Assembly (NCBI GenBank): GCA_964470965.1
Contig: CAYYIS010000005.1
Location: 88,057-152,056 of the forward strand
Source of the DNA: an uncultured Gemmatimonadota bacterium
GTDB lineage: Bacteria; JAAXHH01; JABIQT01
Reading direction: 5' to 3'
Length of the DNA stretch: 64,000 nucleotides
Positions 1 to 64,000 of this stretch are shown one piece after another. Position numbers and translations under genes: made by a program. Position 1 is the first letter of the stretch. Each line of letters starts with the position of its first letter. The notes below the pieces were generated by a model that saw only the letters and a program-made list of their open reading frames with translations, was not told where the DNA came from and did not search any database.

Positions 1-100
1 CGTAGAACATAGTTCACGGAGGTGGGTGTTGCAAGAAAAATGCAGGGGTGCAACCGTATCCCCTGCACAGTCAATACCTGAACCAGTATTCCGGATCTGT

Positions 101-868
101 TCACTGCATGGTACGGTCAAGGAAAGACACGATCTTCGTCCACGCCTGGCGGCTTACCTCTTGATTGTAAGACCGTTTTTCGTTCTCATTCATAAATGCG
201 TGTCCCACATCCGGATAGATCTGGATGTCCACGGATTTTCCGACATCGGAACAGGCCTCTGAGAACGCCTGAACGCTACGGGTTGGAATACTGCGGTCAT
301 CCTCACCGAAGATCCCGAGTATCGGGCAAGCGATTTTTTCGATACTGGCGCGCTCGGTCACCAGTCGGCCGTAGCTGATAACACAAGCCGCGAGATCCGG
401 GACCGTCAATGCCATGGTGAGTGCGTAGCCGCCTCCCATGGACCATCCAACCGCGGCAAATTTAGCATCCCGAATGTCCTCTCGTGATTTCAGGTAAGCC
501 ACCGCTGCCATTAGGTCTCCGACCACCTGTTCACCGGAGAGACTGCGACTGAGCTTGTAGGCCGCTCCGGCATTGGCGGGTGTTTTTCCTCGGAAAAGAT
601 CTACAGCCAGGACGATATACCCTTCGTCAGCTAAACGATCAGCGCTGCGTCGCATCCAGTCATCCAGTCCCCACCATCCGTGGATGGCGACTATGGCCGG
701 AAACGATCCCTGCGCATCCGGCATGGTTAAATAGCCGGCTACGGTGCCATCCCCGCTGACGTATTGAATATCCGTGCCGGTCGCTCCGTGGACGGTCAAG
801 GGTGAGAGGCCCAACCCGGTCAGCAGAATGCAGCCAACGAATAAACCAGCCACGACGTTGCGTATCAT
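101..868 (-). CDS. Dienelactone hydrolase family protein (secreted alpha/beta hydrolase)
   Basis: 255 aa. N-terminal hydrophobic signal-like segment. HGWWG and GWSMGG nucleophile-elbow motifs. Late conserved His (DVGHAF), typical of the DLH fold. Confidence 0.75.
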   Translation of the reverse strand: MIRNVVAGLFVGCILLTGLGLSPLTVHGATGTDIQYVSGDGTVAGYLTMPDAQGSFPAIVAIHGWWGLDDWMRRSADRLADEGYIVLAVDLFRGKTPANAGAAYKLSRSLSGEQVVGDLMAAVAYLKSREDIRDAKFAAVGWSMGGGYALTMALTVPDLAACVISYGRLVTERASIEKIACPILGIFGEDDRSIPTRSVQAFSEACSDVGKSVDIQIYPDVGHAFMNENEKRSYNQEVSRQAWTKIVSFLDRTMQ

Positions 869-877
869 GAATCCCTT

Positions 878-1846
878 TTACCTCTTCGTTAGAGCTAGCA
901 GGTGGGATTCCACACTCCGGGCAAGCGCAGAAAGATTATAGCCGCCCTCAAGTACGGAAACGAGGCGGCTATCGCAGCATGTGTCGGCCAAATCCATCAC
1001 CATTTCTGTCATCTTCGCGAACCCTTCTTCGGTAACCAGTGTGCCGGCGAGAGGGTCCTCAGCATGCGCATCGAAACCAGCGGACACCATGATCAACTCC
1101 GGGCGAAAGGCCCGCCCCGCTGGGAGTATCTGTTCATTAAACGCGGTCAGAAAAATATCGTCCCCGTCCCCCTCGCTAACCGGGCAATTGAGCGTGTACC
1201 CCTCGCCCTCACCTTTTCCGGTTTCCCAGGAAAGTCCGGTGTACGGATACAGCGGATACTGATGGATACTCATATAATAAACGGAAGAATCCGCCTCAAA
1301 GATATGTTGTGTGCCGTTGCCGTGATGCACATCCCAATCGATTATGAGTACCCGCTCTAAACCGTATCTAATCTGTGCATACCGGGCACCCACCGCTACG
1401 CTGTTAAAGATGCAGAACCCCATGCCCCGATCGTATTCCGCGTGGTGGCCCGGAGGCCTTATGGCGCAGAAAGCATTGGCGTTGTGCTCCGCCATAACCG
1501 AATCGACACCTGCCATGACACCACCGGCGGCCATAAGGGCTACGTCGTACGATACCGGGCAGATGGTTGTGTCACCGGTCGGCAACTGAGATATCCCGGC
1601 TTGGCACCAACCCGCAACCGCCTTCACGTAATCCGGATCATGTACGGTTGTGATCGACGCCACATCCGCAGGTGATGGAGTGATCGGAATCATATGATTC
1701 AATGGAGAGTCAGTCTCCTCTGAAACCACGTTCGCCAGTCGGGACTGAATAGAGCGCAGGCGTTGCGGACGCTCCGGATGGTGCAGGCCGGTATCATGGT
1801 TCAAATAATCAGGGTGGTTGATGAGATATGTTGGCATAGGAGACAA
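878..1846 (-). CDS. Histone deacetylase / acetoin utilization (AcuC)-family amidohydrolase
   Basis: 322 aa. HDAC-superfamily motifs: DWDVHHGNGTQ, FCxxNxxAV and GGY near the C-terminus. Lies 9 nt upstream of the DLH gene on the same strand. Confidence 0.7.
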   Translation of the reverse strand: MSPMPTYLINHPDYLNHDTGLHHPERPQRLRSIQSRLANVVSEETDSPLNHMIPITPSPADVASITTVHDPDYVKAVAGWCQAGISQLPTGDTTICPVSYDVALMAAGGVMAGVDSVMAEHNANAFCAIRPPGHHAEYDRGMGFCIFNSVAVGARYAQIRYGLERVLIIDWDVHHGNGTQHIFEADSSVYYMSIHQYPLYPYTGLSWETGKGEGEGYTLNCPVSEGDGDDIFLTAFNEQILPAGRAFRPELIMVSAGFDAHAEDPLAGTLVTEEGFAKMTEMVMDLADTCCDSRLVSVLEGGYNLSALARSVESHLLALTKR

Positions 1847-1899
1847 AGGCTGTGCGAGTGGGTACTTCTGGATTACGCACTCGCTGAGACCATTTTACC

Positions 1900-4800
1900 T
1901 TAATCCTTTTTGTTCGATTCTTTGGAAAGGCTTTCGTAGTATTTGTTTACCAGATCCCTGTACTGTGGTGGCACTTCTTCATCCCTGGCCATGAAGAGTT
2001 TTTCTCGCTCTTCCACACCTTCTATCCGGTTGCCAAGAACTCTATGGACGTCAATAAGCGCCTTCCCGACATCCTGTCGCAACTCATCCCAATCGTCCCG
2101 GTCGAACTTCCAGGGTTCGTTGCCGAGAGATACCGCCCGCCTCAGCTGATTCTGTAAATTCTGAGTCTGTTGAGCGTTTTGAGGCAGCTGATCCGCTAGA
2201 TCCTGGAGATTCTGCAGCTGGTCCCGATATTGTCGGGACAACGCTTCTTCCTGCCCCGGCAGCGGCGGTCGGCGCTGCATTCGGTTCAGCCGGCGCTGGA
2301 GATCCAGGAATTCGGACATAGTCTCCCGTGTGCGATCCTGATTACGGGCCAGCTGGTCTCTATCCGGAATCGTGAATTTATCCTGGGCACTCCGAACCCG
2401 CTCGGCCAGCTGTTCGAGCGCTTTTGCCAGATCATTTTCTGCTGTTAACGAGCGCTCGAGTGAATTGGGACGAAGAAAGAGCTTGGAACGTTCAATCTTC
2501 TGTTTCAATCCCTTATCGTTGATTTCCTCTCGCGCCTGACGGAGAACCTTCGCTGACTGAGGTTGATCCGCGGTTGCCCTGAGTGAAAGAAATTCCAGGT
2601 CGTCTTTCAAACGTTCCAACTGGTCCCCGACCTGCCCCTTGGCTTCGGCAATGTCCTGTAGACGTCTGCGGACAAACTGCCCAGCCTGGCGTTCCTTGTC
2701 GGCTTGAGTCAGGCTCCCACGCCCATTGTTGAGCGCCTCGACTCTGGCCTTGATACCTTGAAAACCACGGTCCTCTTCCTTCTTCAGTTCTCCGACGGCC
2801 CGTGCCAATTGTTCCTGCTGCGTTGCCAGCTGATCCGCCCTTTGTATCGTGTCACGCATCATCCGTTCCAGGGACCGTCCCTGCGCTCTGACGAGCTGTT
2901 GGGTGCTGTCCTGCAGACGCTGTAATGCACGTGAACCCTGTTCCGCTGCCGCCTGCGGGTTGTTTCGCTGCAATTCCTGCGCGGACTGTCCCATCTCGTC
3001 GGAGCTTTCCCGGAGACTGCCGGACGCCTGCTGCATCGACTGCTGTGCTTGCCGAGGCGACTGTTGCGAAGTGGACGACTGCTGTTCCTGCTGCCGGGAC
3101 ATCTGGGACAACTGCCGGGACATCTCCTCCGCCTGTTGCCGCAACTGACGCTGTTCCCGCGTAAGACGGTCCAGTTCTCGTTTTTTCTCGGCTTCGGAAC
3201 GTTGGGCCTGATTGGCCTGCTGGCGCATCTGTTCATTCAATTGTTGTTGTCGCCGGGCAAGGTCCTTCACCCGTTGCAGTGATCCGTCCACCGTCTCCTG
3301 TTGCTGCTGGGCCTGATTAGCCTGATCCAACGTTTCGTATTTATTGTCATCCCTCTTCAGTTCCAGCTCCGAGGTGTCGGACATGTCGAGCGGCGCGGAA
3401 CTCCGGCCCTGGTTGTTCCGCTGCTGAGAGACCATGTACTCCCGTATCAGGGCGTCCACTTTCAGCAGGTAATGAAGCGCCTCCCGTTCCGGGCCCAACG
3501 CTTCCGCCGACCGTTCCGACCGGAGCTCTTCCGAGGCGCTTACCATAGGTGCCTGCGCCTGTTGCAGCAAGTCGGACATCTCCTGTAGTTCGAGATCCAT
3601 GGCGCCCTGGAACAACAGTACGCTTACGGATTCCTCCACACGTACCCGGAGTGCATCCTGGGCATCAGCAACCGCGTTCAGATCGTCTTTAGTCTGCTGT
3701 TCAGGCACATGCTTCCGATCGGAATCCACACGCCATGTGGCCGCAATGATCTCTTTCTGTTCCTGACTCAACTTACCAGGTCGGAGACCGGCCACGCCGG
3801 CGCCGCCACCGCCGCCGCCCTGCCCCTGACGATAGATTTCTTCGAAGGGACGAACTGTCGTAAAAAACATGTCCGTCCTGGTGGTTCCGTTTTCACCGCG
3901 GTGGTCACTGGCCTCGGCATAGTAAGCGATGAAATCTCCGGGCTCTACAGACATCTCTTCCAGGTACAGGTAATGCTCCCCGTCCCAGAGTGTACGGCTC
4001 TTCTGATTCTCTTCAGTGGCCATATCGATCGTCTGATCTTTTCCCCCGTTGACTGAATATACCAGGTTTAAAGAGGAGAGACCAAAATCGTCCTCCGCTT
4101 CTACCCGGACAGCCATTTCATCGATCGGAGACAGCTTGGTGTCGCGGCCGGGATTATTGATTGTCACCCGGGGCGCATTGTCGGGCAGTGCACGGATATA
4201 GTACTCAACCGGATTCTCATTCCGTTGGTCGTCCGTATCTATAATATTCACGGTGTAAGACAGGTCTTCCGTGATTTCAAAGGAGCCGGCAAGTGTCACG
4301 TCATCGACTTTGAGGTTGGATTTGGTGTCGTTGCTGAAAGCCAGCTTTCCGGATTCTATGGATTTATTAGCGGTAATAGTGAGCGTTACCGTCGTTCCCA
4401 CCGGTGCGGTGATATCGCCCTTGTCCTCTTCGGTTCTTCGGGCACGGCCGGTGTATTGCGGATATCTGTAGGCCACATTGATCTGTTCGATCCTGGGCGG
4501 ATCGTATACGGTGATCGTATAGGTAGATGAAGTAGCGGGTCTGGCATCTATATAGTATTCCGTGTGCTTAAAGATGCCGACAACCTCATACGTGAAAGCG
4601 CCGTTTTCTTCCGTCTCGAACATCTCGACAGGGTACCATTCGTCCTGTCCTTCAGGCCGTGAGAACATCTTCACCGAGGGCACCAGTTTTCCCCGAAGCT
4701 TGACATTCACCACCTGATCGCCCCCCCTGGGTATACGCACATCACCGGGATTTACTTCCAGCTCGGTGGACAGCAGCGGGCCCGGACGCGTCCACGGTGC

Positions 4801-5340
4801 CGCAATGCGCGTCGTACTGCGGCGGAACAGCTCCACATCCTGTACGGCGAATAACGCCAGGAGGACGATTGCCACAAGCGCCATGCCCTCTGCCCGATAC
4901 AGACGCCGTCGATGGATGACCTTGGAGAAATTTATCTCGGTGGATTGGGCTTGAATCTGGCTCATGAGCCTATCCAGGAAGGTTTTGGCCGTGCCGTCCA
5001 TCTTCTGCCCTTCAAACTCCACGGCGCTGACGAATCCATCATTCAATTCTGGATGTTGTTCCTCGATATAACGTGCCACCTGCATGTCCGTCGGAACATG
5101 CCGCAGCGGGCGGATCAGACTCTGAATTACGGCGATGGCTACACCGGCGAGGCAGAGTACAAGCAGACCGGTACGCATCAGCATATCGAGTCCGAAGAAA
5201 GAATCCAACAACATGCTGACACCGATCAGAACCACACCGGTGGAAGCGGTGATGGCCAGGCCCTGGAGGATAATAGTAGAACTCCATTGCCTGAGAACTT
5301 TTTTCAGATGTGGACGTAAAGGTGAAGGCCGGTTATCCAT
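1900..5340 (-). CDS. Large membrane-anchored coiled-coil protein of unknown function (possibly DUF4175-like; Bat-operon associated)
   Basis: 1146 aa. N-terminal TM helices. Central beta-rich region containing a Gly8 tract. C-terminal ~500 aa is extremely Q/R/E/L-rich with heptad-like periodicity (coiled coil). Last gene of the MoxR-DUF58-vWA gene string. Confidence 0.5.
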   Translation of the reverse strand: MDNRPSPLRPHLKKVLRQWSSTIILQGLAITASTGVVLIGVSMLLDSFFGLDMLMRTGLLVLCLAGVAIAVIQSLIRPLRHVPTDMQVARYIEEQHPELNDGFVSAVEFEGQKMDGTAKTFLDRLMSQIQAQSTEINFSKVIHRRRLYRAEGMALVAIVLLALFAVQDVELFRRSTTRIAAPWTRPGPLLSTELEVNPGDVRIPRGGDQVVNVKLRGKLVPSVKMFSRPEGQDEWYPVEMFETEENGAFTYEVVGIFKHTEYYIDARPATSSTYTITVYDPPRIEQINVAYRYPQYTGRARRTEEDKGDITAPVGTTVTLTITANKSIESGKLAFSNDTKSNLKVDDVTLAGSFEITEDLSYTVNIIDTDDQRNENPVEYYIRALPDNAPRVTINNPGRDTKLSPIDEMAVRVEAEDDFGLSSLNLVYSVNGGKDQTIDMATEENQKSRTLWDGEHYLYLEEMSVEPGDFIAYYAEASDHRGENGTTRTDMFFTTVRPFEEIYRQGQGGGGGGAGVAGLRPGKLSQEQKEIIAATWRVDSDRKHVPEQQTKDDLNAVADAQDALRVRVEESVSVLLFQGAMDLELQEMSDLLQQAQAPMVSASEELRSERSAEALGPEREALHYLLKVDALIREYMVSQQRNNQGRSSAPLDMSDTSELELKRDDNKYETLDQANQAQQQQETVDGSLQRVKDLARRQQQLNEQMRQQANQAQRSEAEKKRELDRLTREQRQLRQQAEEMSRQLSQMSRQQEQQSSTSQQSPRQAQQSMQQASGSLRESSDEMGQSAQELQRNNPQAAAEQGSRALQRLQDSTQQLVRAQGRSLERMMRDTIQRADQLATQQEQLARAVGELKKEEDRGFQGIKARVEALNNGRGSLTQADKERQAGQFVRRRLQDIAEAKGQVGDQLERLKDDLEFLSLRATADQPQSAKVLRQAREEINDKGLKQKIERSKLFLRPNSLERSLTAENDLAKALEQLAERVRSAQDKFTIPDRDQLARNQDRTRETMSEFLDLQRRLNRMQRRPPLPGQEEALSRQYRDQLQNLQDLADQLPQNAQQTQNLQNQLRRAVSLGNEPWKFDRDDWDELRQDVGKALIDVHRVLGNRIEGVEEREKLFMARDEEVPPQYRDLVNKYYESLSKESNKKD

Positions 5341-5437
5341 AGCTTATCCTCTTTTAACTTCGAACCTATGGGATCATCGGATATCAGGTTAGACAAGCCG
5401 CCGGGACTATTCTTGCGGTATATTAAAATCCATGTGA

Positions 5438-7519
5438 TTATCTATGAGTCCTGCTGGCCAGGTACGTCTCTCCCAGTATCAACACAAGAAGCACCAGGGA
5501 AAGATACCACCACAACCTCTGGCGACGTTCCATCTCTGTGTTTTCCGCTAAACTGACCTGTGCCTTCATTTCTCTCTTTTCCTGACTTTCCTCAGCGGGA
5601 TTGATCACAGCAGCGACAAATTCTTCAATATCGACATGGTCGATATCCGATTCTTCCGTATCCAGATTGACCGCAAACGCTCCGTTTATCCCGTTCCTTC
5701 CCATCTGATACAGACCGGGTTCATTCGTTTCTGTGAACAGCGGGGTATCATCTGATGAACCGATGACGGTGACCTGGACGCCCGACGGTTTTGTGAGGGT
5801 AGTGGACCGTGTCGAAGAGAGGCGTACTGCCTCACCGACCAGATAATAGTGCCGGCCGGAACCTGTGCTACCCAGACGTCTGCCCAGATAGTCGACGGTC
5901 TGATACAAAAACGGCAGGAACACCCCACGAATTGCAAAATCGTTCCATGCCGGGCTGAATGACGAAGGCATCAAGAGCACTTTGCCCATTCCGATCGGCT
6001 TCTCGAGTATCGCTGGGTTCCCATCATCGAATTTAGCCAAGACTGCCGTGGACGAATCCGCATTCATGCGGGCGATACGAAAAAAACGAGCGGTTCCGAA
6101 ATCTCCATGGTGAGGACCCGAGAACGGCTGGAACACCGGGTGCAGATAATTCACCTCGGCCAGGGACCGGAATTCAGTTTTTCGGGAACTCATATTGGAC
6201 GGCTTCAGGTCCATTAATTTCCCCGGCAACAAGTCATCCATGGCCGAGTTGAAAACATTGACCGAGACATTTGGATTCAGACCGATAATAAGGCCACCGC
6301 CCGATCGTACGTACTGGGTCAACCGATCATGGGCCGTTCGTGAAACGGTCATCACGTCAGCCAGAATAACCGTCTGGTAGTTTCCGAGAGACAGGTTCCC
6401 CAGGGTGGATACGCCACGGGTCTCCACGCTCATCGGAGGATCCGGGCGGAGCGCCAGGGCCTGGTTCAGGTAGAAAGCCGCAGTGGATGTGTTGTTACGA
6501 CGCGTCCGGTCTTCCACGATTAATACCTTCAACGGTGCTGGTGTATTTACGGTAAAATAGTACTTATTGTCTATTTGCAGCGGATCACTGCCGAAGTCGA
6601 TCACGCCCGTGTTGGTATCGTCGCGGAATGTATGGCGGAAGGTGACGACCTGGCCGGACTGGGATGAAATACTGACCCGCTTCAATCCTGCCGGCTGACC
6701 GTTTATCGTCAACGACATCTCACCCTGATAGGGTGTATAACCGAAGTTTTTCACACGAACAATGATATCCAGACTCCGTCCCGATTTCGTCAAGGGGCGG
6801 GGCAGATCCACGCCAGTAACCGCCACGTTGGCATCTCTATCGTCCCATACGTCAAATACTCTGAGTTTGACACCCGGGCTCAGCTTCCATCTGGAGGCGC
6901 TGCGGTTCCAGCCAGTTTTCTGGAAGTCGGAAAGCAGGTAGATTGTGCGGTCTTCAAAACCCGACCGGTTGACCTGGTCGTTCGCCATGCGCAGCGCTTC
7001 AATATAGTTGGTAGCCTGGAACGAGAGCACCGTTCTGGATTCGATCAGACCCTCGAGGTCCGACAGGTCCGACGACAGCTCCTTAACCAAGTGTCCCCGG
7101 GTGGAGAATGTCATCACCACCACCTGGTCACCGGGGTTCAGCTCTGCAATCAAATCCCGGGCCCGGCGCTTTATCAAATTCATCCTGCTGCCGAAGCCCA
7201 TGCTGTAGGAGGTGTCCATAACGATGGCAACGGCTTTGGGCGGCGGTCCCACGAATGCGGCGGCGGCGGAATCGTTCAGGAAGGGACGTCCAAAAATCAT
7301 GGCGAGCACGGCACAGGCGGCCATCCGGAGTATGAGAAGAATAATACGTCTAATTTTTTGCTGCCGAACTACCTGTTGGGATGCAAGCTTAAGAAACCGG
7401 ATGGTAGGAAATATCCGTTTCCTGGCCCGGGGCCGCTTAATCAGATGGAGCAGCAAAGGGATCACGGCACCTAGTGCACCGTACAGAAAGAGAGGTGTCA
7501 GAAAAGAAAGGCCGCCCAT
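5438..7519 (-). CDS. vWA-domain protein with BatA-type N-terminal double-TM domain
   Basis: 693 aa. N-terminus MGGLSFLTPLFLYGALGAVIPLLLHLIKRP resembles the aerotolerance-regulator N-terminal (two-anchor) domain. vWA MIDAS motif DTSYSM follows. Lies 19 nt downstream of the DUF58 gene. Confidence 0.65.
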   Translation of the reverse strand: MGGLSFLTPLFLYGALGAVIPLLLHLIKRPRARKRIFPTIRFLKLASQQVVRQQKIRRIILLILRMAACAVLAMIFGRPFLNDSAAAAFVGPPPKAVAIVMDTSYSMGFGSRMNLIKRRARDLIAELNPGDQVVVMTFSTRGHLVKELSSDLSDLEGLIESRTVLSFQATNYIEALRMANDQVNRSGFEDRTIYLLSDFQKTGWNRSASRWKLSPGVKLRVFDVWDDRDANVAVTGVDLPRPLTKSGRSLDIIVRVKNFGYTPYQGEMSLTINGQPAGLKRVSISSQSGQVVTFRHTFRDDTNTGVIDFGSDPLQIDNKYYFTVNTPAPLKVLIVEDRTRRNNTSTAAFYLNQALALRPDPPMSVETRGVSTLGNLSLGNYQTVILADVMTVSRTAHDRLTQYVRSGGGLIIGLNPNVSVNVFNSAMDDLLPGKLMDLKPSNMSSRKTEFRSLAEVNYLHPVFQPFSGPHHGDFGTARFFRIARMNADSSTAVLAKFDDGNPAILEKPIGMGKVLLMPSSFSPAWNDFAIRGVFLPFLYQTVDYLGRRLGSTGSGRHYYLVGEAVRLSSTRSTTLTKPSGVQVTVIGSSDDTPLFTETNEPGLYQMGRNGINGAFAVNLDTEESDIDHVDIEEFVAAVINPAEESQEKREMKAQVSLAENTEMERRQRLWWYLSLVLLVLILGETYLASRTHR

Positions 7520-7538
7520 AGAATTGCCCTATCACCCC

Positions 7539-8432
7539 TTAATGCATCCGGCTGCGTTTAGCCAGATAGGTAAACAATGCCATATCGAGCGGAATTCCGG
7601 TGTTCGACAATACATAGTCTGCCTGAAGCTTCATGCAGCCCAGTCGATTTTCTTCCAGGAAGGCCTGGATCGTCTCATGGTATTGTTGTTTGAACAACGT
7701 GGGGACCACAGTCAGCTCTTCCCCCGTTTCCGAATCCTTGAATTTAGCGGTATCCGTGAAGGGGAAGTCCAGTTCGTCTGGATCGATGATATGGAACACG
7801 ATCACGTCATGGCCTTTGAACCGGAAATGCTGGAGGGCATCCATCGTACGCTCAGGTTCATCGATCAGGTCGGAAATGATGATGATCATACCCCGGCGGT
7901 TGATCATATCAGCGATCTCATGAAGTGGTTTTCCGAGATCCGTCTCCTTGCCCGGCGTGATCTGTTCAAGCAGTGTGAGTATGGTGTGGACATGCGCCGG
8001 TTTTGAACGAGCAGGTAGAAAATCCACCACGTCTTGGTCAAACGAAATTAATCCTACACCGTCATGCTGTTTGGAGATAAAGTATGCCAGTGACGCTGCC
8101 AGATACGAGCCGTAGTCCAGTTTGCTGATTCCATTTGATGCATACCCCATGGAGGCACTCCGATCGAGGAGAACAAAACACTGGAGGTTGGTCTCCTCCT
8201 CGAATTCCTTGACATAATACCGGTCAGACCGGGCCATCACCTTCCAGTCGATGTGGCGGATATCGTCACCGGGAGTGTATTCCCGGTATTCCGCGAATTC
8301 GACACTGAACCCACGATACGGGCTTTTGTGTAATCCAGCGATAAACCCTTCTACCACCGCCCGGGCCCGCAGTTCCATGCTGGTCAGTCGGGACAGCGTA
8401 TGCGGATCAATAAAACGGGGAACGTCAGACAT
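7539..8432 (-). CDS. DUF58 domain protein (MoxR partner)
   Basis: 297 aa. Conserved DUF58 core (YRGFSVEFAEYREYTPGDDIRHIDWKVMAR ... FVLLDRSASM). Directly downstream of the MoxR gene. Confidence 0.8.
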   Translation of the reverse strand: MSDVPRFIDPHTLSRLTSMELRARAVVEGFIAGLHKSPYRGFSVEFAEYREYTPGDDIRHIDWKVMARSDRYYVKEFEEETNLQCFVLLDRSASMGYASNGISKLDYGSYLAASLAYFISKQHDGVGLISFDQDVVDFLPARSKPAHVHTILTLLEQITPGKETDLGKPLHEIADMINRRGMIIIISDLIDEPERTMDALQHFRFKGHDVIVFHIIDPDELDFPFTDTAKFKDSETGEELTVVPTLFKQQYHETIQAFLEENRLGCMKLQADYVLSNTGIPLDMALFTYLAKRSRMH

Positions 8433-8452
8433 AATCTCGCTTCCACCGGCAT

Positions 8453-9490
8453 TTACATACCGGAGGCCGGTTCCGACACCGTCGTTAGCAACTGGGCGAT
8501 AATATCCTTTGACGATACTTTTTCGGCATCGGCGTAGAAATTGGTCAGGATACGGTGGCGAAGCACCGGATAGGCCAGGGCTTTGATGTCTTCGCAGGCC
8601 ACGTGGTTACGTCCCTGCAGTAGGGCCCGTGCTTTGGCACCCAGGATCAGGTTCTGCGAGGCGCGCAGACCCGCGCCCCAGGTTACCCATTTTTTCACGT
8701 ACTCCGGTGCTTGTTCATGCGATGGGCGGCTCGTGGCTGCAAGCTGAACCGCGTAACGAGCTACTTGTTTGGAAATGAGCACCTGGCGGACCACCTGCTG
8801 GTACTCACGGACATCCTCGCCCGACATGATCGTTTCCACTTCTGCCGTCTGGGCCCCAGTAGTGGCCGTAGCGACCGACACCTCATCGTCCTCTGCCAGA
8901 TAATCGATGTTGATATTTAACATGAACCTGTCGAGCTGCGCTTCAGGCAGGGGATAGGTACCTTCCAGCTCGATCGGGTTCTGGGTCGCCAGAACGAAAA
9001 ACGGTTCGTTAAGATGATAGGTTGTCCTGCCAGCGGTTACGTTGTGCTCCTGCATGGCTTCCAGCAAAGCGGCCTGCGTTTTCGGTGGGGTCCGGTTGAT
9101 TTCATCTGCCAGGAGGATATTGGCGAAAATAGGACCTTTTATGAAGGTAAGGCTTCGATGTCCGGTACCCTGATTCTCTTCCAGAACTTCGGTGCCTGTT
9201 ATGTCCGCAGGCATAAGATCCGGAGTGAACTGGATGCGTTTGAATTCAAGGTCCAGGATACGGGCTACGGTGCGGATCATGAGCGTCTTGGCAAGGCCAG
9301 GCACACCCGTGATCAGGCAGTGCCCTCCGGCGAACAGTGCAATCAGTATCTGCTCTATCACGTCATCCTGTCCGATGATTATTTTTCGAACTTCGTTCAG
9401 TAGACGGTCGCGACCTCCCTGAATCTCTTCGATGCGCCCCGCATCGAGTTCTCCATCCGATATCTGGGATACATCACCAGTTGATGGCAT
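8453..9490 (-). CDS. MoxR-family AAA+ ATPase
   Basis: 345 aa. Walker A GVPGLAKT. MoxR signature IIGQDDVIEQILIAL. Walker B LLADEINR. Classic MoxR-DUF58-vWA gene order. Confidence 0.85.
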   Translation of the reverse strand: MPSTGDVSQISDGELDAGRIEEIQGGRDRLLNEVRKIIIGQDDVIEQILIALFAGGHCLITGVPGLAKTLMIRTVARILDLEFKRIQFTPDLMPADITGTEVLEENQGTGHRSLTFIKGPIFANILLADEINRTPPKTQAALLEAMQEHNVTAGRTTYHLNEPFFVLATQNPIELEGTYPLPEAQLDRFMLNINIDYLAEDDEVSVATATTGAQTAEVETIMSGEDVREYQQVVRQVLISKQVARYAVQLAATSRPSHEQAPEYVKKWVTWGAGLRASQNLILGAKARALLQGRNHVACEDIKALAYPVLRHRILTNFYADAEKVSSKDIIAQLLTTVSEPASGM

Positions 9491-9673
9491 CGGGTGTGTC
9501 CTTTCTACAGCCTCGTAGATGATTGCTTCGGAATGCGGTTCTGGCAGACTGTCCAGCCGGAGCCTTAATTCAACACTGCAAGTGACAGGGGTAGTCTGTT
9601 CCAGAGCCTATCGTTAATGGGCAATAGGCGAAGATGCCTAAAACGGGAATCATGGATCCGATTGCCCTGCATC

Positions 9674-10609
9674 TCAGGCGAGACCCTCTTCCCCCTTGAA
9701 ATACTCGATGGTTTTTTCCAGACCTTCCACCAACGGAACCCTGGCTTCCCACTCCAGAATCCGGGTGGCCCTGCCGATATCCGGTCGCCGTAACCGCGGA
9801 TCGTCCTGGGGCAGCGGTCTGTGGGTGATGGTACTGGTACTTCCGGTTATGCTTATGATGGTCTGGGCCAATTCTAGCATAGTGATCTCATTAGGATTAC
9901 CGATATTGACCGGGTAGTTCTCATCGGACAGCAACAGCCGGTGAAATCCATCGATGAGGTCTTCATAGTAGCAGAAACTCCGAGTCTGCTGTCCTTCACC
10001 AAATACGGTAAGCGGCTCTCCGCGCAGTGCCTGGGATATAAATGTGGGCATCACCCGACCGTCTTTAGGACGCATCCGGGGACCGTACGTGTTGAAAATG
10101 CGCACGATACGGGTGTCGATGCCATGGATGCGATGATACGCCATGGTCATAGCCTCCGCAAAGCGCTTCGCCTCGTCATAAACTCCACGGATGCCGACCG
10201 GATTGACGTTGCCCCAGTAACTCTCAGGCTGAGGATTGACCAGAGGGTCTCCGTATACTTCGGAAGTGGATGCTATGAAGAAACCTGCCTTCTTGGCTTT
10301 AGCCAACCCCAGCGCATTATGGGTCCCCAGCGCACCCACTTTCAGGATCTGAATTGGGAAGCGCTCGAAATCGATTGGACTGGCTGGACTGGCGAGATGC
10401 ATAACGAAATCGACCGATCCCTGTACATCGATGTATTTCGATACGTCATGCTCAATGAATTCGAACCGGTTGGAAGTGATATGCGCGATGTTGGATTTTC
10501 TTCCGGTGATGAAGTTATCGACTGCTACAACCTCGTGGCCTTCTGCGAGCAATCGGTCACAAAGATGTGAGCCCAGAAAACCGGAACCACCGGTTACTAC
10601 GATTCTCAA
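9674..10609 (-). CDS. UDP-glucuronate decarboxylase (UDP-xylose synthase)-like NAD-dependent epimerase/dehydratase
   Basis: 311 aa. N-terminal Rossmann motif [21 protein letters not shown]. YxxxK catalytic pair (YDEAKR). Overall strong resemblance to UXS/ArnA-decarboxylase family. Confidence 0.75.
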
Positions 10610-10668
10610 TGGATCCTCCGTTCGGCAATTCTTAACACTGCCAGCTTATCTCAATATTTCAGCGATTC

Positions 10669-11670
10669 TTACACTTCTCCGAGTACTCTCAGCGCCATGT
10701 CAAGAGCGCGGTATCCGTCTTCGCCGCTCGGTTCGGGGGGGGTCTTCTGCCGTACCGCATCTACAAAATATTGAATTTCTTTAAGAAACATATCCTCTTT
10801 AAGATAGGGATATACGGTACGCTCATTGTCGGGACCGTAGGACACCAGGTATCCGTGGGTATCCGTATCTATTTCTTCCGGCGACGGTCCGGTATCCCGG
10901 AACAGGAGGGCGCCTTCTGGACCTAGGGCATCGTGTATGCCGGGTGTATGGGTCCCTTTCGGCAACCCCCAAGAGCCTATTATCACATGCTGGTCGCCCG
11001 AGGCGAAGGTCATATGCGCGGTGCCGGTATCAAACGCCGACGAATCCGGTTTCAGCGTCACCATCGTGGACGCGACTTCCTGTAACTCTCCAAACGCGTA
11101 ACGGCAGAAGTCATAGTTGTGGACCATCCCATCGAGAAACGGCCCGGCACCCTGTTCCCTGTTAAGATACCAGGGGGAGGCCGGTCCACCACTGGAATAA
11201 ACTACGCGCCAAACGACAGGTCGGCCAATCGTGCCGCGTTCCACAAGCGTCTTAAACCAGTTCCATTCCGGACAGAACCGTCGTACGAACCCAAGCATCA
11301 GAGAAGCGCCGTGCCGGTCACAGGAGTCTATCATCCGTTGCGCTTCCGGAAGCGTTCGAGCCATAGGTTTTTCACAGAAGATGTACTTGCCCGCTTGGGC
11401 TGCCTGAGAGACGATGTCGCAGTGTGTGAATGTGGGAGTACAGACGAGTATGGCGTCCGGATTCTGCTCCAGGAGCGCATCGATCGTAGGGCTGACGACG
11501 GGGATTTCAAACTCCTCCTGGCGGCGTGTGCAGGCGTCCAGGTCGGTATCGGTGATCGCGATGACAGATGCGTTTTCTATGGATGCGATAGATTGCAGGT
11601 GCATTCCAGCGATCCCCCCTGCACCGACCACCCCAAGACTGACCGACATAGATCCTCCAATATTTATCAA
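10669..11670 (-). CDS. Gfo/Idh/MocA family oxidoreductase
   Basis: 333 aa. N-terminal NAD(P)-binding [12 protein letters not shown]. Typical length and C-terminal alpha/beta domain. Start may be at internal Met ([11 protein letters not shown]). Confidence 0.7.
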
Positions 11671-11673
11671 AAC

Positions 11674-13353
11674 TTACTGTTCCGACGACATTATCCTGAA
11701 ACGCAGATCTTCCACTTTCTCACGGACTTTCTGCTCCAACCTGCCATCGGGCGCCATGCGCAGATATCCCGCATAGGCATCGATCGCCGCCCGGTAATCC
11801 TGCTGTGCCGCCAGCACATTGCCCAGATTATAATACAACAACTCGGATTCAGGATCTACCACCAGACCGGCCTGGTACTGTTCAATGGCGTTTTCATACT
11901 TCTTTAAACCGACATACAGGTTGCCGATACGGGCATAAACTTCTGATGAGGACGGCTCGATGCGGATCACCTGCTTGTACGCATCGATTGCCTTCTGGGC
12001 ATGTCCCAGCCGTTTGTAGGCGATGGCCAGCATGCGGTAGGCATCTACATCATCGGGATTTCGCTCCAACAGAATTTCATACGTGCGGGCCACCTCATCC
12101 CACCTGTCCAGTTTCACGGCAACTGCACCCAGTGTCCGAAGCGGTGCATCTTCTTCAGGCTTCAGCGTAACCACCCGTTGAAATGATTCCATGGCTTCCC
12201 GGAGGCGCCCGCTGGATTCGTAAACGGAGGCGAGGCCGTAGTAGGAATCATAGTCTTCAGGCTTCAACTCAATGGCTCTGGAGTAGGCTCCGATGGCATC
12301 GGAGTACTGCCCCGTTTGTTCATAGGCGTAACCAAGAGAAAACGCGATGTCCGCATCATCCGGTTTTGTGGTCAGCGCTTTTTCGTAGGCGTCGATAGCG
12401 TCGATGATGTTTTCATTTCTCTCATAGGTGTAACCAAGAAGGAACAGATAATCGGCATTAAGGGGTTCCAAAGTCGCCGCCTGACGGTATGAGGCCAAGG
12501 CTTTTTCCCGATCTCCTTTTTTGTCGAAGGCGTAACCAAGGGCGAAATGAGCATCCGCATAGTTGGGATTAAGCTCCAGTGCCCTGCGATACAGGCGGAC
12601 GGCCCGATCGGTCTGTTCCGGCGTATCCATCTGGAAGAGGGCTGGCAGCCTTATCGCCAGCCTATCCACCCGGGTCCTGGTTCTGGAGCGGCCGATCGGA
12701 CCCAGGAAATCCACGTCGCCGGCATTCCCGTTTTCCGTCACGACTGGAGCGGGCGTCTTTTCACGGGTCAGGTCTTCAATCAGCTGGTTTATCAGGGCGG
12801 AGCGGTTGTTGTGATCTACTGTCCGCGTCGCGGTTTTAAGTGCTTCGCCGGTTTCACCGGAATAATGAGTAGCGGTTATCGTAAGCTCGTGTTCGATCCC
12901 TTCGAAGGAACCGGCTATCAGTGTTTCGGCGAAAAGCACGCCGCTGAGGCCGATCGCCGTTTCCGGGTCGAGCGTTCCCCGAAGAGGCAACTGCTCGCCG
13001 GCCATCATCTCTCGCACGAACGATCCGTCGGCCACGGTCCACCCTTTGCGTTCCCTGAAACGAACGGACATGGTCGCGCTGATGGTGGCGCGCAGCCAGT
13101 TCAGTTCCTGGTCGCCTGTTCGGTTCTCAAACGGCAGCACCGCTACATCCGCTGGACCCGATCCGACGGGTGTCAACGAGGTGGATGACGAGGTGTCGAT
13201 CACCCGGGCTTGTTTCGGCAAGGTACCGCCGCAAGCGGCGAACAACACAAGACAAACGAGGATGGGGTTATATACCTTCACGATGTATCTCTCCTGCCTG
13301 AAAGATCGTAGGCAAGCTAAAAACACGGCCAATCCTGAGATAATCCCTATCAA
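11674..13353 (-). CDS. TPR-repeat lipoprotein
   Basis: 559 aa. Lipobox-like LFAACGG near the N-terminus (true start probably internal, around 13281). At least 8 tandem 34-aa TPR units (repeated A..Y..AL.L.P...A pattern). Confidence 0.7.
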   Translation of the reverse strand: MIGIISGLAVFLACLRSFRQERYIVKVYNPILVCLVLFAACGGTLPKQARVIDTSSSTSLTPVGSGPADVAVLPFENRTGDQELNWLRATISATMSVRFRERKGWTVADGSFVREMMAGEQLPLRGTLDPETAIGLSGVLFAETLIAGSFEGIEHELTITATHYSGETGEALKTATRTVDHNNRSALINQLIEDLTREKTPAPVVTENGNAGDVDFLGPIGRSRTRTRVDRLAIRLPALFQMDTPEQTDRAVRLYRRALELNPNYADAHFALGYAFDKKGDREKALASYRQAATLEPLNADYLFLLGYTYERNENIIDAIDAYEKALTTKPDDADIAFSLGYAYEQTGQYSDAIGAYSRAIELKPEDYDSYYGLASVYESSGRLREAMESFQRVVTLKPEEDAPLRTLGAVAVKLDRWDEVARTYEILLERNPDDVDAYRMLAIAYKRLGHAQKAIDAYKQVIRIEPSSSEVYARIGNLYVGLKKYENAIEQYQAGLVVDPESELLYYNLGNVLAAQQDYRAAIDAYAGYLRMAPDGRLEQKVREKVEDLRFRIMSSEQ

Positions 13354-13451
13354 AACACCTTACAATCCACCACAATACCACCAATTTTCTGCCCTGTCAA
13401 GCTATGATTTTATTGTTGAGATAACGGTGTTTAACGTATAGAAGAATACTG

Positions 13452-13480
13452 TTGACAGTCATAGGCTGAGGGGGTATAAT
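13452..13480 (+). promoter_or_regulatory. Consensus sigma70-type promoter (TTGACA-17 nt-TATAAT) upstream of the GT2 gene
   Basis: TTGACA at 13452-13457, 17-nt spacer, TATAAT at 13475-13480. About 230 nt of leader lies before the ATG at 13710. The leader contains the palindrome ATTGCATCATGCAAT. Confidence 0.55.
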
Positions 13481-13709
13481 CGACGAGAAACCCCATAAAT
13501 CAGAGCATATGTGAGACCTCAAAATATTGCATCATGCAATGGGATAGGTGTGGTGCTGACCTCATCGTTCTACGCGGGAGATCTTGGTAGTTGTAGATGT
13601 GGCGGCAATCCAGCGTGGGAGGGGGTGCATTTGACCGGAGACGACCGATCCCACGGCATCAGAGGAAGCCGATATAGAAGGGGTAAGTGATGGTGAACAG
13701 GAGAAACAA

Positions 13710-14684
13710 GTGAAGCTGATTGTTCAGATACCAGCTTGGGATGAAGAAGCAACCATCGCTGACGTGATTGGTGATATACCGAGAAACATACCGAACGTCG
13801 ACGAGGTGGAGGTGCTGGTAATAGACGACGGTTCCACTGACAGGACGGTAGAAGTCGCACGTGAAGCGGGCGCAGACCATATCATTTCTTTATACCGGAA
13901 CCGTGGTCTTGCGACGGCTTTCCAGGTGGGTCTGGACGCCTGCCTGAAGCGAGGCGCCGATATCATCGTCAACACCGATGCGGATAACCAGTACCCTGGA
14001 GATCAGATTCCGCTCCTGGTAGACCAGGTCATCACACAACACGCCGACCTGGTGATCGCAGATCGCCAGGTGGCATCGGTCGCGCATTTCTCATTACAGA
14101 AGAGGCTGTTGCAGAAATTGGGCAGTTGGGTCGTGCGCGTGGCGTCGTCGACCTCTGTACCGGACGCACCCAGCGGCTTTAGGGCCTATACCAGAGAGAC
14201 GGCGATGCGGTTGTTTGTTACCACCGATTTTTCCTACACCATTGACAATCTGATACAGGCCGGCAGACGGAATCTGAACGTGTGCCACGTGCCGATCAGG
14301 ACCAGTGAAACTAGAGCATCTAAACTCCATGGGGGTAACTGGAATTTTGTCAAACGACAGGGCGGAACGATCGTAAGAAGCTATGCTTCGTATGAGCCCT
14401 TGAAAACATTCGTTTACCTGTCCAGTCCGTTCTTCGTGGCCTCTGCAATCCTCTGGATTCGGCTGGCTTACTTCTTTATCCGGGACGGCTTCGTGCTGCT
14501 GGGCCATATACAATCTCTGATGGTGGCAGGTATCCTTCTCATTACCGGGGTTCTGGTTTTGATGTTCGGCCTTCTCGCCGATCGTGTCGGCGACAACCGC
14601 AGAATGATTGACGAAATGATGTTCCGCCTTAGAAAATCTGAGCTTGATCTGATCGATTCGAGGAGGGAACAATCGGAAGTGTGA
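13710..14684 (+). CDS. Family-2 glycosyltransferase, polyprenyl-phosphate sugar transferase type (GtrB/DPM1-like)
   Basis: 324 aa. GT2 motifs VLVIDDGSTD and NTDADNQYP (DxD). Two C-terminal TM helices, typical of GtrB/ArnC-type enzymes. Confidence 0.75.
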   Translation: MKLIVQIPAWDEEATIADVIGDIPRNIPNVDEVEVLVIDDGSTDRTVEVAREAGADHIISLYRNRGLATAFQVGLDACLKRGADIIVNTDADNQYPGDQIPLLVDQVITQHADLVIADRQVASVAHFSLQKRLLQKLGSWVVRVASSTSVPDAPSGFRAYTRETAMRLFVTTDFSYTIDNLIQAGRRNLNVCHVPIRTSETRASKLHGGNWNFVKRQGGTIVRSYASYEPLKTFVYLSSPFFVASAILWIRLAYFFIRDGFVLLGHIQSLMVAGILLITGVLVLMFGLLADRVGDNRRMIDEMMFRLRKSELDLIDSRREQSEV

Positions 14685-15309
14685 GCCATTGAAACATTTG
14701 AGACGGCCGCTTGATTTTGATACAAATTGATCTCGTGAACAAATAGGCATATCCATGCGAAATCCCACATGCTCACCATATAGGTATTCGGATGGATGCT
14801 AGAATCGAACCAGCCCGCGAGGGGGCAATGGGATTGGCCCGGTGGTTTTTCCGACTGGGCTCTGAATCCCAATTGTGTCACCGACATGAACGAACCAAGG
14901 ACATGAGCAGAACCGATACCGGCTCCGGGTTCGGAGATGATCAAACGCGCCTTTCAGGCGGGAGAAGTGCATTCGGTATTTGACTTGTTGTTGCAGGAAG
15001 TCTACCGGGTGGACACAGACCTGAGCGCCACAGTCATCCGATTCGGCATCATACCCGACCGAACGGCTATCTTCCTAACATTCAGAGCCGGCTTGGAAGA
15101 GGATATCCCGTCCGACAACCTGGATCGTGCTCGCCAGGGGCAAGCTTTCGTGCTGGAAGCCCAAAGAATACGACCTGAACAGAATATAAGACGGTATTTT
15201 GGAAATTTTCCCGCGCCCGGAACACGGAGAAAACGCTTGACACTTTACGCCCCTAGACATACTTTGACAGCACAATTAGACACAGATTTCAAACTGTGAA
15301 TTACGCCGC

Positions 15310-16359
15310 TTGTCCCGTAGCATGAGGAGGCGTGTTGTGAGCGTTGAAACCGCCCCCGTTACGGAGGCTGACCTTCGTGACGACCACCTTGATGGCCTTG
15401 AACTGTCCCACAATGATTGCCGCAGACTCTATTATATCATGTGTCTCCAGCGGGAGTTTGAGACGCGTGTCTATACCCTCTTTAAACAAGGCCGCCTGAA
15501 AGGCGCCGCCTATGCCGGTGCGGGGCACGAAGCCATCGCTGCGGGTAGCGGCTATGCCATGTCCCCTCAGGATTACCTGGTCCCCCTCCACAGAACCATT
15601 GGAACACATTTTTTACGCGGCCATTCACCGAAGATCATGATGTGTCAGTACATGGGGCGTGCTAACGGTGCCACCGGCGGAAAAGACGGCAACATGCACT
15701 GCGGGGACTGGAGCAAACAGATCGTTGGCATGACCAGCCACTTGGGCGCTAATATTCCAACGGCTGCAGGCGTGGCGCTTGCCAGCAAGCTGCAGGGGAA
15801 AAACGGTGTAGCCCTGACTTTTATCGGTGAAGGCGGTTCCAGCATCGGCGATTTCCATGAAGGGCTGAACTTTGCGGCTGTAAGAAAGCTCCCCATGGTC
15901 CTTATCATTGACAACAACGGATACGCCTACTCCACGCCCACGGAACTCGAATATGCCTGCGAAAACCTGGTCGACCGGGCAGAAGGATACGGTATACCCG
16001 GCGTATTGATTGACGGCACGGATGTCCTCGCAGTATACCGAGAGACAAAGGCCGCATTTGAGCGGGCCAGAGCGGGAGAGGGGCCGACACTCATCGAGGC
16101 GAAAACTTACCGTCTACTCGGCCATGCCCAGCATGATCCTGCCGACTATGTACCTGAAGAAATCAAGGAAGAGGGAAGAAAGAACGATCCTCTGCTCCGT
16201 TGTGAAAGGGAATGGATCCAATTCGGATACTGCACACAGGAACAGATAGAAAAGATCAAAAGCGACTGCAGGCAGGAAATAGATGATGCTGTAGCATTGG
16301 CGGAGAGCAGTCCGTTACCGGAACCGGAAGATGCACTTACGGGCGTCTATGCAGATTGA
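15310..16359 (+). CDS. 2-oxoacid dehydrogenase E1 component alpha subunit (TPP-dependent)
   Basis: 349 aa. TPP-binding GEGG...GDF...NN motif (FIGEGGSSIGDFHEGLNFAAVRKLPMVLIIDNNGYAYST). ORF-track start is TTG; an ATG 12 nt downstream (15322) is an alternative. Confidence 0.8.
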   Translation: MSRSMRRRVVSVETAPVTEADLRDDHLDGLELSHNDCRRLYYIMCLQREFETRVYTLFKQGRLKGAAYAGAGHEAIAAGSGYAMSPQDYLVPLHRTIGTHFLRGHSPKIMMCQYMGRANGATGGKDGNMHCGDWSKQIVGMTSHLGANIPTAAGVALASKLQGKNGVALTFIGEGGSSIGDFHEGLNFAAVRKLPMVLIIDNNGYAYSTPTELEYACENLVDRAEGYGIPGVLIDGTDVLAVYRETKAAFERARAGEGPTLIEAKTYRLLGHAQHDPADYVPEEIKEEGRKNDPLLRCEREWIQFGYCTQEQIEKIKSDCRQEIDDAVALAESSPLPEPEDALTGVYAD

Positions 16360-16368
16360 GGGATACGA

Positions 16369-17349
16369 ATGGAAGCCATAACATATCTGGAAGCCATCTC
16401 AGAAGGTCTTCGTGAAGAGATGCGCCGGGATGAGAGCGTATTCTGTCTCGGGGAGGATATCGGCGCATACGGCGGAGCGTTCAAAATCACGAAGGGATTT
16501 CTTGAAGAATTCGGGGAGGATCGTGTGATCGATACGCCCCTGGCGGAATCAGCCATCATCGGTGCTGCCCTGGGGTCGGCGATCATGGGAATGCGCCCCG
16601 TAGCGGAGATGCAATTCGCTGACTTTATCACCTCCGGGTTTAATCAGATCGTCAACAATGCAGCCAAGACTCATTACCGCTGGGGTGCGGCAGTCCCTAT
16701 GGTCATCCGCTGCCCCTCAGGCGCAATGGGCAACGGTGGCCCATTTCACTCTCAAAATCCGGAAGCCTGGTTTTTTCGTGTGCCCGGTCTAAAAATCGTC
16801 GCGCCTTCGACCCCGTACGATGCCAAGGGATTAATCAAATCATCAATTCGAGATAACAACCCGGTGCTGTACTTCGAACATAAAGGTCTGTATCGCGACA
16901 CCAAAATCAAAGCAAGCCTTCCAGAAAACGATTTCGTGGTTCCGATCGGTGAAGGCCTCATTCGCAGGGAAGGAAAAGATCTGACGATCATCACCTACGG
17001 TATGATGGTACACAGGTCGCTGGAAGCTGCGGAACAGTTGTCCGAGGAAGGCGTGGCAGTGGAAGTCATCGACCTGCGTTCTCTATTGCCGTTCGACAAG
17101 AATATGATTCTCGAGTCGGTCAAGAAAACCAACCGTTTGCTTATCGTACACGAAGATACGCTAACGGGAGGTATCGGCGGAGAGATGGCGGCGATCATCG
17201 CGGATGAAGCATTCGAATTTCTCGATGCACCGATCAAGCGAGTGGCTGCGATTGACACCCCGATTCCTTTCAGCCCGCCTCTCGAGGAGTTCTTCCTGCC
17301 CAACACTGAGAAGATCACCGCCGCCCTTAAGGATCTGGCCGCATACTGA
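16369..17349 (+). CDS. 2-oxoacid dehydrogenase E1 component beta subunit
   Basis: 326 aa. Transketolase-like pyrimidine-binding and C-terminal domains (GEDIGAYGGAFKITKGF, AEMQFADF). Starts 10 nt after E1alpha. Confidence 0.85.
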   Translation: MEAITYLEAISEGLREEMRRDESVFCLGEDIGAYGGAFKITKGFLEEFGEDRVIDTPLAESAIIGAALGSAIMGMRPVAEMQFADFITSGFNQIVNNAAKTHYRWGAAVPMVIRCPSGAMGNGGPFHSQNPEAWFFRVPGLKIVAPSTPYDAKGLIKSSIRDNNPVLYFEHKGLYRDTKIKASLPENDFVVPIGEGLIRREGKDLTIITYGMMVHRSLEAAEQLSEEGVAVEVIDLRSLLPFDKNMILESVKKTNRLLIVHEDTLTGGIGGEMAAIIADEAFEFLDAPIKRVAAIDTPIPFSPPLEEFFLPNTEKITAALKDLAAY

Positions 17350-17359
17350 TGGAGTAATT

Positions 17360-18637
17360 ATGAGTTTAGATATCGTGATGCCGAAGCTCGGAGAGAGCGT
17401 CACGGAAGGCACCGTGGTCCGGTGGCTCAAGCAGGAAGGGGATGAGGTCGGAAGGGATGAGTCAATCCTTGAGATCGCGACGGATAAAATCGATACGGAC
17501 GTCCCCTGCATCACCGACGGGGTGTTAAAAAAAATCCTGGTGCACGATGGGGAAACGGTAGAAGTCGGCCAGGTGCTCGGTATCTTGGAAGTGGCAGGCG
17601 ATGACGAGACGGATGCCACGCCCGCAATCGAAACGGAAGCTGAGTCCTCTACGGCCGTTGAAACAGCGGGAGAACCGGTTGCCGAAACGGCGCCCTCCGA
17701 CGGCACAGATGACCCGTTGACCAGGGGAGACGGTGGTCGGTTTTATTCGCCGCTGGTCAGAAGTATTGCCCGTCGGGAAAGCGTTACCGGGGGGGAACTG
17801 GATGGTTTGAACGGAAGCGGCAGGCACGGCCGCGTTACCAAAAAGGATATACTGGCATACGTCGCCCAGCGCGCCGAATTACCAGCGGCACCTGCGATAA
17901 CGAGGCCTGCCTCACCGGCGCTGGCTTATACATCTGCCGAAGCGGACGTGCTGGTCATGGACAATGTCCGCAACGCGATTGCCGAACACATGGTTCGCAG
18001 CAAGGCCACCTCCCCCCATGTCACCTCGTTCACTGAAGTGGATATGACCCACATCTCCCGGTATCGGGAACAGGTCAAAGATGAGTTCCTGAAGAAGGAA
18101 GGGTTCAAGCTGACGCTGACGCCGTTCTTCATCGCCGCCATTGTCGATGCCCTCCGTACCAATCCCATGCTGAACGCATCGGTAGACGGTGATAAGATCC
18201 TACTTTGGAAGCACATTAATTTTGGACTGGCCGTGGGTCTTGAAAAAGGGGTTGTGGTTCCGGTTATCCAGCACGCGGAGGAAAAAAACTTCCTTGGGCT
18301 GGCTGGTGCGGCCTATGACCTGGCGGTTCGTGCACACGATAGAAAACTTAATCCGGATGAACTGCATGGCGGTACGTTCACGCTCACTAATCCCGGTATG
18401 TGGGGCACCATGTTCGGCACGCCCATCATCAGCCAGCCCCAGATCGGCATCATCGCAACAGGTGCTGTGAAAAAGCAAATGGTGGTCCGGGATGACGATA
18501 CTATTGCGATCCGCTCGATCATGTATATGAGCCTTTCGTACGATCACCGCGTTGTCGACGGGCTGAATGCAGCCCGGTTTACGCAGACCATCACGAAAAA
18601 CCTGGAACAGTTCGATTTGAGTGAGGTGGGAATTTAA
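17360..18637 (+). CDS. Dihydrolipoamide acyltransferase (E2) of a 2-oxoacid dehydrogenase complex
   Basis: Lipoyl domain with lipoyl-Lys in ATDKID. Ala/Pro/Glu-rich linker. Subunit-binding domain. Catalytic domain with DHRVVDG. The ORF-track start 17204 is an in-frame upstream extension overlapping E1beta; the ATG at 17360 follows GGAG and lies 10 nt after the E1beta stop. Confidence 0.85.
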   Translation: MSLDIVMPKLGESVTEGTVVRWLKQEGDEVGRDESILEIATDKIDTDVPCITDGVLKKILVHDGETVEVGQVLGILEVAGDDETDATPAIETEAESSTAVETAGEPVAETAPSDGTDDPLTRGDGGRFYSPLVRSIARRESVTGGELDGLNGSGRHGRVTKKDILAYVAQRAELPAAPAITRPASPALAYTSAEADVLVMDNVRNAIAEHMVRSKATSPHVTSFTEVDMTHISRYREQVKDEFLKKEGFKLTLTPFFIAAIVDALRTNPMLNASVDGDKILLWKHINFGLAVGLEKGVVVPVIQHAEEKNFLGLAGAAYDLAVRAHDRKLNPDELHGGTFTLTNPGMWGTMFGTPIISQPQIGIIATGAVKKQMVVRDDDTIAIRSIMYMSLSYDHRVVDGLNAARFTQTITKNLEQFDLSEVGI

Positions 18638-18664
18638 GGCTTCTAAAAAGGAGAATGAGAGGTT

Positions 18665-18720
18665 GGAGAAGGGAGAGGCCATGCCCTGATGCACTCCCCT
18701 TTCTTTCTCCCTTTTCGTTT
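18665..18720 (+). terminator. Possible intrinsic terminator after the E1/E2 operon
   Basis: Imperfect GC-rich hairpin (GGAGAAGGGAG ... CTCCC..TTCTCC) followed by CTTTTCGTTT. Stem has an internal bulge, so confidence is low. Confidence 0.3.
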
Positions 18721-18731
18721 AAGGGGACAGT

Positions 18732-19538
18732 ATGGCCGATGTACATATCGGCACCATGGGCTGGTCGTACAAGGAATGGGTCGGGCCTTTCTACCCTAAC
18801 GAAATGGACCAGAAAGTTTTCCTGGATTACTACTGTCAGGTTTTCAGTGCACTGGAGATCGACAGCACCTTTTACTTTATCCCCAAGGCGTCCGTGGTGG
18901 CGAACTGGAACAGCAAGACCCCGCCAGAATTCCGATTCACAGCCAAGATGCCCAGGATGATCACGCATGAGCGTAACCTGCTCGAATGTGAAGATCTGGT
19001 CGAAGCGTTTATGGTCAGCATTGGACTTCTGGGCCCCAAATTAGGCTGCGTACTGGTGCAGCTTCCGCCATCCTATCGATACAACCACCGGACAATGGAC
19101 CGCACGGCAAAGTTCGTGGACATCCTGCCTGCCTCCGACTTCCGTTTCGCCATCGAATTTCGTCATAAATCCTGGATACAGGCCGAGGTCTTCTCCCTGC
19201 TGCGAGCACATGGTATCGCCTGGACCATACAGGATCACCCTTGGCACATGCCGTTATATCCCGAACTTACGGCTGATTTCACCTACATAAGGTGGATGGG
19301 TGATAACGACGACGAACGCATCGAACATGTGGGAGAGGTCGTGATCGACCGATCCCACGACCTCATCAAATGGTCGGAGCGGTTGAAAAAAGACATACTG
19401 CCCCGCGTGGATACCCTGTTCGGCTTGTTCAACAATCACTATGCAGGCCACGCGCCCACCAGCTGTAACCAGATGAAGCGTCTGCTGGGGCTGGATGCGG
19501 TTAACCCTGATATCGGGAAGCAGATGAGTTTGTTTTAA
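18732..19538 (+). CDS. DUF72 family protein
   Basis: 268 aa. Characteristic DUF72 N-terminus (HIGTMGWSYKEWVGPFYP) and conserved YFIP/LVQLPPS blocks. Confidence 0.75.
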   Translation: MADVHIGTMGWSYKEWVGPFYPNEMDQKVFLDYYCQVFSALEIDSTFYFIPKASVVANWNSKTPPEFRFTAKMPRMITHERNLLECEDLVEAFMVSIGLLGPKLGCVLVQLPPSYRYNHRTMDRTAKFVDILPASDFRFAIEFRHKSWIQAEVFSLLRAHGIAWTIQDHPWHMPLYPELTADFTYIRWMGDNDDERIEHVGEVVIDRSHDLIKWSERLKKDILPRVDTLFGLFNNHYAGHAPTSCNQMKRLLGLDAVNPDIGKQMSLF

Positions 19539-20278
19539 CCAGCAGCAGCCAGGGCCTCCAAGTATGCCTTAGTCGTTTTTCCCAGACCCAAAACCAGGGC
19601 ATCAGCGATTAGCGCGTGGCCGATGGATACCTCCATCACATTGGGTACCGCACGGCAGAACTTGGTCACGTTGTCCAGGTTGAGGTCGTGACCGGCATTG
19701 ACCGCCAATCCAAGGTTTTGAGCATATTCACCGGCGGCAACAAAAGAGGACAGCACGTCCGCACAAGCATCTTCCCCTCGGCCGAACGCTTCGGCATACG
19801 GCTCGGTGTACAGTTCAATGCGGTCAGCGCCGACTTCCGGTACCAGGCGCATCTGCTCCGGATCCGGATCCATGAAAAGACTCACGCGGCATCCAAGGTC
19901 CTTCATCTCCTTAACGATCGGTTTCAGACGTTCCACATTCTCGACCATATTCCACCCGTGATCAGATGTAAACTGATCGGGATCGTCCGGAACCAGAGTG
20001 CACTGGGTCGGCGGAGTCTTACGGGCCACATCGAGTAAATTATGGTACGGATTCCCTTCGATATTGAACTCCACATCCGGAAACTCATTGAGCATATCAT
20101 ACAGGTCATCCACATCCCCGGGCGTGATATGGCGCTGATCCGGTCGGGGATGGACTGTGACACCGTACGCGCCGGCTTCGATCACGATGCGTGCCGCCTC
20201 TGTGACGCTGGGAATGCCGATGGTGCGCGTGTTGCGCAGCAGGGCTACTTTGTTCACATTAACGCTTAACTCGGTCAT
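19535..20278 (-). CDS. pdxJ: Pyridoxine 5'-phosphate synthase
   Basis: PdxJ signatures: NVNKVALLRNTR, GVTVHPRPDQRHI, VNAGHDLN, EVSIGHALI. Start set at the internal ATG (20278) preceded by GGGAG; the ORF-track start 20383 adds 35 non-conserved residues. Confidence 0.85.
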   Translation of the reverse strand: MTELSVNVNKVALLRNTRTIGIPSVTEAARIVIEAGAYGVTVHPRPDQRHITPGDVDDLYDMLNEFPDVEFNIEGNPYHNLLDVARKTPPTQCTLVPDDPDQFTSDHGWNMVENVERLKPIVKEMKDLGCRVSLFMDPDPEQMRLVPEVGADRIELYTEPYAEAFGRGEDACADVLSSFVAAGEYAQNLGLAVNAGHDLNLDNVTKFCRAVPNVMEVSIGHALIADALVLGLGKTTKAYLEALAAAG

Positions 20279-20406
20279 TTTGAGTACTCCCTTGCCTGTA
20301 TTGAATTTCCGTTGACGGTGTCCGATTTCCACCATACCATACCCACGCAGTTTGAATTTATTCAACAAGATAACACAATTCACTCATTCGGGACAGGAGG
20401 AATTGG

Positions 20407-22671
20407 TTGCCTGCCGAACAGTTAATCTGCTGTTTAGAGACGCAATACCTTCAAATGGACCTTAATAATCGATCCGAGATAGTCAGCATACGCGATCGGG
20501 AGGATGATACGGAGTATCGCCCTCAAACCCGGGGCGCTGCGCTACTCCGGGTGGCATCCGGCGGTGACACGCTGGCGCCCGTAAGCAGCACCTACGATGA
20601 CGAAAACCAGCAACTCCGCCTCCTATTTTCCTCTGATTTATCCGCCATTGTGTCAATCATAACCCGACCGACACACCTCACATTCGAATTGACATCACTG
20701 GAAGGCGAATGTCCGACGCATGCCGTCTGGGGCCCTATACCTACAACCATCGGCGGAATGATCGGCGAAACGGTCGGGGTTGTGCGAAACGAGCGATTCG
20801 CGTTCGGTATACAAGCACTGAACATCCATACTTCTGGAGGCTTCCCGGAAGGATACCCCGAATCCGGCGGGGAAAACGATGCGGCAACGGCAACCGACAC
20901 CGGCAGCGAAGTTCGGGCCTACAGCAGGGCGACAGACGGCGGTGTCCTTCATTCGAAGATCGCACTCTTCGGTTGTCCGGACGCGCTGGCGTTGGAAACC
21001 ATCGGGCGGATTGAGATCGATGAAGGTCTGCCGCATCCTATGCTGGACGGCGAATGGTGCAAAACCGGCCGGACCGCGAGGTCCTCTTATCTGATAACCG
21101 CCTTCGGTGAAGAGACCGTCGATGAGGCGATACGGTACACGCAGATGGCCGGATTCAACTATTTTTACCATGAAGACCCGTTCGAAACCTGGGGACGTTT
21201 CAAGCTGCGGCCGAGCGACTTTCCGAGCGGTGACGCTGGGCTGAAGCAATGTGTGGATAGGGCTGCCGCCTCTGGTCTCCGAATCGGCATACATACATTG
21301 AGCAATTTCATGACCACCAACGATGCGTACGTGACCCCCATGCCCGAGCCGCGTCTGATGCGTTCCGGAACAAGCCGGCTGACGGAAAGGGTGGATGCGG
21401 AATCTACGGAAATTCCGATTGCCGATGGGGGCCCGTTTCAGGACAGGGGCACCGTCTCTGCCGCAGTTGTCGGTAACGAACTCATCCGCTACCGGGCGGT
21501 GTCGAACGAAGCGCCCTGGCGCCTGCTCGGATGTCGACGCGCTGCCTTCGGGACGAAGGCGGAAGCATACGAATCCGGTACAGAAGTAGGCAAGCTGGCG
21601 GATCATCCCTACGGGGTTTTTTTCCCGAACCTGTCTCTTCAGGACGAATTGGCCAACCGCCTGGTCGAACTGTACAACGTTACCGGCCTGCGGCAGATCT
21701 CGTTCGACGGACTGGAAGGGTGCGCCATGACAGGCCACGGCATTTACGCCCACAACCGGTTCGTCACCAAGTGTTTCGACGGATGGAAGTCGGAGGTACT
21801 TAACGACGCCAGCCGGCTGACGCACTACCTGTGGCACATCCACACCCGCATGAACTGGGGCGAACCGTGGGGTAAGGCCACTCGCGAAGGCCAAATCGAA
21901 CATCGTATCATCAATCAGGAATACTTCGAGCGAAACCTGTTCCCCCGGATGTTCGGTTGGTTTCAGTTGCGACTGGCCTCCGGTGACCTGGAAGCAACTT
22001 CACTGGACGATATGGAATGGGTGCTATCGAAATGCGCCGGTTACGATTCAGGGTTCGCACTGTCGGCCAGTCTTGCTGCACTGAAGGGCAACGGTCAGGC
22101 GAACTCCATTTTGATGGCGGCAAAGCAATGGGAGCGGGCACGGCTAGATCATTCCTTTACCGAAAAACAGGTCAGGCAACTCCGGGATCCGGCAAGAGAC
22201 TTTCACCTGGAGCCGGACGGAGAGGCGCAGTGGAGGCTGTACCCTGTCGTTTATTCTCCGACGTACACATACCGGGAGATCATCCTTCAGCCAGGGGAAC
22301 CCGGCGAGGCAGAATGGACGTTTGACAATCCACATGAAGACCAACCGTACCGTTTCATCCTGCGAACCCTACCGGATGTGGGCGTTATAAATGAAGACAC
22401 CGTGGTCAACCCTGTCTTCGAGATCAATTTTTCCGAGGCCGTCCTTCCGGTCCGTCTGTGCCCCTACCAATATCTGGTCTGCGAGGGTGATGGCGTATGT
22501 ACCGTCTACGATATCAACTGGAACCCATTGCAGACGGTGGATCTTCCCCCCGCCTGGCCGACGATCGTACATGGCGAAAATCAAATTCTGTTCTGGTTCG
22601 GAGAGTCCTCAAAGTGCAGCGTGGAGATACGAATCAAAGCCGTGGGACCATGGGATCGGGTTGGGCGGTAA
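20407..22671 (+). CDS. Hypothetical protein, 754 aa, no recognisable family
   Basis: Long ORF with protein-like composition and no signal peptide or TM. GGAGG 7 nt upstream of a TTG start. No motif I can assign. An antisense 402-aa ORF inside it is considered spurious. Confidence 0.5.
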   Translation: MPAEQLICCLETQYLQMDLNNRSEIVSIRDREDDTEYRPQTRGAALLRVASGGDTLAPVSSTYDDENQQLRLLFSSDLSAIVSIITRPTHLTFELTSLEGECPTHAVWGPIPTTIGGMIGETVGVVRNERFAFGIQALNIHTSGGFPEGYPESGGENDAATATDTGSEVRAYSRATDGGVLHSKIALFGCPDALALETIGRIEIDEGLPHPMLDGEWCKTGRTARSSYLITAFGEETVDEAIRYTQMAGFNYFYHEDPFETWGRFKLRPSDFPSGDAGLKQCVDRAAASGLRIGIHTLSNFMTTNDAYVTPMPEPRLMRSGTSRLTERVDAESTEIPIADGGPFQDRGTVSAAVVGNELIRYRAVSNEAPWRLLGCRRAAFGTKAEAYESGTEVGKLADHPYGVFFPNLSLQDELANRLVELYNVTGLRQISFDGLEGCAMTGHGIYAHNRFVTKCFDGWKSEVLNDASRLTHYLWHIHTRMNWGEPWGKATREGQIEHRIINQEYFERNLFPRMFGWFQLRLASGDLEATSLDDMEWVLSKCAGYDSGFALSASLAALKGNGQANSILMAAKQWERARLDHSFTEKQVRQLRDPARDFHLEPDGEAQWRLYPVVYSPTYTYREIILQPGEPGEAEWTFDNPHEDQPYRFILRTLPDVGVINEDTVVNPVFEINFSEAVLPVRLCPYQYLVCEGDGVCTVYDINWNPLQTVDLPPAWPTIVHGENQILFWFGESSKCSVEIRIKAVGPWDRVGR

Positions 22672-22859
22672 AAAAATGACAGAACTTGAAGGCTTGGACG
22701 AGCAGGTATTCCTGGACCACCGGGTTTCTGACCGGACCAGGTCCACGCACCAATCGCCCGTGATCCGCCCATTGGATTAATGCCTGATACCGAACCGGCG
22801 GCACCCTATGGCGTTGAGGTGGTGCGTTGCTGAAGCGATATGAAGTGCCGATATGAAAA

Positions 22860-24239
22860 CTAATCTCGTTTCCGGAACCAGATCCAGTAGACCGGTATGC
22901 CTGCGGCAAGACAGACGAGACCGGGAACAGCCTGAGTGGTATTTTCGACTAGAATCGAGACAATGACGCAGGTAGTGACCAGAAGGAAAAAGAGTGGTAT
23001 CCAGGGATAACACGGTACCCGAAACGGTCTTGGGACATCCGGGTGGCTGCGGCGCAGCTTCAGAAGGGCCACGACGCACAATCCGAAATAGGCGTAGACT
23101 GCATAGACGAAAGCGTTAATGATATCCTGGAACGATCCGAGGAAAGTCCACACCATTGCCCAGAGGGTCAGGGCGACTATGGCTCGCGATGGGGTTCGGT
23201 AAGTAGGGTGTACGTGGGTGAACCATTTGAAGAAGATCCCTTCCTGCGCCATAGCATAGGGCACTCTCGGCGTATACATCAGAATACCGTTCATGGTGCC
23301 GAACGTGGAGATCATCACGGCCAGGGAAATCAGTGAGCCACCGACCGGGCCGATCAACCGCACCGCCACATCCGCAGCCACGCGCTCCGAGGCGGCGATT
23401 TCTTGGATGCTCAAAACATACAGGTAAGACCAGTTGACCGCAATGTACACGAGTGTGCAGGTGCCCAGCCCCAGGAAGATGGCTCGGGGCAGGATACGCT
23501 GGGGATCTTTCACCTCCCCGGCGATAGCGTTGGTGTTGGCCCAGCCCTGATAGGCGAACAGGGCCCCGATCATGGCGGGGCCCATGAGGCCCGCCAGGCC
23601 CCAGTCGATCTTCTGCGGCACCAGAGGTAAAAAATGGTTCCAATCGCCTCCGCCGACCAGAACCGCAACGACTGTGAGACTGACCAGAGCCGCGACCTTA
23701 GCGAAAGTAGTCAGATTCATGACAGCCCCGCCGAAGCGGACCCCGCAATAATTAACGGCGCAGAGTACCCACAGCAATACCCAGATGGCCACCTGCTGCG
23801 TGCTGACCGTTGAACCACCAACGGATATGACCACCGCGTCCGGTGACACCGTCGGTATGAAATACCCAAGATAACTCACGCACACCACCGCGATCGCCGC
23901 AAGTCCGGCGCTCTGTATGAGTACCACCTCCATCCAGCCGTACAGAAACCCGACAACCGGCGGAAACGCCTCCAGCAAATAAACCAACTGTCCTCCACTG
24001 CGCGGCATCATGGCCCCCAGCTCCGCGAAGCACAGCGCCCCGGTAAAACCCATCAGTCCGCCGATAAACCAAACGGACATAAACAACCCGGGATTACCCA
24101 GCGCCTGAGCGATTCCGGCAGGCGCACCGAATATGCCGGACCCGATGATCCCACCGATAACGATGGTCGTGGCGGATGTAAGTCCGAGGTCGCGCGCCAG
24201 CTCGGTTTCGAGGGTAAATCGGTTAGGCAACTGGTTCAT
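22860..24239 (-). CDS. Amino acid permease (APC superfamily)
   Basis: 459 aa, 12 predicted TM segments. N-terminal APC signature TIVIGGIIGSGIFGAP. Confidence 0.8.
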   Translation of the reverse strand: MNQLPNRFTLETELARDLGLTSATTIVIGGIIGSGIFGAPAGIAQALGNPGLFMSVWFIGGLMGFTGALCFAELGAMMPRSGGQLVYLLEAFPPVVGFLYGWMEVVLIQSAGLAAIAVVCVSYLGYFIPTVSPDAVVISVGGSTVSTQQVAIWVLLWVLCAVNYCGVRFGGAVMNLTTFAKVAALVSLTVVAVLVGGGDWNHFLPLVPQKIDWGLAGLMGPAMIGALFAYQGWANTNAIAGEVKDPQRILPRAIFLGLGTCTLVYIAVNWSYLYVLSIQEIAASERVAADVAVRLIGPVGGSLISLAVMISTFGTMNGILMYTPRVPYAMAQEGIFFKWFTHVHPTYRTPSRAIVALTLWAMVWTFLGSFQDIINAFVYAVYAYFGLCVVALLKLRRSHPDVPRPFRVPCYPWIPLFFLLVTTCVIVSILVENTTQAVPGLVCLAAGIPVYWIWFRKRD

Positions 24240-25280
24240 TAATCGGTCGATTCATTGGTTGACTGAAAGGCCATAACTGGATCATTGATGAGGTACAATC
24301 GGCAGAAAGTCAAGGTGTGTTAGGGTCAGATTCCCAGGAAACCCTGTGATGATCTTTTGGGTTTCCTGGGAATTCCTTCTGGTTTGGACCGATTGTAACC
24401 GGGACGAAATTTCGCAACCTTGAGGTTGTTCAGGTACGATAAACGAGATTGAATTCCGGGAGTGGCGGTTAGACTATTTTTTCAACCCCTTCGTTGTGCT
24501 ATTTTCAGATTCTCAGATTTGTTCTAAACAGCTTGAGTATTCGGTTGTATTCATCGGTCCAGCTGTTGGCCTCCCGGAAGCCGTGGTCCCCCATAGGGTA
24601 CATGGCCACCTCCGGTTCTCTTTACCCAATTCGATCAATCGCTGCGACAATCTGACCGGACCGAAACGTGAAAAACCCACATCTTCTGCGTATCCGCACA
24701 GTGGTTGGCGTCAGCGCCGTATGAAAAAATCAGATCACGCATAGCATCGTTTTTTGTAAACCAAATGGTGGGTTCCGGAACGGTCCTGGGGATGCATGCC
24801 ATTCGGACAACATCCCTTGTTCAGAAAAAACGAACGATATCCGATTGATATACCTGGGCTGCCTACCTCTGAGCGTGATTTTGTCTATCATGATCGAACA
24901 GATCCGCATGTTCCGACTTCAGCCGAAAAATCATATCAGCATGTCAGGTTTCGACCGCTGAAGCCAGTGCCGCCTCAGATCCTGCCTCAAGGTGCTTCCG
25001 GCCCCGCTTGGCCTGTTATGAATACCGGAATCGGATGGAGACTTTCCTATTATGACAGCCCTCTCTCGAGGACGCCCGGCGTCCGCTTAGGAACAGGCAG
25101 GAGGATACCCGCATGCAGGAAAAAACCAGCTGAGCGGGGCCCTTGCCGCGGACAAGAGGCTCCCTGTTGCGTTCTGAAAAAAACTTAATGGACTTCAGCC
25201 AGTTTGCAAGGAAAATGAAGCGCGGATATCTGCAATTCTGAAATGCCTTGACAGGGATATTGATAATTCCTACATGGTAG

Positions 25281-26462
25281 GTGGCACAGACGACGATCTT
25301 TAATGCAATATTTACCGCCTCCTGGAAAGGTTCGGGTGAAATGTCCGTCACAACGCCTTTATTGCCGACCGACATACCGGAAGATGTCGGAATATCATCG
25401 GGCACATTCGAGGAAATCAACAGTTATATGCAGTCCTGGATCGAGACGGACCGTGCGGCGGCAGCGGCGATCGGTCTGGCCCGTCGAGGGCGGGTTCTGA
25501 TGCGGGGGGTCGGCAGGATGACGCTGGACTCGGACGGTGTGGTTCTGCCGGCAGACGCAATTTTCCTGGTCGCTTCGATTACCAAGCCTGTGACCTGTGC
25601 CGCGGTAGCGTTGCTACTACAGAAAGGTCTGATACAGATTGATACACCGGTGAGCGCCATCGTTTCGGAATTCCGAGGGCAGGGCAAGGAGACGATCACA
25701 ATCCACCATCTGCTAACGCATACTTCCGGTCTGCCGGACATGATTCCTGAGAACATGGAATACAGGAAGGAATTCCGTCCCTTGGATAAATTCATCGAAC
25801 GAATCTGTACGGTGAATCTGCTTTTTAAACCCGGTACCGGTGTTTCATATCAAAGCACCGGCATCGCTATGCTTGGCGAGATCGTAAAGCGGATTACCGG
25901 AACGCCGTTGCCGGAATTCCTTCACGACGAATTTTTTGTTCCCCTGGGCATGGACGATACCTCTCTGGGCATTCAAAATATAGATGAAAACCGCATCCCG
26001 ACCATCCGTGTCCCGGAGGAGGTGATCGAAGCGGAATGGCACTGGAACCGTGCGTACTGGCGTGGACTGGGGGCGCCGTGGGGCGGTATGTTCACCACGG
26101 TTCGGGATTTGAATATTTTTCTGCAGACCTTCCTCAACGGCGGCGCTTACGGAAACACACGCATTCTCTCACCGGAAACAGTGGCGGGTATGATCGCCAA
26201 TCATACGGATTACATGCCCGATCTGCCCGATGAAGCCAAACAGAAGGCGAACTGGGGCCTGGGCTGGCGGCTCAACGGGCCGACACCATCCTTCGGAGGG
26301 AAGAGTCCGCCATCCCAACAGGCGTTCGGCCATGGCGGCTCTACCGGCACCGAATGCTGGGCGGATCCTGAAACCGGCCTGTCCTGCGCTCTTTTCACGA
26401 CCCAGCCGGAGATGTATGGCAGCGATGAGTTCAAGAGGGTCGCGGACCTGGCAGTACGTTGA
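25281..26462 (+). CDS. Serine hydrolase of the beta-lactamase / penicillin-binding-protein family
   Basis: 393 aa. S-x-x-K active-site motif SITK. YxN-like and HTSG elements of class C/esterase-type enzymes. Likely true start at internal Met around 25340. Confidence 0.7.
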   Translation: MAQTTIFNAIFTASWKGSGEMSVTTPLLPTDIPEDVGISSGTFEEINSYMQSWIETDRAAAAAIGLARRGRVLMRGVGRMTLDSDGVVLPADAIFLVASITKPVTCAAVALLLQKGLIQIDTPVSAIVSEFRGQGKETITIHHLLTHTSGLPDMIPENMEYRKEFRPLDKFIERICTVNLLFKPGTGVSYQSTGIAMLGEIVKRITGTPLPEFLHDEFFVPLGMDDTSLGIQNIDENRIPTIRVPEEVIEAEWHWNRAYWRGLGAPWGGMFTTVRDLNIFLQTFLNGGAYGNTRILSPETVAGMIANHTDYMPDLPDEAKQKANWGLGWRLNGPTPSFGGKSPPSQQAFGHGGSTGTECWADPETGLSCALFTTQPEMYGSDEFKRVADLAVR

Positions 26463-26766
26463 GAGCCATAGGTAGATTAGCGTTCGGATTTGTCTATGTA
26501 CAAACCAGCCACTATCCGTTACGGTCTTCAGCGCGTGGCGGCTGTATACGTTTGACATATCTGAACAAGTATGTCCTGTACACGCGCTAAATGCATGTTA
26601 ATGAATTCGTGATTAACGGGCGGCAGGTTTACCAGGCGGACGAGCCTTCCTTTGCGTTTTTTCCGGTTGCTGGTTCAGGGAGACTTCGATACCGCTTTAA
26701 TCAAACTCAGCACGATGGATTCGCAGCGAGCGGAGTGAGCGGTATTTGGAACCAGACTCCAACAAC

Positions 26767-26801
26767 AAAGGGCGATACCGAATCGACCGGTATCGCCCTT
26801 T
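26767..26801. terminator. Bidirectional intrinsic terminator between convergent genes
   Basis: Perfect 14-bp inverted repeat AAAGGGCGATACCG / CGGTATCGCCCTTT with 7-nt loop, flanked by T-rich tracts on both strands. Sits between the serine hydrolase (+) stop and the NHL/T9SS gene (-) stop. Confidence 0.6.
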
Positions 26802-26828
26802 GTCTTGCTTGCCTGCACCGGCGGGTTC

Positions 26829-29800
26829 CTATTTCAACAACAGCATCTTGCGTGCTTTGCTGAACTCACCGGCTTCGATGCGGTATACGTAGATGCCGCT
26901 GGCAGTCGCCCCCCCGCGTTGGCTCATACCGTTCCAAGAAACCTCATGGAACCCGGCCGCCATGGCCTCATCGTTCAGCAGACGGACCACCTCCTGGCCG
27001 AGTATGTTGTAGACGATCAGCGAGACTTTGGTCGGATTCGGAAGGTCGAAGCGAATCGTAGTGGCCGGATTGAACGGGTTCGGCGCATTCTGATTCAGCG
27101 CGAACGTACTCGGCGCCCCTACACGCAGGCTGATTGGACCGAAACGCCGCATCTCGCCAAGGGCGCTTACCGATTCGATCATGTAGAAGTACCGCTGGTT
27201 CACCTGTACCGCGCCATCCTGGAATTCAAACATGTCGTTTCCAGTGATGAGCTCATCCGTAAGCCGCTCGAAGCCACCGTCGCGGTTCAGACTCCGCAGC
27301 ACATGGAAGCCCGAAAGCGCCGGATCCGGCGTGCCGATAGACCAGGTGACGATCACGACACCTCGATCGGACTCGGCCGCCATGGTAGCCAGAGTTACCG
27401 AGGTCGGCGTGGCAGCGGAGGCCACGAACGACTGACCCGCAGACCACTCGCCGGCAAACGACCCGTCGCTGGCTGTCGAACGCCAGTAATAAGTTACACC
27501 GTCGCTCAATGCCGTGCTGTCCGGCTGGCCGAGATCGAGCACTTGCCAGTTGGTCGGATTGCCGGTCGTGCCTTCGTCAACGCCTTCCCTGGAAGCGATG
27601 ACGCTGGTGAAGCCCGCATCGGTCGCCACCTGGAACGTGTACGTCAGCGTGGCCCGGGACGGATCCCCCGACACGGCTGTGGCATTGGCCACAACCAGAA
27701 CAGGTTTGAGAGAAACCGTATCACCCGTCGCCGGCGTGGTGGCGGTAGGCGCAGTGGCCACCTGTGAGGTTCCGGGCGTCACCGCGCTTGTGCTCGTGGC
27801 AGAGGTGCCCACGTTGCCGGCGTTGTCTATGGCCGTCACGGTGTATGTGTACGTGGTGTCGTTGGTGGCCGTCGGATCCAGCAGTTCCACCTCAGTCACA
27901 TTGGTGGCGATCGTGGTGCTGTTCCGAGTAATGTTGTAACCCATGATCCCGGACGCGTCCGTACTGGCATCCCAGCGTAACAGCACCGCACCACTGCCCG
28001 GAACCGCCGTTGCGGTGGCGGGAGGCGCAGGTTCGGTCAGATCCACATCGGCCGGCGTCGTCACACTGTCCAGATCACTCTTGGCCTGCGGCCGCGGTAC
28101 GCTCTGATCCAGGACGTTCTCCGAACCTACCTGGAAATAGTACGTGCGTCCCAATTCCAGCCCCGTCAACGTTACCGAATGCGAGGTTGCACCAGTCTGG
28201 GTTCCGGTTGTCACCTGGGTCGACAGATCGGACAGCGTGTCGTAATCTACGAAGCTGCTGGCCAGTTTATCGGTGGCCCAGGTGAAAGTGACCGTCGCCG
28301 TGGAGTCCGGTTGGGTGGACGTGGACGTGGCCACGTCAGACACTGCCGGAGTGGCCACGTCGGGTGTGGCCGACGTGGTGAACGTGAATGTGCCACTGGT
28401 ACTCGGTCCGTTATCTGTAACATCGGTGGAGGATACCTTGTAGAAGTACTGCGTACTCGCGCTAAGACCGGTCAGGGTCACTTGATGGTCGGTGACGATA
28501 GCCAAATCGGACGCGGTCGTTATCAGGCTGTCCGCGTTGGTTCCGAACTGCACATCCGAATCGGCGCCTTCGTCGGTGGTCCAGGCGATAATGGCCCTGT
28601 CATCCGACGGTGCGGAAGAGATAGAGGCATCGTCGATGACCGGCGGCGTTGCATCCGCGCTGGCTACCGTGAGTCCCACTGCCTGAGCGCTGGTGGTCGG
28701 TCCGTTGTTGCTCGGATCGATCGACGACACAGTGAAGTCATACGAGGTGTTCGGAGTCAGGTTGCTCAGAGTAAGCTGATGCAGGGTCACCTGATCCGAA
28801 CTGGTAGTGCTCTCGTTGAGGTTGCCACCGATGCCAAAGTCCACCTGGCTGGTCGACAGTTCATCCGTCTCCCACTGGATCACGAGTTGGTTGTCCGTCT
28901 GCGCGACCAAGGACGGCCCGTTCAGGATGATCGGCGCCTGTGTATCAGGCTGTGTGTTGGTTGTGAAGCGCCCGTTGGATCCCGGCACCTGCACGATACC
29001 GGTGATAAACAGCTTGCCGCCGCTGACCACGGGCTTCGCCGTACTGAATTGCGTTTCCGGCGGCCAGATTAGGAACCGTCCGTCCGGCGCCTGAGAGGTG
29101 ATGACCACCAGATACTGTCCGCCCGCGATGAGGCCCGGCAATACGACCCGATGGTTTTTGGTAAAGTCGTCACTGCCCCGGACAAATGCATCATCGAGGT
29201 TAAACGTTCCGGTTCCCGTCGAATCCAACTGAAAGTACGCGAACCCGTTCGACGGTATGTTGGTACGCCAGCGGAACACCACCCGCTCGTCCGACTTGTA
29301 GCCCACTGACGGCGCTCTTGTAAAGCGAAGGGGCGCCACCCGTCCGGACTGCTTCGTCCTGAACCAGCCGGTACGGCTGACGGCCGACTGACCGTTGGAG
29401 CGTGTGGCTTTGACGAAATAGCTATACCTTGTTTCAGGCTTGAGATTAGTCAGAATCGCCGTCGGGCTGGTCGAAGGATCCGAGACCGTTTCGGACAATG
29501 TGTCCGTGGAATCTGCCTCCCAGTAAAAAGCCTCCAGCTGGACCGGGAAGCTTGAGACGATCGAGATGAGCGCGGTCGTGTCCGTTGTGGCGAAGTCATC
29601 CACCTTCCTCACACGGAAGACCGGCGGCAGTGTATCGATGGTCGCCCGCGTGAGGAACGAGATGGTATCGCTGGATACCGTCTGGCTGCCGGTAGCACTG
29701 AACACCACCTGATACCGTTTGCCCGCGATAAGGCCGGATAGTGTGATAAAATGGCTCTTCTTTTTTTTGTTATCTTCGACAAGTTGAGTAAGTGTTCCTG

Positions 29801-32015
29801 CGCCTACCGTGTCGAAGTTGGCCACCACCGTGGTTCGCCGGTCCGTCCGCATGAGAAATCCGGCGCTTTTGTCTGATCGTTCCGTAAGCCTCGGAAAGAC
29901 CGCGAAGACCGGTGGTGCCAGATCCGCAATGCCGCGTGTGCGAAACGAATCTACAGCAGAGGTGAACGTCCGGCCGAAGGGATCTTCGGCGTGTATCTGG
30001 AAATAGTAGGTCGTAGCCCGGGACAGCCCGGAAAGAACCAGAGTATGGTTCTGAACACCCAGGGAGTCCGCTTCTTCTTCTACCGTTTCAGATAACGAAT
30101 CGCTTGCGGTGCCGTACGTCAAGACTGTGTTGGTCGCACCGCTAGTACGCCAGGCGATCGTGGCGTACGTGGTGTCCGGCTCCACAACCGGCCCCGCGAC
30201 GATGACCGCCTGGCGGGGCGCTGGAATGTCGTTTTGATTTATACCCACGATATCCGACAGATGAGTCACCGTGACAACCAATTCCTGTGAATCCGGATTG
30301 TATTGGGTAAATATGCCTTCCTGAGTAGGATGGCCGTCCTCTTCCAGGAACACCAGCGCCAGGTCGGAAGGATCGGCGCCGGAGAATCCCGAATTGTTGA
30401 GTAAGTCTGCTGAAGCGCCTGCCGGAAACTGGAAAATTAATGGTGAGCCATCCCGAAAATCGAAGCGGTCAAACATCACCCCGTCTTTCTCGATCCTGAG
30501 ATTGATGTGAAAGAACGTATCAATCGTGTCGCCTTCAACAACGATGGGTGTGCTCCTCGGTTTACTCTGGTCGGTCACATCGAGGTTCTTGATAGTGGCA
30601 TGCAACGTGACACCGTCCGCCTCATTTATGTTAACATCCGGGATATTGATGGCCATATTCGCGAGACCATCCATGAACGGTTGAACACGGTCACCGGTGA
30701 ATAGTCCATTGGCGCCGCCTGAGAAGCCGCTCAGATCTTTGGAACCAAACGTGTTGAGAATACCCAGGGGGATCGTACTGGTATCGATCGGTATCGTAAC
30801 AGCCACAGTCACAGAATCTCCAAGGAAAGGGATCCTCGCCGTAGCATCCAGAGACAGGATAACCCGAATTTCCCTTGGATCAAGCGTCTGGATCGGTTTG
30901 ATACGCCGGATACGGTGGTTGTTCGCATCGGCCACATAGATATTGCCGGCTGGACCGATGATCAGACCTGCAGGTCCATTCAAAGACGCCAGGGCACCGG
31001 GGCCATTGGCGAAATCGGCCAGACCGGAACCGGCGACAGTCGATACTTCGTTGTCTACCAGGTTGAGTTTACGGATTCTGTTGTCCTCATAATCCGAAAT
31101 CACCAGGTTGTTTCCGGAGATGTCGATACCGGCTGGTGCAGCGAAAAGTGCGTCTGTGGTTGCGCCGTCGGCAAAGCCGGAATCACTGCCGGCAATGGTA
31201 GTGACATCGTACGTGTTACGGTCAATTTTTTTGATCTTGTGGGCACCAGCATCGGTGAGGTACAGGTACCGCCCTTTAGAAGCCAGACTGATAGGATCCA
31301 TGAACTGCGCAGCCGTTCCAACGCCGTCGGTATCACCCTGTTGCATTCCGCCTGCTGCGGTTGTGACTTCCGTGGTTTCCAGGTTAATTTTCCTGATGCT
31401 GTAGTTGGAGGCGTCGGCGACGTACAGAGAGTCGTCTACAATCACCATACCCAACGGTTCATTAAATTGGGCATCTGCACCCGTGCCGTCAGCAGATCCA
31501 GCTACGCCAGAACCAGCCAGGGTAGTGACATTGGCTGTGTTCAGGTTGATTTTCCGGATTACATGCCCCGCTTCCTCGGACACGTACGCGTGGGCTCCCT
31601 GTATTTCGATAAACGCGGGCGTATTGAACGAAGCGGCTGTCCCGATACCGTCGATGGTCTCAGCCTGCCCGTCTCCCGCGAGGGTGGTAACCTCCCCCGT
31701 AATCAGGTTCACCGTACGGATCCGATGGTTTCCGCTATCCGCCACGTACAGATTATTACCGCGAACGGCAACGTCTGTCGGCTCGTCGAAGAGGGCGCTC
31801 AGCGGATCGTTGGAATCCCGATAATCCGGGTCGCCCGACCCCGCAAGAGTGGATACATCACCAGACGCCACATCCACCGACACCGGCAAGGCGGACCCGT
31901 ATGCACTGGATCCAACGTTCGCGGATTCGGTAACATTGCCTGGCTGGGCAGAAACCTTGGTCCCGGATATCGCCGCAAAATAGATCAAAAATCCAATTAC
32001 TACATACTTTTTCAT
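26829..32015 (-). CDS. Giant secreted cell-surface protein: NHL-repeat beta-propeller + multiple fibronectin-III-like domains + T9SS C-terminal sorting domain
   Basis: About 1728 aa counted from MKKYVVIGFLIYFAAISGTKVSA (signal peptide; AGGAGG RBS 8 nt upstream of the ATG at 32015). At least 6 NHL repeats (YVADSGNHRIR-type). Long Thr/Ser-rich FN3-like region. C-terminus LNQNAPNPFNPATTIRFDLP...VYNILGQ...GIYVYRIEAG...KMLLLK matches the Por-secretion tail (TIGR04183-like). Confidence 0.8.
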   Translation of the reverse strand: MKKYVVIGFLIYFAAISGTKVSAQPGNVTESANVGSSAYGSALPVSVDVASGDVSTLAGSGDPDYRDSNDPLSALFDEPTDVAVRGNNLYVADSGNHRIRTVNLITGEVTTLAGDGQAETIDGIGTAASFNTPAFIEIQGAHAYVSEEAGHVIRKINLNTANVTTLAGSGVAGSADGTGADAQFNEPLGMVIVDDSLYVADASNYSIRKINLETTEVTTAAGGMQQGDTDGVGTAAQFMDPISLASKGRYLYLTDAGAHKIKKIDRNTYDVTTIAGSDSGFADGATTDALFAAPAGIDISGNNLVISDYEDNRIRKLNLVDNEVSTVAGSGLADFANGPGALASLNGPAGLIIGPAGNIYVADANNHRIRRIKPIQTLDPREIRVILSLDATARIPFLGDSVTVAVTIPIDTSTIPLGILNTFGSKDLSGFSGGANGLFTGDRVQPFMDGLANMAINIPDVNINEADGVTLHATIKNLDVTDQSKPRSTPIVVEGDTIDTFFHINLRIEKDGVMFDRFDFRDGSPLIFQFPAGASADLLNNSGFSGADPSDLALVFLEEDGHPTQEGIFTQYNPDSQELVVTVTHLSDIVGINQNDIPAPRQAVIVAGPVVEPDTTYATIAWRTSGATNTVLTYGTASDSLSETVEEEADSLGVQNHTLVLSGLSRATTYYFQIHAEDPFGRTFTSAVDSFRTRGIADLAPPVFAVFPRLTERSDKSAGFLMRTDRRTTVVANFDTVGAGTLTQLVEDNKKKKSHFITLSGLIAGKRYQVVFSATGSQTVSSDTISFLTRATIDTLPPVFRVRKVDDFATTDTTALISIVSSFPVQLEAFYWEADSTDTLSETVSDPSTSPTAILTNLKPETRYSYFVKATRSNGQSAVSRTGWFRTKQSGRVAPLRFTRAPSVGYKSDERVVFRWRTNIPSNGFAYFQLDSTGTGTFNLDDAFVRGSDDFTKNHRVVLPGLIAGGQYLVVITSQAPDGRFLIWPPETQFSTAKPVVSGGKLFITGIVQVPGSNGRFTTNTQPDTQAPIILNGPSLVAQTDNQLVIQWETDELSTSQVDFGIGGNLNESTTSSDQVTLHQLTLSNLTPNTSYDFTVSSIDPSNNGPTTSAQAVGLTVASADATPPVIDDASISSAPSDDRAIIAWTTDEGADSDVQFGTNADSLITTASDLAIVTDHQVTLTGLSASTQYFYKVSSTDVTDNGPSTSGTFTFTTSATPDVATPAVSDVATSTSTQPDSTATVTFTWATDKLASSFVDYDTLSDLSTQVTTGTQTGATSHSVTLTGLELGRTYYFQVGSENVLDQSVPRPQAKSDLDSVTTPADVDLTEPAPPATATAVPGSGAVLLRWDASTDASGIMGYNITRNSTTIATNVTEVELLDPTATNDTTYTYTVTAIDNAGNVGTSATSTSAVTPGTSQVATAPTATTPATGDTVSLKPVLVVANATAVSGDPSRATLTYTFQVATDAGFTSVIASREGVDEGTTGNPTNWQVLDLGQPDSTALSDGVTYYWRSTASDGSFAGEWSAGQSFVASAATPTSVTLATMAAESDRGVVIVTWSIGTPDPALSGFHVLRSLNRDGGFERLTDELITGNDMFEFQDGAVQVNQRYFYMIESVSALGEMRRFGPISLRVGAPSTFALNQNAPNPFNPATTIRFDLPNPTKVSLIVYNILGQEVVRLLNDEAMAAGFHEVSWNGMSQRGGATASGIYVYRIEAGEFSKARKMLLLK

Positions 32016-32458
32016 ACCGTCCTCCTGAGAATGAGCACCGTTCTCTTTTAACTGGTAGGATGTACCTGGGTACACCCTACGCCCAAGTCAGATACAGAGT
32101 CGGTTTTTATAACAAATTGCTTTTTGTGCAAAATCTCCAAATTTCTCCATTACACCACCGGCCGCCGGATTTACATGGTAAACGACGGTAAAGAATATTG
32201 GGGGGCGTTATTTTTCTGGCTTTGACATAAATATAACCAGACACTACCTCTGTCAACGGGTGATTTAATTCCATTCTCAATAGAATACGAAAGAAAGCTC
32301 CTTCCATAGGTCCGACACGAATTCATCTGTAGGTAAATTACGAATTACAGCGATTGCCCAAAATGATCGGCATCACACGACCCCAGGTTATTTCGAGGGA
32401 CAATTCGTGTGAAACAGGTATGCCGAAAAAAATCACGCCTTTTTTGATGTATTCTTTC

Positions 32459-32486
32459 TTGACTTCTATGTACTTTGAATTAATAT
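32459..32486 (+). promoter_or_regulatory. Sigma70-like promoter of the molybdoenzyme operon (TTGACT-16 nt-TAATAT)
   Basis: TTGACT at 32459-32464 and TAATAT at 32481-32486, followed immediately by the repeat array. Confidence 0.45.
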
Positions 32487-32566
32487 AGGGCGTACCATAG
32501 GGCGTACCTTTCGAGCAAGGAACCGGCGTCGGGCGTATGGTCGAGCTTTCTCACGGGCGTACGCCC
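32485..32566 (+). repeat. Array of four GGGCGTAC-containing repeats (putative operator)
   Basis: Tandem ATAGGGCGTACC ×2 at 32485-32508. GGGCGTAT at 32531-32538. Perfect palindrome GGGCGTACGCCC at 32555-32566. All lie between the -10 element and the start codon. Confidence 0.5.
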
Positions 32567-32686
32567 CTCCGTTAGAAAAACACAAAGATACAGGGTAGGC
32601 TGGATCTCCTGATCGGCGGGCACCTGTTCATGGTTCCGGTACACGGCTCAGCGACCAGCCCAACCCCAACAAAGGAGAAGACTCTC

Positions 32687-33562
32687 TTGCAAGCACTTGA
32701 GTATGCTACACCGCAAAGTGTATCCGACGCGGTGGGACTGCTGAATGAAAACGGCGTCAACGCCCTTGTCTTGGCCGGCGGAACCGACGTCATCGTACAG
32801 GTTCGAGAAGGCCGCAGGCCTGCCGATCTGGTGGTCGATATCAAACATATACCGGATGTCAACGAACTCTCGTATCATCCGTCGGACGGACTGCACATCG
32901 GCGCGGCCGTACCCTGTTATCGAATTTACGGAGATGAAGCGATCGCAAAGGCGTATTCCGGATTGGTAGATTCGGCCTCACTGATCGGAGGTACGGCCAT
33001 CCAGGGCCGTGCGTCCCTGGGCGGCAACCTTTGCAACGCTTCCCCCGCTGCAGATTCCATCCCGGCGTTGATTGCCTACGGCGCCGTATGCACCATAGCC
33101 GGACCAAACGGCTCTAGGCAGGTAGCGGTGGAAGATTTCTGCACCGGTCCGGGAAGAACCGTTCTGGGGAAGGGCGAATTCCTCGTTTCGTTTGACATTC
33201 CAGCGCCGGAAGCCAATGCAGGCTGTTATTATTTGAGGTTCATACCCCGTAATGAAATGGACATCGCGGTTGTCGGGGTTGGAGCGAAAGTGGTGCTAAG
33301 CGATGACCATTGCCGGTTCCAATCAGCCCGGATCGCAGTCGGCGCGGTGGCGCCGACCCCTCTGTTCGTACGGGAAGCCGGCGACGGGCTGGCTGGAAAA
33401 GCGGTATCCGCCGAAGTGATTCAGGAGGCGAGTGAACTCGCACGGGGTGCGGCGCGGCCGATCAGTGATATGCGCGGCACAGCGGAATACCGGACCCATC
33501 TCACCGGTGTATTGACCAAACGCGCCATCCAGGGCGCCGTGCAAAGAGCGAAGGAGTCTTAA
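32687..33562 (+). CDS. Xanthine dehydrogenase family molybdoenzyme, FAD-binding (medium) subunit (CoxM/XdhA-like)
   Basis: FAD-binding domain LAGGTDVIVQ. CO-dehydrogenase-flavoprotein C-terminal domain. Start set at in-frame TTG 32687 with AAGGAG 9 nt upstream; the ORF-track ATG 32630 adds 19 non-conserved residues. Confidence 0.8.
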   Translation: MQALEYATPQSVSDAVGLLNENGVNALVLAGGTDVIVQVREGRRPADLVVDIKHIPDVNELSYHPSDGLHIGAAVPCYRIYGDEAIAKAYSGLVDSASLIGGTAIQGRASLGGNLCNASPAADSIPALIAYGAVCTIAGPNGSRQVAVEDFCTGPGRTVLGKGEFLVSFDIPAPEANAGCYYLRFIPRNEMDIAVVGVGAKVVLSDDHCRFQSARIAVGAVAPTPLFVREAGDGLAGKAVSAEVIQEASELARGAARPISDMRGTAEYRTHLTGVLTKRAIQGAVQRAKES

Positions 33563-33565
33563 TCG

Positions 33566-34042
33566 ATGCCCAGTAAAGTACATGTACAGGCCACGATCAA
33601 CAGCGAAGAGGTGGAGTTCCTCTGTGAAACACGCCAGAGCCTGCTGGAAGTCCTGCGGGACGTGCTTGGATTTACCGGTTCCAAAGAAGGCTGCAACAAC
33701 GGAAACTGCGGAGCCTGCAGTGTCATACTCGATGGACGTCTGGTAAATTCATGCCTGGTGTTCGGTTTTGAAGTCCAGGGATGTGATATCCAGACCATAG
33801 AAGGCATCGGTTCACCCGAAGATTTGCATCCGCTTCAGCAGCAGTTCCTCGAGCATGCGGCGCTGCAGTGCGGTATCTGCACGCCCGGGTTCATCGTGGC
33901 TGCGAAAGCGCTGCTGGACCGGAATCCGGATCCGACCGAAGCCGAGGTACGCAACTGGCTGGCTGGCAACCTGTGCCGCTGCACAGGCTACGACAAAATC
34001 GTCCGCGCGGTTGTGGATGCGGCAAAGGTATCTCAGACTTAA
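33566..34042 (+). CDS. Xanthine dehydrogenase family (2Fe-2S)-binding small subunit (CoxS-like)
   Basis: 158 aa. Plant-type ferredoxin Cys cluster CNNGNCGACS and second cluster CGICTPG...CRCTGY. Confidence 0.85.
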   Translation: MPSKVHVQATINSEEVEFLCETRQSLLEVLRDVLGFTGSKEGCNNGNCGACSVILDGRLVNSCLVFGFEVQGCDIQTIEGIGSPEDLHPLQQQFLEHAALQCGICTPGFIVAAKALLDRNPDPTEAEVRNWLAGNLCRCTGYDKIVRAVVDAAKVSQT

Positions 34043-34063
34043 CACAAGAAGAGGAGAGACAAC

Positions 34064-36337
34064 GTGTCTACGAACGGATACAAAGTCATAGGGACGCGAC
34101 CGATCCGCCACGACGGAGTCGATAAGGTGACCGGCCGTGCCCTGTACGGCGCGGACATCCGGCTAACCGGTATGCTGCACGGTAAAATCCTGCGCAGTCC
34201 CCACGCCCACGCCCGTATAAAGAATATCGATACAAGCAAGGCCGAGGCGTTGCCCGGTGTAAAAGCAGTTGCTACGGCTGCGGACCTTCCACAGGTCGCC
34301 GACAAAATCGCCGATCTGGGCGAGGCCATTGTGAACCTGCGTGACGCAAGCAATAACGTACTGGCCTACGGAAAAGTTCTGTACAAAGGCCATGCAGTCG
34401 CAGGCGTAGCCGCCACGAATCCCCACATCGCTGAAGAAGCGCTTGGACTGATAGACGTATCATATGAAGTGCTGCCCCATGTCACCGGGGTGCGCGAAGC
34501 CATGAAGGACGATGCGCCGATCCTGCATGAAGATATGAAGATGACCGAAATGGGTGAAGAAACCGATAAAATCAGTAATATCGCCAGCCATTTCCAGCAC
34601 AAACAGGGGGATCCCGAAAAGGGATTTTCCGAGGCGGATGTGGTGATAGAACGTGAATTCGACACGGCGACGGTCCATCAGGGTTATATCGAACCTCACA
34701 ATGCGACCGCCGTGTGGAATGAAGAAGGCCACCTGACTATTTATACAAGTACGCAGGGTGCATTCGCGGTCCGCGATCAGCTCGTCGAAATTCTTCAGAT
34801 TCCCGTATCAAAAGTCAAAATTGTCCCCATGGAAATAGGCGGCGGTTTCGGTGGGAAGATTTCGGTCTACACCGATCCGGTGGCTGCAGTCCTGTCCAAA
34901 AAATCCGGTCATCCCGTCAAGACGACCATGGACCGAGACGAGGTGTTCGAAGGCACAGGACCAACGCCGGGTTCCTATCTCAAGATTAAAATGGGCGCTA
35001 CAAACGACGGACGCATCATCGCGGCGACCGCTTACATGGCTTATGAGGCCGGCGCCTATCCTGGCTCCCCGGTCGGCGCCGGCGCCGGTTGTATTCTGAC
35101 GCCCTACAACATCCCGAATGTGCAGATTGACGGTTATGACGTGTGCGTCAACAAACCCAAGACAAACGCGTACCGGGCACCGGGCGCTACGAATGCGGCG
35201 TTCGGTTCCGAGACGGTGGTGGATGAACTGGCGGAAACGATCGGCATGGATCCGTTGGAATTTCGTATCAAGAACGGCGTCAATGAAGGTCACCGCCGGC
35301 CCGATGGCCCCGAACATCCGAGGATCGGTTGCATCGAAACCACGGAAGCGGCGAAGCAGTCCAGTCACTACGCGTCGACACTTGAACCGTCTACCGACGG
35401 CAAGCTGCGTGGTCGTGGCGTTGCCTCCGGATACTGGTTCAACTTCAACGGTGGCCGGTCTGCTATCTCCGTCAGCGTCAACGATGATGGCACCATCAAT
35501 ATGATGGAGGGATCAACCGACATCGGCGGCAGCCGCGCCTCTATCGCCATGCAGCTCGCGGAGACGGTCGGTATGACCGCACAAGACATCAACCCACGCG
35601 TGGTCGACACCGATGCCATCGGCTATACGGATGTGACCGGCGGGAGCCGCACCACGTTCGGTACAGGCATTGCGGCCCATGCCACCGGCCAGGCCTTGAT
35701 CCGCGAAATGAAGGAGAGGGCATCACAGATCTGGGACGTGTCGGCGGACGCTATCGAATTCAAGGACGGGGTGTTCTCCTATAAGGATGATGACGAGAAA
35801 CGCGGTACCTTCAAGGAACTGGCCGGAAAAATCGGCGGGACCGGCGGGCCGCTTGTGGCCCAGGTGAGCACCAATCCGGACGGCTCCGGCGGCGGAGCGT
35901 TTGCCACTCACATCGTCGATGTGGAAGTGGATCCGGACACCGGCAAGGTGGATATCCTACGTTACACCGCAGTTCAGGATGTAGGCACAGCTATCCATCC
36001 GAGCTATGTGGAAGGACAGATGCAGGGCGGTGTGGTACAGGGTATTGGCTGGGCTTTGAACGAGGAGTATATCTACAACGATAACGGCGAGATGACCAAC
36101 GCCAGCTTCCTCGACTACCGCATGCCCACGACCCTCGATCTTCCCATGATCGAAACGATCATGGTGGAAGTACCCAACGTCAGCCATCCCTACGGTGTCC
36201 GTGGCGTCGGAGAAGTGCCTATCGTGCCGCCACCCGCGGCTATCGCCAATGCGATCTACCAGGCGACGGGAGTCCGCATGGTCGATCTGCCAATGTCACC
36301 GCCCCGCTTAACCGCGGAGATGGCGAACAAGGGGTAG
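34064..36337 (+). CDS. Xanthine dehydrogenase family molybdopterin-binding large subunit (substrate unknown; not form-I CODH)
   Basis: 757 aa. Aldehyde-oxidase/XDH a/b-hammerhead and Mo-binding domains. The active-site loop reads AYRAPGA rather than the AYxCSFR loop of CO dehydrogenase. Confidence 0.8.
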   Translation: MSTNGYKVIGTRPIRHDGVDKVTGRALYGADIRLTGMLHGKILRSPHAHARIKNIDTSKAEALPGVKAVATAADLPQVADKIADLGEAIVNLRDASNNVLAYGKVLYKGHAVAGVAATNPHIAEEALGLIDVSYEVLPHVTGVREAMKDDAPILHEDMKMTEMGEETDKISNIASHFQHKQGDPEKGFSEADVVIEREFDTATVHQGYIEPHNATAVWNEEGHLTIYTSTQGAFAVRDQLVEILQIPVSKVKIVPMEIGGGFGGKISVYTDPVAAVLSKKSGHPVKTTMDRDEVFEGTGPTPGSYLKIKMGATNDGRIIAATAYMAYEAGAYPGSPVGAGAGCILTPYNIPNVQIDGYDVCVNKPKTNAYRAPGATNAAFGSETVVDELAETIGMDPLEFRIKNGVNEGHRRPDGPEHPRIGCIETTEAAKQSSHYASTLEPSTDGKLRGRGVASGYWFNFNGGRSAISVSVNDDGTINMMEGSTDIGGSRASIAMQLAETVGMTAQDINPRVVDTDAIGYTDVTGGSRTTFGTGIAAHATGQALIREMKERASQIWDVSADAIEFKDGVFSYKDDDEKRGTFKELAGKIGGTGGPLVAQVSTNPDGSGGGAFATHIVDVEVDPDTGKVDILRYTAVQDVGTAIHPSYVEGQMQGGVVQGIGWALNEEYIYNDNGEMTNASFLDYRMPTTLDLPMIETIMVEVPNVSHPYGVRGVGEVPIVPPPAAIANAIYQATGVRMVDLPMSPPRLTAEMANKG

Positions 36338-36340
36338 GGT

Positions 36341-36610
36341 ATGCCCACCGTATGGATTCCATCCCTGATGCGCAATCTGACGGACGGGGTTGAGAAGATA
36401 AAACTCGACGCCGTATCGGTGGGTCAGATAGTGACGCAACTGGACGAGAAGTACCCGGGATTCAGAAAACGGATATGTGACGAACAGGAAGATCGCATCC
36501 GGCCAAACATCGCGATAATGGTCGACGGGCGTAACGTAAAAATGGGACTGCAGGAAAAGGTGGACCAAAACAGTGAGGTGCACTTCCTGCCAGCAATCAA
36601 GGGAGGGTAG
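36341..36610 (+). CDS. MoaD/ThiS-family ubiquitin-like sulfur-carrier protein (C-terminal Gly-Gly)
   Basis: 89 aa. Beta-grasp pattern and diagnostic C-terminus ...HFLPAIKGG followed by stop. Starts 4 nt after the large-subunit stop. Confidence 0.7.
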   Translation: MPTVWIPSLMRNLTDGVEKIKLDAVSVGQIVTQLDEKYPGFRKRICDEQEDRIRPNIAIMVDGRNVKMGLQEKVDQNSEVHFLPAIKGG

Positions 36611-36628
36611 GTTCCTCGCTTGTAAATG

Positions 36629-36669
36629 AAAGGCCGTTCCATATGACAATGGGACGGCCTTTTTATTTT
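36629..36669 (+). terminator. Rho-independent terminator of the molybdoenzyme-moaD operon
   Basis: 12-bp stem (AGGCCGTTCCAT / ATGGGACGGCCT, one G·U) with 6-nt loop, followed by TTTTTATTTT. Confidence 0.7.
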
Positions 36670-36927
36670 GGTGTATCCCGGTTCTATGTCAGTTTGTTCC
36701 GCACATTCCCAATCAGGATGCCGCTTTCAACATCGGCGGTGATCAACTCAATTAGATCCGCCCGGGCACTCCGACCTTCCCGGAAAACTGTTCCGGGAGC
36801 AAAAACGTTTTCAGCAGGAGTTTTTACTCCCTTGGATTGAACGAATTGGTTATTGGGTGTCCTTCTCTGCCGATGACTGACGAAGTGTCGATTGGGAATT
36901 ATCCAGGCGCCTGAAAAGACTCAGACG

Positions 36928-37512
36928 TTACACGTGTATCCGTTCGAGGATGGAATGCAGACGTTCGTAATCGTCTTTGAGCAGACGGGCGACCTCTTTG
37001 CCAGCCCGAACCAGATAGTTTCCGTTTTCACCACGAGCCAGATAGGCATTGCGGATGGCTGCAATGGTGAGCTCATCGGACGGGACCCTGGTCTGGTTAA
37101 AAATTGGGCGGAGGTAATGGGATCGGTCCGTGAAACTCGCAATCTCTTCCGCGGAACAGAAATGCACAAAGCTGTGGATTTTGGGCGGTTGAGGCGGCAG
37201 GGACTGGTAAATACCCGTGTCATCTTTGTAGCCGATGATTAGCGAGGTGAATTCTGTGCGTAAAAGTTCAAATATCTGAGGCTGTTCGAGGCGCAGTTCG
37301 TCCTCTGTCTTCCCGTACGCCGTGGGCCTCCGATTCGGCTCCATGCTCTGAGTGGCCACGCTGTATACGATCGCATAGACAATCGGATAGCTGTCTATCT
37401 TGACATAGGCCCCGAAGGGAGGCGCGCCGTGTAGCACGCGGCTCTCTGCCGTGAACTCAATCGTGTTACTCTCAATTACCTCTCCCACATGCGGTTGGCC
37501 CTGCTCAGCCAT
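36928..37512 (-). CDS. HerA N-terminal (HAS-barrel)-like protein lacking the ATPase domain; degenerate P-loop
   Basis: 194 aa. N-terminus VGEVIESNTIEFTAESRVLHGAPPFGAYVKIDSYPIVYAIVYSV follows the HerA HAS-barrel pattern ([IV]G.VI...T.E...ER.V..G.YV...V.AL[IV]). P.QPP...A.EE block matches the HerA PDIPPF...EDEE strand. ELTIAAIRNAYLARGENG sits where the HerA Walker A (AILAATGSGKS) would be, and the protein ends about 70 aa later. Recalled from memory of HerA; needs HMM confirmation. Confidence 0.45.
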   Translation of the reverse strand: MAEQGQPHVGEVIESNTIEFTAESRVLHGAPPFGAYVKIDSYPIVYAIVYSVATQSMEPNRRPTAYGKTEDELRLEQPQIFELLRTEFTSLIIGYKDDTGIYQSLPPQPPKIHSFVHFCSAEEIASFTDRSHYLRPIFNQTRVPSDELTIAAIRNAYLARGENGNYLVRAGKEVARLLKDDYERLHSILERIHV

Positions 37513-37533
37513 TACTATCCTCCGTCATTTCCA

Positions 37534-38721
37534 TTAAATCAACAATCTGCGTTTCGAAATATTCTTGCGCGATACTTCGGATCGGACACCACCGATGACG
37601 TATGAATCGCTTAATAAACGATAGAACAACTCCCGGTCGGCTCCTCGGACAACCGCTTTCTCATGGGCCTCGGACAGGACAATCGGATATCCCTTTCCTT
37701 TTTCCACCTGGTCGCACACCGTGGCATGAACAAGATCCAAGAGTTTCGAATCCTGGGCCACCCATTCGGGTATTTCCACTCGGGCCACTTCGAAGCCCAC
37801 ATTAACATAGAAGAAATAAATTCGATGACGACCATATTCCTTCAGTATTTCGGATGTACTGCGGAACAGCACGGAACGGTCTCCAGGATTGTGGAGCACC
37901 CGCCCGAAGAGCACGCGGTCCGTCAAGCCTTCGATCACGGTGCAGGGAGGCCTGTCCGGATGGAGCGTGTGCTGCGGGCAGGCGTCGCAGGCCGGGACCT
38001 CATCTTCGGGGCACAGCCCCACGCGCAGGGCGTTGACTACATCCGCACTGTTGGGACTGCTGATGTACCCGGCCACCGGAACCCCCGCGTCGGCAAACCG
38101 ATCGAAGGCGCCCATCGTCTCTTTTAGCATCGGAATTTTGAAGTCGTCCGGCTTTCCTTCCAGCGTCCAGTCGATCAGGGTTCCATCGGACATACCCACC
38201 GCTTTCGTACGTGAGTCGGGAATTTCGTCTATCAAATCCGCCAGTGTCGTCAATTCCATCACACCGCGCCGGATCCCCACAACTTCGGCATTGATAGGTA
38301 TTCGCTTGCCGCTCCATTCCACATACAAATCGTCTTCATTGAAAAACAAACTCGGCTTGCTGGCAAGGATAGGACGTTCTCTGGTGCCATAGTGAATTAC
38401 GATGGTTCCGATGTTTATGAGATAGCAGTTAGACACTTCATGGCGATCCGGAAATAGCTGAGAGCCGTCCGTCGCCAGCAGCGTGATCTGGGCCGGGCGT
38501 TCGGGACGTTGTCTATGAATCGTCATCGGTTCAAGTATTTCGCCCACCAGCCAGCCGGGTTTGCTGCGTCCAATCTTTTCAGCAAGGAATCGCCAGTCCA
38601 CTGTCCAGCGCCGGGCTTCCTGGTACGCCCTTTCCAGTTTATTTCCGGAAGCACGCTGCACGGAATGTTGCTCCCGGACCATGATGCTAATCTGCTGTTT
38701 TGTCGCTATGTGATCAAGCAT
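37534..38721 (-). CDS. NurA-like RNase-H-fold nuclease
   Basis: 395 aa. LLATDGSQ (first DGS motif) at about residue 95. Acidic E about 70 aa later. Second DG[ST] motif VGMSDGTLIDW. C-terminal His (SEAHEK). Spacing resembles the NurA D-E-D-H catalytic arrangement. No Walker motifs. 22 nt upstream of the HerA-N-like gene on the same strand. Confidence 0.45.
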   Translation of the reverse strand: MLDHIATKQQISIMVREQHSVQRASGNKLERAYQEARRWTVDWRFLAEKIGRSKPGWLVGEILEPMTIHRQRPERPAQITLLATDGSQLFPDRHEVSNCYLINIGTIVIHYGTRERPILASKPSLFFNEDDLYVEWSGKRIPINAEVVGIRRGVMELTTLADLIDEIPDSRTKAVGMSDGTLIDWTLEGKPDDFKIPMLKETMGAFDRFADAGVPVAGYISSPNSADVVNALRVGLCPEDEVPACDACPQHTLHPDRPPCTVIEGLTDRVLFGRVLHNPGDRSVLFRSTSEILKEYGRHRIYFFYVNVGFEVARVEIPEWVAQDSKLLDLVHATVCDQVEKGKGYPIVLSEAHEKAVVRGADRELFYRLLSDSYVIGGVRSEVSRKNISKRRLLI

Positions 38722-38978
38722 AGGCCTGCGCCGCCGTTCCGTATATGTGGGGTGTTATCGTCTTATGATACTACCTGACAGAAATTTCCAAAAGACCAAA
38801 CACCTTATAACTAAACATTTGTATCGTGGATGTCAAGGAATTTATGCCTGAGCTTCTGTCGCCCAGTGGGTTACGGTCCATTTCCTCCAGGGCATTTTGC
38901 ATTTCATTAGGGGCCGAAAGCGGTAGTTCCTGCTTGACAGTAAACGGACACGCACATACACTTACGCTACGGAAGGAG

Positions 38979-40448
38979 ATGCCTTTGAGCCAGGCCGATG
39001 ATGCGTCTTCGCATAACCAATGGAAAGGGCTGCTGCTGTGGCCTCTGGTCGTCGCTGTCTTGTTCGTACTGCCGTCCCTCAACGACGGTCTTGTGTCGGA
39101 CGATTATGAATTGATCGCAGAAGGCACCATCAGGACATCCGATCACATACTGGAGGCTTTGACAGAATCCGGTATGGCGGGGTTTTATCGTCCGGTTCCG
39201 AGACTTCTTCTGGGAATTAATCGGGCGATCCACGGTTTGCACCCGTTCGGCTACCATTTCATCAATGCGCTTGTACATGCGGCAGTGGTGATAGTCCTGG
39301 TGAAGCTGCTGTCCACGGTAACCGCAGGGACCGCCGTTCCGCTGATCGCCGGGGTGCTGTTCGCCGGGCATTTTGTGCATGTAGAACCGGTGTACTGGGT
39401 CTCTGCCCGAAACGAACTGCTGGCTGCCCTGCTGTACTTGGCTGCCCTATTGTGTATCACGCGAGAAGCGAAACGCTTAAGGATCGCGGCGCTTGCGGTT
39501 TTTTTTCTGGCGCTGCTCACGAAGGAGACAGCCGTTACCCTGCCGTTTACAGTGGTTCTGGTGACTATTTATAGGATAGGTGGGTCATATGCTGAGAGAA
39601 TCCGGTGTGGGTTGCGCTCCGGTCTGCCCTTCGCGGGTGTACTCGGTGTTTATGGGCTGTTGAGGTGGAGCGCTGGCGCCGACTGGCCCTGGTCCAGTCG
39701 GGGAGTCGGATTCGGTATCGACCCGTATCTGATCGTAAAAAACATCGAGCAATACACCGTGCAGCTTTTGGTGCCGGTCCGATCGCTTATGGACCTTCAA
39801 TCCATAGATACCTACGGCGCCGTAACTGCCGCCGTCCGTTCCGACGGTTCAGATGCCGGGATCTGGCCATGGTTGTTGCTCGGAGCAGTCCTGCTGATCG
39901 CCGGGATCTGGATAGCCATTCGGATCGGGGGGAATTCGGCTGCCGCCGGACTCGTTTTCACCGCCACAACCGCGCTGCCGTTCCTCTTTATGGATAACAC
40001 CGGACTCCGATATATGTATCTACCTTCTGCAGGATTTGTATTGACTGTCGCGGCCTGTCTGACCGGCCTGGCAGGCCGCTGGACCGACGCCACACAGGGT
40101 GAAGTGATTCAATGGTGGCTCCTTCGTGTCATTGTATGTATATTGCTGCTGTTATCATTGGAACAAACGCGCTGGTGGGATGAAGCTGGTAGGTTGTGCG
40201 CTTCGACGGTCGACCGTGTTCTGACTCATGCGGCAACCGTTCCGACCGGCACAGGGCTCTACGTATTCGATATACCGCGCCGGCTACACGGCGCCTATGT
40301 GTTTCATAACGGTTTCGAAGAGGCCGTTCGTATGAATAACCCCGGTAGTTCGCGTTCCATACTAGACGGTGAACGCATGCTGGAACAGGAAGGCGTCCTG
40401 CCGGATGGAATCATGATATTCCGGCTGAACGAGCCAGTAGCCAAATGA
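38979..40448 (+). CDS. Polytopic membrane protein, GT-C-fold glycosyltransferase-like (PMT/ArnT/TMTC-type N-terminal module)
   Basis: 10 or more TM helices. First periplasmic loop carries DDYE...FYRPV, reminiscent of the DD/DE + R-P motifs of the GT-C GT39/83 families. Start set at ATG 38979 / TTG 38985 after AAGGAG; the ORF-track start 38826 adds a non-hydrophobic extension. Confidence 0.5.
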   Translation: MPLSQADDASSHNQWKGLLLWPLVVAVLFVLPSLNDGLVSDDYELIAEGTIRTSDHILEALTESGMAGFYRPVPRLLLGINRAIHGLHPFGYHFINALVHAAVVIVLVKLLSTVTAGTAVPLIAGVLFAGHFVHVEPVYWVSARNELLAALLYLAALLCITREAKRLRIAALAVFFLALLTKETAVTLPFTVVLVTIYRIGGSYAERIRCGLRSGLPFAGVLGVYGLLRWSAGADWPWSSRGVGFGIDPYLIVKNIEQYTVQLLVPVRSLMDLQSIDTYGAVTAAVRSDGSDAGIWPWLLLGAVLLIAGIWIAIRIGGNSAAAGLVFTATTALPFLFMDNTGLRYMYLPSAGFVLTVAACLTGLAGRWTDATQGEVIQWWLLRVIVCILLLLSLEQTRWWDEAGRLCASTVDRVLTHAATVPTGTGLYVFDIPRRLHGAYVFHNGFEEAVRMNNPGSSRSILDGERMLEQEGVLPDGIMIFRLNEPVAK

Positions 40449-42136
40449 CAGAGCAGAGTACAGACGCCCCCATAGATCTCTCGCTGATCATCGTCAATTA
40501 CAACGTGCGGGGTTTTCTCGAGGCGATGTTGCAATCGGTGGAGCGGGCCTCCGAAGGGCTGCGGGTAGAGACCATAGTGGTGGATAACCATTCCACCGAC
40601 GGCAGCCTCCAGATGATACGGCAGCATTACCCGGATGTCCGGTTGATTGAAAACAAAGAGAACAGGGGGTTCGCCGCAGCAAATAACCAGGCGCTCGAGA
40701 TCTATCGCGGACGATATGCGTGCCTTGTAAATCCGGATGTCTTGCTGCAGGAAAACACGCTACGCGTGATGGTCGAATTAATGGACCGTCAGATGGATGT
40801 GGGGGCGGCCGGATGCAAAATCCTCAACCCGGATGGCTCGCTTCAACTGGCCTGCCGCCGTAGCATCCCGACACCCATGAGCGCTTTTTTTAAACTCACT
40901 GGATTGAGCCGTGTATTTCCGAAAAGTCGGCGCATCGGTGCATACAACATGACTTATCTTGATCCGGATGCAGCGGCTGATGTCGATGCCGTATCCGGTT
41001 CGTTCATGTTTGTCCGGCGGGAGGCGATCGACCAGGTCGGATTGCTGGACGAAACTTTTTTTATGTACGGCGAGGACCTGGATTGGCTCTACCGGATGCG
41101 GCAGTGCGGATGGCGTGTATCTTATGTGCCGGCGACCCGGATCGTGCATTACAAAGGTGAGAGCGCCAAAAAAAGCCGGCGACGGCCTTCATTCGAGTTC
41201 TACCGGGCCATGCATATCTTCGCGCAGAAACACCGCCCGAACCAGGGCGCTCTGCTTCTGACTGTTCTGGTCAACGGGATCGTAACGTTGGGTATCGTAA
41301 TCAAGGGTGGGCTCTCGTTCGCCGCATCGGGTTTGTGGCGCGGTTGGCTGCCGCTGATCGATCTGGCCACGATCAACATCACACCGCTGGCCGGAACGCT
41401 GATCCGCGTCGGGCACCTGGCACCTCTGACGATGGAAACGTGGGTACCTTACGCCGTCATCCATGGGACATACAGCGTGGTGTGGATGTCCTGCCTGTAC
41501 TTGAGTGGCCTGTACGGACAGCGGCGATTTTCGGCCGCAACTGCGGCCCTCGCGGTGACCGCGGGATTCGTGATCATAGCGGCTTTGAGCTATTATACAC
41601 CGTCTTTTGCTTTCTCCAGAGTGGTCATTCTTCTGGCGTGGATCATGAATGTGACAGTCATCGCGGGCTGGCGACTGGTGATCGGCTCGCTCAACGGAGG
41701 TCAGCGACGGGCGATCATCGTAGGCACCGACCGCACGGGGCGTGCCATCCTTTCGCGGCTTCGCAGCGAGATGCGTTCGGATTACGACATTATCGCGTTT
41801 CTGGCATCGGACCCCCGTATTATCGGAACCATGATTGATGAAGTAAATGTGCTGAATGGTAACGGGAAACTGTCGGACACGCTGAACCGTCATAAAATCG
41901 ATGAGGTGATCGTCGCATCTTCTTCCGTTTCCTATAACGAAATACTGCAACTGGTTTCCTCCTGTACCCGGCTCGGCGTGGGATTGAAGCTGGTTGCAAA
42001 CCTTGATGACACAGAAGGAGCGGCACACCATCTCGAGACGGTGTCCCTGGTGGATGCCGGAAGCGAACCGCAGATTCACTTCCGCAACGCTGTTCGCCGT
42101 TTTCGAAGACGAAGTGAAGGAGTTGATCCCCAATGA
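40445..42136 (+). CDS. GT2 glycosyltransferase fused to a multi-TM + Rossmann-like (WbaP N-terminal/CoA-binding-type) module
   Basis: 563 aa. N-terminal 260 aa is a WbbL-like GT2 (LIIVNYN, VDNHSTDGS, YGEDLDW). Then 4-5 TM helices. C-terminal IIVGTDRTGRAIL...YDIIAFLASD...IDEVIVASSS...GVGLKL resembles the N-terminal domain of polyprenyl glycosyl-phosphotransferases but no catalytic PF02397-type domain follows. 4-nt overlaps with both neighbours. Confidence 0.6.
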   Translation: MTEQSTDAPIDLSLIIVNYNVRGFLEAMLQSVERASEGLRVETIVVDNHSTDGSLQMIRQHYPDVRLIENKENRGFAAANNQALEIYRGRYACLVNPDVLLQENTLRVMVELMDRQMDVGAAGCKILNPDGSLQLACRRSIPTPMSAFFKLTGLSRVFPKSRRIGAYNMTYLDPDAAADVDAVSGSFMFVRREAIDQVGLLDETFFMYGEDLDWLYRMRQCGWRVSYVPATRIVHYKGESAKKSRRRPSFEFYRAMHIFAQKHRPNQGALLLTVLVNGIVTLGIVIKGGLSFAASGLWRGWLPLIDLATINITPLAGTLIRVGHLAPLTMETWVPYAVIHGTYSVVWMSCLYLSGLYGQRRFSAATAALAVTAGFVIIAALSYYTPSFAFSRVVILLAWIMNVTVIAGWRLVIGSLNGGQRRAIIVGTDRTGRAILSRLRSEMRSDYDIIAFLASDPRIIGTMIDEVNVLNGNGKLSDTLNRHKIDEVIVASSSVSYNEILQLVSSCTRLGVGLKLVANLDDTEGAAHHLETVSLVDAGSEPQIHFRNAVRRFRRRSEGVDPQ

Positions 42137-43125
42137 ACGGACCTGTACTGGATTTTGAGAAACCGATCTATGAACTGGAACGGCAGATTGATGAGATGCG
42201 CAGTTTCGCCGTGACGGAGAATATCGATGCCCTAAACGAAGAGGTACAGCGGCTCGAAGGAAAGCTGGAGCGGCTTCGGAAAGATGTTTACTCGAAACTA
42301 ACGCGCTGGCAGCGTGTTCAAATCGCACGCCATCCGGAACGTCCTCATATGCTCGATTATATCGAAGGTATCATGACCGACTTCGTGGAGCTGCATGGCG
42401 ACCGCGCCTTTGGTGACGATAAGGCCATGATCGCCGGCATGGCCAAATTGGACGGCGTGCCGTTGATGGTGATCGGTCATCAGAAGGGCAGTGACACCAA
42501 AGAGAACCTGATGCGTAACTTCGGTATGGCGGGACCGGAAGGGTATCGCAAGGCCCTGCGTGTTGTCAAGCTGGCGGAAAAATTTGAAATGCCGGTACTG
42601 GCGTTCATAGACACGCCGGGAGCCTACCCGGGTGCCGGTGCCGAGGAGCGGGGACAGGCGGACGCTATCGCTAAGATTATTTTCGAAATGGGCAAGCTTA
42701 CGGTGCCGATCATCATCGTCGTGATCGGCGAAGGCGGCAGCGGAGGAGCGCTGGGAATCGGTGTCGGCGACCGGGTGCTTATGATGGAAAACGCTTGGTA
42801 TACCACGATCACGCCGGAGGCATGCTCCACAATCCTATGGAAAGACCAGGAGAAAGCCGCCGCCCGCAAGACCGACTGCGCCGAAGCGCTGCGCCTGACG
42901 GCTGCTGACCTTCTGGAGCTGGGCGTGATCGACCGCATCATTGAAGAACCGATGGGTGGTGCCCACCATGACCATGATGCTGCAAAAGATGCCCTGAAGG
43001 CGGCTATTAAGGTAACCTTTGACGACCTCACTGGAATCCCGGTCGGTCAACTGCTGGCAGAAAGATTGGAAAAATTTAGTTCTATGGGTGCATTTGATGA
43101 GTTGGCGGATGAAGTTGAGGTGTGA
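42133..43125 (+). CDS. accA: Acetyl-CoA carboxylase carboxyltransferase alpha subunit
   Basis: 330 aa. Near-colinear with AccA (MLDYIEGIMTDFVELHGDRAFGDDKAMIAGMAKLDG, FIDTPGAYPG, VIGEGGSGGAL). Confidence 0.9.
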   Translation: MNGPVLDFEKPIYELERQIDEMRSFAVTENIDALNEEVQRLEGKLERLRKDVYSKLTRWQRVQIARHPERPHMLDYIEGIMTDFVELHGDRAFGDDKAMIAGMAKLDGVPLMVIGHQKGSDTKENLMRNFGMAGPEGYRKALRVVKLAEKFEMPVLAFIDTPGAYPGAGAEERGQADAIAKIIFEMGKLTVPIIIVVIGEGGSGGALGIGVGDRVLMMENAWYTTITPEACSTILWKDQEKAAARKTDCAEALRLTAADLLELGVIDRIIEEPMGGAHHDHDAAKDALKAAIKVTFDDLTGIPVGQLLAERLEKFSSMGAFDELADEVEV

Positions 43126-43134
43126 CAGCGACCG

Positions 43135-44463
43135 TCATCCCACCAGCAAAAGTCTAAGATCCATGACATTGGTGCCGGTCGGTCCGGTTATGATAAGGTC
43201 ATTGAGCGGTTTGAAGAAGTGGTAGGAGTCGTTCTCGTTCAAATAGGCCTCCGCCTCCAGTCCCTGCGCCTTAGCCCGGCTGATGGTCTCCCCATCGGCG
43301 ATGGCTCCGGCGGCATCGGTCTGCCCATCAGTACCATCCGTACCGCCGCTTAAAACCACCACATCCTGCAATCCATCAATACCCATAGCCGCCGCAAGCG
43401 TAAACTCCTGGTTTCGTCCCCCCTTTCCCTTTCCCCGTATATTTACCGTAGTCTCTCCGCCGCAGATAATGCAGGCAGGGGCTTGAAACGGATTATCGGA
43501 AGACCGAATCTCCGCCGCAATTGCGGGGAACAACCTGGCCACTTCCCGCGTTTCTCCATCGATCGAACTCGACAGTATCATGGCGTTGAATCCGAGTTTT
43601 TCCGCTTCCTCCTTCGCGGCCAGGAGTGACCGGAAATTGGTCACGATAAGCACGTTCTGTACCCGATCAAACAGGGGATCACCCGGCTTGGGCGTATCAT
43701 CCGCGGTTCCGTTCAGCCCGGCTTTCAGATGGGCACCGACAGACTCAGGAAGCTGTTCCTGCAATCTATATCGCCCGATGATGCGATGGCATTCGGCAAA
43801 GGTGCTGGTATCCGGCACGGTGGGTCCGGATGCGATCACGTCCAGCAGGTCCCCGATCACATCGGACAGGATCAGGCTGACAACTTGCGCCGGCGCCGCA
43901 AGACGGGCGAGCTGGCCGCCTTTGACCTGAGAAATATGTTTGCGCAGGGTGTTCAATTCATTGATCGTAGCACCGCAGTCGAGCAAAAGCTGAGTGGTGG
44001 CCTGTTTCTCCGCCAGCGTCACGCCGGCCACAGGTAGCGGCAACAGGGCGGAACCACCGCCGGAAATCAGGCAAAGCAGAAGGTCACGCTCCGTAAGATT
44101 TTCAAGCAAACCGGTAATTTTCCGGGCGCCGGCCACGCCTGCCTCATCAGGAATGGGGTGCCCGGCTTCCGTAAGATGCACCCGCTGGACCGGCGCCAAG
44201 TGGGCGTATTTCACGTTTACCGCACCCGCGGAAACCCGGTCTCCGAGTATCTCTTCAACCGTCTGAGCCATTACGGCGGAGGCTTTACCAGTGCCAACCA
44301 CAAAAATCCGGTCGATGGCATTCAGATCATAATCCCGGCGATCAACACGAAGACGATCGCCCAGAACCGCAACCTTACGCTGGATTGCTTCCGCCGGATC
44401 AACAGCGGCCAGGCCCTTCTTAAAAATCTGATGTGCGGCTGTTCTCAATGAGGATTCTGACAT
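43135..44463 (-). CDS. Glycerate 2-kinase (MOFRL family)
   Basis: 442 aa. DUF4147/MOFRL architecture with conserved GxGKAS and GGETTV motifs (VVGTGKASAVMA, IICGGETTVNIRGKGKGGRNQE). Confidence 0.8.
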   Translation of the reverse strand: MSESSLRTAAHQIFKKGLAAVDPAEAIQRKVAVLGDRLRVDRRDYDLNAIDRIFVVGTGKASAVMAQTVEEILGDRVSAGAVNVKYAHLAPVQRVHLTEAGHPIPDEAGVAGARKITGLLENLTERDLLLCLISGGGSALLPLPVAGVTLAEKQATTQLLLDCGATINELNTLRKHISQVKGGQLARLAAPAQVVSLILSDVIGDLLDVIASGPTVPDTSTFAECHRIIGRYRLQEQLPESVGAHLKAGLNGTADDTPKPGDPLFDRVQNVLIVTNFRSLLAAKEEAEKLGFNAMILSSSIDGETREVARLFPAIAAEIRSSDNPFQAPACIICGGETTVNIRGKGKGGRNQEFTLAAAMGIDGLQDVVVLSGGTDGTDGQTDAAGAIADGETISRAKAQGLEAEAYLNENDSYHFFKPLNDLIITGPTGTNVMDLRLLLVG

Positions 44464-44490
44464 AGGGAGGGACGATCATCAGACAATGCG

Positions 44491-44739
44491 CTATTCCTTA
44501 GGCTCTTCGGACTTCTTTTCTTTGACTTTGGGAGGCGGAATGGAACGCTGTCGCGGATTCTTCTCTTCATACTCTACGATACGTTGAATTTCATTCTGGT
44601 AACCGTTCACCACGCGTTTGAAATCGCGAATGCCTTTGCCCAATCCCCTAGCAAGATGGGGAATCCGATCCGACCCGAACAAGATAAGGACGATCAGAAA
44701 AATAACCAGCATTTCTCCCGCGCCAATATCAAATATCAC
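44491..44739 (-). CDS. tatA: Twin-arginine translocase subunit TatA/E
   Basis: TM helix + amphipathic helix signature FDIGAGEMLVIFLIVLILFG..LPHLARGLGKGIRDFKR. Likely GTG start at 44739; the ORF-track ATG 44805 adds 22 residues. Acidic/Lys-rich C-tail. Confidence 0.75.
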   Translation of the reverse strand: MIFDIGAGEMLVIFLIVLILFGSDRIPHLARGLGKGIRDFKRVVNGYQNEIQRIVEYEEKNPRQRSIPPPKVKEKKSEEPKE

Positions 44740-45629
44740 AGTGTCATACTCCTCGTAGGAACTATCTTGATTCCAATCCGCATCTTGTGCTATGGAGGTT
44801 ACCAATCAATTTACACACATCCCATCATACCCGCAAGGAAAATGTCGGTCCCGTTCTAACAGCTTGACTTACATCCGCCCGGGCCACTAACTTGTCAGAA
44901 CGTTCGAAACATTCCTCCTGATTCTTGATACAATCATCTACAGGCGCCCACAGACTCTTGATTGGGGGTTCCCCGGTAGAACTTGGATCGAAAAGAGATA
45001 TCCGGTCTGTACGCTTTGGAACGGCGATCGGCATGGCATAGATCGTGGCTGAAGAATAACGAATGCGGTTCGGTCATCAATTCGGTCATCAAACCCTTTG
45101 AGAAAACCCTCGCTATAGCCCATATGGCTATGACCACCGCTTCTTCCCCATGGCGGAAAAATCATTAGAAGCGGCGCGCGAACGCTTTCCGCAGCGCCGC
45201 ACCGGATCTGGCCTTCAACCGCCAGATAGACTGAATTCGGCGCCAGCACACGGCGTCGAGTAGAGGGGACCAACAAAACCTGGATAAGACCGTGGTAGTA
45301 ACGTTAGCGTCATGAGAAATCCCCTCGGTGGACTTGGCCTTCAGGATCGCGGCCACAAATGGGTTTGAGCGAATCCCTTCACACGGGTAGAGTGTCGCGA
45401 CCTAAAAAAGCTGCGATTGGTAAGACTATGGGATTTTGAAGTCGCGTGTTTGTATTTGAAATCAACATCTGATCCAGTTCCGGAATCTGCTTGACTTGAC
45501 GGCCTTCGCGTTTCACATTCCAAGGAAGCCGAAGCGCACAGGAATGCTTGTAATGATATGATACACCCTTAAATTACCCGACTGCCGAAACTGGAATACA
45601 GTCCGATAAAATCAGAATTGGAGGAACAA

Positions 45630-47276
45630 ATGGCAGAGCGTATCTCCGTGTTGTTGATCGAAGACAACCCGATCCATGCCCGATTGATTCAGAACTTACT
45701 GGAAGAATCAACTGCCTCCGTCTTTGATCTTATCTCGGCCGATCGCCTGTCCACAGGGATCGAGCGACTAGACTCCGGCAAAATCGATGTCGTTCTTCTG
45801 GACCTGGTACTGCCGGACAGCCAGGAGATAAACACGCTGGAGCAGGTCCGCGCCGCCGCACCCGAGGTGCCTATCGTCATCCTGACCAGTCTGGATGATG
45901 TAACATTAGCCGCCAAAGCCGTGGAAGAAGGTGCCCAAGATTTTCTGATAAAAACCGAGACCAACAGCCAGACCCTGACCCGATCCATACACTACGCCAT
46001 TGAACGCACCCGGGCACAGAAAGGGGAGTGGGACGCCACCATGTTCCGCCTTGCCCAGCAACAGTTTCTCAAGGCGGCTCAGCTGATGAATCTCGATGTA
46101 AACGTGCAGGAACGCTTGTTGTTCCCGCAGCGGACCCACATCGTGACATTTCCGTTCCGAAGGGATGAGTATGACCAGGTGGAAACGGTCTTCGGTTATC
46201 GCGTGCAGCACCTGCTGACCATGGGACCCACCAAGGGCGGTATCCGATACCATACCGACGTCAACCTCGGCGAAGTTTCAGCGTTAGCCATGTGGATGAC
46301 CTGGAAGTGCGCCCTGATGAACCTTCCCTTCGGTGGCGCCAAAGGAGGCGTTCGCATCGACCCAACCGGACTGTCCCGACGCGAACTGCAACGCCTCACC
46401 CGCCGTTACACATCCGAAATAATAGATATCATAGGACCCGACAAAGACATCCCGGCCCCTGACATGGGCACGGACGAACAGGTCATGGCCTGGCTGATGG
46501 ATACGTACAACCAACAGGTAGGTCATACGGTACCTGGAGTCGTCACCGGCAAGCCGGTGGTCCTTGGCGGATCTCTTGGACGCCGCGAGGCCACGGGTCG
46601 CGGTCTGGTGTACCTGGTCGAAGCGGCCGCGGAACGAACCGGACTGAACCTGAACGGCGCAACTGCCGTAGTGCAGGGCTTCGGAAACGTCGGAAGTAGT
46701 ACCGCGCGTTTTCTGGAGGAAGACGGCACAAAGATACTCGCAGTCAGCGACATGACGACCGGTATCTACAATCCCAACGGCCTATCGGTTCAATCCCTGC
46801 TCGACTACACTGCGGAGAATCGGTTTCTGGAAGGTTATCCGGAAGGTGATGCGATCTCCAATGAAGATCTGCTGGAGTTGGAATGCGATGTACTGGCGCC
46901 CGCGGCACTGCAGAACCAGATCACATCAGCAAATGCAGACCGGGTTAAATGCAAGATCCTCGCTGAAGGCGCCAACGGTCCGACAACGCTGGAGGCGGAT
47001 GAAGTGCTCAACGAAAATGGTGTCTTCATCCTCCCCGATGTGCTGGGCAATGCGGGTGGTGTGACCGTGTCGTATTTCGAGTGGGTTCAGGATACCCAGA
47101 ATTACATGTGGACGCTGAAGGAAATCAACGATCGCCTGCATGCCATTCTTCTGGACGCGTTTGAACGTACCATACACCGAGCGGAGAGCACCGGTTTCGA
47201 CACGCGCACCTCAGCGTTGATCGAAGGTATCCAACGGGTAACCGAAGCCAAACTGCTACGCGGCGTGTTCCCTTAG
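45630..47276 (+). CDS. Response-regulator receiver domain fused to Glu/Leu/Phe/Val-type glutamate dehydrogenase
   Basis: N-terminal 120 aa canonical REC (acidic pair ED, phospho-acceptor Asp in VVLLDLVLPD, Thr in VILTS, Lys in LIKTE). Residues about 150-548 are an intact GDH (KGGIRYH, catalytic GGAKGG, NAD-binding QGFGNVGS). ATG 45630 is preceded by GGAGG; ORF-track TTG 45618 is in frame. Confidence 0.8.
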   Translation: MAERISVLLIEDNPIHARLIQNLLEESTASVFDLISADRLSTGIERLDSGKIDVVLLDLVLPDSQEINTLEQVRAAAPEVPIVILTSLDDVTLAAKAVEEGAQDFLIKTETNSQTLTRSIHYAIERTRAQKGEWDATMFRLAQQQFLKAAQLMNLDVNVQERLLFPQRTHIVTFPFRRDEYDQVETVFGYRVQHLLTMGPTKGGIRYHTDVNLGEVSALAMWMTWKCALMNLPFGGAKGGVRIDPTGLSRRELQRLTRRYTSEIIDIIGPDKDIPAPDMGTDEQVMAWLMDTYNQQVGHTVPGVVTGKPVVLGGSLGRREATGRGLVYLVEAAAERTGLNLNGATAVVQGFGNVGSSTARFLEEDGTKILAVSDMTTGIYNPNGLSVQSLLDYTAENRFLEGYPEGDAISNEDLLELECDVLAPAALQNQITSANADRVKCKILAEGANGPTTLEADEVLNENGVFILPDVLGNAGGVTVSYFEWVQDTQNYMWTLKEINDRLHAILLDAFERTIHRAESTGFDTRTSALIEGIQRVTEAKLLRGVFP

Positions 47277-47310
47277 ATCCACAATTTGATAAACAGGCCC
47301 AGGTGTATTT

Positions 47311-50292
47311 ATGTCCAACAATGATTTTGATTCCGGACTGGTCTGGCTGCTCAAAGTCTCCGGCCGGATTACGAGCGGCATAGTGATAACATTGTCGTTG
47401 CTGGTTCTGATCGGATGGCAATTCGAGGTGGCGGTTCTGAAGAGCATGGTCCAGCCCGGCCGTGTATCCATGAACCCAATGACGGCCGTTGAATTTCTGT
47501 TCTCCGGTGTCAGTCTGTGGCTTCTGCTACCCCAACCACTAACCGATAAACGTCGATGGATGGGGGTGGCCTGCGCCCTTGTCGTCATCCTCATTGCTGG
47601 CGCGCGCCTGGCAGATTTCCAATTGACCGGTACAGCGGCCATCGATGATTTACTGTTCGCCTCAAAGTTGAGCGGCAGCAGGATGAGCCCGGAATCGGCC
47701 TATACCTTCATCCTCATCGCATTTGTCCTGCTGATTCTCGACATCAAAATAGTAAATTACTGGTTTCCGCTGACCGTGGTCCTCGGTGTATCCATCATAG
47801 CCCTGCTGGCGCTCACCGGAGCAATCTACAGCACGCTGGTCGCCTATCGGATCGCCGGTGATATCGCCATTCCGCTGAATACGACCCTGGGCTTCGGCTT
47901 CCTTTGTATCGGTATTCTGTGCGCCCGGCCGTTCCGGGAACCGGCAGCGACCCTGATCAGCACTACCGCTGGTGGCATCATGGCCCGGCGGCTTCTGCCA
48001 GCGGCCTTTATTATTCCGCTTGTACTGGGCTGGGCCCAGTTTCAGGGACAACGATGGGGGCTGTACGGCATAGAATTCGGCTTCTCACTGTTCGCCCTGG
48101 GCAACGTCATTGCCTTCAATGTCCTTATCTGGTGGAACGCCCGCTCCCTGGGACGAATCGACGCGGAACGAACCAGGGTGGACCGTCAGCTTTACCGACA
48201 GAACGAGCTGCTCGAACAGACCGCCCACGACCTAGTACGCTCCCAGGAGGAACTGCAGGTTGCAAAGGATGCCGCCGAAAAAGCAAACAGGGCCAAGAGC
48301 GAATTTCTGGCCAACATGAGCCACGAAATCCGAACTCCGATGAACGGCATCATCGGCATGACACAACTACTGCTCAACACCAGGCTTTCTCCTCAGCAGA
48401 GGGAATACCTGCACCTTGTAGACCAATCTGCCGATGCGCTCCTTGTGCTGCTGAATGATATTCTCGATTTCTCCAAAATAGAGGCGGGACGGCTGGAACT
48501 GGAATCGATTCCCTTCAACCTGCGGGACACCGTGGGTGACACCCTTCAGAACCTTGGCATCGCCGCATCGGATAAGGGACTGGAGCTGGCCTCCCACATA
48601 CCTCAGGATATTCCGGACGCCCTGATCGGTGATCCGGGACGACTGCGCCAGATCGTGGTTAATCTGGTGGGCAATGGAATTAAGTTTACCGAGACCGGCG
48701 AGGTCGTGGTATACGTGGAAACGGAATCCCAAAAAGACACACAATGCTGCTTGAAATTTTCCGTCAGGGATACAGGCATCGGGATTCCTGAAGATAAGCA
48801 GGAGTTTATTTTCAACGTATTCAGCCAGGCCGATCAGTCTATGTCCCGACGCTTCGGAGGCACCGGCCTGGGGCTGGCCATCTCCTCCCAGCTCACTTCA
48901 ATGATGGACGGGCGTATCTGGGTCGAAAGCGAACCAGGTAAGGGAAGCACGTTCTACTTCACGGCGATCTTCGAACAACAGAATGTACCGGAACAGGAGC
49001 CGCTGCCCATATCGGACACATTGAAAGAAATGATGGTTCTGGTGGTGGATGACAATCACACCAATCGGCTTATTGTGGAAGAGATGCTGAAAAACTGGGG
49101 TATGCGCTCCTCCAGTGTGCCCGGCGGTGAAATTGGTATTCAAGCGATGGAACGTGCCATCGAATCCGGCCAGCCGTTCCCGCTCGTTCTGATCGATTTG
49201 ATGATGCCGGAAATGGACGGGTTCTCAATGGCGGAAGAAATCCGAAAACGTCCCGAGATGGCTGACACCACCCTGATCGCGCTATCTTCCGCCGGACGTC
49301 CCGAAGAAATGTCCAGGGGCCAGGAACTGGGCATCGCCCATATCTTGATAAAACCGGTGAAACAGTCAGACCTGTTCCATGCCGTAGCACACGCCTGTCA
49401 GACTATCGGCTCCGAAGAGTTGGCGGTGAATGCGCAGGATGAAGCGGCCCAGGTTCAGCGCCCACGGAAGATTCTGCTGACGGAAGACGGTATTGTCAAC
49501 CAGAAGGTGGCGGTAATGATGCTGGAGGCCCGCGGCCATACCGTTGCGATCGCCAACAACGGCCTAGAGGCGGTGGAGCGACTCAACCAGGAGCGGTTCG
49601 ACCTGGTTCTGATGGATGTTCAGATGCCGGAAATGGACGGACTCGAAGCAACGCGAGTGATTCGAACCATAGAAAATGAAACAGACACCCACACGCCGAT
49701 CATCGCCATGACAGCACATGTGATGAAAGGTGACCGGGAACGCTGCCTGAACGCCGGTATGGACGGCTACCTCTCTAAACCCATCAGGGCGGAAACACTC
49801 TATGGTATGATCGAGAGCCTTGTCGCGGATGGGGACGGGATGGCGGACGAGGCAGTCGTCCGGACGACCGGCCCTGGGATCCATCGGGCAGAATCAGGAA
49901 ACGACTTCGAGCAGGAGCAGGACCCGTTGGTATTGGATCCCAAGGAGCAGCATGTAGAACAACTGTTCAACTGGGATACCGCACTGGAGCAGCTAAACGG
50001 TAATGAGAAAGTGCTGAAAGATATTGCGGAAATGTTCATGGAGCAATACCCGAACCTGGTACAGGCGATCCGCGGCTCCATCGAAAATGAGGACATGCCT
50101 GAACTACGGCGATCCGCACACACCCTAAAAGGCTCCGCAGCCACTTTTTCCGCTGGACCGGTTGTAAAAGCCGCCTATCGTCTGGAGACCATGGGACGGG
50201 AAATGGACATCACCGACGTGGATTCAGCCCTGAAGGATCTGGATCGGGCGCTCGCGGAGCTCGCACCGGCTTTGCTGGCCAAAACAAACTAA
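47311..50292 (+). CDS. Hybrid sensor histidine kinase: multi-TM sensor - HisKA - HATPase_c - REC - REC - Hpt
   Basis: 993 aa. About 290-aa N-terminal domain with 7-8 TM helices. H-box [17 protein letters not shown]1/G2 boxes ([23 protein letters not shown]). Two receiver domains with conserved Asp ([22 protein letters not shown]). C-terminal Hpt ([10 protein letters not shown]). Starts 35 nt after the REC-GDH gene. Confidence 0.85.
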
Positions 50293-50348
50293 CCGGCAGC
50301 GTACCTAAAATTTGTCCTTGCACAGCGAATATTGTGTAAGAATTATTG

Positions 50349-50377
50349 TTGACAAATTCACTGGCCCTGCATAATGT
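50349..50377 (+). promoter_or_regulatory. Sigma70-like promoter upstream of katG
   Basis: TTGACA at 50349-50354 with a cATAATgt -10 region after a 15-17 nt spacer. About 80 nt of AT-rich leader before the katG ATG. Confidence 0.45.
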
Positions 50378-50386
50378 AAGAAATAA

Positions 50387-52639
<2,253 letters not shown>

Positions 52640-52663
52640 TTTCAGAGAGTCACTGTAACGAAG

Positions 52664-52700
52664 AATGGCTCACGTACGATGTGCGTGAGCCATTTTAGTA
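52664..52700 (+). terminator. Rho-independent terminator after katG
   Basis: Perfect 11-bp stem AATGGCTCACG / CGTGAGCCATT with 9-nt loop, followed by TTAGTAT. Confidence 0.6.
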
Positions 52701-52972
52701 TGGCGGAGCCGGTTAGGTTCGTTGAGGACACCGAATGGCCGCCCCATTTTCCGCGGTTTCCTTTCCCCATCCGCCCTGTGGGCCATGTCCGCCATGCAGC
52801 TTTCCGGGGTGGATGTCACCGCGCGAGATGCCCACTGATGCCTCAGTTGACCATTTCCTGGCAATGTAAAGCGCAGTAAAACCTATGGGCCGTCATCGAG
52901 GGGAAATTCCCGTCAGTGTGTTGCGCAGGTACCGCCTGCAAAAATCGGTGTAATCCGACAACCTAGCTTTCC

Positions 52973-54661
52973 CTAAGATTCGTACAACTCAAGAAACCTC
53001 TGCTCCGACTCAACACTGCCGATAAGGATGATTTCCGATTCCGCGGGCAACCGCATGGACGGTTCCGGATTGATGTGCATAACATTGTTCGCGAACACAG
53101 CGGTTATGTAACACCCGCTGTCCTCCTGTATCGACGTCTCCGCAATCGTCATGGCCGCCAGTTTAACCGGCAGTTTAATGCGGAATAAACTTAAGCCTTC
53201 CGAGATCAGCAGGACATCGGTACGTTTGAGCAGGTTAAATATAGCGTTGCCGCCCATAGATGCGTAAGACATCACAAAATCGGCGCCGGCACGGTGTAGA
53301 GATTCTACATTGCGCTCCAGCTTCGACCGGCTGATAATCTGAATGTCTGGACACAGTTTTCGACAATACAGCGTAAGATAAATGTTGGTGTCGTCCTCGT
53401 GGGACGTGATGATCACGGCTGGCGAATCCATGATGCCAGCCTTCTTCAACGTGCTGAATTCTGCGGCGTTCCCTGGTACATACTTGTCTGAAATCCGGAC
53501 CCGGTCCTGCCGTTGCTCGATTATTCTGTAATCCAGGCCCCTCTCCTCGAGCGCCCTGCCCGCTGCACGGCCTACCCGGCCGCCTCCGATAACCACAACC
53601 GGTGCTTCGGTATGGTGGTAGATAGCGAACAGCTCATCATACAGATCGATCTGGTCCTGCGTGCCCATGATGACCAGGACCATGTGGTCCGCCAGCTCGG
53701 TGTCCGCATCGACAGTCTCAAATTGACCTCGCCACCAGATGCCAACCACTGTGACACCGGTCATCTCACGGAGCCTGCTCTCGCGCAGCGTTTTACCGAC
53801 GAGGGGCGTGCCGACGATATTCGCCTCTGCGAACAGCAGGTCCTCAAACTGACCGATCACATGGGACATCGCATCGCCGCCGGTTGCCAGGCGCCCAAGG
53901 AACTGCCCCATCATCTCCCCCAGCTGCAATACATGTGTGGCGCCCGCAAGCTCCAGGATATCTACCGAAGCCGTGGTGTTAGACGTCGCGATGATCGGGA
54001 CGGTTTCGGTTATATCACGTACCGTGAACGCAATGCTGGTATTGAGCGTGTCCCCGGCGGTCGCAGCCACAAGCGCCGCCTGATCGACGCGGGCGCTTTC
54101 ATAAGTGCCAGGATCATCCACCGCACCTAGCATAACATTAAGTCCCTGGTCATGGAGTCGGAGTGCCAGCTCCAGATCCTGAATGATAATAACGTAATCA
54201 TAATGATACTGCTTGAGCCTGATGATGAGATTGTGGGTAACCTCATCGTAATCGGTCAGGACCACATGCTCCCTGTATTCCTGAGAAAGAGATCGCGGCA
54301 CCCTGGCATTGGACTCGGCCTTACGAAGTGGTTCATATATGAATTCAATGATGCTGAACGGCAGAAGGATAAGCAGAAAAATCATACCACTCAAAAGCAC
54401 CAGGAGAGAAAAGAACCGCCCGAGATCTGTGGTAAAATTGATGTCTCCATAGCCCAAGGTGGACATGGTGACCAAGGTCCAGTAGAGCCCTGAAAAAAGG
54501 CTGTGATCCTGCCCCTCCCGCAGCATGATAATATGGAACATTACAGTCTCGATTGTGATAATCAGGACCAGTGCGACGATAAAACGGATCAAGAACCTAA
54601 AATTCTGATAGCCGATGCGTTCTTTCATCAGTTTCAAGTAATGGAATGGAGACAGATTCAT
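52973..54661 (-). CDS. Potassium channel with tandem RCK (TrkA-N/TrkA-C) domains
   Basis: 562 aa. 2-TM pore module with selectivity filter TLGYGD. Two Rossmann-type RCK domains (second begins VVVIGGGRVGRAAG). Confidence 0.8.
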   Translation of the reverse strand: MNLSPFHYLKLMKERIGYQNFRFLIRFIVALVLIITIETVMFHIIMLREGQDHSLFSGLYWTLVTMSTLGYGDINFTTDLGRFFSLLVLLSGMIFLLILLPFSIIEFIYEPLRKAESNARVPRSLSQEYREHVVLTDYDEVTHNLIIRLKQYHYDYVIIIQDLELALRLHDQGLNVMLGAVDDPGTYESARVDQAALVAATAGDTLNTSIAFTVRDITETVPIIATSNTTASVDILELAGATHVLQLGEMMGQFLGRLATGGDAMSHVIGQFEDLLFAEANIVGTPLVGKTLRESRLREMTGVTVVGIWWRGQFETVDADTELADHMVLVIMGTQDQIDLYDELFAIYHHTEAPVVVIGGGRVGRAAGRALEERGLDYRIIEQRQDRVRISDKYVPGNAAEFSTLKKAGIMDSPAVIITSHEDDTNIYLTLYCRKLCPDIQIISRSKLERNVESLHRAGADFVMSYASMGGNAIFNLLKRTDVLLISEGLSLFRIKLPVKLAAMTIAETSIQEDSGCYITAVFANNVMHINPEPSMRLPAESEIILIGSVESEQRFLELYES

Positions 54662-54983
54662 ATCACACCCCTGCGCTGTGGTCCTACCGGACTTTACCTG
54701 GCGCCCTTTCTCTCAAATAAAGTTTGGTCCGTTTAAAGTGTTTTGTGCATTCCCATGCTCCTACAAGGCGTTGTGTTTCTACGTCCATTTATTGCCTCCC
54801 GGAGGATAATACACGCCATAGTGTACGATTAAGCAGGCGCTCTGTCAAGATCAACAAGTCCTCGGCAGATGATACTCACATCTGTAGTATCCTGTTTTTT
54901 CCTTGCATAAAATCGACAGGATATTGTATTCTGTTCAGGAATTCATCATCAGTTTTCTGTAATTCTGCCGCTGAAAGGTTTTT

Positions 54984-56351
54984 ATGAATCGTGTACTGTC
55001 CGCTATTGACAGAGGGCGGGATGCTGCGCTGGATGGCTTGAGGGAATTCCTCCGAATACCCAGCGTGAGCACCCATGCTCACCACAAAGAAGATGTGCAG
55101 CACTGTGCTGAATTTTTAGCTGAAGAGATGCGTCGCATCGGGATGCATGAGGTGGAATCCATACCCACCGCCGGACATCCGATCGTGTATGGTGAATGGA
55201 TGGGCGCACCGGGGCAGCCCACAGTGCTTTTTTATGGGCATTACGACGTGCAGCCCGCAGAACCGTTTGAACTATGGGAAACGGACCCGTTTGATCCGAC
55301 CGTGCGGGGCGACGACCTGTTCGCTAGGGGATCCACTGACGATAAGGGCCAGGTGTGGCTGCATTTGAAAGCGTTAGAAGCACATTTGACACAGACAGGG
55401 CGCCTGCCGGTGAACGTCAAATGGCTTATCGAGGGGGAGGAGGAAGTCACCGGTCCCAATCTGGATGCCTATGTGGAATCGCACCAGGAAAAGCTGGCGG
55501 CAGACCTAATTCTTATTTCCGACACCACCATGTTCGACTACGATATACCGTCCATCACCTATGGGCTGCGCGGTATCTGCTACATGGAAATACTGACTCA
55601 GGGACCCAACGAGGATCTTCATTCCGGCGGGTACGGCGGTTCCGTCTCCAATCCCATCAATGCCCTGGGTTCCATCATCGCACAGCTGTTGGACGACAGG
55701 GGCCGAATCACCATCCCCGGGTTCTACGATGATGTGGTGGCGTTGACGGACGGAGAGCGGGCAGCATTCGCGGCGCTGCCGTTCAATGAGGAAGCATACC
55801 GGAAACGCCTGGGCGTGGCCGCACTGGCCGGGGAGGCGGGGTACACCTCGCTCGAACGCGTCTGGGCACGGCCTACACTCGATGTCAACGGAATTCTGGG
55901 CGGGTTTACGGGTGAAGGTTCCAAGACTATCATCCCCTCGAAAGGCATGGCCAAGGTCAGCATGCGTCTGGTGCCGGAGCAGGATCCGGTTCAGATCGCG
56001 GAGTTATTCGAAAACCATGTCCGCAAGCTAACGCCGCCGGGTGTGACGATCGATTTCATCAGGCACGGCAGCGGAAAACCGTTCCTCACGCCCAAGGAAC
56101 ACCCGTTTATCCAGGCCGCAGGCAGGGCTCTAAAGAAAGGGTTCGGCAGGGCGCCCGTCTACAACCGGGAAGGCGGTTCGATACCGGTGGTGGCCACGTT
56201 TCAGGAGACGCTGGGACTGCCGACCGTCCTCATGGGCTTCGGTCTGCCGGACTGCAACGCCCATGCGCCCAATGAAAAGTTCAACCTGAAGAATTTCTAC
56301 CGAGGTATCGCCAGTGCCGCCTGGTTTTATCAGGAATTGTGCACGGACTAA
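54984..56351 (+). CDS. M20-family metallopeptidase (dipeptidase / acyl-amino-acid hydrolase type)
   Basis: 455 aa. M20 metal-binding signatures (HYDVQP, GSTDDKG, IEGEEE) and dimerisation domain. Confidence 0.75.
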   Translation: MNRVLSAIDRGRDAALDGLREFLRIPSVSTHAHHKEDVQHCAEFLAEEMRRIGMHEVESIPTAGHPIVYGEWMGAPGQPTVLFYGHYDVQPAEPFELWETDPFDPTVRGDDLFARGSTDDKGQVWLHLKALEAHLTQTGRLPVNVKWLIEGEEEVTGPNLDAYVESHQEKLAADLILISDTTMFDYDIPSITYGLRGICYMEILTQGPNEDLHSGGYGGSVSNPINALGSIIAQLLDDRGRITIPGFYDDVVALTDGERAAFAALPFNEEAYRKRLGVAALAGEAGYTSLERVWARPTLDVNGILGGFTGEGSKTIIPSKGMAKVSMRLVPEQDPVQIAELFENHVRKLTPPGVTIDFIRHGSGKPFLTPKEHPFIQAAGRALKKGFGRAPVYNREGGSIPVVATFQETLGLPTVLMGFGLPDCNAHAPNEKFNLKNFYRGIASAAWFYQELCTD

Positions 56352-56352
56352 T

Positions 56353-57432
56353 ATGTATAAGAACTTCTATCACGAAAAAACCGTCCTCGTTACCGGGGTC
56401 GCGGGATTCAAAGGGGCCTGGCTGGCTATGGCACTGCTCGATGCGGGTGCACGTAAGATTATCGGTCTCGATAAAGAGCAGCTTCCACGGTCCAATTTCG
56501 CCATGTCCGGCATGGATCAGGTGGTCACGTACGTTCAGGGAGACATCCGGGACCAGAGTTTGGTGCAGCGGCTATTGACCAAATATCAGGTGGAAGTGGT
56601 GTTCCATCTGGCTGCGCAACCGATTGTCCGAACCGCCTACCGGAACCCGATGGAAACAATCGGCTCCAACGTCATGGGAACGGCATCGGTGCTCGAGGCG
56701 GTGCGCCAGGCGGGCACGGTTACGCGTGTTGTGGTGGCCACATCCGACAAGGCATATTTCGACAAAGGCGGAGATTTGTACACCGAAGACGACCGCCTCC
56801 AGGGCAACGACATTTACAGCGCCTCCAAAAGCGCCGCGGACATCCTCACGTCTTCCTGGATTAAAAACTACTATTGTGCGGACGGAATCCACTGCGGCAT
56901 CGTCCGCTGCGGCAACATCATCGGCGGTGGCGACTGGTCGAGCGGCCGCATCGTGACCGACTGTGTCACCGCGCTCGCTGAAGGGCGAAAACCGGATATT
57001 CACAACCCGAATATGGTACGGGACTACTTCTACGTGCTGGACGCCATCAGCGGTTACATGAGCCTGGGCGCCGAACTGGATGGGGACGGCATAAGTGGCG
57101 AAGGGTTCAATTTCGGCCCCCACGATCACGATATTGAAAACAAGGACCTAGCTACCCGGATTTGCGACTCATGGGGCGATGACGCCGGATGGCAGCATAC
57201 GCCGACGCAGGAACCGTTCCCAGAAATCCGTAAACAAACACTCTCATGGGAGAAAGCAAACCACCGGCTTAATTGGGCACCCGCCTATTCGCTCAACGAG
57301 GCATTGGATGATACCGTCACCTGGTATAAAGACTGGGAGAAGGAGCCGCTGGCCGAATTGAACATGGTCCTCCTGCACCGGCATCGGGACAGGGCAAAGG
57401 CGGAGGGATTATCCTGGGCTGCAGAAAATTGA
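56353..57432 (+). CDS. CDP-glucose 4,6-dehydratase-like NAD-dependent dehydratase
   Basis: Start at MYKNFY (ATG 56353, one nt after the M20 stop). TGVAGFKGAWL matches the TG(H)TGFKGSWL signature of RfbG. YxxxK (YSASK). Confidence 0.7.
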   Translation: MYKNFYHEKTVLVTGVAGFKGAWLAMALLDAGARKIIGLDKEQLPRSNFAMSGMDQVVTYVQGDIRDQSLVQRLLTKYQVEVVFHLAAQPIVRTAYRNPMETIGSNVMGTASVLEAVRQAGTVTRVVVATSDKAYFDKGGDLYTEDDRLQGNDIYSASKSAADILTSSWIKNYYCADGIHCGIVRCGNIIGGGDWSSGRIVTDCVTALAEGRKPDIHNPNMVRDYFYVLDAISGYMSLGAELDGDGISGEGFNFGPHDHDIENKDLATRICDSWGDDAGWQHTPTQEPFPEIRKQTLSWEKANHRLNWAPAYSLNEALDDTVTWYKDWEKEPLAELNMVLLHRHRDRAKAEGLSWAAEN

Positions 57433-57529
57433 GAGTGATTGATCCCTCTTTCTCTTCATCGATCGCTTTGCAATTCCCTTGTTTATTAATTCACTGGTCC
57501 ATTGAAAAAATGTCAGACTGGAACCATAA

Positions 57530-58357
57530 ATGAAAAGTTTGCATGATAAGGTTGCCATCGTTACCGGCGGAGCTCTGGGGATTGGTGGGGCTACGGCCCG
57601 GCGATTGGCCGATGAGGGAGCGAAGGTGGTGGTGGCTGACTACAAGGAGGAAGCGGCCCGCGACAACGCGGCGCGGATTCGTGAGGCTGGTGGGGTGGCC
57701 GAGGCTCTCAGGGCGGATGTGTCAAAGGCTCATGATATTGAGTACATGGTCCAATACGCGGTCGAACAATTCGGAACGCTTCATATCCTCGTCAACAACG
57801 CCTGGGGCGCTAAAGAAAGCGATGGTACGGCGGAGACAATCACGGAAACCGCTTGGGATTACGCGGTGGATTCCATGTTGCGGGCCGTCCTTCGAGGTGT
57901 GAAGCATGCAGTCCCGCATATGCGCGCCGCCGGCAGCGGCGCTATCGTCAACATCGCATCCGTACATGGACTGCTGATGGCGCCCGGCCACCTGGCCTAT
58001 GAAACGCTCAAGTCGGCCGTGATCGGCATGACCAGGCAGATGGCGTGTGATTTTGGAGTGGACGGTATTACGGTGAATGCTATCTGTCCGGGCCATATCG
58101 TTACCGAAGGCGGCCAGAAGCACTGGGAGAAAAACCCGAGCCTGCATAAACTTATCATCGATCAGTACCCGGTCCACCGTACCGGCGTGCCGGACGATAT
58201 CGCCAACGCGATCCGGTTTCTCGTTTCCGACGAAGCCACCTTTATCACCGGGCACACTCTGGTGGTGGACGGCGGCTTGACCATCCAACTACAGGAAAAT
58301 CTGGGACTGGCCCAGGCCAGGTTTTTCAGGGATACTCCGGAAACGGATCTGGGTTAA
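57530..58357 (+). CDS. Short-chain dehydrogenase/reductase (SDR)
   Basis: 275 aa. TGGALGIG cofactor motif, NNAG motif, catalytic YxxxK (YETLK). Confidence 0.8.
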   Translation: MKSLHDKVAIVTGGALGIGGATARRLADEGAKVVVADYKEEAARDNAARIREAGGVAEALRADVSKAHDIEYMVQYAVEQFGTLHILVNNAWGAKESDGTAETITETAWDYAVDSMLRAVLRGVKHAVPHMRAAGSGAIVNIASVHGLLMAPGHLAYETLKSAVIGMTRQMACDFGVDGITVNAICPGHIVTEGGQKHWEKNPSLHKLIIDQYPVHRTGVPDDIANAIRFLVSDEATFITGHTLVVDGGLTIQLQENLGLAQARFFRDTPETDLG

Positions 58358-58652
58358 TGAGCTACCGCCGTCTTTTACCGCCCTAACCCTTCTTCGCCCT
58401 ATTTCCCGGTCCTGGCGGACATACATAAAGACGGTGAGTACCTTCCTGTACTACCGACTTCTGCAATCTAAGTCGGATACCAATTAATAAATCGCACCGG
58501 ATGGATAACGCTGGGCAGGCAGTGGGCGATAACTATGCTATTGCGGGCTGTCATCAGTTCAGTGAAGCTGGCCTTTTTACCTCGGCCTTCCCCTATCTGT
58601 CCTAAAAACGCTTTAACACTCATATGCCCGCACAATCAGGGCCCTCTGCGTG

Positions 58653-59666
58653 TTAAATCCGGCCACCGTTCTTCTTAAGCCGATTCTTGGCGTTCACGTG
58701 TTCCCGATTGGAGCGGGAAAAAATATGGCCACCGTCTCCTCGGGCCACGAAGTACAGGTAGGGCACGTCCGATGGATTCAGAGCCGCCTCAATGGCGGCA
58801 GCGCCCGGGCTGCTGATGGGACCGGGCGGTAAGCCTGCGTGCAGGTAGGTGTTGTACGGTGAGGGAATCTTGAGATCCTTGTCGAGCAGGACCGCTTTGG
58901 GTTCTCCAAGGACATACTGAACTGTGGCGCAGGACTCCAGACGCCGACCGCTTTGTAAACGGTTATGGAACACGCCGGAGATGGTGTGGCGCTCAGAAGC
59001 GAGCTGTGCCTCACCTTCTATGATAGAGGCAAGCGTCATGATTTCATGAATGCTCATCTCCAATTTTTTTGCTTTCTCACGGTTTTCAGGAGACATGATC
59101 TTGTGGAACAGTTCGGTCATTTCACCAATGACCAGGTCGGGTGCAATACCTCTGTAAAATTTGTATGTATTAGGAAATAGGTAACCTTCCAGGCCGGGTG
59201 CCTCGATACCCAGTTCGGCCGCGAAATCAGGATCTGTAGCAAGTGAGATGAATAGGGTGGAATCTATGTCTATCTTCTCATGCAGAATGACCGCGATCCT
59301 ATTGATGGTCAGACCTTCGGGGATCGTTACTTGCTCCGTGCCGCCTTCTCCGCTCACCAGCGTTTCCAGAATTTCGTCTACGGTCTGTCCGGATGCCAGA
59401 GAATAGCGTCCCACTTTGATTTTGCTATCCACTTCGCGGTACCGAGCGTAAACTTTGAACCAACGGGCATCCCGGATCAATCCTTCCTGCTCCAACCGGG
59501 CGGCTATGTGGGACACGGACATACCAGGTTGCACGAACACCACGGTGGCTTCACCGGTCGCGGGCATCGGGCTTTGCAAGTAGTAAATGCCGGTAACGGA
59601 GACAGCGCCCCCAAGTAGCACAAGGAACACTAGGCATATAGCACTCGTTTTCATCCGGGACATCAT
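58653..59666 (-). CDS. mltG: Endolytic murein transglycosylase
   Basis: YceG-like domain with single N-terminal TM (MMSRMKTSAICLVFLVLLGG) and conserved ...YLYFVARGDGGHIFS... C-terminus. Start set at ATG 59666 after GGGAGG; the ORF-track start 59837 overlaps ruvX by 170 nt. Confidence 0.8.
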   Translation of the reverse strand: MMSRMKTSAICLVFLVLLGGAVSVTGIYYLQSPMPATGEATVVFVQPGMSVSHIAARLEQEGLIRDARWFKVYARYREVDSKIKVGRYSLASGQTVDEILETLVSGEGGTEQVTIPEGLTINRIAVILHEKIDIDSTLFISLATDPDFAAELGIEAPGLEGYLFPNTYKFYRGIAPDLVIGEMTELFHKIMSPENREKAKKLEMSIHEIMTLASIIEGEAQLASERHTISGVFHNRLQSGRRLESCATVQYVLGEPKAVLLDKDLKIPSPYNTYLHAGLPPGPISSPGAAAIEAALNPSDVPYLYFVARGDGGHIFSRSNREHVNAKNRLKKNGGRI

Positions 59667-60280
59667 GCCTCCCTTCCATCGGGTTCCGAATTTCCGCCAT
59701 ACCGAAAATAATCCAGGTAACTTTGAAGAATCAGCGTCGCTGCGATACGGTCTATTTCGGTTTTGCGTCTCCTGGACGGCCGCTCCATCTCGGCCATGGC
59801 CCGCTCCGCAGCCGCACTCGTGAGGCGTTCGTCCCATCTGATTACATCACAACCAGTCCGATCTTCAATTTTTTCTGCGAACGCCTGAACTGTTTTTGCC
59901 ATGGCACTTTCGGTGCCATCCATATTCATGGGGAGACCGATTACAACGGTTCTCACTTCGTGCTCAAGTATCAATTCTCCAACCTTGCCCAACACTATTT
60001 CCGGCTCCGAAGCCTCTATAGTATCAAGCCCCTGGGCGATCCAGCCATTGGAGTCACTTACCGCTACCCCTATGCGTCGTTCGCCGAAATCGATTCCCAG
60101 AATCCGCCCGCAGGTTTTGAAGGGCACAGCAGATTCAACCTCGTAGGATGAACCGTAGCCGTCCAGATTGTCCCGCTGCCGATTATACTCCCGACGATTA
60201 GGCTGTATCTGCGTCACTGGTGAACGGCTCCACTGCCGCCTTACTTTGGGTCGTTGTTCGCGTGTTTTCCTAGCCATCAT
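59663..60280 (-). CDS. ruvX: Putative pre-16S rRNA nuclease / Holliday-junction-resolvase-like protein
   Basis: YqgF/RuvX core ILGIDFGERRIGVAVSD...VVIGLPMNMDGTES. 4-nt overlap with mltG (classic yqgF-yceG pairing). ORF has a 60-aa Arg/Gln-rich N-terminal extension; true start may be internal. Confidence 0.75.
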   Translation of the reverse strand: MMARKTREQRPKVRRQWSRSPVTQIQPNRREYNRQRDNLDGYGSSYEVESAVPFKTCGRILGIDFGERRIGVAVSDSNGWIAQGLDTIEASEPEIVLGKVGELILEHEVRTVVIGLPMNMDGTESAMAKTVQAFAEKIEDRTGCDVIRWDERLTSAAAERAMAEMERPSRRRKTEIDRIAATLILQSYLDYFRYGGNSEPDGREA

Positions 60281-60943
60281 CTACCTTGAATTTTCAATGT
60301 CCTCGGGCCGGATTATTATAAACTCGTCCTTTGAAAGCGGCCAGAGACGGCGCCAAGTAAGGAAAATACCTACTCCGAAGAAAAAATATGTGAATATCCC
60401 TCGGGATTGCAAATGGTCAACATACGTGTTTTTCTCTACGACGCGCAACAAATTTTCTGCACTCAGCGTGCCTTGCTGAGCAGTCTGGTAAATGGCATAG
60501 TCGTATTCGATATACTCCTCACCCAGCATAATTCCTATCGCTAGTACCGCCCCGGCGGCGAACAGCATCTGACTGCGAGCCCCGGCGATACGGCACATCA
60601 GGACAGCCATGCCCAGGATGACGACTATCATAATCATGGGCGTCAACATCATCATGCCAAAAGCCGTCTGAAACATGAGCCAGCGCCACCCCAACACCGT
60701 GGCGACTCCGATAGAAAGTCCCACCGGCATGGACAGGACGGCACGTCGTGTTCGTTTCTTCTGTTCGGTTTCAAATTCCCGTTCCACCATTGAAACACAG
60801 GAAAGGCAGTACGGATCGCCATCCGCATAATACAGGCATGCCCGACAGAGTGCATGTCCGCAAACACTGCAATCCGTCACTTTTTCCTGGTCTGGATGTG
60901 TGAGGCATGATGATGGATTTTCCATAGTCGTCACTACCTTCAA
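60281..60943 (-). CDS. Membrane protein with N-terminal zinc-ribbon (CxxC...CxxC) and 4 TM helices
   Basis: 220 aa. CSVCGHALCRACLYYADGDPYCLSC followed by hydrophobic helices. Overlaps the tauD-like stop by 4 nt and directly precedes ruvX. Confidence 0.5.
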   Translation of the reverse strand: MKVVTTMENPSSCLTHPDQEKVTDCSVCGHALCRACLYYADGDPYCLSCVSMVEREFETEQKKRTRRAVLSMPVGLSIGVATVLGWRWLMFQTAFGMMMLTPMIMIVVILGMAVLMCRIAGARSQMLFAAGAVLAIGIMLGEEYIEYDYAIYQTAQQGTLSAENLLRVVEKNTYVDHLQSRGIFTYFFFGVGIFLTWRRLWPLSKDEFIIIRPEDIENSR

Positions 60944-61842
60944 GACTGCGGGCCTTCCCGTTGAAGCAACGGAGGAAAGCCGTTCACGCTGATGCGCCAG
61001 AGCAGACGGCGGTCGTCCGGGCCGGTGGCGGGTTTCAGAAGGGTAGCCTTATGTAGTGTTGCGAATGTATCCCAAGCGCCGATATCGCCGACCTTGAAGT
61101 CGATGCTGGTGGTGAACTGCGGTTGAAGCGCATGGTTCTTAAGCTCATCAAGTAGAGAGATGGCTTCGTCGTCCGGCATGCCAACGATACCGAAAGAACT
61201 TCCGGCCACTCCGTATAGGGACCTACGTCCTGTGAACGGGTGCTTTATTGCGAGCGGGTGATAGACGTTTTCTACGCGGTTTTTCTGGTCCGTCGTCAGT
61301 TTCTCGGCAGACGTAGCGGAGTCTTCGATCAGGTCATCTCGGTTACCGTAATGGTGCAGCACCATAAGGTCTTTGATGGTTTTTTTCATCCCATCGGGCA
61401 AGGCATCATAGGCGGCACGGGTGTCACAGAAATGGGTCGGGCAACCAGGACAACCCCACTCACGTCCGTAGACGACGGTCGAACTGTTGGAGGGATCCTC
61501 GTACGCCACATCCGTATGCCAGAACGCCGCGCCTTCGAACACCCCAATGGGGTTACCGTTTTCGATAATATTTGACAGCATCAGGATAGACGGGTGCCCC
61601 TCCATACGCAGGTGATCCAGAAAATGAGGGTGCTGGTTTCCAAATTGTTTCGTGAGCCAGTCATACCGCTCAAAATCGATATGCTGATCGCGGATAAGAA
61701 TCACGGCGTGTTCATGAAACATCCGGAGGACGGTGCGCATATCGTCATCGGTTACCGGTCCAGAGAAATCGACACCGACAATTTCCGCACCGAAAGTCGC
61801 ACCGGGGAGCGGTCTAGTTTCGATCATGGTACATTCCTCCAC
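60940..61842 (-). CDS. TauD/TfdA-family Fe(II)/2-oxoglutarate-dependent dioxygenase
   Basis: 300 aa. HTD iron-binding triad context (AFWHTDVAYED), distal His, conserved Arg (RRLLWRISV). Confidence 0.7.
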   Translation of the reverse strand: MEECTMIETRPLPGATFGAEIVGVDFSGPVTDDDMRTVLRMFHEHAVILIRDQHIDFERYDWLTKQFGNQHPHFLDHLRMEGHPSILMLSNIIENGNPIGVFEGAAFWHTDVAYEDPSNSSTVVYGREWGCPGCPTHFCDTRAAYDALPDGMKKTIKDLMVLHHYGNRDDLIEDSATSAEKLTTDQKNRVENVYHPLAIKHPFTGRRSLYGVAGSSFGIVGMPDDEAISLLDELKNHALQPQFTTSIDFKVGDIGAWDTFATLHKATLLKPATGPDDRRLLWRISVNGFPPLLQREGPQS

Positions 61843-61867
61843 AGGGCGGTATTGTGAGGCACCCGCC

Positions 61868-63361
61868 TTAGGTAAAATCTGCTGTTCCTGCGATCACACT
61901 GTACAATACGTAGAAAATAGCAAGCGGGGCGATGAATCGCATAATGACGCGGAAGCCCTGGAAATAGAGACTGCCACTGCTTAAGCCCAGTTCCTCCAGG
62001 ATGATCTTCTTATCCAGGAACCAGCCCACGAACAGGGTGATGCACAGCCCTGTCACAGGCAGCAGCCAGTTGGCGACCAGATGATCCGCAATGTTGAAAA
62101 TCCCAGTTTTGCCCCTGAAGAACAGATGGTTCATATCGTAGAAAAATCCGGACTCAGAGGAGCCGAATACCTGGAAATGCGCCAGAAAACTGTCGGGGTT
62201 CAGCGAAAATGCCGCAAGAACGGTGCCGATGAACAACACGCCGGCCGACACCAGCGTGGCTTTGACACGCTTATATGAGAATCGGTCGATCAGAAGCGCC
62301 ACCACCACTTCGAGCAGCGAGATGGATGACGAAAGTGCGGCGAAGATCACGAGAAGATAAAACAACGGTCCAAGCAGTGCGCCGCCAGAAAGCTTGGTGT
62401 AGAACAGCGGCGGAAGCGTGATGAAAAGCATCCCGGTGGTACTGCCACTGATACTACTCTTAATTTCTGGAAATGAGAAGATGATAGGATATAGAATCAC
62501 ACACGCCATGATGGCTACCAGCGTGTCCATACTCACGATTAGCGCGGCCGATTTCGTTATGGACTCCTTAGGACCCAAGTACGAACCATAGGTTATCATA
62601 ATGGCCATCCCCAGGGACAGGGAGAAGAACGATTGCCCCATGGCCTCCAGAATGGCCTGGTCGGACAACGCTCCGAACCGTGGCGCAAATAGGAAGCCCA
62701 TGGCCTGGCCGAATCCTTCCAGAGTTAACGTGTAGATCACGAGTACGAGGATAAATCCGAAGAGGGCCGGCATCAGAATCTTATTGGCTTTTTCGATTCC
62801 TCCCGAAATGCCCCTGATCACGATGATGACTGTGGCCACCAAAAACACAAATGACAGGAAGATCTGCAAGCCGGTATTCGCCATGAACCGGGCAAACGCG
62901 TCCGAAGGTTGCTCCGTGTACCCGTTAACGGACCAGGACATACACTGAAAAAACGATGCCACCGCCCAGCCGGCGATAATAATGATGTAGGAGAGTATGG
63001 TGGCACTGCCCGCCACACCGAGCCAGCCTACGATCTTCCATTGGCGTCCACCGGCAGCGGGAGCGCCCATCCGTTCCATGGTTGAGACGGCATTGGCCTG
63101 GGCCCGGCGGCCCAGCAGCAGCTCCGCCACCATGATGGGCAGGCCGATCAGCGGAACGCACAGGAGGTAGATCAGCACGAACGCGCCGCCATTGTTTTCC
63201 CAGGTGATGTATGGAAATTTCCAGAGATTCCCTACGCCGACCGCCGAGCCGGCCGCGGCAAGGATAAATCCGGCCCGCGTTCCCCAATTGGTCCGCCGTA
63301 GTTCAGTCACTGCACCCTGATCGGACATCTCGCTGTCCTGACGGCCTGCCGAGTCGCTCAT
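61868..63361 (-). CDS. Sodium-dependent transporter of the NSS (SNF) family
   Basis: 12 TM. NSS signature GFILAAAGSAVGVGNLWKFPY. Start set at ATG 63361, which forms an ATGA overlap with the purM stop; the ORF-track start is 63394. Confidence 0.8.
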   Translation of the reverse strand: MSDSAGRQDSEMSDQGAVTELRRTNWGTRAGFILAAAGSAVGVGNLWKFPYITWENNGGAFVLIYLLCVPLIGLPIMVAELLLGRRAQANAVSTMERMGAPAAGGRQWKIVGWLGVAGSATILSYIIIIAGWAVASFFQCMSWSVNGYTEQPSDAFARFMANTGLQIFLSFVFLVATVIIVIRGISGGIEKANKILMPALFGFILVLVIYTLTLEGFGQAMGFLFAPRFGALSDQAILEAMGQSFFSLSLGMAIMITYGSYLGPKESITKSAALIVSMDTLVAIMACVILYPIIFSFPEIKSSISGSTTGMLFITLPPLFYTKLSGGALLGPLFYLLVIFAALSSSISLLEVVVALLIDRFSYKRVKATLVSAGVLFIGTVLAAFSLNPDSFLAHFQVFGSSESGFFYDMNHLFFRGKTGIFNIADHLVANWLLPVTGLCITLFVGWFLDKKIILEELGLSSGSLYFQGFRVIMRFIAPLAIFYVLYSVIAGTADFT

Positions 63362-64000
63362 TCCACGATCTCCACAATACGATCTCCGTCGCAAACTTCA
63401 CCGATTTGGTACGGCGTCTCACCATTGGCCCGGAGGGTATCCATCACTGAATCCGCTGTGTCCCGCGCCACGATAACCGCCATGCCGACCCCCATGTTAA
63501 ACGTACGGTACATCTCCCGTGGTTCAACCTTACCCAGTTCCTGGATAGTCTTGAAGACAGGCAGGACCGGCCAGGAACCGGCCTCGATCTTGACGGCACA
63601 CCCTTCAGGTAACACCCGGGGGATATTGTCCAGCAGCCCGCCCCCCGTAATGTGCGCGAGTCCTCTGACCTGCTGCGAGGCGCATAGCGGCAACACCGCA
63701 TTCACGTAGCACCGGTGCGGGTGCAGCAGCCCCTCTCCGATGGAACAGCCCCAGTCATCGACCATGGTATCCACCGTGTATCCCGCCACTTCGAACAGGA
63801 TTTTTCGGGCCAGAGAAAACCCGTTGGTATGCAGACCGTCCGATGCCAGGCCGATAACCCGGTCACCAGGTGTAATACTGGAACCATCTATAATCTGGTT
63901 TTTATCCACCATACCGACGATCGTTCCCACCAGGTCATATTCGCCGGGGGAGTACATATCCGGCAGTTCGGCCAGTTCACCGCCTATAACTGCGCAGTTG
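63358..64000 (-). CDS. purM: Phosphoribosylformylglycinamidine cyclo-ligase, C-terminal part (gene continues beyond window edge)
   Basis: Translation matches the PurM middle and C-terminal domains (PGEYDLVGTIVG ... GLAHITGGG). The apparent Met at 63957 is internal; the N-terminus lies past position 64000. Confidence 0.8.
   Translation of the reverse strand, partial: NCAVIGGELAELPDMYSPGEYDLVGTIVGMVDKNQIIDGSSITPGDRVIGLASDGLHTNGFSLARKILFEVAGYTVDTMVDDWGCSIGEGLLHPHRCYVNAVLPLCASQQVRGLAHITGGGLLDNIPRVLPEGCAVKIEAGSWPVLPVFKTIQELGKVEPREMYRTFNMGVGMAVIVARDTADSVMDTLRANGETPYQIGEVCDGDRIVEIVE

Follow-up and report, generated by a model that had tools for sequence, protein, structure and literature searches.

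The window, a stretch of 64,000 nucleotides, contains a group of four genes on the forward strand. Three of them encode subunits of a molybdenum hydroxylase of the xanthine dehydrogenase (XDH)/CODH family, and the last encodes a small protein with a C-terminal Gly-Gly (GG), which is called the carrier in the following for brevity. The features of the locus are:

32170-32199, second candidate promoter (consensus scan)
32459..32486, + strand, possible sigma-70-like promoter 5' of the FAD-subunit gene (consensus scan only, 9/12 matches)
32630..33562, + strand, FAD-binding (medium) subunit, XDH/CODH family (PF00941 1.5e-41, PF03450 1.2e-25)
33566..34042, + strand, two-[2Fe-2S] (small) subunit (PF01799 8.6e-33, PF00111 2.6e-07)
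34064..36337, + strand, molybdopterin-binding (large, Mo) subunit (PF01315, PF02738, PF20256)
36341..36610, + strand, 89-amino-acid CysO-like protein of the ThiS/MoaD family with predicted beta-grasp fold and GG end (PF02597 31.4 bits, AF2, Foldseek)
36628..36672, + strand, intrinsic terminator ending the four-gene operon (15-pair stem, 6-nt loop, T-run)

The carrier reading frame (36341..36610, + strand) starts with ATG and codes for 89 amino acids, beginning with MPTVWIPSLMRNLTDG and ending with EVHFLPAIKGG before the stop codon. As the preliminary description had stated, its start lies 4 nt beyond the last base of the Mo-subunit stop codon, with only GGT (3 nt) between the TAG of that frame (34064..36337) and the carrier ATG. 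Both frames are in phase by chance, and a purine-rich AAGGGG is located just 5' of the ATG. The same description placed a strong terminator behind the terminal AIKGG, which agrees with the terminator scan: a hairpin with a 15-bp stem (36628..36663) is followed by TTTTTATTTT, and its folding energy of −27.3 kcal/mol (z = −4.5 compared to shuffled sequences) was reached by 0 of 200 shuffles. The promoter candidates upstream of the operon are weak, because such sites are no more numerous in the region than in shuffles. Neither Rfam at gathering threshold nor ARAGORN detected RNA genes in the window, and hence no riboswitch, for instance a Moco riboswitch, was found 5' of the operon. The carrier frame represents a real gene, since it has 89 database homologues (E-values down to 3e-51, PF02597 in all 89) and is conserved across phyla.

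The three upstream genes contain the domain sets of the family (FAD_binding_5/CO_deh_flav_C, Fer2/Fer2_2 and Ald_Xan_dh_C/MoCoBD_1/MoCoBD_2) and encode an XDH/CODH-family molybdenum hydroxylase. This is in line with the earlier assignment of the carrier as the terminal gene of an XDH-family operon. Orthologues of the FAD subunit (45-76% identity) are located upstream in most related loci, and orthologues of the 2Fe-2S subunit (68-90% identity) were likewise detected in related loci. All NCBIfam equivalogs of the FAD subunit scored below their cutoffs. The Mo subunit had 13 NCBIfam matches, all far below cutoff (best XdhA with 464 bits, cutoff 780; HcrA with 454 bits, cutoff 995), and is not assignable at equivalog cutoff in NCBIfam to XdhA, HcrA, CoxL, PaoC, PucD or others. 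Its closest solved structure is the alpha subunit of 4-hydroxybenzoyl-CoA reductase (1rm6, 6e-89), followed by CoxL, 6-hydroxypseudooxynicotine dehydrogenase and quinoline oxidoreductase. The Mo-subunit sequence shows the motifs RGVGEVP, YTSTQGA and NAYRAPGA, and the loop AYRAPGA is unlike the AYRCSFR loop of Cu-CODH.

For the carrier itself, Pfam PF02597 matched residues 11-89 with 31.4 bits (cutoff 22.5), and AF2 predicted a beta-grasp topology with high confidence (pLDDT 89.4, pTM 0.80). A Foldseek search with this model returned 20 PDB matches at E ≤ 1e-3, all of the ThiS/MoaD/SAMP/Urm1 type. Profile match and predicted fold thus indicate a genuine member of the ThiS/MoaD superfamily, and the profile and structure searches proposed in the preliminary description as a check, together with the GG end, bear out the ubiquitin-like fold that it had assigned. 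Its label 'MoaD/ThiS-like' holds for the superfamily, but the nearest characterised relatives are CysO sulfur carriers and not MoaD. The best Foldseek matches are two CysO structures (3dwg_C and 4n6e_B, TM 0.87-0.89, ~25% identity), and in the profile comparison against the PDB CysO ranked first as well (4n6e_B 4.3e-17, 3dwg_C 1.7e-12), with every MoaD and SAMP entry behind. MoaD proteins from E. coli, human and mycobacteria are weaker structural matches (TM 0.64-0.68), no bacterial MoaD equivalog was among the NCBIfam matches, and the archaeal-type MoaD, SAMP1 and Urm1 models all stayed below cutoff. By sequence profile and predicted fold, the carrier is therefore nearest to CysO rather than to canonical MoaD. 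An exhaustive profile search yielded 4686 matches at E ≤ 1e-3 (796 at E ≤ 1e-10); the best 150 of these 4686 all share a core of ~87 amino acids, and none of them was seen to be fused with an XDH subunit, E1, MoaE or JAMM.

The carrier family shows a strongly conserved C-terminal tail. Invariant in 44 aligned sequences are P7, P39, G40, E79, H81, F82, L83, P84, A85, G88 and G89. Since GG and the preceding E-x-H-F-L-P-A do not vary while overall identity ranges from 43 to 88%, selection seems to act on this tail. An invariant pair of glycines is a hallmark of E1-activated carriers. GG was retained in all 90 genomic homologues, yet 70 of them (78%) carry 1-14 residues beyond it, which suggests either processing or an unused C-terminus; without processing, GG is not exposed and these residues would block adenylation. 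The carrier in the window stops at GG, so that processing is not needed here. An unused C-terminus would fit a fourth subunit without catalytic function, or an assembly chaperone, whose carboxylate is never activated, with the beta-grasp body and the E-x-H-F-L-P-A-x-x-G-G tail docking on the Mo subunit, for example as a plug or gate of the substrate funnel or by keeping the apo-enzyme open for cofactor insertion. This would easily explain the variable post-GG residues, and it has a precedent in TmoB of toluene mono-oxygenase, a beta-grasp protein that is a plain subunit (PMC1779556). We regard it as rather unlikely, because none of the homologues examined deviates from GG and because the proteins most closely related to the carrier are genuine sulfur carriers.

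Extensions beyond GG are also typical of processed precursors of ubiquitin-like (Ubl) proteins, as in JAB-linked ThiS/MoaD systems (PMC1779556). The carrier could accordingly be a covalent modifier in the style of SAMP, TtuB or Urm1 whose GG becomes linked to lysine residues in the hydroxylase or in further proteins, while a JAMM peptidase from another part of the genome would both trim its C-terminus and remove it again from its targets. The structural matches to SAMP1 and Urm1 (TM 0.70-0.80) and sub-threshold matches to the corresponding models are consistent with this, whereas the scores themselves are well below cutoff (NF041918 SAMP1 45.3, cutoff 60; NF053661 Urm1_like 27.5, cutoff 70). 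Moreover, neither the window nor any related locus contains an E1, E2 or JAMM gene, and exclusive linkage to one enzyme is unlike a general modifier. Overall, a modifier role appears unlikely. Protein tagging was one of two roles that the preliminary description had suggested as possible, the other being cofactor sulfuration.

An orthologous Mo-subunit gene lies upstream of the carrier in 80 of the 85 homologous loci with enough upstream sequence, so that the conservation in orthologous operons, which the preliminary description had put forward as a check, is indeed present; the FAD and 2Fe-2S genes are usually upstream as well. These loci are distributed over at least six phylum-level groups, including Gemmatimonadota, Latescibacterota, Poribacteria and Dehalococcoidia/SAR202, and their flanks are unrelated to one another. 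The gap between the Mo and carrier genes is at most 10 nt in 31 of 76 loci and at most 200 nt in 61 of 76. Distances of Mo subunit and carrier correlate (Mantel r 0.83, 0/999 permutations), and when the look-up was reversed, two Mo orthologues with 71% and 68% identity had the carrier directly downstream as well. Besides the hydroxylase subunits, no gene recurs with the carrier in more than 22 of 89 loci. This recurrent pairing points to an undescribed link between carrier and molybdenum hydroxylase. In the open-access texts searched, no description of such a module was found; an earlier mention may exist elsewhere. A housekeeping MoaD or CysO that is a chance neighbour without an enzyme-specific role could be suggested by the archaeal-type MoaD model, which is just under its cutoff (TIGR01687 moaD_arch, 44.9 compared to 49.5), and by one source that labels a carrier homologue as molybdopterin synthase sulfur carrier subunit. 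However, a housekeeping gene would not accompany one enzyme across phyla, within different flanks and with co-divergence, and no moa or cys genes are nearby, which makes this explanation very improbable.

Tight linkage and co-divergence with the Mo subunit would also be expected of a fourth subunit or chaperone, but the carrier gene outlasts both insertions that break co-transcription and the loss of the adjacent Mo gene. It is retained where mobile or defence genes were inserted between the Mo and carrier genes. These inserted genes were considered as maturation factors and rejected, as they are toxin-antitoxin, SIR2-like, Schlafen-like or transposase-like. The Mo-carrier pair remains intact where the FAD and FeS genes are located elsewhere (SAR202 set, L089). 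Four loci have kept the FAD, FeS and carrier genes but lack a Mo gene within 10 kb, and in one further locus, L080, the carrier is retained and all XDH genes are missing.

The carrier also has a second type of neighbour in some loci. A gene for a PIG-L/LmbE-type amidase overlaps the carrier stop codon in 12 Dehalococcoidia loci, and in L080 a gene of this type stays with the carrier, beside a gamma-glutamyltranspeptidase gene. These neighbours may hint at thiol metabolism. The sulfur of CysO goes to cysteine or to the 2-thiosugar of BE-7585A, and the closest relatives of the carrier (CysO with CysM, CysO with BexX) donate sulfur to small molecules. It may be speculated that the carrier similarly gives sulfur to a substrate or product of the hydroxylase, or carries the substrate covalently on its own C-terminus. 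We consider this distinctly unlikely, since the PIG-L link is limited to one lineage and no PLP, adenylating or other acceptor enzyme is conserved, but only the three hydroxylase subunits.

Partner genes of a sulfur carrier were searched for among all window ORFs of at least 150 amino acids and intergenic-gap ORFs of at least 80 amino acids. No ThiF/MoeB, JAB/JAMM, MoaE, XdhC/CoxI, rhodanese or cysteine desulfurase was present among these ORFs, in agreement with the earlier statement that the window encodes no E1, and no E1, JAMM, MoaE, XdhC, rhodanese or desulfurase recurs in the ~90 related loci. MoaE, MoaA and MoaC domains were absent from the window and the annotated related loci, and cysM, mec (JAMM) and moeZ from the window and the Pfam-annotated flanks of L001-L008, L089 and L090. 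The lack of a linked E1 and peptidase anywhere in the window or related loci would be expected of a subunit or chaperone. For the ThiS/MoaD superfamily, an E1 encoded elsewhere is nevertheless normal: MoaD rarely adjoins MoeB (PMC1779556), and mycobacteria use a single unlinked MoeZR for MoaD as well as for CysO (PMC3227635). The preliminary description had considered it atypical that the carrier stands in place of XdhC. This was overstated, because many characterised XDH-family operons lack an XdhC-type gene in cis; the unusual part is the presence of the carrier, not the absence of XdhC. An XdhC gene may lie elsewhere in the genome.

The reading we favour, to which we assign slightly less than an even chance, is that the CysO-like carrier is a fixed fourth gene of one XDH-family clade and that its thiocarboxylate provides the Mo cofactor of this hydroxylase with sulfur. 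Activation would begin with adenylation of the terminal GG by a MoeB/MoeZ-type E1 from elsewhere in the genome. The thiocarboxylate would then be formed by a rhodanese domain or by the persulfide of a cysteine desulfurase, and the flexible GG tail would carry this sulfur to the Mo cofactor of the hydroxylase whose genes lie beside it. In the extended homologues (78%), a peptidase would have to expose GG first. In favour of this, CysO is a proven thiocarboxylate carrier. The carrier role is weakened in that a thiocarboxylate donor for Mo=S is not known, that neither the window nor the ~90 loci contain a linked E1, sulfurtransferase or peptidase, that 70 of 90 homologues extend past GG, and that the Mo gene is missing from the vicinity in the four loci mentioned above and all XDH genes in L080.

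As to the sulfur supplied, we lean towards the terminal Mo=S ligand, a specific requirement of XDH-family hydroxylases, provided either at assembly or as re-sulfuration of the desulfo-enzyme. XO-family enzymes depend on a separate system for this terminal sulfido ligand, in R. capsulatus XdhC together with NifS4, and bacteria are not known to repair the desulfo-enzyme (PMC13653126). Alternatively, the carrier could supply the dithiolene sulfurs of molybdopterin in the manner of a dedicated MoaD; such a function has been suggested for the MoaD genes found with tungsten aldehyde oxidoreductase (AOR) (PMC1779556). This variant is disfavoured, because CysO cannot substitute for MoaD when Moco is made (PMC3227635), the TIGR01687 score falls short of its cutoff and the linked genes do not include MoaE. 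In a more specific version, which we consider rather unlikely, the labile terminal sulfido would be put on, or back on, the Mo of the cognate hydroxylase directly by the thiocarboxylate and independently of XdhC.

A comparison with known systems shows shared as well as differing features. Like CysO (M. tuberculosis Rv1335, PDB 3dwg/3dwm; Amycolatopsis orientalis, 4n6e), it has ~90 amino acids, a predicted beta-grasp fold, an N-terminal (M)xTVxIPxxxR strand and an LPA-x-x-GG end, and the E1 of CysO (MoeZR) is also encoded elsewhere (PMC3227635), just as none is linked to the carrier. While CysO occurs with cysM and mec for cysteine synthesis, the conserved neighbours of the carrier are XDH-family subunits only. 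Furthermore, position −8 from the end is always His in the carrier family but Thr in the two CysO sequences, and members of the family usually contain residues beyond GG. The closest precedent for the gene arrangement is the AOR-linked MoaD (Iyer, Burroughs and Aravind 2006, PMC1779556), a ThiS/MoaD-family gene strictly beside a gene for a pterin-cofactor oxidoreductase in a 'tungsten cofactor biosynthesis' neighbourhood. Its occurrence is likewise patchy across distant phyla, as if the gene were mobile, and it was read as an enzyme-dedicated sulfur carrier. There, however, the enzyme is a tungsten bis-pterin AOR and not a Mo mono-pterin member of the XDH family, the clusters often contain MoeB, MoaE and MoaA, none of which is linked here, and the carrier is CysO-like rather than MoaD-like. 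With the sulfuration system of XdhC/PaoD and NifS4, which is often encoded in the operon of the enzyme (PMC13653126), the carrier would share the need that is served, a terminal sulfido on the XDH-family Mo cofactor. Fold and chemistry would have nothing in common, as a Moco-binding chaperone with a persulfide would be replaced by a beta-grasp thiocarboxylate, and there is no homology between them. Extra residues after GG in most members are also a feature of QbsE/PdtH-type JAB-associated carriers and of SAMP/TtuB, but in those systems E1 and JAB peptidase genes adjoin the carrier (PMC1779556), and neither is linked here.

XDH-family enzymes are inactive without the terminal sulfido ligand, which is readily lost in air. 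A carrier that accompanies one hydroxylase clade is a concrete and testable candidate for a second maturation route. The host groups are abundant and mostly uncultured heterotrophs, and surveys often count their 'cox-like' genes. If direct Mo sulfuration were true, it would constitute the first bacterial repair system for the desulfo-enzyme, and it would have a wide distribution among marine and sponge-associated aerobic phyla. Should sulfuration fail, the pairing would instead indicate a molybdopterin supply reserved for this enzyme, a beta-grasp subunit of a new type or a target of bacterial Ubl conjugation. The catalogue of the ThiS/MoaD family gains a second class of enzyme-linked neighbourhood beside AOR-MoaD.

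Some minor observations concern unusual family members and neighbours. Many 'long' carrier representatives resemble frameshifted calls. Two apparent fusions, one with an alpha/beta-hydrolase (P0241, on one 2.3-kb contig) and one with a membrane domain (P0234), were rejected as functional clues, as none of the neighbouring genes in the loci is homologous to their partners. A link to a selenium/SelD-dependent hydroxylase was likewise dismissed, because the AIRS_C domain at the end of the window belongs to PurM. The SelA-family gene near some carrier loci reflects lineage-specific synteny.

The three genes of the XDH/CODH-family hydroxylase, assigned by Pfam domains, and that of the ThiS/MoaD-superfamily protein (hereafter the carrier) follow one another in the window.

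32630..33562, forward strand: FAD subunit gene, XDH/CODH-family hydroxylase
33566..34042, forward strand: two-[2Fe-2S] (FeS) subunit gene of the same enzyme
34064..36337, forward strand: Mo-pterin (Mo) subunit gene of the same enzyme, stop TAG
36341..36610, forward strand: carrier gene, ATG start, 89 codons, MPTVWIPSLMRNLTDGVEKIKLDAVSVGQIVTQLDEKYPGFRKRICDEQEDRIRPNIAIMVDGRNVKMGLQEKVDQNSEVHFLPAIKGG, then stop
36628..36663, forward strand: hairpin, putative terminator; 15-pair stem, 6-nt loop, then TTTTTATTTT

The carrier ORF lies exactly where the preliminary description had placed it, with its ATG directly past the Mo-subunit stop. Three bases (GGT) separate this TAG from the ATG, and a purine-rich AAGGGG is found immediately upstream of the latter. 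Because the spacers among the hydroxylase genes measure only 3 nt (FAD/FeS) and 21 nt (FeS/Mo), a predicted four-gene operon (FAD-FeS-Mo-carrier) is the natural reading. The hairpin, which starts 18 bases past the carrier stop codon, folds with -27.3 kcal/mol, 4.5 SD below dinucleotide shuffles, in line with the strong terminator proposed there. Promoter-like matches upstream of the operon were not more frequent than expected by chance.

The assignment as a ThiS/MoaD-like protein was borne out by the Pfam ThiS profile (PF02597; 31.4 bits, gathering score 22.5), while the NCBIfam models for SAMP1 (45.3, cutoff 60), archaeal-type MoaD (TIGR01687; 44.9, cutoff 49.5) and Urm1-like proteins (27.5, cutoff 70) remained below their cutoffs. 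These scores place the carrier, at profile level, in the ThiS superfamily and outside the three named families. An AlphaFold2 model based on 44 homologues confidently predicted strands and helices in beta-grasp order (pLDDT 89.4, pTM 0.80). In a Foldseek comparison with the PDB, the cysteine-pathway sulfur carrier CysO ranked first (M. tuberculosis 3dwg_C/3dwm_A and A. orientalis 4n6e_B, TM 0.87-0.89), followed by SAMP1, a Thermus MoaD-related protein and Urm1, and further down by E. coli, human and mycobacterial MoaD (TM 0.64-0.68). A sequence profile of the carrier family gave the same ranking, with CysO at 4.3e-17 and 1.7e-12, the Thermus protein at 2e-08 and SAMP-type proteins at 1e-4 to 1e-2. 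Residues M1, P7, P39, G40, E79, H81, F82, L83, P84, A85, G88 and G89 are invariant in the family alignment, and the tail E-x-H-F-L-P-A-x-x-G-G is fixed at overall identities to the window protein as low as 43%. CysO has the LPA-x-x-GG ending in common with the family, but carries Thr at the position of the invariant His. The carrier is a new subfamily within a well-known superfamily.

The nearest structure to the Mo subunit is the alpha subunit of 4-hydroxybenzoyl-CoA reductase (1rm6, 6e-89), followed by CoxL, 6-hydroxypseudooxynicotine dehydrogenase and quinoline 2-oxidoreductase, and the protein scored far under every NCBIfam equivalog cutoff. We take it to possess the Glu of R-G-x-G-E, the catalytic base, and the Gln of S-T-Q, and its loop AYRAPGA to replace the Cu-binding AYRCSFR of true CO dehydrogenase. 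Together, matches, scores and motifs mark the enzyme as a putative hydroxylase outside the NCBIfam equivalogs and without an assigned substrate. XO-family hydroxylases need a terminal sulfido ligand (PMC13653126), and by analogy the same would be expected of the enzyme in the window.

Six carrier homologues (43-69% identity) were retrieved from eight places with different flanks, seven of which showed the order FAD-FeS-Mo-ThiS; the eighth is a 2-kb contig that breaks off shortly before the gene. Scanning one genome per species revealed at least 572 relatives, and the best 80 of these belong to MAGs labelled Gemmatimonadota, Latescibacterota, Poribacteria, Dehalococcoidia/SAR202, other Chloroflexota and one Alphaproteobacteria. 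Loci with a carrier homologue are numbered L001-L091, and in most of L001-L090 the carrier gene is at ~10001-10270. Using the window's subunits as tblastn queries, we detected an orthologous Mo-subunit gene (55-88% identity) upstream of the carrier in 80 of 88 loci; as contig ends account for three of the other eight, the proportion among testable loci is 80 of 85. The distance from Mo stop to carrier start is at most 10 nt in 31 and at most 200 nt in 61 of 76 non-redundant loci, and exceeds 400 nt in nine. Inserts in the wide gaps are mobile or defence cargo and not maturation factors: a HEPN-type/nucleotidyltransferase pair, a SIR2-like protein of 1243 aa, a Schlafen/AlbA_2 protein or a transposase-like HTH_32. 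Insertions of such cargo recur at the short spacer around the Mo gene, where they separate the Mo and carrier genes or flank them (L010, L023, L025, L035, L089).

Approached from the enzyme side, the Mo orthologues of two MAGs, from Tectomicrobia (71%) and Limnocylindria (68%), were likewise directly followed by a PF02597 gene. Pairwise protein distances of Mo subunit and carrier are correlated (Mantel r = 0.83, 0/999 permutations); both genes have therefore been inherited jointly and, evidently, also passed between phyla as a pair. Clustering of all neighbouring ORFs yielded no further gene present in over 22 of 89 loci; lineage-specific synteny accounts for the next clusters (DHDPS, alpha/beta-hydrolase and PIG-L in Dehalococcoidia; dUTPase, Wzz and Poly_export in Latescibacterota; Tex in the window's relatives). 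The carrier is shown to be a fixed companion of one Mo-hydroxylase clade, inherited along with it and without another conserved partner, and that it is an unrelated housekeeping carrier appears highly improbable.

A Mo-carrier pair without nearby FAD/FeS genes occurs in a SAR202/Dehalococcoidia set (seven loci) and in the Tectomicrobia locus L089; thus, the tightest bond of the carrier is to the Mo subunit. Four Gemmatimonadota/Latescibacterota loci (L018, L027, L037 and L045; 8000-10300) show the order FAD-FeS-carrier, with ~160 nt from FeS gene to carrier and the Mo gene cleanly absent within 10 kb, in flanks otherwise syntenic with the four-gene locus L006. Twelve Dehalococcoidia loci have a PIG-L/LmbE-family (zinc deacetylase/amidase) gene that overlaps the carrier stop codon by 4 nt and precedes DHDPS and alpha/beta-hydrolase genes (L004/L029, L060, L063, L065, L075, L080 and others, ~10264-10990). 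The Dehalococcoidia locus L080 contains no XDH genes; in their place, carrier and PIG-L block stand behind a gamma-glutamyltranspeptidase gene (gamma-glutamyltranspeptidase-carrier-PIG-L-DHDPS-hydrolase). The block may be linked to thiol metabolism or to cleavage of the carrier C-terminus. These PIG-L and gamma-glutamyltranspeptidase neighbours, confined to one lineage, hint at a sulfur donor or carrier for small-molecule chemistry, a role that we consider very unlikely.

Neither a ThiF/MoeB E1, as stated in the preliminary description, nor a JAB/JAMM peptidase, MoaE, XdhC/CoxI, rhodanese or cysteine desulfurase was detected among all ORFs of at least 150 aa and intergenic ORFs of at least 80 aa in the 64 kb. 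In ten independent loci, too, the Pfam-annotated flanks have none of these next to the module; the sole Aminotran_5-type genes there are partial and lie towards the edges, at 6-10 kb, of L002/L003 and L090. These absences are not evidence against an activated carrier: MoaD seldom adjoins MoeB (PMC1779556), and mycobacteria use a single unlinked MoeZR to thiocarboxylate MoaD1, MoaD2 and CysO (PMC3227635).

Overall, we tentatively read the protein as a sulfur carrier for the cofactor of the linked hydroxylase, at slightly less than even chances. A distant E1 would activate it to a thiocarboxylate, the sulfur of which would pass to the cofactor, either to the dithiolene of molybdopterin or to the terminal Mo=S. 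We lean slightly towards the sulfido variant, as Mo=S is the one sulfur specific to XO-family enzymes and would account for the exclusive linkage to the Mo subunit; against it, we know of no biochemical precedent for a thiocarboxylate donor for Mo=S, and an XdhC gene may lie elsewhere in the genome. Regarding the dithiolene, Iyer et al. read the MoaD encoded beside tungsten aldehyde oxidoreductase (AOR) as its supplier (PMC1779556). However, CysO was no substitute for MoaD in Moco synthesis (PMC3227635, Table 1), the score of the carrier with the MoaD model stayed under the cutoff, the module travels without MoaE, and at least the L004 genome has a second molybdoenzyme (a Molybdopterin/Molydop_binding protein 6 kb from the module) that would need a general MPT synthase anyway.

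The GG is invariant in the homologues, and the tail that it ends is under selection. Nevertheless, translation ends right after GG in only 20 of 90 genomic homologues, and the other 70 continue for 1-14 residues, which implies either a peptidase that uncovers the GG in most organisms or a carboxylate that plays no part. A parallel for the former are the JAB-linked ThiS/MoaD systems, in which a peptidase exposes the GG (Iyer et al., PMC1779556). The additional residues are unconserved (A, S, AS, V, R, C, AW, IAESS, APTALPPTKGASLR and others); they are nearly always present in Poribacteria and absent from the window copy and two loci labelled SAR202. They are the best support for a structural subunit or chaperone with an unused C-terminus, which we regard as unlikely; that the protein is a covalent ubiquitin-like (Ubl) modifier seems quite improbable. 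In two database proteins, the carrier domain including GG is fused ahead of another domain, an alpha/beta-hydrolase in P0241 (372 aa; L091 589-1707, one 2.3-kb JGI contig) and a multi-pass membrane domain in P0234 (291 aa). The fusion partners have no homologue among the locus neighbours, and the proteins may represent either genuine fusion precursors of the ubiquitin type or errors of assembly.

Two catalogues that compare Ubl neighbourhoods across prokaryotes include the AOR-MoaD pairing and contain no carrier fixed to an XDH/CODH-family hydroxylase (PMC1779556, PMC2948915). The pairing is likewise absent from a 2026 review of sulfido-ligand insertion (PMC13653126) and was not found in full-text searches; public annotation of the homologues reads merely 'MoaD/ThiS family protein' or 'molybdopterin synthase sulfur carrier subunit'. 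The components are familiar, whereas the literature searched describes neither their pairing nor its breadth nor the post-GG tails. The pairing, of note to Moco or Ubl specialists, opens the question of alternative sulfuration or repair to direct tests.

Several other genes of the window deserve mention. Divergent from the operon, 26829-32075 (-) encodes a 1748-aa protein with NHL repeats, fibronectin-III, purple-acid-phosphatase N-terminal and C-terminal FlgD-Ig-like domains; a 2389-aa relative holds the same position in the syntenic locus L001. Downstream of a NurA nuclease gene (37534-38721, -) lies a gene for a 193-aa protein (36928-37512, -) that shares the HAS-barrel alone with HerA and lacks an ATPase domain. 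The short form also occurs in L001 and is therefore not a truncation artefact. A 754-aa ORF (20407-22671, +) matched no Pfam or NCBIfam family, and a 540-aa ORF (38826-40448, +), preceding a glycosyltransferase fused to a CoA_binding_3 domain, matched no Pfam family and only weakly the AZOBR_p60025 family (cell-surface glycopolymer). Two stretches without a recognisable gene, 44806-45617 (~0.8 kb) and 24240-25280 (~1.0 kb), contain ORFs of 82-130 aa without Pfam match and gave no Rfam or tRNA hit. Finally, 45618-50292 (+) encodes a 552-aa glutamate dehydrogenase with an N-terminal response-regulator receiver domain (Response_reg + ELFV_dehydrog) and, directly after it, a hybrid histidine kinase of 993 aa that carries two receiver domains plus an Hpt domain, an arrangement that suggests phosphorelay control of glutamate dehydrogenase activity.

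Follow-up and report, generated by a model that had tools for sequence, protein, structure and literature searches.

NurA and HerA are treated as a two-protein machine for end resection, and the characterised NurA proteins need HerA to resect efficiently (PMC3326311, PMC9960219). The complex of D. radiodurans has its NurA dimer seated on the ring of HAS-barrels (PMC9960219). Sso HerA without its HAS domain still forms an oligomeric ring but loses NurA binding (PMC3326311). The catalytic residues of the nuclease have been assigned in PfNurA as D51, E105, D126 and H411 (PMC3300031).

Here we describe a locus in the window, the whole 64-kb stretch of DNA that was analysed, where a nurA gene is followed by a short gene for a HAS-barrel protein and no herA gene is found nearby. 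The pair represents a branch of hundreds of protein clusters in which the machine appears to have a third conserved subunit, one that would consist of the NurA-docking barrel only.

The NurA nuclease and the short HAS-barrel protein

Both open reading frames exist where a preliminary description of this DNA had placed them (Table 1), but the spacer between them is 21 nt and not 22 nt. They are read in the same frame with two stop codons between them. The motifs quoted at that time are all present, namely ATDGSQ at 83–88, MSDGTLI at 177–183, SEAHEKA with H353 and IAAIRNAYLARGENG at 150–164. The two genes are co-transcribed as a two-gene operon.

Upstream of nurA is a divergent membrane-protein gene. 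Downstream, only 317 nt separate the end of the short gene from a convergent thiS-like gene (89 aa), and the hairpin lies inside this gap, likely as a bidirectional terminator that closes the operon. The genes that flank the pair in the window are housekeeping genes with conserved synteny. An Rfam scan of the window gave no matches.

Table 1. Positions of the pair and of its candidate control elements in the window
Feature	Positions	Strand	Description
nurA	37534..38721	-	395 aa; NurA-family 5′-3′ nuclease, RNase H-like fold
Intergenic spacer, 21 nt	37513..37533	-	Shine-Dalgarno GGAGG at 37519-37523, 6 nt ahead of the short-gene ATG
Short HAS-barrel gene	36928..37512	-	194 aa; no Walker A/B motifs
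Hairpin, 15-bp stem, A/T runs on both flanks	36628..36663	.	Pattern scan and sequence
Conserved upstream element	38796..38836	-	TTGACA 38831-38836, direct repeat TGTTTAGTT 38809-38817, TGTTTGG 38796-38802; upstream regions of five window-clade loci aligned

The 395-aa protein is a true member of the NurA family of DNA nucleases. It matches Pfam PF09376 with 116.3 bits (cutoff 21) and an E value of 2.1e-33 over profile positions 2–254 of 254. Its D85, E156, D179 and H353 are invariant in alignments of 19 and 30 sequences and at least 97% conserved among 73 sequences. They match PfNurA D51, E105, D126 and H411 in order and context, a correspondence that is drawn from the motif order and the Pfam register and is not a structural superposition. 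The NurA family and the D-E-D-H set proposed in the preliminary description are thereby borne out. In addition, the NurA proteins of this clade share a conserved Cys4 insert (C237, C245, C248 and C260).

Since no solved NurA was detectable in PDB searches with the single sequence or a profile, the NurA fold was tested by a model. The AlphaFold2 model from 30 homologues has a pLDDT of 86 and a pTM of 0.84, and the RNase H-like fold of NurA is found in the protein. The NCBIfam models were matched by neither NurA nor the short protein.

The short protein has a HerA-type HAS-barrel and no ATPase, as had been proposed. Its Pfam match to PF09378 is barely over the threshold (25.7 versus 25.2 bits), and a PDB search with its sequence gave no informative match. 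Its model, with a pLDDT of 84 and a pTM of 0.78, is a β-barrel at 10–118 with an inserted helical segment (~57–83), followed by a five-helix C-terminal bundle at 121–193. Foldseek with this model finds 49 significant matches in the PDB, all to HerA-type chains. The protein is not a HerA, because it has no match to DUF87 (PF01935), only helices follow the barrel before it ends at residue 194, and no ATPase remnant lies downstream.

The inserted segment (NRRPTAYGKTEDELRLEQPQIFELL) is the most conserved part of the short protein and is modelled with low confidence. Such low confidence is expected for a partner-binding element.

The preliminary description had also claimed a residue-by-residue match to HerA. 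Its collinearity stands but its significance does not: hhalign of the short family against the co-encoded HerA family gives non-significant E values of 0.13 with the full proteins and 0.22 with their N-terminal 230 residues. This non-significant alignment is collinear with the first ~200 HerA residues and pairs LPPQPPKIHSFVHFCSAEEIASF with IPGH----FSMVQEAEEEDVSRIF, and the HerA P-loop falls in a gap beside ARGENG as described. A sequence homology of the post-barrel half to the HerA Walker A region was not upheld at these E values. The invariant G171-K172 was considered as a vestigial GK[ST] and dropped, as remote members do not keep the K.

The short protein belongs to a conserved and widespread family of ~200 aa, with a HAS-barrel and a C-terminal helical bundle, of which we found no prior description. 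A word-indexed search returned 754 relatives, and the 120 listed are all 180–245 aa long. When 1.84 billion cluster representatives were searched exhaustively with an HMM, 987 clusters (50% identity) matched at E ≤ 1e-3 and 235 at E ≤ 1e-30. The best 150 of the 987 clusters are 120–372 aa long with a median of 204, and most of them match at about positions 7–195 of the 196-position profile.

There are 48 invariant columns in the family, which are spread over the whole length and include the post-barrel half. The window protein matches the family signature of E..E.S.T, P.FG, RRP.A.G, QPQ...LL.T.F, LPP.P..H.F and RL..I. The family members are named in the databases either 'hypothetical protein' or 'HerA barrel domain-containing'. 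In the literature searched, nothing relevant was found on a stand-alone HAS-barrel protein or on HerA and NurA in Latescibacteria.

Gene order in relatives and in the window clade

A scan of species-representative genomes identified 183 stretches that encode a relative of the short protein, and the best 80 were examined. Their loci belong mostly to Latescibacterota, together with some MAGs labelled Gemmatimonadota, Moduliflexota/KSB3, Thermosaccharophagus and Armatimonadota. Outside the window clade, and among these best 80 of 183, a full-length herA lies directly 3′ of the short gene at 62 of the 68 loci with enough flank, and nurA lies directly 5′ of it at 64 of 72. Therefore, the usual unit is nurA, the short HAS-barrel gene and herA.

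The short gene is separated from herA by a median of 2 nt, with many 4-nt overlaps, and in most genomes the two are translationally coupled. Its tightest linkage in the other clades is with herA, not with nurA. The linkage of nurA, the short gene and herA is kept in remote members at 33–45% identity, and the least-represented HerA matches, P0231 and P0239, are ordinary linked loci. A gene of the STAS-like/wHTH type lies ahead of nurA in 52 of 57 such loci, and one for STAS-HATPase_c likewise in 39 of the 57.

The HerA encoded at these loci is complete: it has a HAS-barrel of its own, DUF87 and a Walker A of GKTGTGKS. It is 67–100% identical across lineages at phylum-level distances. Because it is encoded beside such a HerA, the short protein is an additional, subunit-like paralogue and not a HerA leftover. 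The earlier term 'HerA remnant' does not suit a protein that nearly all relatives encode in addition to a complete HerA; the protein is better described as a conserved third component, which at this locus lacks its usual partner HerA.

The window clade consists of seven loci (the window, L007, L008 and L011–L014) at 81–98% identity, all of the marine or lake Latescibacterota type and all with nurA and the short gene. No herA is present within flanks of up to 10 kb at these seven loci, and in the window the flanks without herA extend over 37 and 25 kb. Of the 120 HerA matches listed, none lies on a window-clade contig, although this list ends at 83% identity and is too narrow to include a HerA of this clade. 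In the sister clades herA follows the short gene, but not in the window or the other loci of its clade, and the absence of the coupling to herA makes the window atypical for the short family. The linkage of nurA and the short gene did prove widespread elsewhere, but usually with a full-length herA.

Upstream of the pair, the order of accA, a GT2 gene and then a membrane-protein gene is conserved in the window clade (a GH57 gene in L011). The downstream neighbour of the short gene differs in each genome of the clade. About 75 nt 5′ of the nurA ATG is a conserved element of TTGACA, ~13 nt, TGTTTAGTT, ~6 nt and TGTTTGG. It occurs once per locus and only 5′ of nurA, and is absent from the rest of the window and from the sister-clade loci. 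It is probably the promoter plus operator of the pair.

Evolutionarily, the short gene is under strong purifying selection in the window clade. In the one unsaturated pair, the short gene has a dN/dS of 0.045 and nurA one of 0.11, and elsewhere in the clade the synonymous sites are saturated (pS ~0.8) while dN is 0.08–0.16. Neither the short protein nor NurA shows a rate acceleration relative to the herA-linked clades: their identities to outgroups are 52.8% versus 51.3% for the short protein and 48.0% versus 48.5% for NurA, window clade first. The clade-diagnostic substitutions number only 3 and 9, and none of them is at a family-invariant site.

The module is split in other lineages, too. 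Three KSB3/Moduliflexota loci (L072, L084 and L088) have the short gene and herA together without nurA, and in two KSB3 loci (L099 and L100) a nurA of the same clade stands alone, next to bamA and a uvrD-like gene. Armatimonadota and Thermosaccharophagus have the short gene by itself, surrounded by housekeeping genes. NurA proteins of the same clade occur also in Abditibacteriales and Armatimonadetes MAGs.

These splits in KSB3/Moduliflexota, Armatimonadota and Thermosaccharophagus, as well as the lack of relaxation or acceleration in the window clade, make it fairly probable that herA is merely unlinked there; that it has been lost is rather unlikely. Where the module is split, the short gene has remained beside herA in some genomes and beside nurA in the window clade, which fits a bridging role. 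Its retention next to nurA in the window clade agrees with an adaptor role without proving it.

A proposed three-component system and its rival explanations

The explanation to which we give somewhat better than an even chance is that NurA and the short protein are parts of a three-component DNA-end-processing system of NurA, short HAS-barrel protein and HerA, with the short protein as the NurA-docking adaptor and herA unlinked. The system would be typical of Latescibacterota and some neighbouring uncultured lineages, and the short protein would be an ancient and strongly diverged paralogue of the HerA N-terminus rather than a product of herA truncation.

The short protein most likely binds NurA via its barrel, since the HAS-barrel is the surface by which HerA docks NurA. 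The preliminary description had called it an oligomerisation barrel, a name that is at variance with Sso HerA, which without the HAS domain oligomerises but cannot bind NurA (PMC3326311). We infer that the short protein would hold the NurA dimer by the barrel and contact HerA or DNA by the conserved insert (~57–83) and/or the helical bundle. It could thereby act as an adaptor or assembly factor that couples the nuclease to the translocase.

In the marine Latescibacterota clade of the window, the nurA-short pair would have parted from herA as well as from the STAS/HATPase_c and STAS-wHTH genes that otherwise lie upstream. The separated pair would be served by its own promoter/operator with both genes still fully constrained, and herA would be encoded elsewhere in the genome.

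The opposite possibility is that herA was lost in the window clade and NurA works in a HerA-independent minimal module together with the ATPase-less barrel protein as a ring or clamp, which might thread or hold DNA ends for ATP-independent nucleolysis or recruit another motor. This we consider unlikely. It would agree with the lack of herA around the pair in the window and at the six other loci, with the conserved promoter element that the pair has for itself, and with the strong purifying selection on both genes when herA is not nearby. However, the loss of the most constant partner of the short protein should leave an acceleration or substitutions on the partner surface, and none is seen; the family-invariant residues are all kept, only three diagnostic changes are found, and the divergence from outgroups equals that of other clades. 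Moreover, split but retained modules exist elsewhere, and the characterised NurA relies on HerA for efficient resection (PMC3326311, PMC9960219). A decaying herA-nurA operon, in which the 194-aa frame would be what a frameshift or truncation left of the 5′ end of herA, has next to no chance. Only an N-terminal HerA-like part is present, and the non-significant alignment is collinear with the first ~200 HerA residues, as a relic would have it. But searches with tblastn and with a profile of 71 co-encoded HerA proteins found no HerA homology in any of six frames, in either the downstream region or the whole 64-kb window, and an ATPase domain has no room downstream of the short gene because the thiS-like gene begins only 317 nt away. 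The same length and architecture recur in hundreds of ~200-aa clusters, an intact herA coexists in most genomes, and the protein has diverged too far from HerA to have been truncated recently. The dN/dS of 0.045 without acceleration and the 48 invariant columns speak against decay as well, so the doubt about recent pseudogenisation that the preliminary description voiced was well placed and the relic it offered as one option was not.

Alternatively, the short protein might be a negative regulator or decoy that mimics the docking face of HerA and binds up the NurA dimer, so that the nuclease would be inactive until displaced by HerA at a DNA end. The barrel is indeed a NurA-binding surface (PMC3326311, PMC9960219), an extra barrel is not obviously needed for docking when the co-encoded HerA has one already, and in the split module of the window clade it is nurA that the short gene has remained with. 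We find this improbable nonetheless, for other lineages that have nurA elsewhere keep the short gene beside herA (L072, L084, L088 and L094), and its translational coupling to herA is more readily expected of a stoichiometric partner of HerA than of an inhibitor of NurA. A role in anti-phage or anti-plasmid defence of the HerA-plus-effector type (SIR2-HerA, DUF4297-HerA and TdpAB), with the window as a partial island, is quite improbable. It keeps this small weight because TdpAB and other HerA-effector complexes are structurally related to the module: HerA-type ATPases and nucleases do form defence complexes, and TdpB and TdpA rank high among the structural matches. The sister-clade HerA proteins match generic PADLOC HerA models, and signalling-type genes (STAS-HATPase_c and STAS-wHTH) accompany the module there. 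On the other hand, neither NurA nor the short protein matches a PADLOC model, and no relatives are found on viral contigs (IMG/VR) or plasmids (PLSDB). Together with these missing matches, the housekeeping-like conservation makes defence less likely, as seen in the HerA identity across phylum-level distances, the 183 relatives in species-representative genomes and the housekeeping flanks with conserved synteny in the window.

Significance and comparison with known systems

If the short protein is an adaptor or a regulator, the assembly and control of nuclease-translocase complexes will have to be modelled differently. With its 200 aa, it offers a simple handle on how the HAS-barrel face recruits effectors, a question that is common to the HerA-based defence systems. 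The window clade, where a nuclease and a barrel occur without a neighbouring motor gene, is a natural place to test the HerA-independent function of the barrel. Were herA truly lost in this marine Latescibacterota clade, it would hold the first HerA-independent NurA system, with the barrel as a passive DNA clamp or docking platform, and would be a natural experiment that separates the barrel docking of HerA from its motor.

The D. radiodurans NurA-HerA (PDB 7f6d; PMC9960219) is a two-gene system without a barrel-only third protein. Its similarity to the proteins here is undetectable by phmmer or profile search against the PDB, the NurA here has the Cys4 insert, and no herA is adjacent in the window. 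The archaeal HerA-NurA systems (S. solfataricus 2ygk/4d2i, T. kodakarensis 9x1l/9x1m and P. furiosus NurA) are linked to mre11-rad50, have no stand-alone HAS-barrel subunit and always keep HerA and NurA adjacent.

Among the defence complexes, none of TdpAB, SIR2-HerA and DUF4297-HerA has a barrel-only subunit. They differ also in that the window NurA and short protein lack any PADLOC match and any viral or plasmid presence, and show very high conservation and a housekeeping-type neighbourhood. The crown barrels of the F1/V1/FliI-type ATPases are always fused to the ATPase, whereas the short protein is a free-standing barrel with a helical bundle of its own.

Upstream of nurA

On the 5′ side of nurA lies a conserved element that pairs TTGACA with two further sequence blocks (see the table), and it is common to five genomes of the window clade, the synonymous sites of which are saturated. 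It occurs as a single copy at each window-clade locus and no further copy was found anywhere in the window or in the sister-clade loci. This element is likely the promoter of nurA together with the direct-repeat operator of a regulator.

The divergent 540-aa ORF overlaps the element as it was mechanically listed. Its real start is probably 70–80 codons or so downstream of the listed GTG, because the homologue in L007, another window-clade locus, has only 463 aa.

Features of the window, and of loci in other genomes (L-numbers)
Feature	Location	Strand	Details
Conserved element 5′ of nurA	window 38796-38836	-	TTGACA, ~13 nt, TGTTTAGTT, ~6 nt, TGTTTGG
540-aa ORF	window 38826-40448	+	GTG start at 38826; mechanical ORF listing
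NurA four-cysteine motif, residues 237-260	window 37942-38013	-	C237, C245, C248, C260
Most conserved block of short protein, residues 57-83	window 37264-37344	-	EPNRRPTAYGKTEDELRLEQPQIFELL
Hairpin, 15-bp stem	window 36628-36663		A-runs on one side, T-runs on the other
coxM/coxS/coxL-type molybdenum hydroxylase genes and 89-aa ORF	window 32630-36610	+	
Two regulatory-type genes 5′ of nurA	L004:4295-6043		equivalents in most sister-clade loci
Frameshifted nurA fused to short gene	L093:3450-5416		long-read contig, 2x coverage
Short gene and herA, remote member	L094:948-3975		Chloroflexi-labelled MAG
Solitary nurA of KSB3	L099:6745-17054 and L100		

The gene pair and its downstream side

The two genes share one reading frame (window 37513-38721, minus strand) and are kept apart by the nurA TAA and a second in-frame TGA inside the 21-nt spacer. 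In NurA, the cysteine pattern CP-x6-CDxCP-x10-C is kept throughout this NurA clade and the predicted structure is of moderately lower confidence there; the motif is possibly a zinc- or metal-binding insert. In the short HAS-barrel protein, the most conserved block is an insertion within the barrel and has the lowest model confidence (pLDDT 55–68). This combination suggests a partner- or DNA-binding element.

On the downstream side, the hairpin sits between the short gene and a convergent thiS-like gene, and has the look of a bidirectional terminator. The Rfam scan of window 1-64000 returned no family at gathering score. The convergent molybdenum hydroxylase set encodes FAD-binding, 2Fe-2S and MoCo subunits, followed by the ThiS/MoaD-like ORF that terminates in Gly-Gly, and the whole set is syntenic in L007.

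Neighborhoods in other genomes

In KSB3, bamA and a gene for a UvrD-helicase/RNase_T fusion come directly downstream of the solitary nurA, and the opposite strand carries two STAS-domain genes close by. At L093, the nurA-short gene fusion is followed by only the first ~50 codons of herA and then by a reverse-strand AstE/AspA gene. The herA end there is either a genuine truncation or an assembly error. At L094, a hicA toxin gene precedes the short gene and herA, a gene for a patatin-like phospholipase comes after them, and nurA is not present within the locus. Compared with the Latescibacterota loci, this neighborhood has a more defence-like look.

Before nurA, 39 of 57 sister-clade loci encode a STAS_2-HATPase_c protein of ~290 aa and 52 of 57 encode a STAS-like and winged-helix protein of ~190 aa; a variable third gene often comes after them. 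The window has none of these three. The sister-clade arrangement resembles a partner-switching or transcriptional control module.

Follow-up and report, generated by a model that had tools for sequence, protein, structure and literature searches.

The response regulators CheB (REC-methylesterase) and PleD/WspR (REC-GGDEF) are enzymes that carry a receiver (REC) with a canonical pocket at the N-terminus. Phosphorylation of an Asp sets their activity, relieving inhibition in CheB and driving dimerisation in PleD/WspR. BarA, TorS, ArcB and LuxQ/LuxU share the HisKA-HATPase-REC-Hpt order and feed a receiver outside the kinase through a His-Asp-His-Asp relay. Glutamate dehydrogenase (GDH) is where carbon and nitrogen metabolism meet, and the known controls on bacterial GDHs are transcriptional, allosteric or exerted by partner proteins. 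The hexameric GDHs of about 415 aa from Thermotoga maritima (1b26), Pyrococcus (1gtm) and Thermus (3aog), which have no receiver, are of a type controlled allosterically or by partner subunits, for example in the Leu-activated GdhA/GdhB hetero-hexamer (3aoe). Post-translational phospho-signalling acts on the glutamate/2-oxoglutarate node in Actinobacteria, where GarA/OdhI control GDH and 2-oxoglutarate dehydrogenase through PknG, a Ser/Thr kinase, and an FHA adaptor protein that is separate from the enzymes and binds them.

The fusion of a receiver to GDH has itself been catalogued: P2CS (2009) lists GDH among probable two-component enzymes (PMC2716373), and REC fusions to standard metabolic enzymes are a trend noted in Galperin's censuses (PMC5847659). 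These automated and curated listings contain the same domain combination as described here, but as a catalogue only, without partner kinase, evolutionary analysis or biochemistry. In public records the fusion is labelled 'response regulator' or 'glutamate dehydrogenase (NAD(P)+)'. The rarity and novelty implied by a first-pass annotation of this DNA were overstated, since the fusion is widespread, annotated and listed in P2CS since 2009. Its statement that no characterised example is known holds for the literature searched, in which we found neither such an example nor an experimental study of REC-GDH. The architecture itself is not new, and belongs with the enzymatic-output response regulators.

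The window analysed here, a stretch of 64,000 nucleotides from a marine bacterium, encodes a REC-GDH fusion followed by a hybrid kinase (Table 1). The first-pass annotation had described the former as a 548-aa receiver plus Glu/Leu/Phe/Val dehydrogenase, with an intact phospho-acceptor Asp and an apparently competent enzyme, and the latter as a 993-aa protein with a polytopic sensor, two receivers and a C-terminal Hpt; a Pfam HMM scan, together with hydropathy for the kinase, confirmed both, with a trivial correction of the intergenic gap from 35 to 34 nt. The profile search finds REC, ELFV_N and ELFV in the fusion, and the HMM E-values of 1e-18 to 1e-78 exclude a chance match. A TTG at 45618 was also considered as the start of the fusion gene and is disfavoured, the GGAGGA supporting the ATG at 45630.

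Table 1. Features of the fusion-kinase locus, in window positions.
Feature	Position	Strand	Details
Shine-Dalgarno GGAGGA	45621..45626	+	7 nt upstream of ATG at 45630
REC-GDH fusion gene	45630..47276	+	548 aa plus stop
REC domain, aa 1-120	45630..45989	+	PF00072 (Response_reg), aa 7-114, 66.8 bits (cut-off 30.2); AF2 pLDDT ~90
REC acidic pair E11/D12	45660-45665	+	codons verified
REC phospho-acceptor D58	45801-45803	+	codon verified
REC T86	45885-45887	+	codon verified
REC aromatic switch F105	45942-45944	+	codon verified
REC K108	45951-45953	+	codon verified
REC helix alpha5, aa 113-134	45966..46037	+	AF2 model; joins native GDH N-terminus without spacer
GDH domain I (ELFV_dehydrog_N), aa 166-294	46125..46511	+	PF02812, 178.5 bits; profile coverage 1-128/129; K202, K226, K238, D278
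Catalytic K238	46341-46343	+	motif GGAKGG, aa 235-240
GDH domain II (ELFV_dehydrog, Rossmann fold), aa 313-545	46566..47264	+	PF00208, 263 bits; profile coverage 1-241/241; GFGNVG 350-355, S481
Hybrid sensor histidine kinase gene	47311..50292	+	993 aa plus stop
Polytopic membrane sensor	47311..48180	+	~8 TM helices, short loops; MASE-like; hydropathy
Transmitter core HisKA + HATPase_c	48292..48963	+	HisKA 328-393, HATPase_c 440-551; N, G1, G2 boxes
Kinase H338	48322-48324	+	conserved in 47/47 orthologous kinases
Kinase receiver 1	49030..49380	+	D629 at 49195-49197; D in 44/45 orthologues
Kinase receiver 2	49471..49812	+	Pfam aa 721-834; D769 at 49615-49617; D in 45/45 orthologues
Hpt domain, aa 905-984	50023..50262	+	PF01627, 53.9 bits; H937 at 50119-50121
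Terminator-like hairpin	50317..50340	+	after kinase stop codon

The receiver belongs to its class by its PF00072 match, its (beta-alpha)5 order (pLDDT ~90 in an AF2 monomer model) and its full set of pocket residues. Degeneracy of the Asp pocket was looked for by family alignment, and the pocket proved intact, with E11/D12, D58, T86, K108 and F105 all present and 99-100% conserved: E11, D12, D58 and K108 are each invariant among the 120 main-family members, position 86 is T/S in 119 of them, and position 105 is Y/F in 120/120. Outside the pocket the domain is variable (mean top-residue frequency 0.68 over 120 family members), the best conserved surface there being alpha4-beta5-alpha5 (0.84/0.80/0.75 versus 0.63-0.66 for alpha1-alpha3). 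The closest non-GDH relatives of this receiver, at 55-60% identity, are the heads of REC-HisKA and REC-PAS-GGDEF proteins, which are dimeric and signal via an alpha5 linker. In the AF2 model, the helix of residues 113-134 is followed by one of residues 137-153, alpha5 running as one long helix into GDH helix 1; the GDH N-terminus at this junction reads E133-W134-D-x-x-M-F, and the motif EWD(S/T)PMF is also N-terminal in the REC-less sister GDHs L015/L016 and in L011/L014. Unlike that of CheB and PleD/WspR, the coupling in REC-GDH thus appears in the model as a direct weld of alpha5 to the enzyme N-terminus with no linker domain, and in place of a signalling enzyme REC-GDH has as its output an oxidoreductase of primary metabolism, presumably a hexamer. 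Control of enzyme activity by Asp phosphorylation is predicted for REC-GDH by analogy. GDH domain I has a pLDDT of 40-60 in the AF2 monomer model, so its inter-domain arrangement is not reliable.

Both ELFV domains of the fusion are full length and carry the catalytic Lys, the catalytic Asp and GxGxxG. K202, K226, K238, D278 and S481 are invariant in the fusion-family alignment, as is the GxGxxG dinucleotide fold (G350-G355), and the GDH portion is the most conserved region of the fusion (0.86). Residues 137-548 align end to end with T. maritima GDH 1b26 (53.5% identity, E=5e-140), and Foldseek matches the GDH part to the known fold with a TM of 0.87, normalised to the target. The residues that bind the gamma-carboxylate of glutamate are also present, namely K202 in GPTKGGIR and S481 in GGVTVSYFE, which we take to be the equivalents of C. 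symbiosum K89 and S380. Fold, catalytic residues and glutamate-specificity residues are therefore common to the fusion and the hexameric GDHs named above, and the enzyme looks competent from its sequence, with the GGAKGG Lys and GFGNVG as the first-pass annotation had them. Judged by its scores against the NCBIfam equivalogs GdhB_Halo (NF041398, 488 bits versus a cut-off of 620) and GdhA_Arch (NF040817, 486 versus 750), the fusion is related to these families and lies outside their membership.

The kinase has the HisKA-HATPase-REC-Hpt layout of the BarA/TorS type with intact H, D and H sites, and its best NCBIfam matches are BarA (549 bits) and TorS (518 bits), both below the equivalog cut-offs of 890 and 676.5 bits. 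It differs from BarA, TorS, ArcB and LuxQ in its two tandem receivers and its unannotated polytopic sensor, and the terminal regulator here is an enzyme and not a transcription factor. The H937 equivalent is H in 37 of the 38 orthologues with a fused Hpt, and receiver 2 is 55-59% identical between loci.

The fusion is found in more than 120 protein clusters (at least 70% identity) from Gemmatimonadota, Planctomycetota, Gamma- and Alphaproteobacteria and Myxococcota. Its carriers are marine and soil bacteria, including the cultured Halomonas, Pseudomaricurvus, Pontibacterium, Leisingera, Lujinxingia and Gimesia, and on the GDH tree the fusions form one clade with REC-less GDHs nested within it. 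Besides the window, we surveyed loci that encode 76 distinct fusion proteins; 25 were undeterminable and 51 determinable, a 'no kinase' call requiring at least 3.5 kb of flank on both sides. A same-strand hybrid kinase directly adjoins the fusion at 43 of the 51 (84%), with none at eight. The cores of these kinases are 55-75% identical to that of the window kinase at nearly all loci (45-54% at three), meaning that they are orthologous and co-inherited with the fusion; their sensor modules vary by lineage (polytopic, dCache-HAMP-PAS, CHASE-GAF-PAS or DUF4154). At six loci the Hpt is a separate gene of 116-125 aa lying between HK-REC-REC and REC-GDH, and at one a lone Hpt follows the fusion. Near the REC-less sister GDHs, no kinase or REC gene was found. 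In three of the 76 surveyed fusions the receiver is degenerate (T86->I, altered acidic pair), and no kinase was detected near these within flanks of 8 kb in two and about 2 kb in the third. The pairing with an Hpt-bearing kinase, already claimed from the window, is thus backed by cross-phylum adjacency, an orthologous core, split-Hpt variants and conserved relay sites. This comparative sequence evidence for a kinase-to-GDH wiring is strong: the adjoining multi-step kinase most likely phosphorylates the fusion receiver, and the adjoining kinase/Hpt, as judged purely by genomic inference, would be its cognate phosphodonor.

Since the architecture, the intact sites, their family-wide conservation and the co-inheritance of kinase and Hpt with the fusion are all directly observed, we consider it reasonably probable that the kinase and fusion genes together encode a His-Asp-His-Asp phosphorelay complete in itself, which ends on GDH as the terminal response regulator and controls its catalysis. 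The membrane-embedded polytopic domain would sense a signal and the kinase would autophosphorylate on H338; the phosphoryl group would then pass to one of the two kinase receivers (D629 or D769), to H937 of the Hpt and, by the presumed route, to D58 of the GDH-fused receiver. Because alpha5 is welded directly onto the first enzyme residues, phosphorylation would be expected to alter the alpha4-beta5-alpha5 face, most likely pairing the receivers of neighbouring hexamer subunits, and domain closure or assembly would make the enzyme more active or less so. The flux between glutamate and 2-oxoglutarate + NH4+ would be switched without transcription, catalysis being the presumed controlled property; activation of a catabolic GDH is our low-confidence guess at the direction. 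In contrast to the GarA/OdhI pathway, control of REC-GDH would come from a His-Asp relay whose target receiver is part of the enzyme's own polypeptide. Having two receivers, the kinase could also feed an unlinked regulator.

Divergent 'pseudo-GDH' relatives have lost the catalytic Lys and the substrate residues, with the K202/S481 equivalents replaced; their receiver is intact and the hybrid kinase/Hpt is still their partner, so that glutamate oxidation is not the selected output in those branches. Because these dead relatives keep the relay, the output of the fusion itself may be non-catalytic. One such reading, which we regard as unlikely, takes the GDH moiety as an input: glutamate, 2-oxoglutarate or NAD(P)H, when bound, would tune the gain or loss of receiver phosphate, and the fusion, as a phosphate sink or modulator, would report the metabolic state to a kinase with an unlinked output. 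Two receivers plus an Hpt typify relays that branch or are reversible, the fusion-kinase pair has no gene for a DNA-binding regulator beside it, and the dead relatives indicate that the module has some selected function for which catalysis is not needed. However, the main family has invariant catalytic and substrate residues and a GDH region conserved as in a working enzyme, the hybrid kinase/Hpt is the only gene family recurring around the fusion loci, leaving no alternative output visible, and a 430-residue enzyme is unnecessary for a phosphate sink.

It is also quite unlikely that phosphorylation governs a protein-protein interaction of the GDH fold, as in a trigger enzyme or regulatory subunit, and not its own turnover. 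Possible partners would be a second canonical GDH (by co-assembly) or another target. Thermus thermophilus GdhA and GdhB co-assemble as a hetero-hexamer, B. subtilis RocG binds GltC, and GudB binds glutamate synthase. The closest structures include this hetero-hexamer (3aoe) and a glutamate synthase-GDH counter-enzyme complex (7mfm), pseudo-GDH response regulators exist, and a second ELFV dehydrogenase adjoins the fusion on a Roseobacteraceae plasmid. Yet the fusion has no conserved neighbour that would encode a second GDH or another partner, members of the main family look like fully active enzymes, and some of the precedents are known from PDB titles only.

Very improbable, in our view, is a receiver that serves as a phosphorylation-independent structural appendage for oligomerisation or stability, with the kinase signalling elsewhere. 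A Pirellulales subclade does retain the REC fold with a degenerate pocket and no detected kinase, and at six loci no kinase adjoins a fusion whose pocket is intact. These cases are set against the invariant main-family pocket, the orthologous kinase core adjoining most determinable loci and the Hpt that stays beside the fusion when split, while the REC-less GDHs nested in the clade indicate that the enzyme is structurally independent of REC. An assembly or annotation artefact, whether a chimeric contig or a frameshift merging two genes, has virtually no chance of being correct and is refuted by the identical fusion protein on independent contigs of different sources, by the recurrence, in 119 of the 120 best database clusters, of one continuous reading frame (548-555 aa) that covers the three Pfam domains and has neither a frameshift nor a boundary between two genes, and by hundreds of equal-length orthologues, including those on complete chromosomes and in cultured isolates, with nothing found in its favour.

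REC-GDH under phosphorelay control is therefore a good candidate for a signalling switch placed directly on a central metabolic enzyme. If true, no two-component switch would have been shown before it to act on an oxidoreductase of primary metabolism, and a cell could retune glutamate catabolism or ammonium assimilation in the seconds after a signal from outside or from the membrane. The natural series of active enzyme, altered or dead pseudo-GDH with relay, degenerate-receiver orphan and REC-less revertant suggests scaffold co-option, and the dead relatives raise the question of what role a phosphorylation-controlled GDH-fold scaffold has. We put forward tentatively, at somewhat short of even chances, the joint proposal that a horizontally mobile cassette places the glutamate/2-oxoglutarate node under direct four-step phosphorelay control and that the GDH hexamer has also been co-opted as a phosphorylation-controlled scaffold. 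The cassette is directly testable because it is widespread, including in cultured genera; it offers a compact model for receiver control of a large oligomeric enzyme, and could provide a transferable module with which to engineer metabolism under signal control.

The cassette comprises two genes, sometimes three, with interchangeable sensors ahead of a conserved transmitter. The hairpin behind the kinase gene is a possible, weakly indicated end of a two-gene operon, the count of such sites being not above the shuffled expectation. The sensor region, with about eight hydrophobic helices within aa 1-275 of the kinase, gave no Pfam match better than E=0.06; homologues of this module sit N-terminal to HK, PAS, GAF and GGDEF modules and to one JGI-annotated MCP.

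The architecture proposed for this gene in the first-pass annotation, a receiver followed by ELFV_dehydrog_N and ELFV_dehydrog, was confirmed by a Pfam HMM scan, with E-values that rule out chance for the domain calls. All receiver sites (E11/D12, D58, T86, F105 and K108) and all GDH motifs (K202, K226, the catalytic K238 in GGAKGG, D278, GFGNVG and S481) are present, with their codons verified. The gene is a single ORF with neither a frameshift nor a two-gene boundary, since 119 of the 120 best database clusters (70–100% identity) have a length of 537–561 aa and all three Pfam domains; the single exception is a 451-aa protein without a Response_reg match. The origin of the fusion from a chimeric contig or a frameshift can be rejected on this uniformity of length and on the identical fusion protein carried by independent contigs. 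The idea that the fusion is rare does not hold: its family has a wide distribution and has already been catalogued. In P2CS (2009), GDH is listed as a probable two-component enzyme, and the censuses of Galperin et al. note receivers fused to metabolic enzymes. The window itself belongs to a marine Gemmatimonadota-like MAG. Source names among the best 120 clusters include Gemmatimonadota, Latescibacteria, Oceanospirillaceae/Amphritea/Pontibacterium, Pseudomaricurvus, Leisingera, a Roseobacteraceae plasmid and Gimesia/Planctomycetales, and further carriers among the species-representative genomes are Halomonas stenophila, Microbulbifer, Lujinxingia vulgaris, Pirellulales and Myxococcales. These proteins are named 'response regulator' or 'glutamate dehydrogenase (NAD(P)+)' in public records.

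From the alignment of 120 full-length members, it is clear that the phospho-acceptor pocket is intact and not degenerate: no member departs from E11, D12, D58 or K108, 119/120 have T or S at position 86, and Y or F occupies position 105 in 120/120. The rest of the receiver is moderately conserved, with a mean top-residue frequency of 0.68 versus 0.86 for the GDH part, and an invariant pocket within such a receiver is the signature of selection on phosphorylation chemistry. After the pocket and β3, the best conserved receiver elements are α4 (0.84), β5 (0.80) and α5 (0.75), with values of 0.63–0.66 for α1 to α3. The catalytic and substrate residues of the GDH part are also invariant (alignment A2), and a catalytic set without variation points to a working GDH in the window family.

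The adjoining gene was correctly described as a hybrid kinase with a polytopic sensor, two receivers and an Hpt domain, although it starts 34 nt, not 35 nt, downstream of the fusion. All of its motifs are present, again with codons verified (H338, the N/G1/G2 boxes, D629, D769 and H937).

Positions of the features in the window and in the compared loci (L-numbers)
Feature	Locus	Position	Strand	Remarks
REC-GDH fusion ORF	window	45630..47276	+	548 aa; GGAGGA 7 nt before ATG
Response_reg	window fusion	aa 7-114		Pfam, 66.8 bits
ELFV_dehydrog_N	window fusion	aa 166-294		Pfam, 178.5 bits; profile covered in full
ELFV_dehydrog	window fusion	aa 313-545		Pfam, 263 bits; profile covered in full
Hybrid kinase ORF	window	47311..50292	+	993 aa
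Polytopic kinase sensor	window	47311-48180		about 8 TM helices, short loops, before HisKA
HisKA	window kinase	aa 328-393		Pfam
HATPase_c	window kinase	aa 440-551		Pfam
Two receivers	window kinase			Pfam
Hpt	window kinase	aa 905-984		Pfam
Intergenic region upstream of fusion	window	44806-45629		about 820 nt
TTG-initiated ORF	window	44938-45276	-	112 aa
Catalase-peroxidase KatG	window	50456-52639	+	727 aa
NurA-domain/HerA-like pair	window	36928-38721	-	395 aa and 194 aa
Pseudo-GDH response regulator gene	L169	573-2240
Pseudo-GDH response regulator gene	L170	17-1657
Pseudo-GDH response regulator gene	L172	6001-7629
Stand-alone Hpt gene (about 116-148 aa, as in the rows below)	L008	7587-7943
Stand-alone Hpt gene	L137	3928-4305
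Stand-alone Hpt gene	L151	7569-7934
Stand-alone Hpt gene	L156	3835-4185
Stand-alone Hpt gene	L159	4903-5253
Stand-alone Hpt gene	L164	3851-4201
Stand-alone Hpt gene	L135	8588-9034
Stand-alone Hpt gene	L170	4335-4697
E1alpha/E1beta/E2 genes and second ELFV dehydrogenase gene	L085	1673-5866		Roseobacteraceae plasmid

For the comparison of loci, we gathered species-representative genomes, metagenome contigs (by an alignment of receiver plus linker) and exact look-ups with precomputed Pfam annotation. A hybrid kinase gene is directly adjacent on the same strand for 43 of the 76 distinct non-window fusion proteins and absent for 8 despite 3.5 kb or more of flank on each side, that is, adjacent in 84% of the determinable loci, the flank being too short to judge for the other 25. 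Both upstream and downstream positions of the kinase relative to the fusion occur, always on the same strand and usually with a gap of 8–110 nt. The adjacent kinase cores are 55–75% identical to that of the window at nearly all loci (45–54% in three), and the tandem receivers are recognisably orthologous between loci (REC2 53–60%, REC1 37–49%). Since cores and both receivers are orthologous, the transmitter appears to have travelled with the fusion. A separate Hpt gene of 116–125 aa stands between HK-REC-REC and REC-GDH at six loci, and at one locus the fusion is followed by a solitary Hpt gene. The flanks of L135, where Hpt is a stand-alone gene, contain no kinase. Across 47 kinases, the relay residues are conserved in 47/47 (H338), 44/45 (D629), 45/45 (D769) and 37/38 (H937). 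All-against-all clustering of the flanking ORFs revealed no recurrent neighbour (transporter, nitrogen regulator or otherwise) apart from the kinase/Hpt genes, the kinase recurring in 43 loci, against 10 at most for the next real family. The surroundings of the REC-less sister GDHs contain no receiver gene and no kinase gene. Taken together, the adjacency, orthologous cores, split Hpt genes, conserved relay sites, absence of any other recurrent neighbour and kinase-free REC-less sisters make it very likely that the kinase/Hpt pairs with REC-GDH, giving strong comparative support to the wiring of a phosphorelay to GDH that had been proposed from the window alone.

The input side of this relay is more variable. 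The window-type polytopic sensor occurs in loci with the kinase downstream, and other loci carry dCache_1-HAMP-PAS (Gimesia), CHASE-GAF-PAS (Roseobacteraceae plasmid) or DUF4154 (Pseudomaricurvus) modules. With dCache, CHASE or DUF4154 sensors in other lineages, REC-GDH would evidently serve as the output for different inputs in different organisms. A Pfam search with residues 1–300 of the window kinase (E ≤ 10) gave nothing meaningful, the best match being DUF4212 at E = 0.06. Homologues of this sensor (26–61% identity) are N-terminal to plain histidine kinases, PAS and GAF proteins, GGDEF cyclases and one protein annotated by JGI as an MCP; thus, the region looks like an undescribed MASE-type membrane sensor module without an existing model.

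A neighbour-joining tree of the GDH domain, which is without support values and suggestive only, placed all 77 fusions in one clade, with the REC-less GDHs of Myxococcota and Actinomycetota, then Nitrospira, as sisters. Two REC-less proteins (L011 and L014), which still start with the EWDSPMF motif, are nested within this clade beside a group of five. Three members of that group from Pirellulales/Planctomycetota (L009, L010 and L012) have a degenerate receiver, with T86 changed to I and the acidic pair ED to ES/EG.D, and no kinase was detected within flanks of 8 kb (L010 and L012) or only about 2 kb (L009). The pocket is intact in L152, where the kinase is absent within long flanks, and the flanks of L141 are too short to judge. 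This looks like a decay series in which the kinase, then the pocket and then the receiver were lost, as would be expected if the value of the receiver lies in its phosphorylation by the adjoining kinase.

The search of representative proteins also returned seven divergent relatives (P0128, P0151, P0152, P0153, P0168, P0179 and P0217) in which the receiver pocket E-D-D-T-Y-K and the EW motif at the N-terminus are intact. In these proteins, K202 is replaced by L/M/F/V/R, K226 by Q/R (P0179 keeping K226) and the catalytic K238, retained in P0128 only, by A/F/Q/M; S481 and the GxGxxG motif are often lost too. With K202 changed to L and S481 to A, P0128 is reminiscent of non-glutamate ELFV dehydrogenases, and its gene is surrounded by TRAP transporter, amidohydrolase, racemase and D-Ser-dehydratase-like genes. 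The pseudo-GDH gene is followed by a CHASE-PAS-HK-REC-Hpt kinase at L169 and by CHASE-HK-REC plus a separate Hpt at L170; at L172, PAS-HK-REC-Hpt follows the REC-ELFV gene within a TRAP transporter/amidohydrolase/racemase/D-Ser-dehydratase-like cluster. Because the ELFV sites are lost yet the hybrid kinase/Hpt partner is kept, the relay in these branches would control something other than glutamate oxidation.

The same dead-enzyme relatives, with their receiver pocket and kinase/Hpt still in place, keep alive two further readings of the GDH fold. It may serve as a regulatory subunit or scaffold, with structural precedents in the Thermus GdhA/GdhB hetero-hexamer (3aoe) and the GltAB-GudB complex (7mfm), or it may be a metabolite sensor or phosphate sink. 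In the window's own family, however, both run against the invariant catalytic residues, and we favour a working GDH as the putative target of phosphorylation.

For the GDH part, an end-to-end alignment with Thermotoga maritima GDH 1b26 was obtained (E = 5e-140, 53.5% identity), and an AlphaFold model matched 1b26 with a TM score of 0.87, normalised to the target. Searching the PDB by sequence and by fold gave no chain spanning REC and GDH. A single-sequence AlphaFold2 prediction was unusable (pLDDT 35); the model built from an 82-sequence alignment (mean pLDDT 79, pTM 0.78) is usable for the receiver (pLDDT about 90), linker and domain II, GDH domain I being poor (40–60). Here α5 is predicted as one long helix (113–134), with GDH helix 1 (137–153) immediately after. 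The invariant E133-W134 was rejected as a fusion-specific hinge, because the REC-less sister GDHs natively begin with EWD(S/T)PMF. Hence the receiver is joined directly, without any spacer, to the enzyme's own first residues.

An exhaustive search over 1.84 billion representatives with residues 1–175 showed that the closest non-GDH receivers (55–60% identity) head REC-HisKA-HATPase, REC-GAF/PAS-HK and REC-PAS-GGDEF proteins, which are dimeric outputs driven through an α5 linker. Because of these relatives and the conserved α4-β5-α5 face, we prefer a mechanism in which phosphorylation would cause receivers on neighbouring subunits to pair; such pairing would exert a pull on the N-terminal domain I helices and could alter cleft closure or assembly.

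A full-text literature search covering few subscription journals found no biochemical or genetic study of REC-GDH, in line with the initial impression that no characterised example is evident. REC-GDH lies outside every named regulator family, and the window GDH and kinase score below the NCBIfam equivalog cut-offs for the named GDH and kinase families. We class it as a new and uncharacterised variant among enzymatic-output response regulators. The architecture itself will not astonish a specialist; the system is attractive and directly testable, offering a conserved candidate relay of four steps, swappable sensors, spacer-free coupling to a hexameric central enzyme, and a graded set running from the active enzyme by way of the dead enzyme and the degenerate receiver to the REC-less revertant.

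Upstream of the fusion lies an unusually long intergenic region, and an Rfam scan of 44400–50600, which includes it, gave no match. The only ORF within it, small and TTG-initiated, is not called on the identical ENA contig. Scans for promoter and terminator consensus gave counts no higher than shuffles, a weak hairpin after the kinase gene being the sole element. The catalase-peroxidase gene katG follows the kinase after 163 nt. In an otherwise syntenic TARA relative (L087), KatG is absent and a TrkA-type K+ channel gene comes directly after the kinase; KatG is thus a lineage-specific insertion outside the module. Further away, gene calls on an identical contig (L081) place a NurA-domain protein beside a smaller one with a faint HAS-barrel (HerA-like) match, a bacterial pair unrelated to the REC-GDH module. 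On the Roseobacteraceae plasmid (L085), branched-chain 2-oxoacid dehydrogenase genes and a second ELFV dehydrogenase of 367 aa (Leu-DH-sized) lie just upstream of the fusion, which may point to a connection with amino-acid catabolism on this replicon.
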